Source: Amphiscolops sp. MND2022 | Taxonomy: Eukaryota | DNA: 64,000 nt | Direction of reading: 5' to 3' | Assembly (NCBI GenBank): GCA_964187785.1 | Contig: OZ076414.1 | Span: 71,920,001 to 71,984,000, forward strand | Shown here: piece after piece, positions 1 to 64,000 of the stretch | How the letters are laid out: each line of letters opens with the position of its first letter | Position numbering within the stretch: the stretch's first letter is position 1 | Program-made: the position numbers and the translations under genes | Notes under the pieces: model-generated | The model's input: only the letters and a program-made list of their open reading frames with translations | What the model was told of the DNA's origin: nothing | Database searches by the model: none

Positions 1-410
1 GATGCAATATGGATGAGCTTAGTCAGTTGAACCAAAGTTTTAGAAATGCAAAAAACAACCAGATGTGTTCGCAAAAAAAACGGTAAATATGCTGGATAAA
101 ACGTGATTTGGCTGAACTAATTAAAAAATGATAACATATATACTTGTGCTTTGAATCTTTGTGTAAATGTTGTTCCAAATCTTTTCCGTGTTTGAACGTC
201 ACATGTGGACAGAGAATGAATTCGAACACTTATTCGTCTTCTATCAAGAACAAAGTGTTACAAACTTAATTTTCATTTTCTCGCCGGTTGCAGAGTTACA
301 TAATAGTTTCATCAACCAATCACAAAAAAGAATTTGATTCGGTCTGCTATTAATACTTCTGCATTATTAGCGTTCGGCTGTACAAATTACAACCAAATTG
401 TGGACCATCT

Positions 411-692
411 ATGATATGGTTCAATAATTGGTCTTTTAGTGGAGCGTTGCCAATTACCGAAGACGGTGGTGAATCATTCAATAATTTCAATGACTGTACA
501 CATTTCACCGCCATCACAAAACTGAAGCCAAATCGACTTATTCCATCTTATGCTGGTTTATATCAAGTTGATCTCGAATGGAACGCAAAACAATGGACAG
601 AGTGCAACAAAACGGATATTTTTCCAGACCACACGTTAATTGGTGAAGTCCTTTTTAAAACGGAATACAAATCATTTTTGCTGGGAAATTAA
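411..692 (+). pseudogene. ORF remnant of unknown function, antisense to the adjacent gag-like remnant; possibly a retroelement accessory ORF
   Basis: 93-aa open stretch with protein-like composition (WSFSGALPI, YAGLYQVDLEWNA); no family recognised. Confidence 0.25.
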
Positions 693-745
693 CGTAGATT
701 TGACCGGCATTGTAGTTTTGAACCTTTTAGGCCCAATGGTTATTT

Positions 746-1200
746 TTAACTCAATATGAAGCTGAGTTGTTTGTAAATGTTACGATTTGTGTTAGGGTTG
801 TCGTTTTGAGTTGAATTTCTTCTAACAGATCTTGTAGGCGTGTAGAAACTCCTCGTTTTATTCTCTGGTTGTTCCTCAACGTTTTCTGTTACCTTTCCTC
901 CTGTTTTAGGTTTCAAAAACTCCTTTTGAGGTTGTACTAGACGATTTTTGATTTCCGAAGTTATTTCTTCTTTCAAAGAAGTTCTCAAACTCTCAAGAAG
1001 GCTATCTTCGATCCTGAGGGATTTTGCGTCAGAAGTCCCGCAATGCTTGCGTCCTTATCTACATTACAGACACTTTCCACTAGGATTGGAGAGACTAAAC
1101 CTTCACTTACGCTTTCGGTGTTTTCCTCCAGATTGTTTTTTCTCTCTTGACTCCTTGTTGTTGATATCTTTGGGCGAAAAGATTTAATTCGGATTTTCAA
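746..1200 (-). pseudogene. Frameshifted gag-like N-terminal remnant
   Basis: Two overlapping ORFs (985-1200, 746-988) give a charged coiled-coil-like peptide (SLKEEITSEIKNRL) immediately downstream of an LTR-like segment; no catalytic motif. Confidence 0.3.
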
Positions 1201-1206
1201 TTAACT

Positions 1207-1795
1207 TGTGAAGTGTATCTTTTCAACAAAATTGAAATGGAAAATTTCAAAATCAGAGACGAAACGTACAACTGTTTTGTAGCAGATGTAAAAGACTGAG
1301 TCCCTTAGAAATTGAAGCACTTCATCTTTATACCCTCCTAGCTTCATTTGCTCACGAGTATATCCTCGCATTCCTTTTCAAAATTAGTAATTTCCTGTAT
1401 TTTGGATAACAAATCACTATGTTCCCAAATTTGCGTCGACAATTCCTAATTTAGCATTAGTAATCGAACATGATCATATCATTTCATTCCGGGGTCCTTT
1501 TTTCCTCCCGAACAGGAAGTAGATGATACTTCAGTCTGTCAAACCGGAAATACTTCCCTGTTTTACTTCTTTGGTTCGCGCGAAACTTGACGCGGAACTA
1601 ACGCTGACGTGAACAGCTAATACCTGATTTTGAATTTTGACACGAACAAAATTATGACTAAGGTCTTTTAGTTTGAAATAATTAGCGATGCTAGGAGAAT
1701 AAGAGCTGATCATTGAATGAGAGCATTCAATTTCCATCCATTAGTCTTTTAATCAAACAATATTTGACGGGACATTAACGTTAATTAACGTAACA
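1207..1795 (-). repeat. LTR-like segment
   Basis: Minus strand begins TGTTACGTTAATTAACGTT (14-bp palindrome at 1778-1791), has TATAAAA at 1327-1333 and ends ...CTTCACA; a similar CGTTAATTAACG motif recurs near 27080; no partner LTR or TSD found. Confidence 0.3.
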
Positions 1796-3699
1796 ATAAT
1801 TTTAAGTAGCAACAACAGTTAATTTTGCGGGTATGATATAATATCAACAACAATCCAACGAAATTATCGGATTCAAAAATGAACAGACTTCTGGGAATAA
1901 ATACAATACAAATTTAACGGGGTTTTTAGTTTTGCCAATCAACAAGACGACGTCAATTTGGAAACGGACTAGTTCCCAACACGATTACTACAGATAGACA
2001 GTAGGAATCAAATTATAGATTATAGTACAAAAGTACAAGTACTGTATATGAATGAAACGGCCTCGAAATACAAAACCTTCGTTATACAAGTTGAGTTACT
2101 TTTAGGCCACGACATAAAAGCAACAACCCCAAACACAACAACAGGGACAATTCAAATTAGTGTACAAAAGGCATTGTAGCATCCCAAGACGCTCTCGTTT
2201 ACTTGCATCAGGAATAAACTGTGACTTCACCCTTAGTATCCTATGATACCAGTCGAAATTACTGTCCTTATTAAAATTCATAAACTTATCAACGTAAGGT
2301 TGACGCAAAACCTAACCGGGAAAAACGAGTTAGTTGATAATAACTTAAACTGTACAATTTAGACATGAGCAGGCACTCAATTCGTTATCTTATAATTATA
2401 ATTCCCGTAGGATTAGAGTTTGGAAAACTACACTATCGGCCACAAAATAACGTCCTTCAAATTTAATACCGTTTAACTCAGCCATTTTCATAAACTTGTC
2501 AATGTCATGTTGACGAGTTTTCTTGGCAGATCTGATAATTTGACTAGTTTGACGCAATGCTGACGAGTCTTTTGAGCGAACTTTTGAGTGGCGTCACACC
2601 GGTGGATAATTGGAGTGATTTTCTAGTTGCACTGGCGGATAATTGGAATGGTTTTCTCGAATGTGCAGACGGAGTTGTGACGTCGTTTAGCATAATTCCA
2701 AAACTTGTCTGTGGCCTTGTGACGTCAAACATACGTTTGTTCTCGCCGCCGCCATTGTTTACTTAACGCAATATCATCGTCCTAAATCGCACTAATTGCT
2801 GTTCAAATGCAATTAGTTAGCTTTATTATGACCAGTCGTAAACAATTTGAAACTTGCTTTCGTGTGTTTTTCTATTTTAGATTTGCCTATGTGCTCTTTT
2901 TAGAGCTGTATTGTTGTATTTAGTTTCTGTTTAGATCACCTGATAGACCTGATTTTGATTCCGGGACATACCTTTGTTCTCGCTTTCAGGTGGAAAAATG
3001 TGATCATTTGGACGTGTCTTAAACGTCTTGACAGAAATGCATGAAATCATTTTAGTTCTTTTAGTTGTCATTATTCATTTTCATTTATGATATGCGCAAC
3101 GTAGACGTTAGCCTCGTATTTTTAGTCACAGTTTATTTTATAAGTAAGTAATGTAGTTTGAAATCAATACCCGAAATACCATTTGGGGAATCTTAGGTTA
3201 CATCCGTGCACACTGCCAATCGCTATCTTTCTGCAGTTGCATCCCAGACAGGGAGCGGGCTGTGACAGGTAACTAAAAATACGTATTTGCATTTTGGGAT
3301 TTCCGGGGGAGGGGAAGAGGATTGCTGGCGGTAGCTTCACCAAATATTCCAAACAGATCATAATATGGCTGATCTATGATTTGAACTTTGAGTTGACATA
3401 TTTCACCTTAAAAGCTACATGGATCAGCTTGTTCGGGGCACCAATATACCTTAGATCACAAACTCCGTTAACAAAATAGATTTGAGAGAGCAAGCAAACC
3501 TCTCGACCGAAACTAATCTAGTTCAAAAGAAAACAAGCAGGTTGTTGAAAACGTTTTAATAATGTTGTTTACGAATAGAAGTGTTCCAAGCCAAAAAATA
3601 AGAGTCGCCAATTGGTCTACATACAAAACAGTGTTATCAGCTTCGTCAGTTTTGACAACTAATAAATCAATTGTGCATAGCAACAACATGGCGCTGCGA

Positions 3700-6350
3700 G
3701 ACATCTTTGAATCCTGCAGGAAGACATCATCAAGCAGTTCGTCAGCTTTGTCGGGACGGCCAGCTTATTGGGCTTGTACCCTTGTGCCACAATGGGCAAA
3801 ATGAGAACACTGATGGGATCATTTCACGCTGGCGGTAAACGCCAAATATGCAATATCCGTACCTGAGCTGATCAGAACACATACGGAAAATCAACCGAGG
3901 AAGGCAACACCCTTAAACAAGATAAAACAACATGTTCCACAACGAAAATTGATAAGCATATTGTTTGCATCATTGGGTGTCGCACGCAGAAAGAATCTAA
4001 CTGGTAAACTTCCCTACGGTATCAACAGCAAAACTATTAGAATTTAAAAAATGTAATCAAACATTTTACGAACCGCGGATTGGAACACATATGCGATACA
4101 CCTTTTTCTCCCTACAATTACATTGCGGCAAATGACTCAAACGGTTCTGAAACATACTTACAAAATTGATTGGCCCTCAAAATGTGAGTTTGGTAGAGAA
4201 ACAGAAAGCCTCATTTTAGACGTAGTCATCCAAAATATGCACAACATTGTGTGTAAGCGGCCGCAAAAAGGCAACTCGAGTGGAGCTGGGAGATTTGCTG
4301 ATAAAGGCAATATGAGAAGAGTTGAACAACAGGCCGACCAATGAAGCGGCAGCTCAGAAGGGGATGCCGACAACATTTTATTGCATGTTAATAGAGCAGG
4401 TGCAAAACTATTTGTCTTGAAGGGCAAAATCAACAAGAAGTAAATTTTAAACTATGATAGACTCGGGTTCCCCCGTAACGAGTTTCAAAAAGAAGATTTG
4501 AGACGAATCTTAGAATCCGACTTGATTTTCGGGATGCCACATCCAAAGACGAAAGAATACGTGGACTACAATGAGCGATCATTGAACTTAACGGATTCAT
4601 CACACTGAATGTGGAAGTGGACAAACAAAACTGAAGGCAGCAACAATCTCGTAGGAACGAGAAACGCAAAGAGGTCACTCATTGCCAGGAATTAGTTGAG
4701 AAACTAAAATTCCGACTGGCGGAAGCAAAACAAGAAAGTGAGCATGGAAACACTGAATAACTTTGTTAGAAAAACCGACTTTTACCTGAACCAGAACGAA
4801 TACAAAAAAATTCTAACGTTTCAAGTACGCATTGACAGATTGCGTCCAAAACGTTTGAGATTCACCAGACCATTCATGGGTGCTATTAATCAACAAAAAC
4901 TATAAACCAGACTCAGCAAACTTATGTGCACACCTACGACCTTTACCGAAGCATGTCAACGCGTGGAAGTGAGAAAACGAACACGAAGTCGCTTTTGGGA
5001 CGAAGCAAGGAAGCCATAAAACAAAAGGCCAAATTGAAAGATTTTAAACGAGATTTGCCATTGCGAATAAGTTGTGATGCCAGAAAGGAAAAAACAATTT
5101 TCCAGCAGAAACAAGAAGAAAATCGGGAAACAACCCACTAAGCAATAAGGTTCGAAAAATGAGCTAGAACTACCAGACGTTTTATGGGCTATGATAAAGT
5201 TCCGGACTGTTGTATATGGTAGTTTGTTTGAAGTTGCCTTAGATCATTACTTTTCATTGAAGATGTAATATTGGGAGATAAAAACAAAACAATTTGATTT
5301 CTTCAAGGCTTATCAAGTGAGTAGACTGACTACCTTTCCAAGTTAAGGTAATACACGCCATGGGTTTATCAGACTATCTGTCACGACATCCGTCAGAAAC
5401 CAGGGATAACGATTGTAAATAAAGTTTAGGCAGAGGAATTGTGGCACAACTGGTTTGCTGTAAATGATACAACGGAAAAGGCACTTCCATTTCATCGAAC
5501 CAAAAAAGTCAGAGAAATGCCAAGCAGCCAATGGGAGTGAAGTTGGCAACTAAAACGGAGTTACAAGCAAGAGTGAAAGTGGAAAGAACTGCTCCCAATG
5601 CAGTGAAGCCTGTAAGAATATCAAAACTGTACGTCGTCGAAAACGAGTAGGGAAATTACCGTCGTGTACTAAAAAGAACAAAGAAATAGCCATGGATTTC
5701 GTGTTGTCGATTCAAAACCCAATAATCGCTCGAAAACATCTGCTGATAGATCATTGGTAGAATTTTTTCCGGGGTGGCTGAAAGCTACATCTTTAGGAAA
5801 ACCAACATTTCAACGTCAGAGAATTTCCCCAAAAAATATAGCTAGATATGAGGTAGCGAAATCAAGAAGGACAGTTCCCGCAACCATTTTTAGAAGTAAG
5901 CGGATCAAGGAAATTTGTTACAAAAGGTTGAGTATTCTTATTCAGTGCCCAAAAAAAGGCCATAGCGGAAATAGGGGAACAAAGATATGAGAGAGATTGA
6001 TAAGAGCAAATAAACGGTTGTGAATAAACGGTTGAGGACGAATAAGGAATAGGGGGAAGAAAAGGACAGCTCAGTGTGATACGAAACACTGTTGGCAAAG
6101 AATGAACCTATCACGAACTGGAAAATCATCGGAAAAAATTTTATGCAAGCGGAGCCGTATACGATGAAGAAACTGGTCATAAACCGTAAACAATCATTTT
6201 CCGATTTTCCAAAGTTCAAGCTCAATGAAACAGATTTCGACTCAAGCCAAAATTCCACGATCCTGGTAGGAGAGAGATCACGGGGCAGTAAGTCAGAAAG
6301 GGAATACAATAAGCGGATAGGCTTCCTCCTGAAATAATCAATTCACACGG
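3700..6350 (+). pseudogene. Heavily decayed Ty3/Gypsy pol (RT, RNase H and integrase remnants)
   Basis: Fragmentary motifs across frames: GKLPYGINS (RT), LRISCDA...NELEL..VLWAMIKFRTVVYG.LFEVALDH (RNase H), MGLSDYLSRHP, IFRSKRIKEIC...IQCP (integrase core); many stops and frameshifts. Confidence 0.6.
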
Positions 6351-7985
6351 GGTGGTATGAGCGAGCAAGAAAAGGTATCGAAAAAACCTAATCTAGTTAA
6401 AAACAAAACGAGCAAGATGTTGAAAACTTCATTATAACGTTGTTATCAAAAAGAAGCGTATAAAACAACAAAGAGCGACCACTTGCCACATGGTCGAAAC
6501 ACGAGACAGTTGAAAAGCATTGAAAGAGCACACAAAAACTCTTCAGTGCAAAAAGCAGGAGGTTTGAAGCTTGTGAGCCAGGTAGCTCACCTAGGGACTG
6601 CCAAGTTTTGAACTAAGGTCCAAAGATTCCAAGTTATTCAGTTGCTTTTCTGAAATTATTGGTAGTGTACAGTGCTTTTTTTGTTGTGGTACTTTTTTTA
6701 GTTTTCCCTAGATTAGAATTTTATGTTTGCATTGCCACTAGTGCATGGCAACAAATGCTCCTGCCTCGTGTGAGTTGACACAAGTATAAAACCAAGAAAG
6801 TCAAGATTGAACATAATTCCCATGCTCTACACCGCGAGCGCTGTTTTTATGAAAAGCGTAGCCAAAGCGGTAAAAGAAGTTTTAACTGGATGTCCAGCAG
6901 ACTTTGATTATCTTGTGAGCTCCATCGGCTGTTGTGCGGGTAAGGAAGCCTGTTGGCTTCCACGAAAAACTATTTTAGCGGTTGAGAACTAACAATCAGA
7001 AAGCTCGTTTTAAAAAAAACACGTTTTAATCAGGCACTAGCCCCGAAAACTGTACTAACGCAATTGATTGTCTTCCAAATAGTTTAAACTGGAAGTAGAA
7101 CCCTGACTTTCAAACTGGTTTCACGACTTGGTCATTCTTTTGTATTGTAGTATTGAGGTTGTGAGATTGTAGAAATAAGATCTCGATAAATGCTAGAAAG
7201 TGAAGGCTGATACACAAGGACGAGTCCTTGCCGCCACAAGACGTGATTCACTGGGCCCAAAGCAGTGATGAGCAGTGATCCTGAACAAAGAAAGTCCTCA
7301 GAAGCTTGACGGGGACTACAAGCCAGAAGCTCGGAGAGTGATATGACATCGATATCGGGTACCAAAAATTAGATCAAAAATGACGTACAAATGCATTTGT
7401 AATGTGTTTAGATTGCATGCTAGAGAGCTTAAAATTTGGATCTTTTGGGACTTGTAATTTGATGCTTTAATGGATTCCCCTATCCCTGGTGTAAAATCAC
7501 TATTCAACACACCCAAATCCTTTTTTATAGTCTATGTTGGTAGTGGTCCTGACTATAGCAAGATTCCCGTAAATTTTAGCAGTTGAAAACTGGAACCAGG
7601 TCAGAGAGCGACCCTTAAGGCGGTGCCCCCACGTTTGCATGCTGGCTTCTCCACCGTGTGTAGCTGCTAAAGCTGTTTTTTCTTGTGTTACATATATCCA
7701 CTCGACAAAGACACTGACGTTCACGGAGACTTAGCTGGAAAGACTATCGTGTCAATAGGTAGCATCGAGAACAAACTAAGATCTTTACCTGATCGCTTTG
7801 CTTTATCATTGATTATCATCGCTTTATCTTGAATACTGTTACATTTTATATGTCATATTTTATGCTGATAACATATGAATAGGAATATTAACATGTTTTC
7901 TTCTTTTTAAAATATTTGGTAATGAAATTGGATGAAGGAAAATGAAGGATGCCTCCCTGGTGACTTTTGTTTAACCACGGGGCAC

Positions 7986-9504
7986 CTGTATGTTAAGACA
8001 CCATCGTGTGATTTGATTTCTGCTATACTGAGACCGATCTTTTCTTTATCATCTACCCACATGGAAAAGTTGCGCTGTTTCTCAGAGACTTCTCCTCCGA
8101 TGTTCACCTCTGAAAAGAATACGTGAACGTGGTCTCGTCCTATGGGCATCAAAAGTGAAACCACATCCGTCGTTCTGCCCCATCCCGTTCCTTCTTGCTC
8201 CAGTTGGCTGATCAGAAAAAGGTCCACTGAGTAATATCTTTCGTTCTATCCAGTTTTTAATATCCACCCGTAATCCATATATGAGTGGCAAAATATTTTG
8301 ATTTTTCCGTGAAAGAAAAATTTGTGCAAGAAAATAAACGCTTACAAATAAATTACACCACAGTCGTCTTTTACTTAGAAGCCACCCCTTTGCGATACTG
8401 TCAGTTTCTCAACCCGGCGACTACTGGGAAGAACGCGTCCGTAACGCAAAACAGTTGGATCTAGTCGTGAACTCTGATCGGATCGACCGTAATGATGAAA
8501 TGGCAGTCACAAAACTGAACATCCTTCAAACGGATGCAATCCTTTGCAATTTAAATCTTCTGAAGCGGAATAGCCAGTTAGGAAAAGTATAACTTCTTAC
8601 ACCGAATCTGTTCCTGCTTATAGCGTCGTTTCGTCAACTCGCCGTCAATAATGTTTAAAACTTCGAAAATTTTCTGTTAACGTTTTCCGACAGAACTAAT
8701 TCCAATTTTGAAACAACGACGTTCTGCCTGAAAAGTGACCACTAGGCAGGATTACTGAAAGTTTTGTTCACCGTCATTCATTGGCAAGAGTAAAGTTTTA
8801 ATTGAAGTAAAATTATCCATACCTTAGAACATTGGAAAGTGTTTTTTGGCTTTATCTCAATTTTTCCAGTTTTTTGGAAACTCTAGTACTAAATCTAAAT
8901 TAGATTCTTTTGAACTTCATGCATTGTCTCTGTGCTCATTCTTTTCCAAATTGCAATGGATGTGAAACATATCGAAGCAACTCGACAAAATTTCCGTGGA
9001 TACATGTATCATTACTTTATCTGATATAGCGCTATAGATATCGACGAAAATTTCGATGTCTCCAATTTGTTGACTTTCTTTCCGAGGTACGCCTCACTAA
9101 TGAAAAAGGGTGGAAATAGTGACTTTTAAATGGTCATTTTGATACCATAAATGCAAATGAGCATGAACTAGTTTTCACATCTGTAGAGGCAATTTGTTGT
9201 GAAAGTTCCGGTATTTTCTGTTAGTCAATTGCGGTATGGAGGAAGTGTCCGGCGTATTCTTTAATTTTCACTCATGTTTTCAATTTTAACTCCAGTTGAA
9301 TGTGTATGTTAGTTTCTTGCAGTTTATGAAGTACATTGCTGTAGGAGTTGAATTGTCTCTACAAATGCTCACTGCGTGTCATTATTGAACGACTTACCTG
9401 ATGTTGACAAAGCGAGGTGTCGTCAACTCACTGAAATTGTGGACAGGCACACAATTGTTGTCTGCGTCTTCAATCAGGTTACGTTTACTACGCGATGTTG
9501 CCAT
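7986..9504 (-). other. Possible spliced host-gene exons, product unknown (candidates 9504-9398, 9096-~9017, 8109-7986)
   Basis: ATG at 9504 with an open frame to a CAG|GTAAGT donor at 9398/9397; pyrimidine-rich acceptors before 9096 and 8109; exon 1 joins exon 2 in frame, but phase to the third exon needs an unidentified exon. Confidence 0.3.
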
Positions 9505-10497
9505 AGATTGCCTCAAGTTTCCTTTGTTTTCCTTTTTTTCTCTTATTCCTACCATTCTCAAACATGCAATCCCAAACAACTCTTGTAGGTAATGGCGACA
9601 AATCAAAATTGGGTTGAGCTAGAATTCATGTTTATCAAGCATTTTTTCTTTTATGCAACCCTCTTTCTCCCAAATTTGAATTCTTTTATATTTTCAGGCA
9701 TTGAAAAACGTTCCTTGAGACAAATATTTGGCGCTAGAAACGTAAATCGACGAGCAAAGCTAACAAGCCGGAACGGCCCAAGTCGGCGCCATATCTAAGT
9801 CTCAAAACTATTCAAGGAACAACTATTGTGAAATGTTCAGATATCAGACAGTGCCAAAAAATACCCGAAAAAGTTTTCCTCGAGATTCGAAAACAGCTTT
9901 TTCTGAACTGGAAACATCAGAAAACAACTACTTTTGCCTTCAATTTTTTCAAAAGAGTACTTGATAAAAACTCGCATAATGCCGAAAAACCCAAAAAGAG
10001 AACTTTTAGGCACATTAGACGTTATTTGCAAACCGAAAACTTCAAAAATTCAAGGGGGTACCCTTTGATAGAATTCAAAATTTTCGCAAATGTCGCATGG
10101 TGCCGAAAAAACGCAAAGAGGGGACCCTTTGGTCGCCCCTCTACTTTTGGGAGCGTTAAAAACTTGTGGTTTATTGAACCGAAATGAACCGACGCTCTCC
10201 TGCTTCTCAGAAAATTAGTCGAAGTTCAAATGAACAAACCAATTGTACAAAAAGTGGACCATTCAGAGTGAGATTGTCTGATGATGACTGTCAGCTGATG
10301 ATTGTCAGCTGAATGCTCACTGCAATAGTCGGGCTTTTTTCTTTAGCGCTGACTAAAAACTGGTGAGATTGCATTCGCCCAGTGGTTTTTTGTTACTGAT
10401 TAGGATTTTCGATTTCATTTTGACTCGATAACTGTGTCTTGTTGAAACTGGTATGATGCATGAATATAAACATCAGCCGATTGTTAGGCGCTAGAAT

Positions 10498-10568
10498 AAC
10501 CAGAGCCGCATGTGCTGTAAAGCAGTCAAAAACGGATTAAAATATTGAACCAGAGCCGCATGTGCTGT
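10498..10568 (+). repeat. 21-bp perfect direct repeat AACCAGAGCCGCATGTGCTGT, two copies 50 bp apart
   Basis: Copies at 10498-10518 and 10548-10568. Confidence 0.85.
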
Positions 10569-11237
10569 TTTTTGGTCAATTTTGGGCTAGTTTTGGGTAT
10601 GTTTCTTACAGCTCAGTCATACAATGTTGATGCCATTACGCAGGCTGTAGAGTGACTGTGCAAAATTTTATGGTAATCGTATGGACAGTTTTTGAGAAAT
10701 TTGAAATTTCCATTGAAAATTCGGAAGAAAAAAAGATGCGAGTCCAAAGTTTCTTCCGCCTCCTAAAAACGGGAAATGCTACTTTATGAATAGTAATGGA
10801 GTCAAAAAAACACTTCGGCCCAATCTAAATGTCGTGGCAAAAAACATTTTGGTTGAAAAAAAATTGAAAAATCATGTGAAATTGATCGGCGATGTTGCAT
10901 CGCGTCGTGTTGCATGAAAAGGTAACGATTGAAGAGACTTGTCCACAATTTTTTAACTAATTGATGAGACAAAAAGGTTACCCATGTTTTGTTCAAAATC
11001 TGTCAGTCAATACCCTCTTGCGATTGCGATAAAATGTTCGAAAAACCCTAGTCCAAGACGACTGGGACTTTTTACATGATGCAGGCGTTCATGTAGGGTA
11101 TTTATTGAACCTCAGAAAATTCAGCTGGCTGCAGAGTGTAAACTTTGTAGAAGTACACTGCGAATCCACTAATGCAAAAAAAAAGAAAAATTCGTCACCG
11201 ACACTGCTGCATTTAAAGGTAGAATTGAGAGCAGTAG

Positions 11238-11495
11238 TTAGAGAATGGTAGTAAGATATCCGAGGTAGTAAGAGACAGCTCCGAAGACACTTGTGCCCCT
11301 GAAGTTCGGCACTTTCTTCGAAGACATGATGCAGTCATTCTCTAACTTAGCTTGACTTCCTTTGGCTTTTTTAGGCTTCGCTCTTGCTAGCGAAAAATCC
11401 TTTTTGATTTTGAATTACTCACACCTATCAGTCGAAAAAGTAGTATAATACGGTTGAACGTTAACCTTCGCCGCACCATCGTAGTCGATATCCAT
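11238..11495 (-). other. Possible pair of terminal coding exons (11495-11423, 11386-11238), product unknown
   Basis: TTTTTTTGTATAG acceptor, GTGAGT donor and TTTTTCGCTAG acceptor give an in-frame join ending in TAA; the intron would be only 36 nt, which is weak. Confidence 0.25.
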
Positions 11496-11750
11496 CTATA
11501 CAAAAAAACGTCACTGAATAAAATAGAAAAACCTTATTAAACATGTCGCAAGCGGCAGCCAGTGGCGGTAATTTTTATCAATTCCCAGCTGTATACGGTT
11601 TAACAAACCCCCTTCTAGGAGGGACATCTAATCGGAAACGCCTTATTTGAACCGTACGCACCGAAATCAAAACGACTAGCATAATTTAACATTCAACATT
11701 GAATTTTATAGTTTTAGATTTTAGTCTGTGCCTGCTACGATACTGAATTA

Positions 11751-12105
11751 TGTGATGCCATGATGTGTGTCCTCAAGTATTCTCTTAAGTAAAGATAACT
11801 TTATTGATACATTGTGACAATCTTATTAATGCCCTATCTTACTGTTGTCGCATTCAAATAAAGTAAATGACTATAATCATTGATCATCTTGTAGAATATA
11901 TCTACTTGGAAAAAAATAGAACTTCGACTAGAGAACAGTTTTACCTGGGAAGAACTTAACTGAGATCTCAGAAGGATATTAGAACTTAGAACTAGCTAGC
12001 TACTGACTTAGTAACTTGGACGAATTTGCTGTTAAGAAACCTGGACTTCTTATGTACTCCATCAAAGAAATAAAACAACTAACACACAACATTTGTAACA
12101 GCTCA
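11751..12105 (+). repeat. 5' LTR of element A (355 bp; about 80 bp shorter than the 3' LTR)
   Basis: Starts TGTGATGCCATGAT, ends AACAGCTCA; AATAAA near 12068; aligns to 15064-15497 with one large gap and scattered substitutions. Confidence 0.9.
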
Positions 12106-12107
12106 AT

Positions 12108-12127
12108 TGGTGCGATCACGAAAATTC
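12108..12127 (+). promoter_or_regulatory. Putative primer-binding site TGGTGCGATCACGAAAATTC
   Basis: Begins TGG 2 nt after the LTR end; conserved in B (TGATGCGATCACGAAAATTC); cognate tRNA not assigned. Confidence 0.6.
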
Positions 12128-12293
12128 TTTTTTCTCTCCCTTTAGTACCACAACTCTGCACTTCTTTTACTTCTTTTCTCGACTTCCTGATTAGATATCG
12201 TTTTGTTCGACACACCGTCTCTCCTCCTCTCTGTATTGTCTACCGTTATTAATTCAACGTTCCAACCAATTTCTTTGAAATTGATTCGTGTTG

Positions 12294-12390
12294 CTATGGT
12301 TCTGACTACGTCAATACACGTAATTCCTGTCAGTTGAAATTCTATGGTTCTGACTACGTTAATAAACGTAATTCCTGTCGGTCACAAAAT
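12294..12390 (+). repeat. ~49-bp tandem duplication in the leader of A
   Basis: CTATGGTTCTGACTACGT.AATA.ACGTAATTCCTGTC occurs twice in A and once in the homologous leader of B. Confidence 0.8.
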
Positions 12391-12830
12391 CTTTTCTCTC
12401 GTTCCAACCACCACTGTGTGAATTCGTGTTGGTAATTTCTCTCTTTCTCCGTTCCAACCGCAGACGTGCGATACGTGTTGGTTTCTCTACAGTGCTATCC
12501 AGCGATTCCAGCAAGTAAAAACACCTTGGTTCTAGCCGCTTGGATCAACTTTAAAGTTGGCACACCTATAATACACAATCTATTCTCTATATTAATTCAT
12601 TGTGATACACATCATCCTTTCTCCATTATATAGAACATACGATCTACAAAACTTTTCTCAAACAAATTAAGGATCCAAATATTTCACAAAAACTTACCAA
12701 TAATTTAAATTCACAAACATCAAATCATTTTACAAAAATGATTCAATCAAACAATAATATATATAACTTTCAAACTCTGGTACACATTATATTACAACTT
12801 GTAAAACATAACCTTTCATTTCATACATAA

Positions 12831-12944
12831 ATGCCCTCAGCTGACGATGAAGTTAAGGTCATTATTTTTCTTTGGTTTTTTTGCACTTATTGCTGGCCTC
12901 TATTCTTTGATAAGTTTTTAGTATCTTTTATACCTAAATTTTAG
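12831..12944 (+). CDS. Small hydrophobic ORF1 (37 aa) upstream of gag
   Basis: MPSADDEVKVIIFLWFFCTYCWPLFFDKFLVSFIPKF*; homologous to the 39-aa ORF at 35558-35677 with the same start and stop. Confidence 0.55.
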   Translation: MPSADDEVKVIIFLWFFCTYCWPLFFDKFLVSFIPKF

Positions 12945-12964
12945 TATATAACCCCCTTCTTCCT

Positions 12965-13195
12965 ATGCTTACAAGTATAGTTCTACCTCTTTTCGGACTA
13001 TTAATTATTTATCATACCTTTTGTACACTTATTGACAATATTCCTAAAAAATTTCTTCTCATCCATTGTACAGTACACATAATACTTTTCCCTGTCTTTG
13101 TAAATCAAATATTACTATACAATCCAAAATTCAATTCAAAATATCCTATTATACAGTATATCTATCCTCTATGGCAAACCTATTATTCTTACTAG
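12965..13195 (+). CDS. Small hydrophobic ORF2 (76 aa, two predicted TM-like segments)
   Basis: MLTSIVLPLFGLLIIYHTF...KFLLIHCTVHIILFPVFVNQ...QYIYPLWQTYYSY; colinear homolog in B at 35305-35538. Confidence 0.55.
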   Translation: MLTSIVLPLFGLLIIYHTFCTLIDNIPKKFLLIHCTVHIILFPVFVNQILLYNPKFNSKYPIIQYIYPLWQTYYSY

Positions 13196-14770
13196 TCACT
13201 ACAAAACATAATGCTTCCCCATCTTGTCTTATCTACAGAACAACGTCAAATACGTTCTTTTACCCAAGATGTGATACTTTTTTAAACAACCTCATATTTC
13301 AGTACACAAATCCACTTTCATTTGAATCAGAACCGTATAGTATACATAAATTTCCTTTGGCAAGAGAACATTGTGACTCTTACCTATATTACATTCGCTA
13401 TTAAAGATTAGAAATAATACCATCACAAACTCGTTTTCAAACCATTTTTAACCCAGTGCAAGGTACAAACACAAGAACACACTATAGAACAATTCACCCA
13501 CAAAATATAACACTAACTATACAAGATGTCTTTATTACTTATGTGGACAAATTTATTGAACATAATGAAAATCAAGACATAACATTATATCGTCCTTCAC
13601 ATTTAGAAAGTTTAAAAGAAAAACCTGATTACTTTGAAGTACCAAATCTTGAAACAAAGATACAACGACACAATGATCCCCGCTAGTGGTTACAAAAAGA
13701 TATATTGCAAATTAAACAATTTCAGTATCGAATCTTTCAAAACATTATACTCAATGAAGATACAGTACCAAAAACACATATCTTCTCACACTTCTTATTA
13801 AAATTCCTCAGAGTCAATTACTAATTGCTATGGGAACAACAAGATCAACGTGCATATATGAATTTTCCTCAAGTACTAACACAAACTGAACTTTTACTAT
13901 TCATAATCAATAATACAAATAAACATCTACATTACAGAAATCCCACATCACTTAACATCAACTATTTTGAGCTAATCAACTTTGATAATAACTTTATAAT
14001 AGAACATTCTTATCGTCAGGTAGTAGACTTTATACTACCCTTGATATTGTTCCTGAAACTTTCCTGGAAGAATACAATCCTAATATAGTACCACAATATA
14101 CTCGACAGAACGCTCTACAATTCAATCAAAATGACTTTACAGATCCTTTTCAAATGCAACAACCTCAACAATTAAATGTAATACCTCATGAACAACAACT
14201 CGATACTACTGAATTACAAAATGTACCAGATACTTCGGAAACAGTTACAATCCAAAATATCTCAGAACTTTCTGATATAACTGAAAATAATACACAAAGT
14301 TTTACAACAGCCACTGACTCAAATATGTTACAAGTTCCAGTACATGATATAATACAAAATACAACTAATGGTCAACATCAAGACGAAATTACTCAAAATT
14401 TAAATCAAGATACCACATCTAGCTTATCTACATCAAATACCAGTGTAACTCAACCTTTTCAAACACAACAAACCTCACCTAGAAATTATGTTCCACCTCC
14501 TCCTCTCGTGGAAGACATAATTCTCGTCAACAAGGTTCTACAATTTCAAACAACAACCGCAACAACATAACTTTTAACACAAAATTAACATATACTCTAG
14601 CTCAAATTACTCAACAACACAACACACAAACTGCTTTGACTAATAATACTCTTCATTCTAATCTAATACCTAACTACACTACCTCTAGAAACATTTCTCG
14701 ACCTCCTTTACAAACTATTCCATCTAACCCATTATTGTACACTTTACAAGTACAAATCCTAACAATACAC
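13171..14770 (+). pseudogene. Disrupted long ORF, probably the extended N-terminal part of Gag (globular-looking region then a Q/T/N-rich tract)
   Basis: Same-strand ORF pieces 13066-13404, 13456-13686, 13825-14088 and 14154-14570 are separated by single stops or frameshifts; the first ~95 codons are homologous to B (FLNNLIFQYTNPLSFESEP vs FLHNLIFQYTNPFSFETEP). Confidence 0.5.
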
Positions 14771-15063
14771 GTTTTTAACGGTTCAATTGGTGCGAAAAAT
14801 TCACACACAGTAGTAAACAAGTTGCCAATGATAACTTGAACAAAACTGTCACTGTAAACTGAAACTTTGGCACCAATTTGAAGCGTCACTTACGTAGAAA
14901 GTGAAATCGTCCTAGGATGTTCTCACTCCTTAAGTACAGTACAAATTTGAACAAACTCATGCAAACCAACTCAAGCATACAATATCTGAAACAAACACTT
15001 TAGAACTTCTCAAGTCCAAAAGTGCAGGTATAAAAATTTTATTTTCAAAAATTCCTGGTTGAT

Positions 15064-15497
15064 TGTGATGCCATGATGCGTGTCCTCAAGTATTTTCTTA
15101 ATCTTCAAATATTATTAAACTCTTTACCTTACAACTTGACAGATGTAACTTAATCAAACTTGACTAGAATGCTGACACTTGAAGATAACTTTATTGATAC
15201 ATTGTGACAATCTTATTAATGACCTATCTTACTGTTGTCGCATTCAATTAATTTAAATGACTATAATCATTGATGATCTTGTAGAATATATCTACTTGGA
15301 GAAAAATAGGATCCTAACTAGAGAACAATTTCACCTGAGAAGAAGAACTTAACTGAGATATCAGAAGGATATTAGAACTTAGAACTAGCCAGTTACTGAC
15401 TTAGTAACTTGACGATTTTGCTGTTAAGTATCCCAGACTTCTTAGGTACTCCATCAAAGAAATAAAACACCTAACACACAACATTTTTAACAGCTCA
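15064..15497 (+). repeat. 3' LTR of element A (434 bp)
   Basis: TGTGATGCC...AACAGCTCA, preceded by TTCCTGGTTGAT as in the 3' LTR of B. Confidence 0.9.
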
Positions 15498-16317
15498 ATT
15501 ACTGTTGAATAGTTTAGTACTGACTACAATTGCAAAACCAACGTAAAATAAATTGAACGAGTGAGTTAACAGAATTGCAATTACGCGATAGCAAAGAAAC
15601 CAGTTCAAATATTCTACTTGTCGTAACCTTCATCACTTTGTTGAGAGTCTAGTGAACTCTCTCTATAGTGACTAATTTGGTTACAGTTAGTTGCAAACAT
15701 CTTTGGGAAGTCTACTTGTTCTATACGGTCCTTTCGGCCAATATTACTTGAATGCGGTCTTTCTTACCGGAGGTCCCATTTTGCATTTGAAACTGCTTCC
15801 CTACTCCTTCCCACAGCATTTTCATTGCTTGTTAGCACCTTTTCATCAATTGCTGAGTTTATATATATGTATTATATGTGTAATTATGTATATAAACCGT
15901 TAGCACCGTGACAGTCAATATTTTGGGAGTCATAGGATAAAAATAGAAAAGAGTTTTTCACAAAAATAGATAACACCTTGAAATGACAGTGTGTAAAATA
16001 ACATAAAACATTACATCACTTTACCAATTATCTATAGATAGAACCTGCAACAACACTACGATTATTATACACTTGTAAACAGCAACATTTTATGCATTTG
16101 AATACGCTAGCTGACTTTTACTAACTAAGCGGACATTAAGCCCGCTTGACTGCACTAGAGTACTAATCGCGCATTCTGATAGTTCAAACGTAAATTGGGC
16201 AACGCGTCAGCTTGACTACACCGCTGTACTAGTTGAACGCGTTTCCGTTACTTTTACCAGTTTTATACAGCATTCAAGTATTTTATCGATTTCCATTATA
16301 CATTTTACACATCGACG

Positions 16318-16920
16318 TTACTTTTTATCAATATGCAAAAGGTAATTGGTTGGGGTAAATTGACCTGAGGTTGAAATCATAACAAAAACAATTTCCAGGC
16401 TTGAAAAGGTATCAAGCAATTCTAATGGTTTCATAACTTCATAACTAACAAAACAAGTATTTCTTCTAATGCAACGAATGGGTTTAAATTCTAATCTATA
16501 CAGGTAAGACTCGGTGTCCGGGGATACTGAGATCATTTTCTGGGGAAGTATGTTATAGTAAGCCGTAGCAGGTGACAGTCTGCGACACACCTCTGGGTAC
16601 GAGAATGAAGGACACTGCCTTCATTCCTGCTTCAAACGCATTGAGTTTTGCCATTCGCAGTTCATATGATTCGCCCGGAATGTGCATGCTCTCAAGGTAT
16701 CCGTGAGTGATCTCTTCATTATTAGGTGGGAAAGATTTCCTGCATACTGCACATACTGTAAGGAAAATCGAATCCTCGTCTTGTTGTCCGCAAATTCCGC
16801 CCGCACTAAATCCCAGCGTTGTATTATGGGACGTTTTGGTCTAATGATTGTCATTATTGGTAGGGTACGAGTCATTTTCAAAATTGTAAGAAGGTCGCTG
16901 ATCTGTTACTGGTGGTGACA
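16318..16920 (-). pseudogene. Decayed ORF of unknown origin
   Basis: One frame reads ~120 codons with a single stop (..TVCAVCRKSFPPNNEEITHGYLESMHIPGESYELRM..), then frameshifts into ORF 16318-16590. Confidence 0.25.
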
Positions 16921-19006
16921 AAAGAGAATCTAACACTGGGTTTATTTGACTGCAATGAGCAATAGAATGGCCGCATGCTGATTGTCCATAAAATGAGCGG
17001 GGTTGACTATAAATTAGTTAATCATTGAATTTGAGGGCTAAGAAAAGATACTACCCAGTCCAGGGTATTGATATCGTAAATAATTTTCGATCGATTTAGT
17101 AACTGAGGTTGTTAATTGCTTCTTGAGTTTGTTTTACTTAATCCTTCAGAGGTGTCACTTGACAGCATAAGTGTGATGATTGGTAATTGTCGGTCAACAA
17201 ATTACATCAAAGCCCATCGGTCTGTTTTACGGCACCAATGAGAGGCAGCCAATCATGAGGTTTGATCAAAGTGAATAGTGAGTTGCATGAAACATCTAAT
17301 ACATATGTCGATTGTAGGATAATCGGACTACATTTGAATAAAATTGATGTAGAATGAAGCAAATGTAATGGAGTAAGGCTTATCCGTGTACTTGACCTGC
17401 AGGTTCCGTTACACGGACACTATCGGTTAATCTTTGTCTGGTATTAAGCGTTTCTGATATTAATATAACACATACATGTAGCCACGACGTCCATAAATAA
17501 GTAAAATCGTTGTGGGTGGATTCAATTGATAAACTATAACAACCCTAGTCTTTAAGTTCAACTAGTAGTTCGAGTACGTAATATATATGGGAATGAAATA
17601 GATTGCTCCGGTCGGATAGACTGATGGCCACAAGACCCTTCTGTACAATGAAGTTTATTGATTGTGAACTAGTTTGTTTGTCACTAGTATTTTTGGCTTA
17701 AGGTCAATACCCAGTTCTTTCACTGACACACAATTAATTTGACTATTAACATCATTACTCGCTGGCAAATCGCCCCATCCAACAAAAAGACTTTCTTTGT
17801 CCCAAGTCTCGGCAACTATTCAGTAGCAGCTTACTATTTTCAGTGGAGCGATATTCTCTAACTCCAGTCAGTAATGAAGACTCCATCACGCAGTTATTGT
17901 CAGACAAAGCGGACAAATTTAGACCTTCCGTCATGTAAGTATCTTCAGGTTGGCTATTTAGATTGTTGAAATTAAGCTTGATCAAATATTGCATTTAACT
18001 AAATTACTTTCTCCATCGTGAATAATTCATTTTGAGCATGAACATTTTTAACTTGCTTCCGGAAGTCTTTCAAAGTGCTGTACGATGGACGTATTTGCAG
18101 GGTGTGAACCGCGATTTTTCATGTCAATTCGTTTAGACAAGGAACAAGTTGGCCAACCAACTCAAGAGACAGAAGAAGCTATGAAAGTGAGCCATGAAAA
18201 CTCTGTCGACACTTAGCACTACGTCGCAGGCGGTTAATGGGATTCCCCAATCAGGAGCTGTGATTGCAGAGACTCACAAAAGTTGTGCTGCTAGGCCCGC
18301 TCCAGATTTTACTGAAGACACCGATGTAGAGGCGATTATCACTAAGAACGTCAATTCTGGGAATAATTAAGTCGAGATGACTATACCTCCGATAGCTGTG
18401 GCTCCTATTGGTCCCAACATCCTTGCTGCCTCACAACTTGATGTTCCTTCCAAGGGAATGGGCTTCTCATTCAGCAGCAGTGGATAGGATGATAGTTGCG
18501 GCGGTTATTTCACCCGCAAGGTGGAAGCGCTGGAAAATAGTTAAACAAAGCCAGAAGCAAAGGCCGCTTCTGAGACGATGAATTGAGTGAAAGTGAACCA
18601 CTAGCAATTTTCCGTCAAGTCAACGTGGCGTCCTGTAAGATGCAAGAAGTGAAGAAAACCCTGACGCAATCTTTTTGGATCCGCCAATTACATCTCCCAA
18701 GTCAAATTTACGTGATGAATCAAATGGTATCGAATGAGGTCATTTAAATTCCTACAATAATCCAAAGATGTCAGATCAGGCTGACCTAACGTCACCTTTT
18801 AGTAATTTCATCAACGCTCTCACTACCTTCACTAGCAGAAAAGCGGATACACCAGCCGGAAGTTACTTAGATTCGAACAGTTGTACTCGGTCTACAATAT
18901 CCTGAAGCATATCTGAAGCAAGTACCAGCAGGAAGCACAACAAGACAAAGACAAGAAGCGATCCAAGAAGCCAGTCAAAACCAAAAAAAAACTTCACATC
19001 AAACCG

Positions 19007-19624
19007 TTGGAAGATCTTGCAAAATCATGGGTGAGGAATTTTTCAAAGAAATATCTTGGACGCGAAATGTTGTTTCCCGGCCCATGGATCCCAAATAGAA
19101 TTCTTACGAATTTTACTGCCAAACTTGACGGGAAATTGATCTATGGCAGAGGCCTCAAAGAGATCTTGCGTCACCATGCGACTGAGCGCCATTTACGTAA
19201 GGACCAGCGTTGGCGTTACGAACACTCGGTTATTGAAGACCCAGTCACACATGTTGTACGTCATTACGTTCGTGGTAAGGACATGAAGTTGCTCACACCT
19301 TTGGAATTAGAAGTTGAGGTACCAAATTTCATTGATGTCGAACTGATTGACATTGGAGAGAAGATGCTTTTTTATGATGAGTTGATGTCTGTCAACAATT
19401 ACATGGCGTCATCTTCAGAGAACCGAGTAAGAGTACAAATCTCTATCCTGGAACTTCAACCTACTACGCGTCAAGTATCTCTTGTTCTCATAGTTAGTAT
19501 AAAATGCACTTGGTCTAAAATTTGCTTGGTGTTCCAGGTGATGTTCCATCACATCTTCGTCCAGCTACTGGAAGATGTCACCAATTACGTACTACAAAAC
19601 AAAAAGGACCGTAACAATTTTTAG
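19007..19624 (+). pseudogene. Zinc-finger ORF remnant (C-x2-C...H-x4-H, TTF/BED-like), probably from a DNA transposon
   Basis: An adjacent frame gives PMDPK*NSYEFYCQT* (CxxC with TGA at the second Cys), shifting into IYGRGLKEILRHHATERHLRKDQRWRYEH. Confidence 0.4.
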
Positions 19625-21618
19625 ATCTGAACTTTTGGTGAGATGATGAACTCTGTAGGGTATTAGTTCGACGAACTGGACGCACGGACCGCCAGACGTC
19701 AGCTGTCGTACCTCTTGGCAGCAATCCCTCCCTGCGTGAAACATGTGTGCTGTAGCGGCTGTACTCAGGCTCTAATACAACTGCTGGACCAATGCACGCT
19801 CCCTCCAGTTGCCGTCCAAAGCCAGATCCCTTTTGAAGAGATTTCGTTGAAGCGCATCATGCACAAGAAGAGTTTTAGTGCCTTTGGTCGAATTAATTTG
19901 TTTTTGTGAAAAAATACTCTGTCCTGTGTCTAGGAGGAATTTTCGACTTGTAAAAAAATACAGGCCGCCTTCGAACTGGCAAGGGTTAGTATCAGCGAAA
20001 ATGTAGATATACTTACTTTCTTTCTAAATTTTCAAAATAAGTTTACTTTAGGCCATACGTGTTTGCCGACTTGATGTTTCTAATCTCTACGTCTTATGCC
20101 GAGAAATATTGAGCAAATGGAGTTCAATCACTGAGTTCCTGACCAAACTTTTCTTGTTTCAAGAAATGATGGGAGTCATAAAACAGGTAAACTGGTGTGG
20201 TCAGTTTGACTTAAGGTCCTAAGTGGGTTAACTTGTCATTCAAATTTTCTTTTTTGTTTTAGCCTCAGAATTTAGAATGGTCAATTCTTTGTGACAAATT
20301 GTTCACATGTAAACTAGAGTTCTTTCAACTACTGGTCCAAGATTGTTAGTGAATGTTCGTATGGGACCTCAGTTTTTTTGCTTTCTACAGGTATTTGTAA
20401 TCACTTTGTTTAGATGCAACGTGTTTATCTCTGAGCTTGATAAGACGAAAGGACGGAAGGTTTTTCTGCTATGGCCACCTCTGTCGGTATCTTCGCAAAT
20501 TAGCGCGACAATGTACCAGCCCCAATACCAACCCCGAGTGCTTTCCTGCTGAGGACAAGTGGCCCAAAAATTCGGGCCTTGATCTGGGATGGCAACAGCG
20601 CTTACTTACTGTCTTCTAGTTTGTGTCTCGAGCAACAAATGGGTGGTAAACTAGATGTAGCCTGCAAAATCAAATCGGATGAGAGACGAAGGAGAAAGAG
20701 AAAGAAAGTCTGCCACTAGAGACGATCATCAACAAGATATGGAAGAATTTGGTAGGGTGCTCGCAGTTACGTCACCCATTGGGGGCTACTTCTCCTTCGA
20801 CCAAGAGTGTCTTTGTTCCGAGGAATACTGATCCTTCCTGGTTGTCATGCTACAGTCTTTTCCGTAGCTAGTGCAACCCACCTTGTTCGTGAAGGACACA
20901 GTGGGGTTGCTCATCCGTCAAACATCATTGACCAGCCGTGCTTTATTGCATAAACTTTTTGGCCCTGCTTGTCTATGTCTCCATGAGCCTCCAACAATTT
21001 CTGCCTGTCGTAACTTTAGGATCTGTCGATTCAGAATACTGGACCTGCAGTCAGGTTGACGTCATCGTTCCAGTGCAATCGTATTTCCTCAACATTCCTC
21101 ATGGGGTTGAGGTTGTGACTACTAATCAGTCGATTTCTAAGTTTCTTCTGTTGAGCCTGACTTGGGATTGCAGGGACTGAGCGTTGTTTACAGACCATGG
21201 TTGAATGTCGACTATTTCGGACTGAGTAAGATCCTGGAGCGGATGGATATCACCTGTTCATGTCAGCCAGCCCCGCCGTGTGATACTCTATCGAATGTTT
21301 CGAGCGACAGTAAGGCTAAGAAAACGAAGAAACAGGGAGCAGCGAAAAAGTGAACTAGTCATTTGTTGACTAATGAAGAATCGACCCGTTCAGCTGAGGA
21401 TTTGCTTGCAGCTTGCACTAAGTTTCAGTCGCATTTGTATAATTCTCTAGCATCGTGTGTTTATGTTGATTGTAGTTGTTCTATCTGTTTATTCACTGAT
21501 ATTATTGGTACTCTTGCCTTGTGTCCATTGAAAGATATTTTGTTCAATTATAGTTTCCAGTAGTCAGGTTAAATCCCACAAAAAATTGGCTCGCGCAGGG
21601 TTATTAATTTTCGTATTC

Positions 21619-21640
21619 TGACTAATATCGATATTAGTCA
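21619..21640. repeat. Perfect 22-bp palindrome TGACTAATATCGATATTAGTCA
   Basis: The sequence equals its own reverse complement. Confidence 0.9.
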
Positions 21641-21899
21641 CTGAAGTTAGTAAGGACGAACGTTGGGTTTTCCTCCCATAAGACTTTCAGTTTCTACAGC
21701 TATATAGTCAGTGACTGTTACATCGGACGCGATTATTCAAGTTCCTAAACCACCCCCCCCCCCCAAGAAACCATTAACTACAACCCCCCCCCCCGAGTTA
21801 TTATATCTAGGCAAATTACGTTTAGTAGGGTTCCAGAATCAGCAGTAGAGTTTTCAGGAATGTACGCATAGTCGTAATGTGTCGAAATAAGTTCATTGC

Positions 21900-24800
21900 G
21901 ATTAGAATCTGGGAATTATCCAAATTATGTTTCCTACCCAAAATTATAAGGTTCATCTTGTGCATTCACAATTTCATTGTCTGCTTATACGCTACCTTCA
22001 GGGCGAACGTCTCGTATTTCTTGATTTCGTGTATTCAAGACGTAGGCGTATGCTGTGTTTTCTTAGAGCGACGTTTTCGTATTATAATGTTTTCATTCGG
22101 TACGACTTTTTCAATGACATAAGGTTCAATCCGCCGAAATTCTCTGAACGGGATGTTTGAGCCTTGATGGTCAGCTAACAGTTGTAGTACGAAGCAGTTG
22201 TCATCTTTTGTTAGCGGTGCGGCTTTTGCTTTCCGAGCGTAGTGTTCTGTGTATTTTAAAAACGACTGCATTGTCTTTTACTTCGTTTTGTCGATAAGTA
22301 TTTGTGTTCGTCTTTGGAATTCTTCGGCAAGGTCTGTTGTTGGTGGAGTTTTTGGCTAAGGATTGAGTACTACTTTGTGGTCTACGATGTTTTTAGAACC
22401 CGTCCGTGGAAACTTCTGGACGGTTCATATCCTAAGCTTGAATGATAAATTGTATTGTAGTTTAGTACCGCTGAGTGAAAATTTTTATGCTATTGGCGTC
22501 TATATTCGACGGAAGCTTTTTGTAAATTCGTTGTGAGACTTGCATGCGTTCTATGTATTTTGCTGATTGCCTGTGGATGCTTCGTCGTTGAGCACTTCAT
22601 CTGGATACCTAAGATTTCAACTATTTTGACAATTAATCGTTACGTAAAGGCAGTTCCTTTATCGGTAAACAGAGTTGTCGGCTAGTAAGTGTGTCTTAAC
22701 ATGATGTCGATAAGACATTTGGCCGTACTCGTGGCTGATGCGTCTACTACATGTAGTAGGCAAAAAAAGATACCGATAGAAAACGTCAAAGGCTTTTATT
22801 GTACTTTCGTTGTTATACTTTCGTTATGCACCTATATCCCATTTTGATAGATTGAGTAAATTTGGCGTTATTGAACAATGACATCACTTTACAACAACTA
22901 CGACTCAAACGGTTACACTCAGAAGAGTACTCAGAAACCAACTCAACAAGATCCTAGGTATCGCCATTACTGTGTCTGGCCGACTGTACATTCAAGACGA
23001 TACCCTTGTCAGAGTGTTCTTTGAAAAGACAGGAAATGTTCAAAATCATCAGGCGGTGTTACCAAACACCTTGTGAATGAAATTCTTCAATTCCTTTATG
23101 AAAGGGCCTATAAACATCCGGGAAAATCAAAAATGTTTCTTGAATTTCCACAAACATTTTATCAATGCGATTTTGCCAAAATTGTCTATGCAAGAATCTA
23201 TTCAAGAGCCACGGTGGTCGTATTGGAAAATTTTTATGCCGCTGACATGTGATGGTAAGTACTATAATGTTTTCTAAAATTTTCCAATGGAAAATCCGGC
23301 AATTGTTTGGACGGTTTTTTTGGCCTCTTGTTTTCCTTGCCATATTTGTTCTTCAGTTTCTTAATCATCGGCAGTGTAACTCTTTCGTCGATTCCCGCCG
23401 ATTGGTTGTTGAGTTCAATAGTTGTTGTCGAGATGTTTTCTCGAATTCGTAGTATTAGTTTCTATTTAGGTGAAATTTCTAAATGTGACAGATAGTCAGC
23501 GGCAGTGCTATTTTCGCCAGGAATATGTGCTATCGTAAAGTTGAATTGTATTACAAAGTCGCTCGCGTTCGACAGTTTTGGTGGAATGATTTTCTTTCCT
23601 AAAAATTCCGTGACTGACTTATTGTCTGTTGATATGATCACCGGTCTCGGTGTTTGCCAAAATATGTGTTTAAGTTTTCTGGACGAAATGAAGATGACCA
23701 AGAACTATTTGGCATAAATCGACTTTTCCAAATGGATAGGACTGAAGGTCTAGGATCCATAGGCTACTGGTGCAAAGGCCTTTCTCACTGAAGTATAATA
23801 CTCGGGTTGATCATCCTCGATGGGAACTGCATAACAAGCTGCCGAGAAGCTAGCGTCAGTCATAAGCGCAATGTGCTCGTTTGGCAGAGGTTGTTTGAGT
23901 GCAAGTTCACAGCATCGGTCAAGAACCTTGTTGATTTTAGTGAATTTTTCCAGCGGTTCCGGTGTTACCAGGACCTTTTATTCATTTTTCAACAATTTGA
24001 AAAAAGGGGTCAGTTTTTCCGAGAGCCTGGGAATGTAATTGCGGTAGTAAAATAAAAACCCCAGATATCACTGCAATGCTTTTATGGACTTCTGGAATTT
24101 CGTTGTTTTCGGAAATTTTAGACCCGAGGGGTCTGCGGCTTCACTCCTTCAAGAGCGACAGTGAGACCTAAAAAATTGTTCTCCGTTGCTCTAAAATGGC
24201 ACTTGTGCATCGTTGGTTTGAATCCTGCGTTTTGGATGCATTTGAATGTCGCTCTGAGATTTTTGACTAGTTGTTCAGCATCATTGGCAGCTAATCCAAT
24301 ATCTTCAACGTATTGTGCACATTGGTCAACTTTCATAACTTTATTCAAATATTCGCGCATGAAACTCGATAAAGGTGAATGAGCTCTGCTAAGACCTTGC
24401 GTTCTTCTATTGCATTCGAAGGTCTTAGTCGCGACATTGACCGCTAGCATCTCAATTGCCCGTTGGTCTGCCATCTATAGGCAGTGGTACGCTTGCGAGA
24501 AGTCTAGCTTGCAAATCTTCGTTTGCCTGCGGCGTGTTTAGCGGCATCAGTCAGTGTGTGTGTGCTAACGGGATGATTGTTGTTAATATAATTGTCCGAA
24601 ATTAAAATGGCATTTTTCCTGAGGTCGACTAATAGCCGCAATGTCATTCCTTGAGATTTATATTTTCCTTGGGAATAATAGTATTCTGACTAAAGGCCGG
24701 CGAGTCATCTGTGATGCCATGATGCATGTCCTTGAGTATTTTCATAATCTTGAAATATACAAACTCTTGACCTAATAACTTGACAGCTGTCACCTCGTTC

Positions 24801-27000
24801 AGGAGTTAAAACTTAAAAGGAGTTAAATCTGAGATCTCAGTACATCAGTGATTCAGAATTCCAGTCCCTTAGTAAAATAGTTCTGATGAACCTTAAGAAA
24901 AAGCGTTAACTCGACAACGGCTTCGCTTAAGACATAAGAATTCCTTTTGTACTCTTTGTAATACCTAATTTGAAATATCATACAAGTTTTACGCAGTACA
25001 AATCTTTTGGTGTCACTTTGACCTTGAACTCTTCGTTCATGCCTATGTCAAAGCGTCGTGTAGAGAATATATCGTGGAATTCGACTAGTAGGTCCTCTAT
25101 GCGTGCAATTTTGTCTTGCTGCAGTGTACAGACCGTCCAGTCGAATTTAGTCAGAAAATGTCTTCGTGACTCGGGGTCATCATGAGGGTTAGGTTCACCA
25201 TTTCTTGAAGGTTTTGTAGTCCGCCGGTGTTGGAAACCAGTAATTTGTCTTGAAGTCCTCTGGTTTGGTAGATTTGATCAAACAGCTGGCGTATAAGGCC
25301 GCATTCTCTAGATTGTCCTGTAGCAGGTGCCATGTGGTCACCGGATCTACGGGTTTAACATATTTCAATTGTTATGGAGTCAGAACGAAGAAGTTGGCAA
25401 CGTGTGAATCTCTTTTGAGGGTTTAAAGTCTATCAGTGAATTTATTCAGATGGAATGTAACCTGACCCTGGGTAAGTGTGACAAGAGCAGCGCAAAACGC
25501 ACTGTCGCCATTCTCTCTGAAGGCGTTGCTTGGTAGAATGATTCCAGTTGTCTATCGTTGCTTGGAATGGTTATATCTTTCAGATTACAGATAAACTCCA
25601 TGACGTTAGTGTATTTGTAATGCGCTGTTTTTAATTGCATTTAGAAGAATGGGAATTTTTGGACTCCCTGGCGCATGTCCAGTATAAAGTTTTTACGTTG
25701 GAAGAAAGAAATGCCAAGTAACTGTCTGGTGAGAGTTTTCATTACTGAAAAGATTTCGCGGTATTCAATATCTTTGATCTCAAATTTCAATTCAACAGTT
25801 TTTTTGGATTTTCCAGATGCCCATTCGCAACCAATTTTCTGAAAATGGCTTCTGACTTTCTTCAATTTTTGACTGACGGGCTAATAATCGGATTTTACGT
25901 AGCTCAGTTTCTGGAATTTCACTAGATAGAGCTCGTGACTACAAGGGTATCTAATGTTAGTTCGCCAAAATCCATGGGAAAGTAAAGCATTTGCCGTTTA
26001 TAATGAGCCCAAGATTAGTTGTCATTGGAACGTAATTGGGTTCTCCATTTCTCGTTATCAACGTGTTCACAAAACGTTCTTCCACCACCTGAGGTCCATT
26101 TTTGGCGAATTCATCCTCCAGTTCATTGTAAACTGATGGGAGTGCGGAATTACGTTTATTCTGCCATGGGTCAACTAGAGCAGAGGTTAATACCTGGTTC
26201 AGAGCTCTATCAAGCTCATAAAAATCAGGTTCTATTTCTGCGTTTAGGTTGTTGAAGTTCTGTTAAAACCATAAATAGTGTTGATAGTAGATGTGGGCAT
26301 CCCGATAGGGGTCATAGCCAAATTCGAGGTCGGTGTAGTAGGGGTTATGGTCGTCAATGAGGGAAGGGATCGAATAGTAGAAGTATTGTGTTGATGTCTG
26401 TCGAATGATTGGTCCGAGTTGTATACATGAGTAGGAGTGTTCCTCACCGGCTGCTGCTAGTCAGCTGATGGGGTTGTTGTAAGAGATGTACAACCTTCAG
26501 TGTAATACACGTTCGGAGGGTCAGATACTTTATATTGTTTGACCCGTCATTTTTAATTTTGTTGGAGTCGTTGCAATTCTAGGTTTTTTGATTTTTTAAG
26601 ATAGATGTTGTTGGCTTGTTATTAGCGTCGATATAACCGGTTGACGCCTCATAGGATTTAGAATTCTCTAATTTGAGGTTTTTGGGCTTGAGATGAGCGC
26701 CGTTCCGCCGAGTGGTTCGTTTTTTCACAAGTCGGGCATTTTGAGTACTTCTTGGTAGACTGTCTGTCTTTGCGTTTGCTTTCTTTTTAATTTCTGACAC
26801 TCTTCTTTTGACTTTCCCGGCTTTTTGCAGTGCTTGCAAGTAGTCCATGGGTCAATAACAGAGGAAATGACGCCATTACTTGGTCGTGCTGATGTCGGAG
26901 CTGCTGTTGACGATGTAGGTACCGAAATGTCGTCACCCTCCTTGATTCCATTTCTCAAGCTACAACGGGGAACTCGAGAAAGAGTTCGAACTAGGAAGAT
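21900..27000 (-). mobile_element. Element E: decayed Ty3/Gypsy (gag CCHC, PR, RT, RH, IN) interrupted by a solo LTR
   Basis: Gag knuckle remnants CKHCKKPGKSKEEC and CPTCEKTNHSAE; ALVD protease remnant ~26170; LLVEFHDIF..RFDIG; LRLLVDLRK; LDFSQAYHCL; QYVEDIG; TDNKSV..AHIPGENSTAADYLS; C-terminal IPFREFRRIEPYVIEKV (GPY/F region). Confidence 0.8.
24710..25000 (+). mobile_element. Solo LTR (291 bp) of a TGTGATGCC subfamily inserted in the pol of element E
   Basis: Begins TGTGATGCCATGATGCATGTCC, ends GCAGTACA; flanks CATC/AATC (4-bp TSD, one mismatch); removing it restores the in-frame pol peptide KVKVTPKD-DSPAFSQ. Confidence 0.75.
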
Positions 27001-27119
27001 TGAAGGAACTCAAAGATAGAATTCAAACTATTGAGTTTTGTGTCTTGTCTCAAGACAAGAGATCTGTATTTGATAACGTTAATTAACGGTATGAATCGAA
27101 GATGAATGATAAAAGGTTT

Positions 27120-29000
27120 GCATTATGGAGGCCATTGTCCTTAACTGGTAGACGTCTCAGCTTGCTGACAGGCCTTGTGAGCTCACCGCACGAAGGTCTC
27201 ACCAATGCCATTTGTGCTAAGCCGTCGTGACCTTGCTTCAATTGCATCACTCGATCAAAACTCTACTGTAGTGGTGGAATGCCATCGTCTGTGATCAGTG
27301 CCACGTCATCAACTGAGAGGTTTGCACGCTTTGCCGTCATTTGCCTCGAGGCTGCGGTGATGCTCCATACTTAGATGACCATCGCTACCAGAATTGAGGA
27401 AGTAGCTGTTGAAGACTGCGAAATCGTTTTAATGGATGCCCGTGGACATCCATCTGTTGTAAGCAGGGTTGTGGGATAGCATCCAATTGGCTGCCATTGA
27501 CTATCATTGACGGAGTGATCGCAAAGATATGATCTGAGTTTTGTGAGAGCCATCAGTGGACGATTGTTCAATACTTGTTTCATTTGGCACAGAATGGTTG
27601 TCATCTCCTCGTAGTCGAGAATGCAATTGCCCATGACACTACGCAAGTGGTGCTTCATCGACTTCACCGCTGCTTCCCATAGTACGCCGAAGTTGGGTGA
27701 GCGAGGAGGAATGAAGAGCCATTCAAGGCTGCCGTATGATTGTACCCCAGCCCTAACCCCTTCGTCAAACGCGTTAAGGTCACGCCTTGCACCCACGAAT
27801 TTGGTTGCATTGTCGGACAAAATTTGACCTCGTCTTGCAATGAATCGTCTTAGAGCTGCCACCATGGCAACTGACGTCAATGTTGATGCTGCCTCTCGAT
27901 GGAACTGCCTTTGAAGCAAAATATAAAAACAACTACGTAACCATTGACACATTCAGTTCCATTTTTGAATGTTAGAGGTCCTGCGGAGTCGAGGCCTACA
28001 CATGAGAAAGCACGATCGGGAGCATCGATGCGACTGGAGGGCAAATCACCCAGCAGCTGCTGTGCAGGCCCAGAATTGGAGCGGAAGCACGTGACTCTCT
28101 TCTTGATGCACGCTGACGCCTTCTTAATTGCCTGAGTGACCCAGAATCGACGTGTCATATCCGCCACCGTTGCTGTGGGACCACCATGAAGGGTTCCTTT
28201 GTGGTCATCGTTGATTGCAAGTGTTGCCAGTTTGTTTCGGTGTGACACTAACAAAGGGTACCTCTGATCATCATTCATTGAGTATCTGTGAGTAGCTGTC
28301 GACCACGATGACACCGTTGTCCATGAATGGGTAAAGGGATGCTATTGAGGTCTTCGGGTTGATCGACTCACCATTTGAGAGGGTTTTGAACTCGGCTTCA
28401 AAGTGTACCATCTGATCTGCTTTGACACAGTGAAGTCATTGAGAATCGCATTCACTGTGTGGGGATTGGGTCCGTGATTTTTACCACTCTCTTGAAGTGC
28501 TTGTGTTGAATGGTAGGAGGAACTGGCAACACCATACGTCACACGAGTCATACGCAATTCTCGGATCTTGTCTGTCACGTAGTCATGCCACATAATTCGA
28601 TGGAATTCCCGATCTAATTAGTCTAAAGCCACTTGCCGGTCCAAGCAGAAGGCAGTCGTTGAGGGAACAGCCATTCGGAGACTTGCTGCTGGCATCAAAC
28701 ACGACACGTCGCTTGGTCGTCGTACTATCCTTGAAGACACAGAGATGGGGTGAACAATAGCACAAGCCTGAAGTCTGAGGAGCTTGTTCAAGATGGCCCA
28801 TATTGGTAATTCCTCTGCTGAAGTCACGATACTGCTGCTTTACATCATCGTCATCCTTGAGTTTTCGTTCCAAGGTCAAGAATCTCTGCTTGGATGCTTG
28901 AAAGTTGTTCGAAGGACAAGCCTCAGACTTGAACGATAGACGAAAAGATGCGGCCGTCATCTGCTACGTACGTCGTTCTGTTTCACAAATTGACGATTTT
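27120..29000 (-). mobile_element. Internally deleted BEL/Pao retrotransposon (RT N-part, integrase, DUF5641-like tail)
   Basis: QRFLTLERKL...PHLCVFKDSTTTKRRVVFDAS...SLNDCLLLGP; RVTYGVASS; LHGG...FW...GDLPSSR...GLDSAGP; LRRFIARRG..SDNATKFVGA..FIPPRSPNFGVLWEAAVKSMKHHL; TRPVSKLRRLP. The RT catalytic core and RNase H are missing at a junction near 28420. Confidence 0.9.
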
Positions 29001-29395
29001 CTTTGGCCATCGGCTGCACTCGAGTAATCTCTTCAACTTCCAAGAAGCGAGCAAGGTCCAGTTCCACTGCAACTTATTGACATTGGTAGCTACTTTTCAT
29101 TCTAACTTATTCTTTCCTTTAACGAGTTCTGTCATGTAAGAAAACTTATCGTCTTCGAGAGATATTAGTTAACTCTGTGTATATACTTATCAGGACAGAT
29201 ATCAATAATATAACTGTGATCATTTAGAAAATAAACTAGCATCTTTAATAGATTTTAGATTTGTGGGTTTCAGTATCGGAATAGTGAGAGCATTCCCTAA
29301 ATAGAATTTAGAAAAACAGATTACAATATCTGTTTGGTAAGAGCATTCACTAAAGAGATGATAGATTGAAGCAACTTTTTTGGACAAGATGTCAG

Positions 29396-29830
29396 TGAGC
29401 TGTTAAAAACTATCGTGGTTTTTGATCATATTTCTTTGAGTAGGTACATAAGAAGTCTTAGTTTCTTAACAGCAGTATCGTCTGAGATCCAAGATGGTAT
29501 CAGGATGTTACTAGTTAGCTATCTCAATTTTTTCTTTCTCTGAGATCTCAGTTAGCTCACTAGAATGAAACCGTTTTTCAGTCGAGACTCTGATTTTCTC
29601 CGAGTAGATATAATCTACAATAACATCAATGGGTATATATAATTAGATTGTCATGCTAATCAATCAAAAGCGACAACAGCAAGATGGGTTATAATTGAGT
29701 TGTCTTAAGTTATTAATAAAGTTATTTCAGAATGTTAATCTAGTCAAATGCAATTCACTTCGAAATGAAATGACATCTATTAGATTAGGTAACTTTCAAG
29801 TTCTTTGAGGACATGTATCATGGCATCACA
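29396..29830 (-). repeat. 3' LTR of element B (435 bp)
   Basis: Reverse complement reads TGTGATGCCATGATACATGTCC...AACAGCTCA. Confidence 0.9.
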
Positions 29831-30073
29831 ATCAACCGGGAAATTTTAGAAATTGAAAATCATTTCTGCACTTTGAGATTGAGGAGTTCTAGAGGTATTT
29901 TAGATGTTTTATGCATGAGTTTGTTTCAGATATCGTGTATATGAGCTTATTTTAGATATGAGTTCTGTTCTAAAATGTGCTGTACTTAAGAAGTGAGAAC
30001 AACCTATGACGATTTGACTTCTTACCTAAGTGACCATTCAAACGGGTGCAAAAGTTTCAGTTTCGGATGACTG

Positions 30074-33000
30074 TCAACTTGTTCTAGTTATTATTGACAA
30101 CGTGTTTACTACTATGGACTGATTTTTTGTATCTGCCATCGGTTTGTTTTGAAAAATATATCTACTTCGACATGAGTTATTCAGAGCTGAAAACTTTTCA
30201 AGTTGAAGAGCTATTTTGAGAAGTTTGTCAATGAAGTGTGAACAAACAATGGCGGGTTTTGAATCAAGGGTGAAGAAGTTTTGAAAAGTCAAAGTTCAAC
30301 AAAAGTGACTAGACGAGTGGAAGCCAGAAGCTTTGAACGATTGCAAGCTTCAAACATTGAACAATTGGGTGTACTGAAAGGTAAAGAAAATATTGTGTGA
30401 AAGTTGTTTGAAAACCTTTCTTAAACATTTTTTAGTTGACTATTGGGAAGTAAAACAAAAAGGTTTGAATCAGGTTTTGTAAAACTTTGTGTCAAAAAAT
30501 CTTAGAAAACTTTTGTACTGTACGGAAAACTTGTGTTCTAGAAAAGAAGTGGATTATAGGTGTATTAGAGAAATGTATCATACACAAAACAATGGTGGAT
30601 TAAAATGTTGTGGTTACAAGATAATTAGAGTATCGTTATAGACGCAATTGGGGGGTTATAAGAGATTACACTAGATGCAAATTTGGAAGACTATAAAATA
30701 ATATCAGGAATTCAAGATTACAGAAAAGTATGGTTAAGTTATAATTATTTATGATAAATAATTTCAACATTACAGTTACACTAGAGTTTGAAATTTGCGA
30801 TAAGTTAGACTTCAGTTCGGAACAGCTAGTGGTGGGAGACCAGTCAAGTGAGAAAGTTGAATGTTGGAGCGACGGCGGCATAGAAGAAAGAACAGTTCTG
30901 GGACGCGGTTGAAGGTGGCGGCGGTAGAGAAGAAAGACCATGTGACGATGTTGACTGCAAGAAGACCAGTTGGGAGCAGTTGAGGAGTGACGACCAGAAG
31001 TGACGATAGTGAAGACCAGTTCTGACAAAAGTGAAGATGTGGGCCAGAGCTGCAAAATGACGATGGATGATGGTGACCATTCGTGAAATAAGAAGATAGT
31101 GAAGATGTATCAGCGTTTTGTGTAGAGGTCGAGAACTAGTGAAACAACATGTTCCAAAACAGCATCATCAATGAAGGATGACGAAAAAGATGTGAATGAA
31201 CACGAAGAGTAAGTAGAGTTTGAGTTAGAATCCATTGTTTAATAAAATGGATGTGGTTTTGGCGTGTTCACTTGGTGAACTTTAGGATCGTATTTTTCCA
31301 ATTTTTGGGTGTAACCAAAATGAACTAGAGCGTTGTTAAAGGCGTCGCATGCTTCTGCGATTGTCATCTGGAAATATTCGTCTTTAGAAGTAAAGGAAGA
31401 ATTGATGACAAAAACCATGTCCGAAGTGGTTTCGCAGATTGCGATTTTGGGTCCTTCTAGGTGGATGCGGGCAGATTGCTCGAAACCTGTGTTTTTCTTC
31501 TTTTTTTGCAAACAATGTAGGGAACTTTCAGAAACGATCTCTTGTAGGATTGGTGACTTGATCTGTATTGATCTCTAAAGATAATTTGAATGTCATTGTA
31601 TGGAAAATTGCTGCTTTTAGGCTGTTAGCCTTTGTAGTAGAGACAAATTTCGTGGTTGTTATAGAGTCTGCTGGAGCCATGTCGTGAATTTTGTGAGAAG
31701 TCTTGGTAAAAGGGCTTGATGTGTGCAGATTTGGACCAAGCAGGCAAAGAAGGAGGAGGAAGAAGAATGGATGTTTCTAAAACAAAGGAGTTCTGAGAAA
31801 AATGACAACAATTTAGCAATATTCGTTCAAAAGTTAGGTTCTAAAGAAGTGTATATTTGGGTGCTAATACATTTTGTATTGTATTTGTGAAAATGTCTTT
31901 GTATTTTGTAGTAATTCGTCTGATAAGAATTAAAGATAAGTTTACACGTAATGTAGGAAAATATAGCATGTATTTGAGGTTCGAGGAAGGAGTTAAAGAA
32001 CAAGAATGCTATATGTACAGTAAGTTTTTTAAAACTAGGAGTTTTTCAGTTAAAAGTTAACAGTTGTGTCAATCAACTAAATGCAAATTTTGATAGGAGT
32101 TACAAAAATGTTATCAAAATATTACCTGGAATGTAGTTTAAAGTTTGAATGTTCCATAGTGTACCAGAGGAGAGGAAAGTTAAAGAAATTTGTATAACCT
32201 GGAGCGAGATCTAGTGAAGATTAATAGATTGTTAGTGTTTATAGATGTTAGTGTAGAAGTTTTTTGTTTTTGATGATTGGGATTATGCGTTGTGAGTCTA
32301 GATCAAGTGATTGTATACGAGTTTGTGTATTCGTTCAAAGGAATGCACTAGGTGTGTGAGAGTTGTGACAGCGGAATCAGAGGAGTTTTGTTCATATGGT
32401 TCCACGAAGTTATCGATTTCGCGGAGAGTACGATTATTGAGAACGTATGAGAGTTTTTCAGGAGCATTTTGAATTGGTGAGGTGTGTTCAGTAGTAGGAG
32501 ATTTCGTTAAGTCTTATGTTCAGTTTGTACCATAAAAGAGATAACTTTGGCAGAGATAACTTTTAGCATTTCATTATATGAATAAGATTGTTTAGAGAGA
32601 GCAGTATAGTAGGATTTATCTTTATCATCAAGTGGAGAAGAAACTAGATGTTTGATGACAGTGAGAGGTTTCACTATTTGAGTGGGAATATTGCAAGGCA
32701 AAAGAAAAACGTCAAAATGTATGAGATATTTTTGAGGTACAATAAGTGGACCTGACGTATCATTAAAAGGAAGCAAACAAAAGTATTGTTTTATAGGATC
32801 ATAGTTACGTAGATAGCCAGTTATACGAGAATAATCTATTGTGTACAAGTTAGTCATTGTATACTGTGAAGTATATTTGTAATTGACAAAAATATAGTTC
32901 TGGGGTTTGGAATGTTGTAGAAATTTGGTGTACGTTTGATGATGAGAAACTTTTTGAGCAACTAAGAGAAAGGAAGGATCACTTTCGTCGGCCTTGAGAT

Positions 33001-33573
33001 CATATATTTAACGGACGTAGAAAGTTGAATTGGAACGAGAAGATTTTTATTCAGTTATCAAGTCAGTATTGGTATGGAGACATGATTTTAGAAGCAATGG
33101 AAGTAAAAAACCTCGATTTTGTCATATAGACGAAATGTATAATCAGTAGGATACATATATAGAGAAGTGAGTTGTGCTTTGAAAATGATAATGTCTTGTG
33201 AGAGAAGGGGAATCAAATCATCATCTCTATTTGTAGAAAGTGAAGGTTTAGAAGGTAATGCAGGAAGAAGTACGGATGATGAAAGAAAGAGAGGATCTTT
33301 CATAATTTCGTAGCGTTTTTTCGGAGGTGGTGGTGTTTCGGTTGTATTATCTGGAGGAGTAGGCACTTTGGGAGTGTTATGTTCATGTTCCGCTTGTTCG
33401 GTATTGTGTGTAGGGTTAGTATTCGTCTGAGTTTGATACATATTTTCGAGGAAGAGAACAGGAGAATCATTAAAAAGAGGGGTTGTAGTGAGATCAGATG
33501 AAGTTTGTTCGAGTTGTGTTTGAAGGTCTATTTGTGCATGTGTCATGGTGAAACTTTTTGAAAAAGAGGACAC
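30074..33573 (-). pseudogene. Decayed accessory ORFs downstream of env in element B
   Basis: Consistently minus-strand ORF pieces (33088-33573, 32507-32857, 31625-31819, 31239-31511, 30666-31055) joined by single stops or frameshifts; no family recognised. Confidence 0.5.
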
Positions 33574-33787
33574 TAACGAGTAGGTTTATCGACTTTTTGA
33601 GGAGCAGGTACCAAAATACGAAGTCGAAGAGTAGGAGTGTCAGGTCTATTGACAGTTATTTCAAGTGTAGAAGAAAGCTCAATTTGAAGATTGATTCTAT
33701 TTTACCAGTAGTGAAGTAGGTCGTAGGTTTATAATATTTCAAGAGTAGTGGAGTGTTCGACAAGATGGAGACAAAATGAGTTGGAGT

Positions 33788-35027
33788 TCAAAACGATGGT
33801 GGCGGAAAATGATAGTTTGTTTTTGAATACATTTTGATGGGGGTGTCAGTGTCAGGATTGACAAGAGTGTTATTAAGTAAATTGTCAGTTGGAGTAGTCA
33901 GAGTGTCATGTTGAGTGGTGTTAGTAGTTGAATGATTAGGCAAAGTCGGATGTTGTTCTTGTGAAGCAGGAAGTGTAGAGGTTTTGTGATTGATTTTGTA
34001 TTGAAGAAACAGACGTTTTTTTGGGAATAATTTAAATAGTTTCATATGAAGTTTATTTGGACGTTTTGTATAGAAGATTGGAGGGGAAGTAATACCAGTA
34101 TGGTTATTAATTGAATTAGTTGAAATGTCAGGAAAGTTAGCTAAGGATTTAGAAGTTTTAAGGGGTAATGTGGGTTTCTGATGATGAGTATCTCTGCGGT
34201 CATTGACCATTTGAGCTGTAAAAATGTTGAAGGAACCTTGAGCTATGGAACTAAGAATGGTAATGTTTTGTTTGAGATTATATTTAATTGAAATTGTTTT
34301 GTATAGTTTTACGATGAGTGTTAATGTAGCTTGAACAAATAAGAATGTGGAGAAAGGAATCTGAAATCCATGTGGGTGTAAAAAGAGAAGTTAGGTTTAG
34401 AAATTTGTCATGTAAACCAATACGTAATGTGTTGTGAGGATTTTCATGAGGTGAATTTGTGTCATAACCAGGTGTATTGGATGAAATAAAGGAATAACTA
34501 AGGGCTTTTCCCAAAAGTTGGAGTGTAGAGTCAGAATGTTTTGAAAATAAAATTCGATTCCGAAAATGATCTAGTGCAGCATTAGAACATATTCCAGCAT
34601 CGTGTGCTGTAAAAGTATTTGGGCGTATTGTAGTTTTAATTTGAGAAGGAGTAAACATTAATGGTTGTTTTCGTTTATTAGGTTCTGGTCCAAGAATAAA
34701 AACATTTTGGTCATCAGAATCAAGGTCGAGCTCAATAATGTTACGAGGATTATTATCACATGCAATAGGAGTAGCATAATCATAAGTTTGTCTTGTAATT
34801 GGATCTACATACATAAGTGTACCTTCAAAATGTATAGGAATACAATCGAAGCATCGATCAGCCTTATATAAAGGAGATAAGAAATGTGGGCAGTCGTACA
34901 GCCAGGCAGTTGAGCCTTCAACGTATAAGAAGTTGCTACGATTTCCTGTGAGAAGGAAACCAGCAAGTTGAGGGTTTTGTACAGACATTGCAAGTATGGT
35001 AAGGAGTTGGTTACGTTCTAATTCATT
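33788..35027 (-). pseudogene. env: env C-terminal half: chuvirus/gB-like class III fusion glycoprotein remnant with TM region and tail
   Basis: ELERNQLLTILAMSVQNPQLAGFLLTGNRSNFLYVEGSTAWLYDC..DRCFDCIPIHFEGTLMYVDPITRQTYDYATPIAC; after a frameshift a hydrophobic STFLFVQATLTLIVKLY segment continues into ORF 33788-34210. Confidence 0.75.
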
Positions 35028-35304
35028 GGATATTGTTAATTTGATTTAAAATACTTTGAAAAGGTATTTGTGATTGGATAATTTCAAGTGTTTTATAACG
35101 AAAGTAATATTGGTGAGAATCATAATGTTCTCGTATTAAAGGAAAAGTATGTATACTATGAGGTTCTGTCTCAAATGAAAATGGGTTGGTGTATTGGAAG
35201 ATTAAGTTATGTAAAAATGGTATTACATCTTGAATGAGGGAACGTTTTTGACGTTATTGTGAAGGGAGTAAAAAAGGAGAAGGAAGCATTTGTTTAAATA
35301 ATAG

Positions 35305-35538
35305 TTAAGTTGAGTAATATTTTTGCCATAGAGGGTATAGGTATTGTAGAAGAAGGGATTTTGTATTGAATTAAGAGTTATATGGAATTATTTGATCTAC
35401 GAAAACAATCTGAAGGAAAACTATTAGTATTGTACAGAGAAAGAGAAGGAATTTATTTGGGATATTTGTAATAAGTGTATTAAATGTATGATAAATGCTA
35501 AGTAGTCCAAAAAGAGGTAGCATTAGACTTGTGAGCAT
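35305..35538 (-). pseudogene. Small hydrophobic ORF2 homolog in B (premature stop after 55 aa)
   Basis: MLTSLMLPLFGLLSIYHTFNTLITNIPNKFLLFLCTILIVFLQIVFVDQIIPYNS*FNTKSLLLQYLYPLWQKYYST*. Confidence 0.55.
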
Positions 35539-35557
35539 AAAGAAGAGATGTTATCTA

Positions 35558-35677
35558 TTAAACTTTGGGTATGAAAGGTACTAGAAATTTGTCAAAAAAG
35601 AGCGCAATACCTGCGAGAAGTGCTAATGAGAACCAAAGGCATATGATAAGTTTAACTATGTCATCAGCTGAAGGCAT
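35558..35677 (-). CDS. Small single-pass membrane ORF1 (39 aa)
   Basis: MPSADDIVKLIICLWFSLALLAGIALFFDKFLVPFIPKV*; about 20 uninterrupted hydrophobic residues; homolog in A. Confidence 0.6.
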   Translation of the reverse strand: MPSADDIVKLIICLWFSLALLAGIALFFDKFLVPFIPKV

Positions 35678-36402
35678 TTATATATATAAAATTATTTATT
35701 TATTTATAAAATTTATTTATTTAAATATATATATATATATGGGATGAAAAGGATGTTGTGAAAGTGTTTTGGAAAGGTATGGTTCAGATAGTTTGATTGT
35801 ACGTTAAGTTATGAATGTAAAAAACTTGGTATGTAAAATATTTGGATCCGTTACAGTGGTTTTGAAAAAGTGAATTTAGGTAGATGTTATAGAAGAAATA
35901 AATGAAGTCAGACGAAATGTTGTAGAAAACGTTTTCGTATTGGATGTGTGCCAACTGCTAGAGTTGATCCAAGTGGCTAGAACCAAAGTATTTTTACAGG
36001 CAGGAATCACTGGATAGCACTATAGAAGAGAGAAGAAAGAATGGGGAATGGAGGAGGAGAAGTTTTGAGCAGAAGACCTACACGTTTCGCACGTCTGCGG
36101 TAGGAACGAAAAGAGAAGAACAAAAAAAGCCAACACGAATTCACAATATGGTGGTTGGAACAAAAAATTTTCAAATGACAGGAATTACGTTGGTACGTAG
36201 CCAGAACCAAAGCAACACGGATCAATTTCTGTTAGAAATTGGTTGCATTGTTGAGTTAATAACTGTAGATAACGGTAAGAAGAGGAGAAACGGTATGTCG
36301 AACAAAGAAGTATCTGATTAAAAAATTCAGAAAAGATGTACAAGAAGAGTAAAGTTGTTGTAGGAACGGGAGAGAAAAGAGAATTTTCGTGATCGCATCA
36401 AT

Positions 36403-36841
36403 TGAGCTGTTAAAAACTATAGCGGCTATTGATCTTATTTCTCTGAGTAGGTACATTAGAAGTCGTAGTTTCTTAACAGCAGTATCGTCTAAGATTCAAG
36501 ATGTTATTAAGATGTTACTAGCTAGCTATCTCTATTTTTACTTTCTCTGAGATCTCAGTTACTTTACTAGAATGAAACCGTTTTTCAGTCAAGACTCTAA
36601 TTTTCTCCGTGTAGATATAGTCTACAATAACATCAATGATTATAGATAATTAGATTGTCATGCTAATCAATCAAAAGCGACAACAGCAAGATTGGTTATA
36701 ATTGTGTTGTCTTAAGTTATTAATATAGTTTGTTTCAGAATGTTAATAATTTAGCCAAATTCAATTTACTTCGAAATGGAATGACATCTATTAGAATAGA
36801 TAACTTTCAAATTCTTTGAGGACACGTATCATGGCATCACA
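36403..36841 (-). repeat. 5' LTR of element B (439 bp)
   Basis: TG...CA, followed by AT-TGATGCGATCACGAAAATTC. Confidence 0.9.
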
Positions 36842-39046
36842 AGAAGTTCATGGTGAAACTCGGTAAACTTCCCGGTATGAAATTTTTGCCAATTTATTGA
36901 TGAATCGCTCAAGCAGGTTGATACAAGTGGAAAACAACGTTGAAATATTATCGCATAAAAGGTTCCTTTAGGGTACAAACGGCATCTTCCTAATAGGTTC
37001 TTATCGAACTTGCCTAATGTCTAACCGGTACTAAGATGACAATTTTTTGTTTGACATGTTATGAATTAGTCTTTAGAGAGCGTAGCGAACGTTGTAAGAA
37101 AATTAGTAGTGAAGCGATCTTTGAAACGTCAAAAGTTGTGTAGTAGTTTCTGCCACGGCCAAGTTGTTCGTTTACTTTTAAATTTCAAATTAGAAACAAA
37201 AGGACTAACAAAGTTAGAGAAGACGTACAAAACAACCCAATATACAAATTCTGTTGTTGAAAATGGAGTTATTTTATTTGATTCCGTTCAACTCGTGATT
37301 TTTGTGTCAATTTGTTTTGGAAAAATGAACATCGGCTCCGTTGATGCAGTACGGGAAAAGCACTGAGTAACAGCAATGTGTATTTTTTCAATTCGAAATT
37401 CGTAACCTTATGAAGCCATAATAGCTCTAAGCAAATTAAAGAATGGCTGTAAGATGCCCTTGGGTAGGCACCGAAAATTATGCACAGGTGTTCCAGGTGC
37501 AGGCTCTTACTATAATCACCGGCAAGATCACCGATAAAATCACCCATAACATCACCGACTGTCGATACCCTTGTTGAAACTGCTTGAACTTTTTGCATGC
37601 CATCAACTTTTATTATGACTTTCTGAAACTCTTACGAAAACTTTCATGCGTGCATGTTGAAGGTAATACTCAATCCAAACTTTGGTCGTTTAACCCTAAT
37701 CAACCCAGCGTGGAAAATGACTTGTAATTCTACATGTTTACCATCCGAAGTTAGCTCAATTTTCTAATTTTAAAAAGTAACCCTGCATGCAGGATTGCAG
37801 CATGTAAAATGTTTCTGAAGTTTCAACTAGGGTAAGGAACTTCAGTTGAAAGTTCAATTCTGGTCAAGAACGCACTAATAGCATTGACTAAATGATCTTG
37901 TCAAATCTAGCGTTTCCGAAACTTGTTTGGCAAAAGACGAAAGTTTTGACAAAAAACGAAAAGGAGCCAATATGCCCTAACTTGAAAAATGTGACAATTA
38001 GGAAGAATGTCATTTTTAAAAATTTTTTCAAGATTTTTTTTTCGAGAAATTCGTGAAAAAACTTGTAATTTAGATTCAGAGCTACCTGAGGAGTATTCTT
38101 AAACTGGCATTGTTTGTTTTTTTTGACAAAAAATATCACCAAATACATCGCAACTTGGTCGAAAATTGACGAATACGAAGTTTCCATAACCTAAGGAATT
38201 GTTTTGGGAAAGAGATTTTGAAAGCTTTCAAAGATTTTTTTCAAGATATTTAGACAATGTTTTCAGATTTTAATTTTTGTGAAACATTTTTAAGCAATTG
38301 GGCCATTTCAACCTGAGCCAAGGCAAGCAAAAATGTAAAAAAGGCAAGCAATTTCAACGAGGGATGACTGTCGAAAAGAGAATTGGAATCCAGATGACGT
38401 AAATATGCATTTCGAATGAGAACGTTTCAATTTGTGAGTGGTGTGAAAACATTCGTCGACAATGAAGAAAGAAACGGAAACACATTTGCTTCCGGTTAAG
38501 GAATTGAAATTGAACGAATTGAAAATTCTCACTCAAAGACGTGAAATTGGCTTTGTGTTGTGAAAGATGTCGAAAATATTGTATAGCTATCCTCTGTGGC
38601 GAAGCAGTAGATCAGATTAGAAACTATTCTGATTAGATTTGGTCTGAGAAAAAGATACTTGAATTTAAGTCGAAAATCCGTAAATTTTGGAATTTCATGT
38701 ATTTTTTGCAAAAAAACGACGACAATTTCTCTCGAATAAATTTTCGCAAAAAGGTAGTTTTGCTCCTTGTACGGAAACATTGACATCGTATGAGTTTGCA
38801 AGTCCGAGATATAGGATTTCAAAACAAGAAAAATAGATTAAAAAATCATATTTTCATGTTTTTTCGGAAAAAAATCATGAGGACGAAATTTTTCAAACTT
38901 TTATTCAGCAAGTTTTCAGTTTAGGCAAGTTCTGAATGTTGATAAAGCCATGAATCGTGTTGTTGCGTGAACTCATTTGTTATGTTCAGTGTGCAATGAA
39001 GTATATTTCGAATTGTATTCACAAATGTACAAGTTTACAACTTTAC

Positions 39047-39289
39047 TTTCAACTCTGACTCATCATTAGTTTGTTTCGATGCTACATTTTATGAATAGTT
39101 TGTGAACAACAATCACTTTTGGTTGGAAATTTCACAGAGAAGTCTTCATTGACGTTATGCTTTTACAAATAGAAATTACTTGAAATGAATCAATCGTAAC
39201 TTTGATTTATCCAACCCATGATGGAAAAAAGAGATTCTTTCAATTAAATCCCCAGTTTTCCCCGGGGCCCACGCCAGATAACCGTGAAA
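39047..39289 (+). repeat. Copia 5' LTR (TTTCA...TGAAA)
   Basis: Direct repeat of 44017-44259 with one G/A difference. Confidence 0.95.
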
Positions 39290-39303
39290 GGTTATGGGCC
39301 CAG
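39290..39303 (+). promoter_or_regulatory. PBS GGTTATGGGCCCAG, complementary to the anticodon arm of initiator tRNA-Met (half-tRNA priming type)
   Basis: Exact complement of CTGGGCCCATAACC in tRNAiMet; the same PBS is used by Drosophila copia. Confidence 0.9.
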
Positions 39304-39884
39304 GGAAAATCCCCACCTGCTAAAAACGATTGTCTGAAGTTGCCTATCTGGAAAGAACCCAGCAAAAAAAACCCGAAAACATCTTCCAGTTTTCAATTTT
39401 TCCAAAATGTTATGGAACATTGAGTACGCGAAAAGTCCAAAAGTTTGCTGAGCAACATCCTACGTCTAACCAACACAAAGGACCCGTTGTCTTGAAGGCA
39501 GAAATTTTTTAAAAAAGAACATTAAACTCAAATTTTCTTTCAAATTGTGCTAAAAAAGTCAGTAGTTGAAACGTAAATTTTTGGGTCCATTTCCATTTTG
39601 AAAAATTTTATAAAATATAAACGGTTGAACTGGCTCTATGATAACGTTTTTAGTCCAGTAAGCCAATATCGAACATAGAATTGTTCGCTGGTTGTGATAA
39701 ATTTGAAAACAAAAAACTCATTTTGTGACTTTTGTTCGAATTCCAATGAATGGATAATTCTATCCAATAGTCGAAAATAATTCACTGCAGTAGTACATTT
39801 GTAGATTTGACATTATTTTTGTTCAATTCCATACTTCCTTGATTGTTTGTTGTCTGTTGCTTGTGTTGTTGAGTGCTGTAGCGT

Positions 39885-42800
39885 ATGATGATGGCTGATA
39901 ATTTGTTTGAAGACGGTGTTGGGAAGCTCAGTCGTGTCCTTTTCAGTGGAAAAGAGGATGATTTCACATACTTCCAAGAACAGTTTGAGGCTCGTATGTA
40001 TTGTTTGAAATTGTTGGATGTAATGGAACGTCGCGTAACAGAGAAAGAGATGGAACAAAAGTTGAGAGAAGGAACTAATCAGGAAGGACGTAACAAAGCA
40101 AAGGAGAAGGCTGAAAGTATGATGAAAGATAAGAAAAGAATGATCTGGTGTGAGTTGGTGCAGGCGTTAGACAAAACTAATGTCTTGTACCTGAGGTCTT
40201 ACAAAGGCGACGGACCGAAGGCTTGGGAGGTACTACAAGCAAAGTACAAAAGTTATGAGAGAAACTAACAAGTCTGCGGAAGTTGCCATCGGAGAACATA
40301 ACTGAGTACATTTGTCGCGCGGAGACATGTCAATATGAGTTGAAACAAGTTGGAGAGGCTGTAACAGAGAAAATGTTAGTCGCAATGGTTTTGAAGGGAC
40401 TCCCACGAGAGTATGAGACGTTCGTGACGCTGGTCAAGTTCAGTTGTGAGTCCAAGAGCCTCGATGAAATCAAGAGAGACCTGATTAATTTTGAGAGTGA
40501 CAGGAAAATGAAGATCAAGGGAGATGTCAGCGATTCGGTATTGTACGTGGGAAAACCAACACGAATCAAATGCTACAACTGTAATGAAGAAGGTCACAAA
40601 GCAATCAATTGTCGCAACCAAGATAATGTTTTTTGCTCCAACTTTCACAAGAAAGGTCATTTTACCAAAGACTGTAGAGCCAAACGACATGGCAACCAAG
40701 AAAACAGTAACCAAGGCAATAGTAGGTTTTGCTCATGGTGTAAAAGAAATGGCCATACAGTGCGAAACTGTTTCCAGAAAAACAAAGCAATGAGAAGTGA
40801 GATCATTTGTGACAAATGTAAAAGAAAAGGGCATAAAGCGGAGGATTGCTTTGCTGGCAGGACATCTGAAAAAGTGAATTTTGTTGGTGACGAAGATGGA
40901 AAAGACGAATTCAGTTTCTTCATAAACACTGGTTTTCGTGCTGTTTTTGTCATCGACTCAGGGTGTAGTAATTACATGATAAAAGATAAACACTTTTTCG
41001 TTGATTTGGACGAGAACGACTATGGTGCCTATGAATGTGCTAACGGAACTAATTCTAAAATAGAAGGCAGAGGAAGAGCTGAGTTCTATGCAACCAAGAG
41101 TAATGGTGATTCTGCAAAAATTATTCTCAAAGACGCGCTGTATACACCAAGAAATGGTCAGAACCTGCTATCCGTAGCCAAGTTGAAAGAAGCCGGCGCT
41201 TCTTTCCATTTTGCAGAGCGCGATGAGATAGTAACGAAGGATGGAACCATTTTTGCGTTGGAACCAAGAAACAGTAACCAATCCCACAATTGACATGGAT
41301 AGCAATCATTGTAACCAAGAGGAGCAGTGTTTTGCATCAAGTCTGAAAGTTTGGCATGAGCGCTTGGGGCATACTAACTACAACGACTTGAAACGGTTAT
41401 CAGAACATGTCGAAGGGATGAAGATAAGTAACAAAGATGAAGCCATTTGCGGATGTTGTGAAACAAACAAATCTAAAAGAAGGCCGGTACCAAAAGATAC
41501 AATTACTCGTGCAACTGAGGTACTCGAAATTGTTCACACGGATGTTTTGGGTCCTATTGCGAACGAGTCACCTGAGAACTTCAAGTATGCAATTGGTTTT
41601 GTGGATAGCTTCTCCCGATTCATCAAAGTGTACTTCATGAGAAGCAGGGATGAAGTTCTGGAAAAATTTCAGCAGTTTTGTTCTGATATAGGAAATCCAC
41701 GCATGGTTGTCAGTGATGGTGCAAAGGAATTCACATCTTCTGAGTTCAGATCATTCTGTCGTAAGCGTGGAATAAGACATGAAACATCGGCACCTTATAC
41801 CCCGGAGGAGAATGGGAAAATTGAAAGAGTCTGGGGAACAGTGGTTGGAATGACAAGATGTATGTTAGACAATGCCAGTTTGGGGAAACAATATTGGCCG
41901 TATGCACTCAATTATGCATTTTACGTGAAGAACTTCTGTTTACATTCTGCAATTGGAATGACACCATATGAGCGCATGTACGGTGTGAAACCCAATATTG
42001 AATTTTTGCGAACATTTGGTTGTACGTCCTATATCTTCATTGAGAAGCAGTTTCGTAAGAAGCTGGACAAAACAGCGGAAGTCGGAGTGTTTCTAGGCTT
42101 CAGTGATAACTCCAAAACCTATATCGTGGGAATACCAAAAACAGATGGATCACTGAGAATCATGAAATCACGAAACGTTAAATTCGAGGAGGGAAAGATG
42201 TTCATGAAGCAACATGCGATTTATGGTCCAAGTTCATCAAATAACCAAGACTATACAGAAAACCAAATTTCATCACATGACATCCAACCAAATCCAATCA
42301 GCACTAACGACAACAACACTAATAGCCACGTCAGTCGAATCCATAGAAAGTCAACAATTGACGAGCAATTCAGCTTTGTAGCGGAGGTTGAAGATACTCT
42401 AATTTTGAACGAAGAGGTACCAAAATCTGTCAACGAAGCTTTGAAGGAAACAAGTTGGGTGAAAGCAATGGAAGACGAACTCCAATCGTTGAAAGACAAT
42501 AAAGTGTGGGATCTTGTGGAGCTACCAGACGGGAAGAATTCGATCGGCAGTCGTTGGCACTTCACAGGAAGTTCGGACCGAATGGAAAGCCATGTCGACA
42601 TAAGGCAAGGTTCGTGGCAAAGGGATTTAGTCAACGTGAAGGAATTGACTACAAGGAGACATACTCTCCCACCGCTCGCTTGTCAACAGTTCGGGTAGTC
42701 ATGAACATTGCTGCACAAAATAGTTGGCAAATAAAGCAGCTCGACATCAAGACAGCCTATTTGAACGCTAATGTCGATGCCGACATTTTCATGAAACAGC

Positions 42801-43981
42801 CTGAAGGTTTCGAGGAGAAAGGCCCCAACGGAGAAAAACTTGTTTGTAAGTTGAACAAAAGCTTGTATGGTCTTAAACACTCTGGGAGAAACCGGTACTA
42901 TACGTTGAAAGCTTTTCTAGAAAAAATTGGTTTCGTTGTATGTGTCCATGACAGTTGTTTGTTTGTGAGGCACGTGAATGATTGTGTGAATGCTGTTGTG
43001 TGTGTGTGGGTTGATGATATCATTTATTGTGGAAAGGATGATGACTTTGTTGATTGGTTTGAGAAAGAAGTAAAAACAAAGTTCCGTGTGAGTGAATGTT
43101 GTATGTTGAGTTGGTTTCTGGGAAAGAACGTGACTGTGAATGAAACTTCGATTACTGTTAACCAAGAAAAGTACATTGAGAATCTATTGAAAAAATTTGG
43201 TATGAGTGATTGTAAGGCTCTTAGTACACCGATGGCTGAGCATGTGAAACTGACCAAAGACATGTGTCCTCTGAAAGGTAGTGACGAAGAAAGAGTGATG
43301 AGTGAACGTAACTATCGTGGTTTAGTTGGAAGTTTGAACTATCTGTCTTTGTCAAGCAGGCCTGATATTGCTCAAGCTTCGCATGTCCTCAGTTCCTTTT
43401 TGGAAAACCCTGGCGAGCAGCACTGGGTAGCGGCTAAACACGTTTTGAGATATTTACAGAGAACAAAGGATCTGTGTCTGACGTTTAAAAAGCGTGACAG
43501 TGGAATGGGCCTTGTTGGTTATTCTGATTCTGATTGGGCTGGAAATGAAGATCATCGTAAGAGTACATCCGGTTATTGCTTCAAGTTGAATGAATCATCA
43601 GCATGTGTGAGTTGGCTGAGTAAAGTACAAGGTACTGTAGCCACATCCACTGCTGAAGCTGAAATGAATGCTTGTGTGAGTGCTGCCCAAGAGTCTGTTT
43701 ATCTGACTGGTTTGTTGCGTGAGTTGAGTGTGCCTGTTGTTGAACCTGTATGTTTGTACGTTGACAATCAGGCAAGTATAGAATTGAGCAAAAATTCATT
43801 GCACCATGGTAAAACAAAACAATTTGCCACAAAACTACATTTCATTCGCGATTTATGCGAAAAGCAAAAAGTGAAGTTATTATACACTCCAACCGACAAA
43901 CAACCAGCGGATATTTTGACCAAAAGCTTGGGAAGAAACAAAACCCAAACATTTCGAAAATTTTTGTTAGGGAACATGTAG
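39885..43981 (+). pseudogene. gag-pol: Copia gag-pol polyprotein split by three frame disruptions (near 40270, 41270 and 42560)
   Basis: CCHC knuckles; FVIDSGCSNYM (protease); WHERLGH..CGCC (pre-integrase); VHTDVLGP/SDGAKEF/PEENGKIER (integrase DDE); KARFVAKGFSQ, QLDIKTAYLN, SLYGLK, WVDDII (RT); YSDSDWAG..RKSTSGY..STAEAE..DNQAS..ADILTK (RNase H). Confidence 0.95.
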
Positions 43982-44003
43982 GTGAGGGTCAAAATGTAGC
44001 GCC

Positions 44004-44016
44004 GAAAAGGCGGGGG
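44004..44016 (+). promoter_or_regulatory. Polypurine tract GAAAAGGCGGGGG
   Basis: Abuts the first base of the 3' LTR. Confidence 0.85.
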
Positions 44017-44259
44017 TTTCAACTCTGACTCATCATTAGTTTGTTTCGATGCTACATTTTATGAATAGTTTGTGAACAACAATCACTTTTGGTTGGAAAT
44101 TTCACAGAGAAGTCTTCATTGACATTATGCTTTTACAAATAGAAATTACTTGAAATGAATCAATCGTAACTTTGATTTATCCAACCCATGATGGAAAAAA
44201 GAGATTCTTTCAATTAAATCCCCAGTTTTCCCCGGGGCCCACGCCAGATAACCGTGAAA
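44017..44259 (+). repeat. Copia 3' LTR
   Basis: Direct repeat of 39047-39289. Confidence 0.95.
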
Positions 44260-44817
44260 TTTACAACAGTCAATGCCAAGTTTATTCTCCGTCTAGGAAC
44301 TCAGTTATCCACATTTAAGAAGATACAGCATGTTGCACTTGACTTGAAACCTGTTTCCAGAGTTAAATAGCATCCAGTTCTAACAGACCTCCGCAAGAAG
44401 AGAAGAGTAGAATAGCAAAGGCCAGTGTTATTGTGTGGGTAGCAAGCATCGGAGGCGAGGAATCCAGAAAACTCGCAGTGTACGCTGCGCCGGCTGCCTG
44501 CTTGCACGCAACTCGCTCTTTTAACAATTCATCTTGTATTTCTGTATCTACAATATATGTTCAATATTTTTGTTGTAACTTCCGCTTTTTGTTGAATATC
44601 GGTAAATAATGGTGGGGAATCTTTGGTTGCAGGACGTTTAGACAGGATACTCTCAGCTACTCAGATTATACTAGCTCTTTTCCTCTATACTCTACTTGTT
44701 AAGAGTTGGGGTGTCTCGACTTGAATGGAGTGGAATGGGATGGAATTGCGTGCCCGTTTGCACTGGTGTGCTAGGGAGACATCGCAAGAGGACCAGCCGA
44801 TCTCCGAGGAGCAGAGG

Positions 44818-44950
44818 TCAGCCGATTCCACTGGCACAGGTGCTGAGACCACAGCCAAGCTCGGCACTGCTGGCCCACATCATCTGGGTGAGCCGGAAGA
44901 TGCCAGCGGGTCTCTGGCGCCCAATGTAGCACCAGGGGAAGTCTGCCCAG
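44818..44950 (-). pseudogene. CAP-superfamily (SCP/PR-1/CRISP) fragment
   Basis: RLTQMMWASSAELGCGLSTC resembles the GH(Y/F)TQ(V/M)VWxxSxxLGCG..C signature; GC-rich island; followed by CASGIG* with no intact continuation. Confidence 0.5.
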
Positions 44951-47900
44951 TGTTTTTGGTGTTGTTTTTTACATTTCGTCGCTTCTTCATGCAAGCCAGT
45001 ATGAAAGCAAAGAAAACAAGACAGAAATGTCGCAACATGCACGTTCTCTCAATGATTTTTGATAAAGTACCATAGGTTTTGAGATAAAGAGGAAGCTTTG
45101 AAAAATTTCTATGTTCTTCATGAGGTTCAAGATCGCTCGGTGCCCTCGTTTTCCTGCTTCTTTTTTCAAAATGAATTCTGTAAACTGCTTGCAAATTTTT
45201 AAGCTTTAAGCTTTTTAGAAACTGCTTGGAAGTTTTTCTAAACTTTTCCATGAAGAGTCGCTGAATTTTCCTTGTTTTATAAAAAAATGCCTGCATTTTA
45301 GACGGCGTTTTAGGAAAGTTTTGAAATATCTCACTACAACCAAAACCCAAAAGATTGGTACTAGTGGTGGTGTCAACGGTCATTGAGTAGAAGATGGTAG
45401 AAAGTGATATACAAAATTTTTTGATATTTTCTTAAACCCCAGTTGAACCTGCTGGGAACTTTTGCATGTTCATTCATGTTGCCAAGCACTTTCAGCATGA
45501 CTTTTGGAGTTTCACTCAAGAAAAAAGTTTCCCTGATGCAATGCTCTTTGTTCAGATATTTTACACAATTTCTATACACTTTGGCGAGTTTTCTGAAAAA
45601 CATCGATGAAATTTTAGACAAATTCCTTACAATATTTTGCAGTTTTGCGCAGGCAAACCTCAATTTTTGTAATAGGACGTAAACAAATACAGTGGTGTGT
45701 AACGATCACCTGCCGAGTCAGAAAATTCTTGAAAAATTCGTTCGAGGGACGAGATTTTTGCCGTCTCCAGTGCTGAAATAGTAATATTACGCAAAGGGAT
45801 ACCGTGTCTTTACCAAAAGACCTGCCAGAAGAATTAAAAAGGCCCAGAGCAATGAAAACAACAAAAAGGACCCTCTGAACAAGACGATAGCAAGAAGTTA
45901 CGGCCATTGTCAGAAAAAGGACTCAATTTCTGCCGACACGGACTGAACTTTATTTCCACCGCCGCTTTCATCAGCAAATCACCACAGAATGCTGTAATTA
46001 CCTAAAATGAGTCAGTTGGCTTAAGCAAGTATCCGTGCCTGTGTCCCCAACTAATTGTTGGCAAATGGTGCTAATCATGCGGTAAATTGCTTGTCACCTC
46101 CACCTTTTCGAGTTTTTTCCTTTTCCACCACCTCTATTTTTTAAAGGCTGTCTGAGCGATGGTTTCGAGGAAAAGGCGTAATTCGCGCTACTGACAGCAA
46201 TTAAAGACTGGATCAGGCCGGCGAGCACTTCACAAGCAGCGGAATCCTCCTGTGACGGGACAGTTTTTACCCGAAGGAGGCAAAATGGACTCATGGTCAT
46301 GGGCGCCTGTCCCGGGCAAATACCCATACCATGTGTTCCTCCATTTCTAAGGGCTACGGCGACAATGGTAAGAGCTTGTCGTTACATAGGGACGAATAAT
46401 TTATGGCGACCACAGAGGGATCGCTTCGAAGTGCTTCTCTTAATGGTTTTAAAAGAGCCGACCCTCTGGTGATTGACGCCAAGAACGACCCGACTCTGAG
46501 GAAAAGGAGCAAGAAGGAGAGTTTTCTATTGTTTTATCATGTGCGTGTATCATTCGGAGCTTTGCGCCCGGTGGATAAAGGTAAATTGTGCAAAAAAAAG
46601 CGCTGAATGTTGTGATTTTGCCGCTTTCTTAGTTGTTTACAGGTATCAGTCGAAATAGACAATCGGGTTACCTCTTAACGGGTTACTTGCAAAAATTGGT
46701 CTGGAAGGCCGTTATAAGGCAGCTAGAGTTTTTAACAGGTGTTTTGCAGCCTTTTTCAGCTCTTTAAGACCAACGAAGTAAGTATCAAAGAGAGGGTGAA
46801 CCTTGCTCAGACAAATTTTACAACTTACCAGAAGGGAGCCATGAGACTCACTGGTCCTTTTTCTCGTGCAGACATCCTAGAGGAATGGAAATTGATAGAA
46901 TCGTGGTACAAACGTCGAGGTGTCCAATGGTGCAATCCGTTTGTCTCTAGCTGGTTTGGATGATGAGCAAAGTGGAAAGGAAAATGTGACTCGTCAATCC
47001 GGGTTGTAAAAAAGCCGAGTTAGGATCGAAAAAAATTTCGGTACCTCCAACTTTTGTGTGCAATCGTTTGCAAGTGTTACTACGAGCCTTCTGCAACTAC
47101 GTGTGTGCTTTTGCACCTGTTTTGTGCGAAAAAAGAGCGTTTTTTCATGTGTTTTCAGCAAAAAAAAGCCTATTTTCGCCTTTTTGAGGCAAAACACCTA
47201 CATGGGCGCGAGCGCTCTTGGTGCCAGCCACACCCCTACAAAAATTAAATAAGATAAGCTCAAAATCCCTATGGATTCGCAAAATTGCGTTCAAACACTC
47301 AAGGGTGCCTATCAGAGCACTTAGAGTATTTTTTGTGTGAAAAAATCCCGTTTTGAAAAATTGAGCACAACTGGCACGAAAAATCTTTGGGGGATAATGT
47401 CTAGGAGTTTTTGAACACCCCCGGATAGCTACTATTAGTTTTGGGCACACTTCACGATACCAAACGCTGTTCAATCTAGTTTTTGCAGCTACCACTTTCT
47501 GAGAAAAATTACAAAAACTGCGATTTTGAGGTTTTTCGATAGTGCCACTAAGTGAAACACAAATTGACCATTGACTAACTCTTTTGCATGTAATGTAGCC
47601 CCCGGGCTATCGTTTTCAATTACTACGTAAGTTTTTACGATCCGTGGCGCAGACCGCATGCAAAAAATCTTTTCCAGTTTTCCAGTGTTGAGAAAAGTTA
47701 AAAAACGCACTAAAAAACCTCAATTGTTCATTTTCCCGGACTGTCTCTGAGTTGGGTTCGATTGATTCTTGAACCCCACCTAAATTGTGGTTGCATTTTC
47801 GTAAACACCACTGAAATAAACGCTAGTGCCGAACATTTCACCAAATAAACGCTAGTTCACCAAAGTCGAGAAAAGCTCTCTGACGTTATGACTTCAGAAA

Positions 47901-48838
47901 GCCAAAACGGACCTGAAAAATCCAAAATTGCAGGACTGTCGGTGCCTTATACCTAACGGGCACAGCCAATTCAAGGTTTATCTCAGTGCTACGAGTCGTG
48001 GGGCAACACGTTTCCCAGCCGTACCACTTCTTGAGGTGACCTTCTTAGCCAATTTGCGCAATTTGCGAAAAAATAGTCAAAAATCAGTGCCTTTGTACAG
48101 GGTTGAAGGTTTAATTGAGCGTCCGCGCTAAAACTGAATTATCCCTGTGGCTTTGTGGACGGCTGTTGGTATCAGTTACTGAAGGTGGTGCGAAATTTTG
48201 CAACACTTGTTGAAAAATTGACGAAATTAGACTGCATAGAAAAGCGCACCAAAAGGCTGTTTTTCTGAATTTTTTTCCGAGTGAGCCCGGCACCTGAGTT
48301 GAAAAGTGAAACCTTGTTGCCACTCATCATCGTAACTGGTGCTGGTAAATACGTTGTTGTGGAAATCGTGACATTTCTAGCTTTTGTCAATGTTTCAAAA
48401 TTTTGAAATAAGCATGAAAAACAGTGCACCTAAAGAGTATAGGGTACCGCACGTCCAAATTAACATCAATCTTGGAAAAAGTCATTTGGCTCAAGACCAA
48501 TTTTGCTATAGTGTTGTACACCCACCACAGGGTTGCGTGGCCAATTTTCTAGTGATTCTGACGTTTAGACGCTGAGTACGAGCAATCTTGAAAAGTGTTT
48601 TTTTTTTTTGAAAAGTTTGAAAATTGAAAAAAAAACTTCATTGCGCGCGGGCTAACAGTTCAATAGGCTCCGAACGCTTGTTTTCCGACCCTACGCATCC
48701 GTTCTAATACACTGTGCAAATTTCGTATTGATACGACCACTAGATCGAATTTTGAACTTTTTGAGACGTGTCGAGGCGCTCTTTCCAGTTGAAAGGGGGG
48801 AGGGAGCACATACCGCAGCATGCTGAAGCACAAAAAGC

Positions 48839-49061
48839 GCCGGAGTCAACAGCACGTGAGGTCAACTTCAGTATCAGCGCAATATCTGACTTAACCTCAG
48901 ACCCCAAGGGGGACGATTGGCCAACTGATGACAGAGGGTCTGAAAAATTGGGCTCGATTATAAATATGTCATCAGTTGGCCAATCGTCCCCCTTGGGGTC
49001 TTAGGTTAAGTCAGATATTGCGCTGATACTGAAGTTGGCCTCACGTGCTGTTGACTCCGGC
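48839..49061. repeat. 95-bp inverted repeat (2 mismatches, 33-nt spacer)
   Basis: 48839-48933 is the reverse complement of 48967-49061. Confidence 0.95.
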
Positions 49062-49288
49062 ACTGAAGCCCAATTTTTCAGACCCTATGTCAGATAACGT
49101 ATCAGAAAAGTATCAGACCAAGGCGATTGCTAGAGCGACCGATGATATCTCGGAGCAGATGACACGGGAGCATGGCCCAACTCCAACAAGACCCACTGCG
49201 AGGAGGAAGTAGAAATAGGCTGTCTGAATGATACGGGACAGTTAAAGGCACCCAGCAGGGCAAGCGAAAGCACCGCACACACCACAGA

Positions 49289-52200
49289 GTGTTGCAACAA
49301 ATGGTTTATATTCTAGGCAAGAACTACGCCAGGGCACGCATGCAAGAAGCTACAGCTTCCCGACCATTGGGGAAGGGAAAACAGGTACGGCCCCCAGCCC
49401 TCCTAGCGCAGACGAGTGCAACGGGACCAAATGGTGACTCCCGTTCATCTTCACCTTCACCCAAGGCGGCATCAGCCCGATCTTCAGCATACAGAGCAGT
49501 GCACGAAACAGCTAAGTCCCGCAAGGCGCTGTTAGATGCACAAATTGGTGTGAAGCAAGCTGCTTCCCAACTATCCGAGAGAAAAGCAAGGTGCGACGGA
49601 GAGCATCAAGCAATAGTGGAAGAAATTGAGGCTGGCCTAAGTGAACTACGATCTTTAACCAAACGACAGGAACAGGGGCAAGAGTATCAAACTGCGTGAA
49701 TGGACGCTATGGGCTATCGGATGGCGGAGATGAAAGCTATCTGATAGCGCAAAGAGAGCTTCGCATGGAGGCACAAATGCAAGAAGTGTGCACGCAGATT
49801 CAGGCGATGGGGACCATGCTCCAAAACGTCCAACCTAGACCAACGGGTAGCATTATCAAAGATCTATTGCAGGAGACTGAGATATCACTGCCAAAAGCCA
49901 CGAAGAATGTCACTCTCAAACCAATGGAAGCGTGATACCCGTAGCAAAACCTTCTGGTTCCAAGCAATCACTGACGAATTATCCGCCTCACCTACTCACG
50001 CTTCCACCCCACTCACCTAATGCAGAGGCCGTATCGACGAGCAAAACTATCTCGCCAGCAGCGTTACTTCACACGAAAGAACGTATTAGTGACATGATAA
50101 CATTTGAGACCTCAAGTATGGGTATCACCGGCTTAAGGGCGCCCACATGCACTACAGGCCCGAGAGACCGGACGTGCACCAGCAGGCTGACTGAAGTTAC
50201 GAGCACCTTCCAAACTGCGAATGCAACCTTGGAGGAAACAACCGCCGAATTTCACACTGCGGACGACGGGTTGCCCCCGGGCAACCCCTGCGCCAGCACT
50301 ACCAGACTTAAAGAAGCGACGATCCCGGAAAACTCTGACGATTCCATCAATTCCACACGGGACAGTAGCCACCAACCACCTGCCGCCAATGAAGAGAAAC
50401 ATATATCCCCGGAACAACTTAGAAACTTAGAACCACCGAGGCGATATCCAAGGCCATGTCAAAAAAACTTGCACAGTTGATTGCCAACAGAGACCAGACG
50501 AGGGTCCGACCTACGGTTTACAAGGGCACCAAGGAGAATGGCCAACTGCGATTCTGCTGTGACTTTCGACCACTCAACGAAGTAACCATCAAAGACGCTT
50601 ATCCACTGCCACGCATCGACGAAAGCCTTTCACGATTGGGTAAAGCAAAAACCTACCCTAGTATCGACTTGGCCTGGGCATTCTGGCAAACACCTGTCCG
50701 GAACGTCAATCGTCAGAAAACAGCCTTCGCCTGTGAACTTGGACTGTTCGAATGGCGTCGTATGCCTTTTTGTATGAGTAAAGCATCGGCAACAATTCAA
50801 CATGCCATTGCGCGAGCGCTACAAAGAATTGTGAATCGTGAAGGGAGCATGGTCATAGATTACATTGACGATATTGTGATTGCCACCGAAGCCCTTGAAG
50901 ACCATATGGACAAACTGCGTGAAGTATTCCAACGTCTACGTGTGGCGGGTTTCAAGATGAGAGTCTCCAATTGCGAGTTCATGAAATCTGAGATCTAATA
51001 CCTGGGTCGAGTGGTATCCGCAGATGGTATCAAGCCATATCCAAAAGCCGTTAGCAAACTGATAGATTGGGACATCCAGCGAACTAAAACAGAACTACAG
51101 AGTTTCCTGGGATTTGCCAATTACTATCGCGACTTTATCCCTTGGCATGCCAAACTCGTAGCCCTGCCACATGCCATCACCGGCACAGGCTTTCCATTTC
51201 TGTGGGGGGAGGAACAGCAAGAAGCTTTCAATAGCATTAAGGTGGCCCTGATGGTCCTAGACACTGATGCGAGTGATGTAGCTATCTCGGGTATTCTTCA
51301 CCAGTGGCAAGAACCACCTGAAAGTCGGAAGTTGCAACCAATTGTGTTTAGAAGTAAAAAACTCACTCCCACACACTCCAAGTACGGAGCCCCAAAACAG
51401 GAAATGTACGCTGCTTACTATTTCATCTTGAAGAACCACAGCTATTTTTGTCCGCGCAAGTTCACATTGAGAGTGCACAACCAGGCCTTTTCATGGTAAA
51501 AAAACGTTTTCAACGGACCAAACGATCATCGGCCGCTGGACAATGGCTCTCGAGAAGTATCACTTTAGCATCGAGAATCGGCCTAGAAGGCAGCATCGGA
51601 ATGCCGATGGTCTCAATAAGAGAACCAACGATTACAAGAAACACGAGAGACACCTGAAATGTTTACCTCCAATTGTCGAGAAGTGGAACTTCCGATCCCA
51701 ACACGACAACGACGAGCTCCCGTTGGTCCCATGGTTTGACGATCATGGACGAGTAATACCGGATCACCCCGATTTGCCTGTGCATCTTCAGAAGCTGACT
51801 AACCACCCCCACCTGCAACAACGGTAATTGCCCCACGCAAAAGAACAAGCAAGGCGCGATGATGCGTGACAAAGCGTGATGGCTCCCCTACCGACGCTAC
51901 CAACGCCAGAGTTATCAATGCTTGTCGACCGATATTCAGAATATCCCGCAAACTGGTTAGAGTTGACTGAACAACATCAACGAGATTGTCTACTACCCAC
52001 ACATGTTGCCAACGTACCATCAAGACCCACCTACCCATTGACTGGAGAGGAGAAGCAAGCAACTAGCACCGCGCTAGTACGTGTATGGCCTCCGTGGACA
52101 CCACGAACACGGCAACATCGTTCATGGTTTGAAGGACTTATTGCTAGCGCAAAAACAGCGTTTTGGCCATCAAGAAACTGGTAATGCAGGAGTCAATCGA

Positions 52201-54377
52201 CCATATCTTTCCCGAAATTGTGTGTGCGTTTGCTAAAAACTAATACAAGCAGAAGAAGAACCTTTTGTTGTTCAATACCAATGGAGTGCTGTGCGTCAAG
52301 TATCCCAAGAGCCAAAGAGCAATGCATGAACATCCATGCATGATCATGATACCGCAGCTGTACCAACACGAAATACTATTCAAAGCTCACGATGCAATGA
52401 GCCACCAAGGTATTGCGAAGGTTCTAGCGAGAATACAGGAGCGCCACACCTGGGTCTGGTATACGCCGAACCATTGGGCAGTATGTTAGCCAGTGTATAA
52501 CACGTCAACAAGTGCGCGAAAAGCCTGGTGACGTGCGATTCCACCTAAAGAGCATCCAAAGTGGCTATTTCAATGAGTTGGTACAATATGACCACTTGAA
52601 GGTTTGTCCTTTTCATGATTGAAACACTGGAATACTGGTTATCATTGACCATTTAACAAAATTTGCCGAAGCATTGCCATGCAGTCATGGTGAATACGAT
52701 GCAGTGACTACCTCTAAGCTGCTGTGCAATAATGGTTTGCTCGTTATGGTACGTCAACAAGAATGCAATCCGACAATGCGCCCAACCTCACCGCAGAAGT
52801 ATCTACTGAACTTATGAAGCCGTGACAAGTAACCAAAGTGACCTCCACCGCTGGCCATCCCAGAACCCAAGGGCTAGTTGCACGCCAAAGCCGGACACTG
52901 CTGATTCTACTGCGTGTGTTTTGCTCTCGACGAATGCGAGACTGGGATCAGTATTTGGACAAAGTAATGGGTGCGTATAACTCTACGCGCCATGCCACTA
53001 CTGGATTTTCTCCGTATATGCTGACTACAGGCATGGAGAAACCGATACCACTCAATTTTTTGTATCCGGAATTCGCCACGCAGTCATTCGAGTCACATGA
53101 GGCATTTGTGGATCATTTCTTAGCCCGACAAAAAGAAATTCATGATTTGGTTCGACGCAACGCACACCAAGCCCAACAACGACAGAAGCTCAAGTACGAT
53201 TGGGTTATTCACGCCCAAGCATACGAGGTCGACGAACCAGTATGGATATTCTGTCAATACATCCCGATGAAAAGTTCTCCCAAGTTGATGAGAGCATGGC
53301 GTGGTCCCCACTAAGTAGCACGACTGCTACTTGAAGGACGCGTTTACATACTCGATGCGGGCCTGAAGGTGCACTTTGAACGACTGAAACCGCACCATGG
53401 TGGACCAACAGAATGGGCTGCTGTCATCATGGATCCCGACCCAGAGCAGTCTCAAGAAGAGGTGCCAGACGACGCTTTGCGGCCCTCCTACCGTGAAAAA
53501 GAACCAATATCAGAAGCGAGGAACGCCTCTTTACCTTCCCGACAACAACATTGGATGGACACTAGACTACGCACGCGTATGCGTGCTGGCGGTAGTCGCC
53601 TTCACTACCAACAATTCGACTATTCGTCAACTGATTCTGGTGACGAACGATCCGATGTACTCATATCAAGTGCTCAGGCCAACCCCAACGAGAATGATAT
53701 CCTAACACTGCCAAAGAGTGAACCCGCCCCTATTCTCGAAATCCCAACCTCACCGCTACCACCTATGGAGGCTCTGTTTTCGGAAAATGAGGCGGCGCCA
53801 GACGCAAAGGCTGACACGCCGGATCACCCTGCCCGTGCATTGATCGACAGTGCAGGCACTTCATTGGCCGGCACGTCTGCTCCATTACTGACGAATCCCT
53901 CGCTCACAGACATGTTGAGTAACTTTCCCATTTGGCCGCAGATAGACGGTCACTACACTCCAGAAACGAGAAACAGCGATGCGGAATTGCCTATATCTGA
54001 CGATGAGAAAGAGCCTCTCCCTGTTACGACGATTCCTACTACTGCTACCACAGCCGTAGCCAAGCCCACCCATGCTCAAGAAAGGCAACCGAACCGAAGA
54101 CCGCGAGGACGTCCCCCCGGAAGAGCAAAGCCACGTGCATCAAAATTACGTGACCGTCCTAAAGAGGTGAACTTAAAGGCAAGAGAGGGCGTCCCAGAGG
54201 CAGACCACTTCGGGCAATATATATTGGCCCCGAAACCTGCACTAGTCCCCACCGCACCCCTTCCGTGGACACCGACTCGCCTGCTCCCAGTGCCGCAGGA
54301 ACCTCAGATCAAGCGCCACTTCTAGAATCAACCAATGCACGCTATGGTCTGCGACGCGATCGAGTTCCCAGATATCG
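49289..54377 (+). mobile_element. Element D: decayed Ty3/Gypsy of a GC-richer family (gag-like N-terminus, RT, RH, IN, long C-terminal extension); capsid and protease deleted
   Basis: LRFCCDFRPLN..KDAYPLPRIDE, SIDLAWAFWQ, KTAF..GLFEWRRMPF, YIDDIVI; LDTDASDVAISGILHQ; HQGIAKV; YDHLKV..IDHLTKFAEA..SDNAPN..HPRTQGLV; KLMRAWRGPH; no LTR recognised. Confidence 0.85.
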
Positions 54378-55763
54378 TTGCTAATTGAGGATTCTTAACT
54401 GACATAGCTAAGATTGTTAACAATTGTGTTCTTTCTAATTCACATACTAGGTGAAGAGTGTTTAATTCTTGTACTGTCATTGATTTAAAAACTTGATTTA
54501 TTGTGAAGTCGTTTTTTGTGTTGATATGAGCATTATAGTCCAGAGTGGCGAAGTTGTTTGATACATTTAGTGCAGGAAATAAATACTTCTTATTAGAAGT
54601 ATCAAATTGAATCTTTCCACTAATTTTTTGATCTATTATTGAGTGTGGTTTCGGTTGTCCATTTTTCATATCAAAACCATCTAAGTATGTAACAAAGATG
54701 TCGTCGTATTGTGTTGAATATAATGTTTCTGGTTTTCCACAAAAGGTTTGTGCAATTGGGTATATCTCAAATCGAGAAAGCCTTGGATTTTCTACAGTTG
54801 ATTGTGGTGTTTTGACATTGGGATAATTTGTTCCTTGTATTCCTTTGGTTTGAAGGTTTTGTGTAATGTTTGAGGATTTGATAAAGTTATCAGTTTCTAT
54901 CCAATATCGGTCTTTAATCCTTGTCATTCTTCCAATGAATTCTCGTAATCGAAATATGAGGCAAAGTTTTCATTGTCCACTTGAATGAGAACATGGTAGT
55001 ATGTTTCCAACGTGAATCATTTGGTTGTTTTTATCATCATATGTTATTTCAGCATTAGTTATTCTGAGTTTCCATTTTTTTGGGTGATTAAATGTTATCT
55101 GTCGCTTCTACATCTTGAATAACTATTTTGTGTGAAGTTAACTATCCAGTCTTGGTAATGTTTATCATATACGAATGTTCCGATATGCCAAGCGTGTAAT
55201 TTTTCTCCTCTAAATGGTTGTTGAACTTGTTCAATTTTTTTTGGTAATCACTGTTATCAAAAAATGAGAAGGAACTTTGTTTATTGTAACTATTTAGTTC
55301 GTTACTATCGGTTGCGTTTGAATAATTTATCATATTTTTGCATTCAACGGCATCGAGTATATTTGGAAGTTCTAATGTATTTTGTCCCCAGTGTAAACGA
55401 TCATATCGTCTACTAGATGTAAAGGTTTGGGAACACCAAACTATTTCGGTTTTTGTATATGCTTCACAATTAAAGGCTTGATACTTTTTGATTTTGCTCT
55501 AAAATATACTGTTGCTTGGGTTTTTGTGTGTTGTATATCTGAGGGTGCTTGTTTACATGGTTCAACATTTAGTAAGCTAAACTGTCTTAAGTTGTTTTGT
55601 TTTGCACAATCTTAATGGGATACCATAAAGTTCAAGATATTTGGGTCTTGTTCTGAAATATGTTTCTCTGGATTTGTTGTATCAGCTTTAGGGACTGAAC
55701 TGATGTAGAGTTAACTATGTGTATTATATATGCAATATATGTACTGAGAAGTATGTTTATCAT
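54378..55763 (-). pseudogene. env: env N-terminal two-thirds: chuvirus/gB-like class III fusion glycoprotein (frameshifted)
   Basis: Signal-like MINILLSTYIAYIIHIVNS; LYG.DCAKQNNLRQFSLLNVEPC; FNCEAYTKTEIVWC; LDAVECKNM; FCGKPETLYSTQYDDIFV; LDYNAHINTK; CELERTQLLTILAM. Confidence 0.8.
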
Positions 55764-57250
55764 GGTAAAAATGTAGTTCTATAATTAAGTACTGAGAAGG
55801 GATTTAAGAAGTTTATATGACCTGTTCTAATTTCTGGTAATTCTGCGTCACAAAGACAAGATATTGATGTGACTAAAAATGGTGAGGGAGATGTTTTATG
55901 TGCTACTTTTGTTGAAAGCGAAAATGGGTGAGGTTTTAAGGAGTTGAATGTAACTTCAACTTCGAATTCTAATACTAATTGATCTTCTTGTAATCTTCGT
56001 AGTTCTTTTTGTTTTCTTGGGTTTGCAAGAAAACTATTGTTCAAAAATCTAGCAGGGAGTACAGTGTATCGAGGATCTTCGTTAAGACTACGAATATTAT
56101 TGGAGTTAACACGAATAGGATATTCGTGTGGGTTTGGTGTAGGAGGATTCGAATATTCTTCTAGAAAATATTCGGGTAATTGTTTGGATGAATCAGATAG
56201 TATTGAACTAGGTGTATGATCTCGTGAGAAGTTTGCGGCACTATCTGATATAGTTTGAGGGTCTTCTGATAGAAGAGATGCTGATTCAAATCCTGATGTG
56301 ACTTGAAATGGTAATGATAAAGATGGTATTGTGGGGTGAGAGGAGGAAAGAGAAGGAGTTTCTGATCTGGGTTGTGCGTGTTGTCTAAGTCTTGAGTTTG
56401 TACTAGAACTAGTTAAAGATTGTATTTCTTCGTGATTGGGATCTGAGGTTATAACTATGTCGTGGTACTCTGGTGCTAGCAGTCGAATCAGAGTCTTTGT
56501 TTTTGTAATATAGGTCTGTTAAAGAAGAAGCAGTGGTTGATTGTAGGCGTTCTAGTTTTGGGTATAATTGAGAAAATGTAAATGATTTTAGTTCAGCTGG
56601 TGAACTAGCTATATGTTCTGGTATAGTTTTTATTGTGGTTTGACTTGTTGATGGTGAAGCAGAGTTCTTTGGTAATGTTGGTATAGAAGTTTTTCTAATT
56701 GTTTTTGTTGCAGTTGGTATCCTATGTGGACAAGAATTAATGTATTGAAGAACTGGGCTAGGATCAGGGATATGAAGAGTACGAGTAATCGGTGGAAGAG
56801 GGGGTCTGTTTAGGATACTTGAAGTATCTTGTACAGTGTTATGGGTTGCGAGTGATTCATCACAAGAGTCACTTGTTGGTGAACTTGTTTCTAAAAATAG
56901 CATGTTTTGTGGAGTGTATTGTGGTTGATTTATTATGATTTTTTGTGGTTGAGTTGTTATTACTGATGTTTGAGTTTGAAGTATTGGTGTATTATTAGGC
57001 GTCACTGTTGCTCTATCAGGAGAATATGGAGCAGATGGGCTATGATTTGAGGATCAGGAATCCAGTATGTCTGTATCTGAATTTAGGTATGCGGTATATT
57101 CAGGTAGTGTTTGGAATGAATGTGTTGAACTAGATGATGAATTGTTTCTGGCTGATGAAGGTGAGAGTCTATGTCTATCAATCTTGAAGTATTTTCATTT
57201 TGGTACTGTATATTTCAGTCTTTGTTTCAATTACAATTTCTTTTACCATC
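55760..57250 (-). pseudogene. Accessory ORF between pol and env (~480 aa reconstructed; S/T/P-rich N-part, ~100-aa ordered C-terminal domain)
   Basis: ORF pieces 56409-57005 and 55760-56044 are linked by an open S/P-rich frame; its TGA overlaps the env ATG (ATGA at 55763-55760). Confidence 0.55.
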
Positions 57251-57309
57251 TCTTTTTAATGTTTCTTTTTTCAGGTTACTATCTATTACTATTTATCTCA
57301 AACTTTCTC

Positions 57310-58900
57310 TCAGCAGGATTTCTGAGAAAATGAAATTATATCCTTTTCACCGAGGAAAAGTCGATAGTCTTTTCGTGGTTGTGGGCGGAAATAGTATCTG
57401 TCATAGGTGTGTCTACGGGGATTAATGTAGTTATCGTAGTCATGAATATCCGATTGGTTTTCTGAGTTGGTATTATTGGTTTTTTGTTTATTTTGTTGGC
57501 ACGGAAATGGGGAAAATTGGTTAAATGAATCTGGTTGAAAGTCAATTGTGGATGGTATATCCGTTTCTTTATTGGAATTTGTGAATGTGTGGTCTCCGTC
57601 TTCAACTGATTGTTCTTCATCGGAAAAAGAATCAAAAGGCTTTATTGGGTCTTTCACATTCGAGTCCATATTATCATTATCATCATCATTTGAATGTGGA
57701 TTATATTGTTATAAAATGAAAGTAAAAATGATTGGTTCTTTTGGGCATCTAAATGCTTTCTATGAATATGAGATGTATAACCATCTTGATTAACATTTTC
57801 ATATGTAATTTCAGAAATTTTATTTTTGGTTTTAAATGGTCCAATTCTGAGAGGTTTTAATTTATCCAAAAATGAACATGGAGAAATTTTTTTTAGTACA
57901 AAAGTACCAATGTCTAAGGGTCTTGGATTGTTGTATGTTTTATTGAAATAAGCAAATGAATTATTTTTTCGTTTAGTGTTTTCATAGACTGTGTGATAGA
58001 TTTGTATCAATGCAGTTTCAGTAGCCAAAACCCATTGTGGAATTGGTTTCGATAAGATCTTATGGAAGAAAGGGTTCAAGTTTGATTTGTCATAATGTGT
58101 ATGAAGTGGTAAATCCTGACAGTATTGAGAGGTACAGTTTCTCTAAGTATCTCTTTGAAGATTGAGTTCAAAGTTGATTGGGTTTCTTGGTATGGTATGA
58201 AAGACTATTTCGTACGGTGAAAGATCTAATTCAGAAAGTGGTTGTGAATTATGTGCATAAGCGTACATATGGACTTGGGTAGACCAGTTTTCTGGTGTGT
58301 TATGTAGAAAAAGTCTGAGATGGGTCCCAAAATTTTGCAAGGTCCAAATGGTCCAAATGTTTGCAAGTTCAGAATTATTGTATTCTGAACCACGATCTGT
58401 AACTAAATATATGGGAGGTCCAAATTTGGTAATCCAATGATGTAATAGGGAAATGACAGCGTTTTGAGCATTGTTTCGTTTAACAGGTACTGTTACTACA
58501 AAGTGACTAAAAGCGTCTACTATCACATGAATGTATGAGTTTTGTTTTAATAGTGGATTTATAGGTCCTTTTGTATCCATTGATATTCTGTATTCAAAAT
58601 AAGAAGCATTTTCTGAAAATGTTTGTATCGTTGCGGTTTGAATTTTTTGATTAATGTGTTTGTTTTGTTGACATTCAATACAATCGTGAAGGAATATCGA
58701 CATCCATTTATTTAAATATGGTATAAAACAAAATTGAATAAATTTTTTAATGGATATTTTAATTCCTGAAAGTCCATGTGCATGAAATTTATTGAAAGCT
58801 GCATGAAAGAGTTTAAGTGGTAAACATATTTTCGATTTGGGTTTGAATCATGAAGGTTAGGATAATCTGTATGAATGATCTTTGTATCGTGGTTAATGTA
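57310..58900 (-). pseudogene. pol: Integrase with GPF motif and acidic C-terminal tail (element C)
   Basis: CIECQQNK; ISMDTKGP; VIVDAFSHF; VTDRGSEY; KLKPLRIGPF. Confidence 0.9.
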
Positions 58901-59446
58901 CAGTTGATTGACGAGTTTGTAGTAAACTGATAGGAAGGAATTACTTGCTATTGCTAGATCTATTTGTAAAGATCTTTCATTAGTCTTTAACCAATGATAA
59001 ACTTTTTGTAAGACAGGGTCTTGTTTTTGTTGAGATTTTATAGTTTCAATTGTTATTTGAGTATCTTCTGGTATGAAAATATTTTTGTAATTGACAAAAG
59101 ATGGATCAAAAAATGGAACTTGTTGATAACAGTAATCAGACTTAGAGGGGTACTGTATTGCTAGTGTTTGTTCTTTCAATGTGTTAGTGTTTTGATTCGT
59201 CTTATTTTGTGATTGATTTGGTTCACCTTCATCACTAAGAATATCAGTGTCATTGAGGATAGTTGATTGTTGTAAAAATGATTTTGCTTGATTCATTGTA
59301 GGTCTCTTGTATTTGGATTCAAATGGAACAATGGATTGAAAAGAAAATGAATCTAAGGGTTTTATATGAATGTCTTCTCCTTTGTTGTTTATACGGATGT
59401 AAAATTGGTCTCCGCCATAGTCAGCGAGAATTGGATGGCAACTTTT

Positions 59447-60007
59447 TTAAAATTTATTTTTGATTTCTTCATGTTTTACTGAATAGTGTACGGGTTTGAG
59501 TTGGTTATCTTTCACGATAGAGAAATCGATTTGGGGTGGCAATTGTCTGTGTCGCAATTGATGTGTTTGAAGTTGTTTTTTCGTGAAAGTTCTTGAAAGC
59601 ATGTCTGCTACAGTAAGGTTTTTTCCAGGAGTATGATTAATTTTTAGTTTGGAAACTTTTGTTAGTTGCATTTGTGCTCTATAAAATGTTGGACTAAGGT
59701 TTCCCTTTTTTGCAAAACAGTGTTGTAAAGGTTTGTGATCAGTGAAGATGCATATTGGATGAGGGGATCCAATAATGAGAAATTCATAAATTTGTAATGC
59801 ATAAACTATTGCGAGGAGTTCTCTGTCTAATGTTGAAAGTTTTTGTTCTTGTGTATTAAGGTTTCGTGAATTGTAAGAAATAACTCTCATGTCATTTTCT
59901 TCATTCATTTGGAATAGGACTGCGCCTAAACCAACTAAGGAAGCGTCAACTGTTATGAAAAATGGATGTTTTGTATTGGGTATAGTTAATTCAGTTTCTG
60001 CTGTCAT
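59447..60007 (-). pseudogene. pol: RNase H (element C)
   Basis: TVDASLVGLGAVLFQ..ISYNSR..DRELLAIVYAL..FTDHKPL..ADMLSR. Confidence 0.9.
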
Positions 60008-60259
60008 TGCATTTCTAACGTCTCGAAATATTTTTTCTAACTCGGGTGTCCATTAAAATTTAACATCATCATGTAATAAGGTATATGGTGGTTTGAGATT
60101 TATTTGCAGTTTTTCAACGAAATTTGAATGGAGGTTTACACTGCCTAAAAGTTGCATAACATCTTTCTTTTTTTGGTGATGAGATTCTTTTGATGGCTTC
60201 GATTTATGATGGGATTGGTTTAATTGTGTTGTTTCCTATTCCAACGAATTTAACTTTTA

Positions 60260-61530
60260 TTAACATGTAAAAGGATTTTCAGGTGCAAGTTTGAGATTTT
60301 CTTTTGTTGCTATTTTTTGGAGTTCTTTGACAAGTTCAAACATTTCTTGTTTTTCGTCTGCTAATAGTAGTATATCATCAATATATACTAACGCAGAACG
60401 TTTGTCTAAAAGTGATCGAAAGAAAACTGACATTTGTTTTGTGAAAAATTTTGGGAGTCTTTTTAATCCATATAATCCACGGATAAAGGTATACAACTCA
60501 TCTCCGGATGAAAATCCTGTAAGTTTGATTGCTTCTTCGTCTAATTGTGTATGAGCGTATGCATACAATAAATCAATAGTTGATTTGTATTTTTTGTTAG
60601 CTCTATCTAATTGAGGGGCTAAAGGTTCAATGGGCCAAGATTCAAGTTCTTGATTAGTGTTTGAGTTTAAATGTCTAGCGTCTAGAACAACTTTCATTGC
60701 GTCTCCTTTGAGATAATGACTAAAGGGTTTGGAAATGTTGTTCCAATAGTGTGTTTTTCATCTGGCGTGGAGCCAATTCGTTTCATTATATTATATTTTT
60801 CAAGTTCTACTAAGAGTTTATTCAATCTATCTCTGTAATGAATTGGTACTTTAGAGGGTCTTTGTGTTTGAAGTTTACAATTTTCTTTAATTTCAATTCT
60901 GATTGGAGTAGAAACTTTTCCTACGTCATTTCGGTGTTTAGCATAACAATTTTGGTTGTTAATAAGGATATTGCAGAGGTTTACATTTTCAGTATCAGTC
61001 AGATCTGAATATTCAAAGTTTAACTTTTTCTTGAATTGCTGAATTTCTGCAGTATATAGTAGTGAAGGAAAATCTTTCCTAATTTTATCTGAGGGTCTAA
61101 GATTTCCGGTGACAGAAGGTATGGGTAATTGAAGTGTTTTATCATTTACTTCTATTTTGTTGATTTCTAATAAGGATTGTGGGATTACTCGAGTACATAA
61201 ATTCATATCTGTGTAGTCATTTTGTTTAATTGGAATGGTAGTATCAGGATGATAGGCATGTATTACTGAATGAATAAGCGAGTTAACATCATGAACTCTA
61301 TAATGCGGAGCTGTTGTTTGAGTAAGAGGAATCTCTATATATCCAATAATTCCTCGTGGTAGTGTAGCTGGATGAGATGTAAAATTTTGAATTACTGGTG
61401 AGCAGGAGTCTTTGCTTTTGTCGTTGACTATCATGTCTAAAAAGTGGAAAACATCTTGAAATTTTTGTAGGAAGTATGTATATGGAATTGATGGATAAAA
61501 TTTAGTATTATCTTCCAGTTCAAAGTGCAT
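60260..61530 (-). pseudogene. pol: Reverse transcriptase (element C)
   Basis: QRPSKVPIHY; VVLDARHLN; STIDLLYAY; GLYGLKRLP; LVYIDDILL. Confidence 0.9.
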
Positions 61531-61726
61531 GTTTAGATAATTTTTAATAGGGAAGTGTATAGTCTTTCTTGATCTTGGTTTGAAGTGAATTGGTTCTTTA
61601 CATTTAATAGTATAAGTGTATGAAATATATGGGTAGTCCTTTTTTGTAAATGTCGAAAAATGTGTTTTGTAGGGAGTTTTGTATGTTGTTTTCTATAAGG
61701 TGTAGTATTTTGTTGAAAGTCAATCT

Positions 61727-62030
61727 TTAAATATTTTTATTTTTCTTGAAGAAAGGTGCTCCAAGAATGTTGTATTTATTATTTGCTACTGCAAATTCGA
61801 TATTGAAAGATCGATTTTGATGATTTACTTCATTAAAACAAGTCATTGAAACGTAATGTATTATTGGTACTTCAGTTTGATTGGCAACTGTAAGAGTTTT
61901 TGCTCTTTTGTTTTCAATATTTTTTGGAACATTGAGATTTAACTGTTTTGCAATCACATGAAATGTCGGTAAGTTCAAAACTGATATAGAAGCTCCAGTA
62001 TCTAAGAGGAATATGATTTTTAATTTGAAA
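61727..62030 (-). pseudogene. pol: Aspartic protease (element C)
   Basis: IFLLDTGASISVLN (DTG at 61994-62002) and NILGAPF. Confidence 0.85.
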
Positions 62031-62183
62031 GTAATATAATGTCTTTTCCTTCAGAAGCATGTATAAATAGTGGACAAAACCAACTATAAGGAGTAATTGT
62101 ATTTGCAATTTCAGTTATTTGGCATGTATGAATTTCAAAGTTAGTACTATCTTTGTCGTTGGTAGATTTAACATCTATTTGAT

Positions 62184-64000
62184 TTATTCTGTTTTGTTGT
62201 CTGTTTTGTGAGGGTGTTCTAGATTGTGATCTGTAATCTCTTGGTCTGGATGGAGATTTATGCGGGTAATTATATTGTCATAAGGTGTTTCCTTGTGATT
62301 GAGAACGAGATCTATATCTTGATCGAGAATTGTATCGATAATTGGAGTTGTTTCTGTATGGTGATCTATATGGAGATCTGGATGGAGTTTTTCTTTGATA
62401 ATGATTATCATATCGGGATCTAGATTGGTATGGGCTTTGAGATCTATTGTAATATCTTTGTCGAGAACTAGATCGATTTCTATTTTGTGAATAATCTCTA
62501 CTATTACTTCGGTATCTGTCGTTATTTCTATATCGGTCATTGTGGTAGGAGTAGTTCTATTATGGTCATTATCTTTAGAAGAATAATCATTTTTATTTTC
62601 ACTTCGATTTTCTTGTGAATTACTGGGTTTACTACGGAAGTATTGTACAAAGGTTTGTTGAGGAGATCTTGATCTCTGATTTTTATATCTTTGATATTCT
62701 TCATCGCGTTGTTTTTGATAACAATTTGAAACACCATGATTGTTTTTATGACAATAAGAACAAATATTTTTGTAGGCTGGTTTACTTTTGTTATTTGGGT
62801 CTCCGGATTGAGTAACCATTATATGGTCATTTTCTGATTTTTTGTTGTTAGTATCATCTTCAATTGATACTTTGTTTATTTCTAAAGCTAAGTCATTTGT
62901 CCTTATTTTTTCATTAGCGATGTCTTCAAAATTAACATGTCGAACAAGTGTGTGGAATGGTATTGATGGTTCAAGTAATGTTGAAACATGTTTAACTGGT
63001 CTTTTGTGAGCAAAATCTTTTTACTTTTTAGGTAATCTTTTTGTGAAAATTTCGTTGTTTTTGAGATTTATGGTAGCTGCATTTTCATGGCACCATCCTT
63101 TTTTAACTAATTGTTGTACTCTAAGAGCACAATGGCGTACTGTTTCATTATCCTTTTCCATGAGTGACATAGCTTCTACTTGTGCGTAATAAGCTGTTTT
63201 TTGAGATGGAAATTGTTTTTAAACAGTTGTACAAATGAATTCCATTGTTGTTTATATGATACATGGAGATTAGTGTACCAATCAAGAGCTGTTCCAATTA
63301 AAGAACATTGTATATATGCCATGCGTCTATTATGCCATGACCTATATTTTACAGGTTTTTTTCAGGTTCTTCACCTATGGCAAAAGTCAGTCTTGCTTCA
63401 ACTTGTTGTAAATATTCTGCTGGGGTGTAGGAATGGTCTGAACCGTCGAAAGGTTTCATAGGTTCTGGTAATGAAGCTGAAGTATTTATGAATGTATCTT
63501 GGTGGTGACCATGTTTACAGGTGGTGAAATTGTAGTAGGGTTGTAAGTTGTGTGTTGATTCATTTGATATAGAGGGTCAGTAAATATATGTGAAAGTGGA
63601 GGATTTTGGGATCTTCTTTGAGAAGATTGTACAATGTTTGAATAGGATGTTCTTTGATTTTGTGGAGGAAAGTTATTTTATGAGGAATTTGTTTGTAATA
63701 ACTGTGCATATGGGTGGTGTGTCATTAAATTAGTATTATTTTTAGATTGAGAAACATTTTGATTATTGTTTGTTTGAATATTTGTATTAGATGGTGGAAA
63801 CAAGGAGTAATCAAATGGATCATAGTGTTGACTAGAAGTTTGTTGGTTGTTACGATTATTTTCTGGTTGAATTGTTTTATTTCAATGTTTGGAAGCAGAA
63901 GGAAGTGATGGAGGATCATACATAGATCGAGTTATATTTCGTGTATTATTAGAAATAGTCCTTATAGGTGATAAAACATTAACAGAAGTATCACTGATAG
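62184..64000 (-). pseudogene. gag: Gag (capsid region and CCHC nucleocapsid), disrupted (element C)
   Basis: KPFDGSDHSYTPAEYLQQVEARL..LIGTALDWY..WNSFVQLF; zinc knuckle CSYCHKNNHGVSNC. Confidence 0.85.

Follow-up and report, generated by a model that had tools for sequence, protein, structure and literature searches.

The window (the whole stretch of DNA that was analyzed, 64 kb) consists of repeat-rich eukaryotic DNA and contains three copies, here denoted A, B and C, of one Ty3/gypsy lineage (Table 1). Copies A and B possess paired LTRs with TG...CA ends, and the conserved order of the components is LTR-leader-ORF1-ORF2-gag, with separate stops; a 4-bp target-site duplication (ATTA) was identified at copy A and none was seen at copy B. 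Judging from their LTR pairs, which are about 90% identical, both copies are old, and the LTR-pair divergence of about 10% would translate into roughly 5% decay per copy since insertion. In copy C, gag is followed by pol, with the order RT, RNase H, integrase; the 5' end of this copy, together with any small ORFs, lies beyond the window edge. The homologous proteins P0201 and P0222 map onto all three copies; both carry gag, and P0222 also carries RT. By its LTRs, gag-pol order and env, the element can be classified as an env-carrying Ty3/gypsy element, that is, an errantivirus in the broad sense.

Table 1. Coordinates of the three element copies in the window and of their components
Feature	Position	Strand	Description
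Copy A	11751-15497	+	LTRs 90.6% identical; 4-bp ATTA duplication; large internal deletion
5' LTR, copy A	11751-12105	+	target-site duplication ATTA upstream; primer-binding-site-like TGG motif downstream
ORF1, copy A	12831-12944	+	start and stop same as in B; 37 aa; six internal codons out of frame
ORF2, copy A	12965-13195	+	open, 76 aa; most homologs have one codon more
gag 5' part, copy A	13211-14790	+	N-terminal domain plus low-complexity linker, broken by stops and frameshifts; remainder of element deleted
3' LTR, copy A	15064-15497	+	90.6% identical to 5' LTR over 320 bp; followed by ATTA
Copy B	29396-36841	-	LTRs 90.2% identical; deletion fuses gag start to 3' part of env
3' LTR, copy B	29396-29830	-	90.2% identical to 5' LTR
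env 3' part, copy B	33788-35045	-	broken; 34287-35045 matches PF24664; extension to 33788 inferred from next frame
gag start, copy B	35029-35289	-	in frame with ORF2; large internal deletion joins it to env
ORF2, copy B	35305-35538	-	77-codon gene with in-frame stop at codon 56; terminal stop codon 78 at 35305-35307
ORF1, copy B	35558-35677	-	intact, 39 aa; predicted single TM helix (residues 10-28) with small-residue face
Leader, copy B	35678-36402	-	between LTR and ORF1; ATG-poor, 2 ATGs ahead of ORF1
5' LTR, copy B	36403-36841	-	
Copy C	54328-64000	-	diverged relative extending past the window edge; contains the capsid region of gag, RT, RNase H, integrase and env

The env of copy B matches the Monjiviricetes fusion glycoprotein family of Pfam (PF24664; E-value 7.4e-11, 41.1 bits against a cut-off of 27), which is of the chuvirus type, class III. 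The env segment of copy C yields no Pfam match of its own but matches the env of copy B. Between env and the 3' LTR, copy B contains about 3 kb of additional broken ORF remnants (30700-33600, minus strand; for example, 33088-33585, 32507-33007 and 31239-31418), which show the strand bias of the element, have no Pfam match when three frames are searched with X at the stops, and suggest the presence of further accessory genes. Copy C similarly carries Ser/Thr/Pro-rich ORF remnants, with no convincing Pfam match, between integrase and env (55760-57053, minus strand). In the homologs P0134 and P0142, which are rearranged copies, env is fused with ORF1 and Gag with ORF2. In copy B, this same part of env is fused with the gag start near 35030-35045, which could mark a hot spot of recombination. 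The window also contains a young LTR element (39047-44259, plus strand; 243-bp LTRs 99.6% identical), the ORFs of which we take to be Copia-like, as well as remnants at 27371-28963 (minus strand) and 49232-54325 (plus strand) that presumably belong to a BEL/Pao element and a second Gypsy family. The combination of these BEL/Pao-like and Gypsy-like remnants with an env-bearing Gypsy element suggests an animal host.

The first-pass annotation had described two small membrane-protein ORFs upstream of gag, conserved between copies A and B. The 39-aa sequence quoted there for ORF1 in copy B is confirmed, as are the coordinates stated for ORF1 and ORF2 in copy A. Conservation in copy A holds for the start, the stop and the mostly synonymous character of the changes; it does not extend to the reading frame, which is shifted by deletions of 2 nt and 4 nt near 12880-12900. 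When the six shifted codons are read in the frame of copy B, they encode four identical residues and two conservative changes; because these codons still follow the frame of B, the deletions can be attributed to later damage or an assembly error. The N-terminus of ORF1 is short and acidic (a 9-residue N-terminal part; in each of four full-length sequences that were profiled, the protein contains 2-3 K/R) and is followed by an uncharged segment, residues 10-28, with a Kyte-Doolittle 19-mer value of up to 2.7 and charged residues in only 4 of 532 alignment cells. This segment is apolar apart from its small residues, among which A22 and A25 are invariant in all 28 alignment rows, while 27 of these rows have G23. 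Beyond residue 28, an acidic-basic pair leads into the short amphipathic stretch that ends the protein. Position 2 is occupied by P, S or T in 28/28 rows, that is, there is no myristoylation glycine. ORF1 is predicted to be a single-pass membrane protein.

ORF2, which had been given as a protein of about 76 aa conserved in both copies, aligns between A and B at the start and the terminal stop, but in copy B the frame is interrupted at codon 56, leaving an open part of only 55 aa (35371-35538). Hence the ORF pair is not intact in both copies as originally claimed: each window copy has one broken ORF (ORF1 in A, ORF2 in B), and such breaks are explained by the age of the two copies. The AlphaFold model of ORF2 (mean pLDDT 75; pTM low, at 0.47) consists of helices at residues 2-25, 29-54 and 60-76. 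Helix 2 is a clear TM segment (17-residue Kyte-Doolittle mean of at least 1.6 in 55/56 alignment rows) with a polar stripe formed by S/C35, T36, T39, Q43 and D48. Helix 1 is marginally hydrophobic (the same threshold is reached in 43 of the 56 rows), so that ORF2 may be a single-pass protein. The strong TM segment begins around residue 30, yet residues 2-19 are also hydrophobic and helical; charged residues occupy 8 of 1008 cells in positions 2-19 and the same number in positions 30-47. Helix 3 is aromatic and is not a TM segment; its Y68 and W71 are invariant in 56/56 rows. Glycine is absent from position 2 in all 111 proteins starting with ORF2, so the MGxxxS/T myristoylation motif does not occur, and no polybasic patch was detected (99 of the 102 full-length sequences never exceed 2 K/R in any 10 residues). 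The model predicts a hairpin with an aromatic tail. The membrane-protein character ascribed to both ORFs is therefore supported, by hydropathy in each case and by the structural model for ORF2.

The identification of the long downstream ORF as gag was also confirmed: PF03732 is detected in P0201 and P0222, and the homologs continue into pol. The proposed overlap of ORF2 with this ORF was an error: in both copies, the gag ATG (13211 in A, 35289 in B) lies five codons past the ORF2 stop, in the same frame, and the apparent overlap is due to a later 1-nt frameshift in the gag of copy A. The start methionine is common to 70 of the 75 top homologs counted (120 listed, 135 found). Gag begins with M-L/I-P rather than M-G and thus lacks an N-terminal glycine for myristoylation. 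Its N-terminal domain of about 260 aa (P0201, P0152 and P0222; window 13211-14790) is conserved and belongs to no known family; between it and the capsid domain lies a linker of some 350 aa, enriched in S, T, Q, N and P. The structural model of the N-terminal part (pLDDT 34) is too poor for a fold search. In the homologs, gag and pol run in one frame, and one Gag-Pol cluster comprises 2407 members.

The differences between copies A and B show the pattern expected of coding sequences, in agreement with the statement of the first-pass annotation that they are mostly synonymous or conservative. In ORF1, 6, 2 and 19 differences fall on codon positions 1, 2 and 3, respectively, over 36 codons (gap and stop codons excluded), so that 19 of 27 changes affect the third position (pN 0.09, pS 0.80; Fisher P 9e-11); the ORF1 dN of 0.10 is probably explained for the most part by the decay of about 5% in each copy after insertion. 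For ORF2, the corresponding counts are 19, 10 and 32 over 75 codons (32/61 changes at third positions), with a dN/dS ratio of 0.19 (P 3e-7) that matches the value of 0.20 for the Gag N-terminus. The dN/dS comparison that had been put forward as a check thus gives, for the A/B pair, ratios far below 1, and the reading of the ORFs as chance frames is rejected. Among the controls, the two frames computed for the leader gave ratios of 0.79 and 0.58 (P 0.15 and 0.007), and those for the LTR 0.99 and 0.66; the remaining two sense frames of ORF1 and ORF2 showed no selection signal. A weaker mirror of the signal appears in the in-register antisense frame (0.33 and 0.47), as expected because the third positions coincide; this frame contains 5-7 stops over ORF2 but none over ORF1, and we therefore read the sense frame as the gene.

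These codon tests are built on a single pair of decayed copies, and two further analyses bear on the same question. In a neutral simulation (1.0 substitution per site, 1000 runs), the frame stayed open with its ATG in 2% of the runs for ORF1 and in 0.7% for ORF2, with a mean amino-acid identity of 19%, compared with the observed 29/36 (81%) and 49/74 (66%), respectively. Independently of the A/B pair, variants common to at least three homologs are more conservative than singletons, with mean BLOSUM scores of 0.60 versus -0.91 for ORF1 (P 9e-5) and 0.22 versus -0.64 for ORF2 (P 0.0015), where the P values are indicative since the rows are related; the corresponding scores are 0.44 versus -0.62 for the Gag domain and -0.51 versus -0.76 for the Gag linker. 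Judged by these substitution patterns, both ORFs are real genes, under purifying selection, of a Ty3/gypsy element that is present in high copy number.

All 56 candidate clusters for ORF2 proved to be homologous. They comprise 342 member sequences in sum, all of them unnamed ENA proteins, with 46-70% identity to the ORF2 of copy A, and 46 of the 56 clusters are 75-79 aa long (26 of 77 aa, 15 of 79 aa). For ORF1, 19 representatives were found, with 53-87% identity. Since only frames kept by the gene caller are visible in such a search, it cannot yield the rate of frame loss. Viral and metagenome contigs, searched with the alignments of ORF2 or Gag, yielded no related DNA loci; as the search of these other collections produced no relatives, the family as known so far may be confined to a single host lineage. 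Neither ORF1 nor ORF2 belongs to a family in Pfam or PHROGs (best E-value 0.02 or weaker), and PDB sequences gave no match for them (best E-value 0.79) or for the Gag N-terminus. In the ESM Atlas, ORF2 retrieved only two sub-threshold bacterial hypothetical proteins (0.77 and 0.76) and the Gag domain had no usable match; Foldseek comparison of the ORF2 model with viral structures gave 0 of 88 listed matches at an E-value of at most 0.001. A prediction for the ORF1-ORF2 complex in which the alignments were not used scored 0.01, which is evidence neither way. In the openly accessible literature that was searched, which for bioRxiv comprises the main texts, no description of this ORF pair came to light. 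By these comparisons, ORF1 and ORF2 appear to be a hitherto undescribed pair of accessory genes for membrane microproteins in a Gypsy lineage that bears env.

The leader of about 725 nt contains 3 ATGs before ORF1 in copy A and 2 in copy B, and over the leader and the ORFs together the ATG depletion is mild (8 versus 12.8 expected in A, 9 versus 11.6 in B). At position -3 of the ORF1 and ORF2 ATGs, both copies carry a pyrimidine, so that these starts have weak contexts; the gag ATG has an A at -3 only in copy A. Successive ORFs lie 15-20 nt apart; ORF1 and ORF2 are separated by 19 and 20 nt in the two window copies and by variable distances in the relatives (13 joined proteins), which implies that the two are normally separate proteins. 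In seven relatives (P0005, P0009, P0122, P0127, P0128, P0136 and P0141), ORF1 with an intact C-terminus runs in frame into ORF2, often with Tyr at the stop position; these joins might represent either sporadic stop loss or a fused lineage whose three-helix product would measure about 124 aa. At the ORF1 ATG, the sequence identity of A to B climbs; directly before this ATG, copy B (and only copy B) has an AT-rich, near-palindromic stretch (35678-35740, minus strand). RNA folding around the stops and around the start of ORF1 revealed nothing common to both copies (z from -0.1 to -1.8). The best splice-donor-like motif common to both copies (7/9 consensus) is located in the leader, at 36188 (minus strand) in B, with matching sites near 12315 and 12365 (plus strand), a tandem duplicate, in A; this is a candidate env donor.

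The small number of leader ATGs, the weak start contexts of both ORFs and the short spacing fit leaky scanning or re-initiation, by which ORF1 and ORF2 would be translated from the unspliced genomic RNA; sharing this RNA, they would appear together with Gag-Pol. For these two accessory genes, we favor, with a probability that we put at roughly 45%, a role in helping the enveloped particle to assemble at a membrane, bud from it or escape through it. This role is favored because the capsid needs an Env-bearing membrane, because Gag lacks the N-terminal myristoylation glycine, and because the constraint on the two ORFs equals that on the Gag domain. We propose that a Gag of this kind would require a membrane-side helper: the single-pass helix of ORF1 could pack against a partner via its invariant small residues, ORF2 could form a hairpin whose helix 2 bears a polar stripe and whose aromatic tail lies at the membrane surface, and the two might supply a membrane-side function such as the gathering of Env and Gag, membrane curvature or a viroporin-type leak. 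In enveloped viruses, small membrane proteins, such as alphavirus 6K, HCV p7 and coronavirus E, aid egress; hydrophobic viral microproteins equally often counter host restriction. ORF2, with the polar face of its predicted helix 2, matches the viroporin pattern of a small protein with one or two TM helices, at least one of which has such a face. The viroporin or budding/host-antagonist role suggested in the first-pass annotation is a reasonable inference; no sequence or fold match points to any particular function.

Antagonism of host restriction, in which the membrane microproteins, like Vpu, would bind and misroute a host membrane factor, appears unlikely. Vpu engages tetherin through a small-residue surface, and ORF1, a small single-pass protein, displays such an AxxxG/AxxA face, comprising the conserved residues at positions 22, 23 and 25. 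However, conservation of both ORFs is strong and even, with no sign of rapid change, and ORF1 is almost devoid of a cytoplasmic tail that could accommodate adaptor motifs.

It is quite unlikely that ORF2 functions as a part-time membrane anchor of Gag, produced by read-through of its stop to give ORF2-Gag. Glyco-Gag and the signal-bearing Gag of IAP are precedents for a Gag with a membrane leader. In A, in B and in all 6 joined proteins among the 264 fetched, gag shares the frame of the ORF2 stop, the distance from the stop position to the Gag methionine is constant in these 6 proteins, and the stops of the 77-aa and 79-aa subfamilies are two codons apart in the gag frame. Such placement, however, has a 1 in 3 probability by chance and may simply be inherited. 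There is no continuous ORF2-Gag frame in A, B or most homologs, where a stop intervenes; as for a read-through signal, the 15 nt downstream of the stop differ strongly between the two DNA copies, and no stable RNA structure was found after it (z -0.5 and -1.1). Joined ORF2-Gag forms are rare (5 clusters of at least 234 aa among 8000 candidates scored, one of them a rearrangement) and have different residues at the stop position, as sporadic stop loss would give.

A cis-acting role seems comparably improbable. The nascent hydrophobic chains would recruit SRP and bring the genomic RNA to the ER, and the ORFs, acting as uORFs, would meter Gag-Pol translation. Both ORFs do sit on the gag mRNA, and there is a precedent in Ty1, for which the available text of PMC3945221 describes SRP-linked translation that nucleates assembly sites. 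Conservation is nevertheless residue-specific beyond hydrophobicity (Y68 and W71 of ORF2, the C-terminus of ORF1), which indicates mature proteins with partners.

Very little speaks for ORF1 or ORF2 being a cell-cell fusogen similar to the FAST proteins or to sORF2 of MDG1 elements. The location upstream of gag on the sense strand is that of MDG1 sORF2, the size of which (about 70 aa) is also similar, but ORF2 has neither Gly2 nor a basic cluster, ORF1 has the N-terminal part of 9 residues and the K/R content of 2-3 given above, and the element has its own env fusogen. Still harder to sustain is the possibility that a spliced env mRNA has ORF1 as its first coding exon, from which it would obtain the start and the signal peptide, as the available part of PMC12992720 describes for a short exon upstream of gag in ZAM/Beagle. 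Residues 1-25 of ORF1 do look like a signal peptide with small residues at its end; against this, the synonymous-only pattern extends to the ORF1 stop codon, the common donor-like sites inside ORF1 and ORF2 score at most 5/9 (the best, 7/9, being the one in the leader), and in copy C a separate candidate ATG with a hydrophobic leader is present for env near 55730, an assignment that is uncertain given the broken frame. Finally, chance ORFs passively carried in a T-rich leader are an extremely improbable explanation: although one ORF is broken in each window copy and T-rich DNA yields hydrophobic translations, the dN/dS ratios, the frame controls, the neutral simulation and the conservation of shared variants all contradict it.

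Returning to assembly and egress, a more specific scenario can be formulated that we consider rather unlikely in its entirety, namely a "complex" invertebrate retrovirus-like Ty3/gypsy lineage with a leader that encodes a specialized membrane module unprecedented in this group, in which ORF2 would be a p7/6K-type hairpin viroporin and a Gag anchor switchable by read-through, and ORF1 its single-pass partner, both acting beside the chuvirus-type fusogen. ORF1 and ORF2, which are as constrained as Gag, are small, natural and easily expressed proteins with which roles in assembly, egress and host antagonism could be tested; they bear on the way in which the capsids of non-insect env-carrying Ty3/gypsy elements reach the membrane and exit the cell. 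Surveys that are restricted to gag-pol-env, or filtered by myristoylation, overlook accessory genes that fall under the ORF-size cut-offs.

Among known systems, alphavirus 6K, HCV p7, HIV-1 Vpu and coronavirus E resemble ORF1 and ORF2 in size, in their one- or two-helix form and in belonging to the genome of an enveloped particle, but neither ORF has a sequence match with them, nor does the ORF2 model have a fold match. The first-pass annotation did not know such ORFs as typical Gypsy features; a precedent exists, however, in the MDG1/412-group Ty3/gypsy elements of Drosophila, which have sORF1 and sORF2 between the 5' LTR and gag (10.1101/2025.03.14.642691). According to the available text of that source, the likeness consists in two tandem small ORFs under selection on the gag strand, the second of which is hydrophobic and about 70-80 aa long. 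The differences are substantial: MDG1 sORF1 is a nuclear protein of about 110 aa with a helix-turn-helix-like structure, whereas ORF1 has 39-40 aa and is hydrophobic; MDG1 sORF2 has one TM segment, usually a myristoylation motif, an ectodomain of about 30 aa and a polybasic patch (10.1101/2025.03.14.642691), whereas ORF2 has neither such a motif nor such a patch and, in place of an ectodomain of this kind, may have a second TM helix. MDG1 elements are described there as lacking env, whereas the element analyzed here has a class III env; MDG1 sORF2, the one worked-out small-ORF system, replaces env, and here two unrelated membrane microproteins coexist with it. ORF3 of the bdelloid element Vesta is likewise an extra membrane-protein ORF of an unknown family in an invertebrate LTR element, but in the available part of PMC5408684 it is a protein of 220-230 aa that occupies the env position and replaces env, in contrast to proteins of 39 and 77 aa encoded 5' of gag in the presence of env.

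The available main text of PMC13524379, which deals with the gB-type env-carrying Ty3/gypsy "errantiviruses" of invertebrates, gave no match in a search for small, accessory, extra, other or upstream-of-gag ORFs, and three short motifs of the present ORF family are absent from its 7 text supplements. By its organization, the element analyzed here fits this group, with which it shares LTRs, gag-pol-env, the order RT-RNase H-integrase and a class III fusion protein, and it differs from the gB-type errantiviruses, as described in that text, in having two 5' microproteins, about 600 extra N-terminal residues in Gag and ORF remnants around env.

Follow-up and report, generated by a model that had tools for sequence, protein, structure and literature searches.

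The window analysed here is a stretch of 64,000 nucleotides from Amphiscolops sp. MND2022 (contig OZ076414.1, positions 71,920,001 to 71,984,000 of the forward strand). It contains a Ty1/copia retrotransposon, whose features are collected in Table 1. Matches to PF14223, PF00098, PF22936, PF13976, PF00665, PF25597 and PF07727 follow one another in the Ty1/copia order, RNase H being placed by position only, and direct LTRs are found together with a site for primer binding (PBS), a purine tract (PPT) and a duplication of 5 bp at the target site (TSD), as in Pseudoviridae. The ends are not TG...CA, which is a typical but not a defining trait of Ty1/copia elements, with published exceptions.

The gag-pol region is not intact. 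Compared to P0231, an intact relative with a single ORF, it has three frame changes, and the pieces amount to four frames' worth. The initial annotation had described the element as young, in agreement with the identity of its LTRs at 242 of 243 positions (the single mismatch, G/A, is at LTR position 108), but had not mentioned these frame changes. Judged by the identity of its LTRs the copy is thus young, but as assembled it is not autonomous. As it is frame-broken, it was likely mobilised by an intact relative, or else it was damaged after insertion or misassembled. Proteins 88-97% identical to those of the element are found on other long contigs, and indicate a multi-copy family; the protein P0104 stands for 24 member sequences.

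Table 1. Features of the Ty1/copia element (positions in the window)
Feature	Position	Strand	Evidence or remark
Left target-site duplication, TTTAC	39042..39046		Boundary scan
5′ LTR, 243 nt, TTTCA...TGAAA	39047..39289	+	Repeat comparison
Predicted RNA hairpin of U5 with the PBS, the last six bases of the LTR forming the loop	39254..39310	+	Folding prediction only
PBS GGTTATGGGCCCAG, abutting the LTR	39290..39303	+	Same motif in L002 and L004; presumed half-tRNA-iMet type
N-terminal Gag piece	39882..40268	+	Matches residues 1-118 of the intact relative P0231; frame changes near 40190-40265
Remaining Gag (PF14223, zinc knuckles PF00098) and protease (PF22936)	40259..41293	+	Frame changes near 41260-41305
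Integrase (PF13976, PF00665, PF25597) and start of RT	41235..42698	+	Frame changes near 42567
Integrase loop and helix at the catalytic Glu, PEENGKIERVWG	41790..41870	+	Clade signature
RT (PF07727) and RNase H-type C-terminus	42503..43981	+	RNase H by position and motifs, without a Pfam match listed
PPT ending GCGGGGG, abutting the 3′ LTR	44004..44016	+	
3′ LTR, 243 nt, TTTCA...TGAAA	44017..44259	+	Repeat comparison
Right target-site duplication, TTTAC	44260..44264		Boundary scan

Both LTRs start with TTTCAACT and end with CCGTGAAA, so that the 5-bp inverted terminus TTTCA...TGAAA reads as initially annotated, and the four landmarks invoked for it coincide: LTR identity extends 0 bases outward beyond either boundary, the PBS begins at +1 after the 5′ LTR (39290), the last base of the purine tract GAAAAGGCGGGGG is at -1 relative to the 3′ LTR (44016), and the TSD is perfect. 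Given the local base composition, the chance of the TTTAC 5-mer match is ~0.0013, and that of a 5-bp inverted end ~0.0021. TG does not occur at a distance of up to 8 bases from the LTR start, the sole TG in the interval 39030-39070 being at 39056, and the CAs closest to the 3′ LTR end are at 44246 and 44265. Scanning of shifts of +/-15 bases revealed no TG...CA or TC...GA boundary with a TSD. The PBS would match a half tRNA-iMet (the anticodon arm of the initiator tRNA-Met); no tRNA gene was found within the window.

The host site is a short tandem, with TTTACAAC on both flanks (39034-39046 and 44260-44267), possibly the footprint of an earlier event. Shifted "TSDs" of 4-8 bp can be drawn from this host tandem; they were discarded, as they require extra bases at one LTR that are missing from the other. 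The initial annotation had also raised the possibility of a truncated copy, in which TTTACAACA, found 3′ of the 3′ LTR, would belong to the LTR. This segment is mirrored upstream and missing in the 5′ LTR: because TTTACAAC also precedes the element, and because the 5′ LTR ends at the PBS, TTTACAACA is host DNA. We conclude that the TT...AA ends are real and that the copy is no truncation. A Gypsy-type neighbour at 29390-36839 serves as an internal control, since its TG...CA ends with a 5-bp TSD (CAAGA) argue against a general distortion of LTR ends by the assembly. This neighbour, on the minus strand, is a decayed LTR element, one fragment of which matches the viral fusion glycoprotein family PF24664; it resembles the gB-type env-carrying Gypsy elements described in PMC13524379, and related relics are present near 11792-15500 and 54328-63020.

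Relatives were examined among 154 Copia loci, 76 of them from metagenomes (80 of 557 relatives, taken from 15 of the 64 parts of the collection) and 78 from contigs filed as prokaryote genomes. In RT trees, the clade of the window element comprises 19 of 113 rows (SH-aLRT 99), 22 of 154 rows (99) and 19 of 34 rows (support 100/98). At least three of the 154 loci listed belong to it (L002, L003 and L004), and none of the 78 prokaryote-filed loci does, for tree rows with at least 330 aligned residues. These 78 loci (L088-L165) are of eukaryote type and probably reflect contamination; one of them, L097, is embedded in a contig of 2.77 Mb filed as a prokaryote genome. Protein scans of viral contigs yielded no relative, and the pattern matches obtained there (1 and 10) were without Copia homology and were excluded from all counts. 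The clade may already carry a name; exact-word searches of open papers on it found no end motifs.

The GCGGGGG tract of the window element is common to L002, L003 and L004, and is followed in each case by T-N-TCA, namely TATCA in L002, TGTCA in L004 and TTTCA in L003. In both L002 and L004, one LTR can be read through to TGATA, followed by the same PBS; L003 stops 13 bases past the PPT, with its U5 end out of view. L002 and L004 run from PPT to PBS without flanks or TSD, and the integrated ends of all three loci are deduced from the primers alone, the window element being the only integrated copy with flanks. The canonical TG at +1 in L004, after the same PPT, fixes the register and gives TNTCA...TGANA as the end of the clade. 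Across these sequences the second and penultimate bases vary while the terminal T and A are kept, and the relatives show that the odd ends are a lineage trait. L003 is the first branch in the clade (94/94 for the remaining members). Since an AU test does not reject a grouping of the window element with L003 (p 0.099), TT may be ancestral or may have arisen twice.

A wider view of U5 ends was obtained from junctions with a half-tRNA-type PBS, i.e. with a GGTTATGGGCCCAG-type motif at +1, of which 43 were found in the other Copia loci (among the 154 listed). All 43 end in A. At the 41 junctions outside the clade, this A is preceded by C in 33 cases (one locus accounts for three of them), by A in 4, by T in 3 and by G in 1, whereas CA is seen in 0 of the 3 clade members whose U5 end is visible (AA in the window element, TA in L002 and L004). 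These DNA-level counts leave out the close proteins P0107, P0110, P0111 and P0231. The AA junctions of L021 and L029 read as CA followed by a 2-base spacer, 2 bases being present also between PPT and TG; some elements with a half-tRNA-type PBS may therefore undergo 3′ processing. L029, an apparent precedent for TT...AA, was rejected, as it reads TG...CA with 2-base spacers. For 6 of the 41 outside junctions, on several branches, the penultimate base is not C and no spacer explains it. Outside the clade and without the integrase signature described below, L075 has TG...AA, with an identical LTR pair (105-324 and 4634-4853) and no visible TSD, L015 has TA...TA (LTRs 1-151 and 4538-4688), L053 a ...GA end (1651), L100 and L161 have ..TA ends, and L132 has ..AA. 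AA at U5 is thus not unique to the clade, as L075 exemplifies; special to the window element is that CA is lost from both of its ends, the TSD being proven.

Could the family trim two bases and integrate as TC...GA or with other ends, the window copy being an aberrant unprocessed insertion or an assembly artefact? The constant core TCA/TGA sits exactly two bases inside, L021 and L029 have spacers of this length, the insertion lies in a short tandem repeat, and the three frame changes might be sequencing indels. Yet the window copy keeps TT and AA at its outer ends, next to the perfect 5-bp TSD, and is therefore untrimmed; no TC...GA boundary comes with a TSD, and the register is fixed by the TG of L004. 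Trimming or an artefact is, in our judgement, very improbable.

Copia elements without TG..CA are already known as a kind. The ends TGGA, TATA, TACA, TGCT, TACT, TGTA and TCCA have been described, Tos17 (TG..GA), AtRE1 (TA..TA) and TARE1 (TA..CA) being plant examples (10.1101/137141), as well as TGGT and TGTT in lotus (PMC9804982), and AACA and TGTT in Rosaceae subfamilies (PMC5659011). Drosophila errantiviruses have AGT...AnT (PMC5408687), and a chimeric Gypsy consensus has CT...AA (PMC3587641). With TATA, TACT and AGT...AnT in print, the initial statement that known exceptions mostly keep TG or CA-like ends was too strong. TTAA is not among the motifs in the accessible text of 10.1101/137141, PMC9804982 and PMC5659011, and the accessible part of a metazoan Copia survey with 24 named clades (PMC11889832) does not discuss ends. 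An exact-word search of the open literature, blind to Repbase, GyDB and subscription journals, returned no report of a TT...AA Copia; a single match was a SNP haplotype, not an LTR end.

The plant non-TGCA elements resemble the window element in being Copia, with short LTRs (mean 272 nt, 243 nt here), a 5-bp TSD and T as first base (10.1101/137141), and the ends of L002 and L004 are the known plant types TATA and TGTA. TTAA breaks two regularities of the lotus elements, a purine as second base and C, G or T as third (PMC9804982); the plant motif TCCA already has a pyrimidine as second base. The env-carrying Gypsy relics near the window element also suggest that its host is no plant. The Rosaceae TGTT and AACA are likewise two-base departures from TG..CA, for which divergence of the integrase has been suggested, but they change one end and are non-palindromic, whereas the window element lacks CA at both ends and has a 5-bp inverted pair (PMC5659011). 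Errantiviruses, like the clade, are a whole lineage without TG..CA, with inverted ends of 3-7 bp; they belong to the Ty3/gypsy superfamily and have lost the terminal A, which the Copia clade keeps (PMC5408687). A PBS that abuts the LTR and is presumably of the internal tRNA-iMet type would liken the window element to the half-tRNA-primed Hemivirus (Ty5, copia, 1731 and Osser; PMC1181622).

A comparison of integrase residues, proposed in the initial annotation, led to a signature beside the catalytic Glu. The motif there is PEENGKIERVWG, compared to PQQNGVAERxNR in most Copia (from 102 loci outside the clade and 53 close proteins, with much redundancy among the close proteins). No change affects the catalytic Glu or the adjoining Gly and Arg, and the changes that flank this Glu are Q to E/D, V to K and R to G. 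Signature counts were made on non-redundant representatives (147 of 150 aligned over the helix), split at 45% identity. The combination [ED]161+K164 is present in 19 of the 20 representatives at or above this limit and in 0 of the 127 below, and G170 in 16 of 20 against 5 of 127. W169, present in 17 of the 20 close representatives, was discarded as an indicator of odd ends, since it occurs in 34 of the 127 distant ones and also in L019 and L022, both CA-ended. Of 120 long polyproteins, 112 could be aligned over the helix, and the full motif is confined to two of these, P0231 and P0232. The motif stretch aligns gap-free to PFV integrase at Glu221 (numbering counted by hand), an enzyme in which Pro214-Gly218 stack on the terminal adenine (PMC6784120). 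G170 corresponds by hand count to HIV-1 Lys156, and residues 148, 152, 155, 156 and 159 of helix alpha-4 of HIV-1 integrase contact the LTR end (PMC2794180). We read the signature as a location and a co-occurrence within one clade, not as causation: the clade is one evolutionary event, and a signature can come by descent without a link to the ends.

The motif is carried by L002 (TA/TA) and L004 (TG/TA) as well as by the window element (TT/AA), and so is not specific for a single base. With the PBS at +1 and the PPT at -1, the cDNA is predicted to be blunt, without need of 3′ processing, so that the in vitro 3′-processing assay suggested in the initial annotation would be unsuitable. If a half tRNA-iMet primes at +1 and the G-rich tract at -1, both strands of the blunt cDNA would carry AA-3′, and the integrase would join these ends without 3′ processing and with a stagger of 5 bp. 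Recognition of the penultimate base would be loosened by the residues that have changed on either side of the catalytic Glu, and the inner TCA/TGA would probably be read in place of that base. On balance we favour an integrase that, in this TNTCA...TGANA clade, joins blunt ends and needs the terminal A, and not the C that precedes it. More tentatively, we may be dealing with an unnamed Copia clade of at least ~20 distinct lineages with a rebuilt end-binding integrase helix, where the C of CA-3′ would be dispensable, so that elements could start with TG, TA or TT and end with TA or AA interchangeably.

The altered end specificity put forward in the initial annotation could also be a switch, the integrase of each family having co-evolved with its own palindromic end, and that of the window element preferring AA-3′ at both ends. 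TT...AA takes two independent changes, at the U3 start and at the U5 end, and these are complementary, as in the TA...TA of L002; of the three elements whose two ends can be seen, two are symmetric (TT..AA and TA..TA), which fits a family-specific preference. L003, a deep branch, also has TTTCA, and its grouping with the window element is not rejected by the AU test. The best tree nevertheless splits L003 from the window element, and two symmetric elements of three would arise by chance in ~16% of cases if the base were free (hand arithmetic). The asymmetric TG...TA of L004, with the same helix motif, is better accommodated by a loosened requirement than by a switch to AA. Altered specificity, as initially proposed, is still an inference, and relaxed reading of the C seems more likely than a switch, which we regard as unlikely.

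It might also be that nothing is special in this integrase, and that half-tRNA-primed, blunt-end Copia integrases in general tolerate NA-3′ ends inside the particle, the signature being unrelated. The six outside junctions without C or spacer fit such a tolerance, and in lotus, elements that differ in their ends group with one another (PMC9804982). The Ty1 integrase, which like that of the window element (as predicted) is provided with blunt cDNA and does no processing, takes AA ends in millimolar Mn2+ (PMC8487063), and has been called rather relaxed in vitro (PMC2939329). At physiological metal, however, it performs concerted integration with CA only and rejects AA, and Ty1 LTRs all end in CA, whereas those of the window element end in AA (PMC8487063). 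The 33 CA ends of 41 outside the clade, against none of three inside, also argue against a general tolerance, which appears rather improbable to us.

Why LTR-retrotransposon integrases keep CA-3′ is poorly understood (PMC5659011). The window element is without C at both ends, in the AA form that the Ty1 integrase rejects at physiological metal, and the pairing of this loss with a few testable integrase residues is its main value. The TA and TG variants of its relatives, together with the shared helix signature, provide named residues and substrates for direct testing. If the relaxed reading of the penultimate base is true, the clade would offer a natural series from which to explain the need of DDE integrases for CA. 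For annotation, the expectation that such elements are missed by LTR finders holds for motif-filtered searches, which would drop the family of the window element: LTR_retriever accepts TGCA and seven other motifs, and TTAA is not among the seven as counted from the text. It does not hold for LTRharvest, which can run motif-free (10.1101/137141).

At the 5′ LTR junction, folding predicts a hairpin in which U5 pairs with 13 of the 14 PBS bases. Over 65 nt its z score is -3.14, the strongest of the 43 junctions folded, this segment size having been picked after the hairpin was seen, and over 111 nt it is -1.95. The hairpin was not seen on folding of L002 or L004, and in L004 the PBS is predicted to pair with downstream sequence instead. 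Further along the window, at 48836-49064, lies a 98-bp inverted repeat whose arms are 97% complementary and separated by 33 bases.
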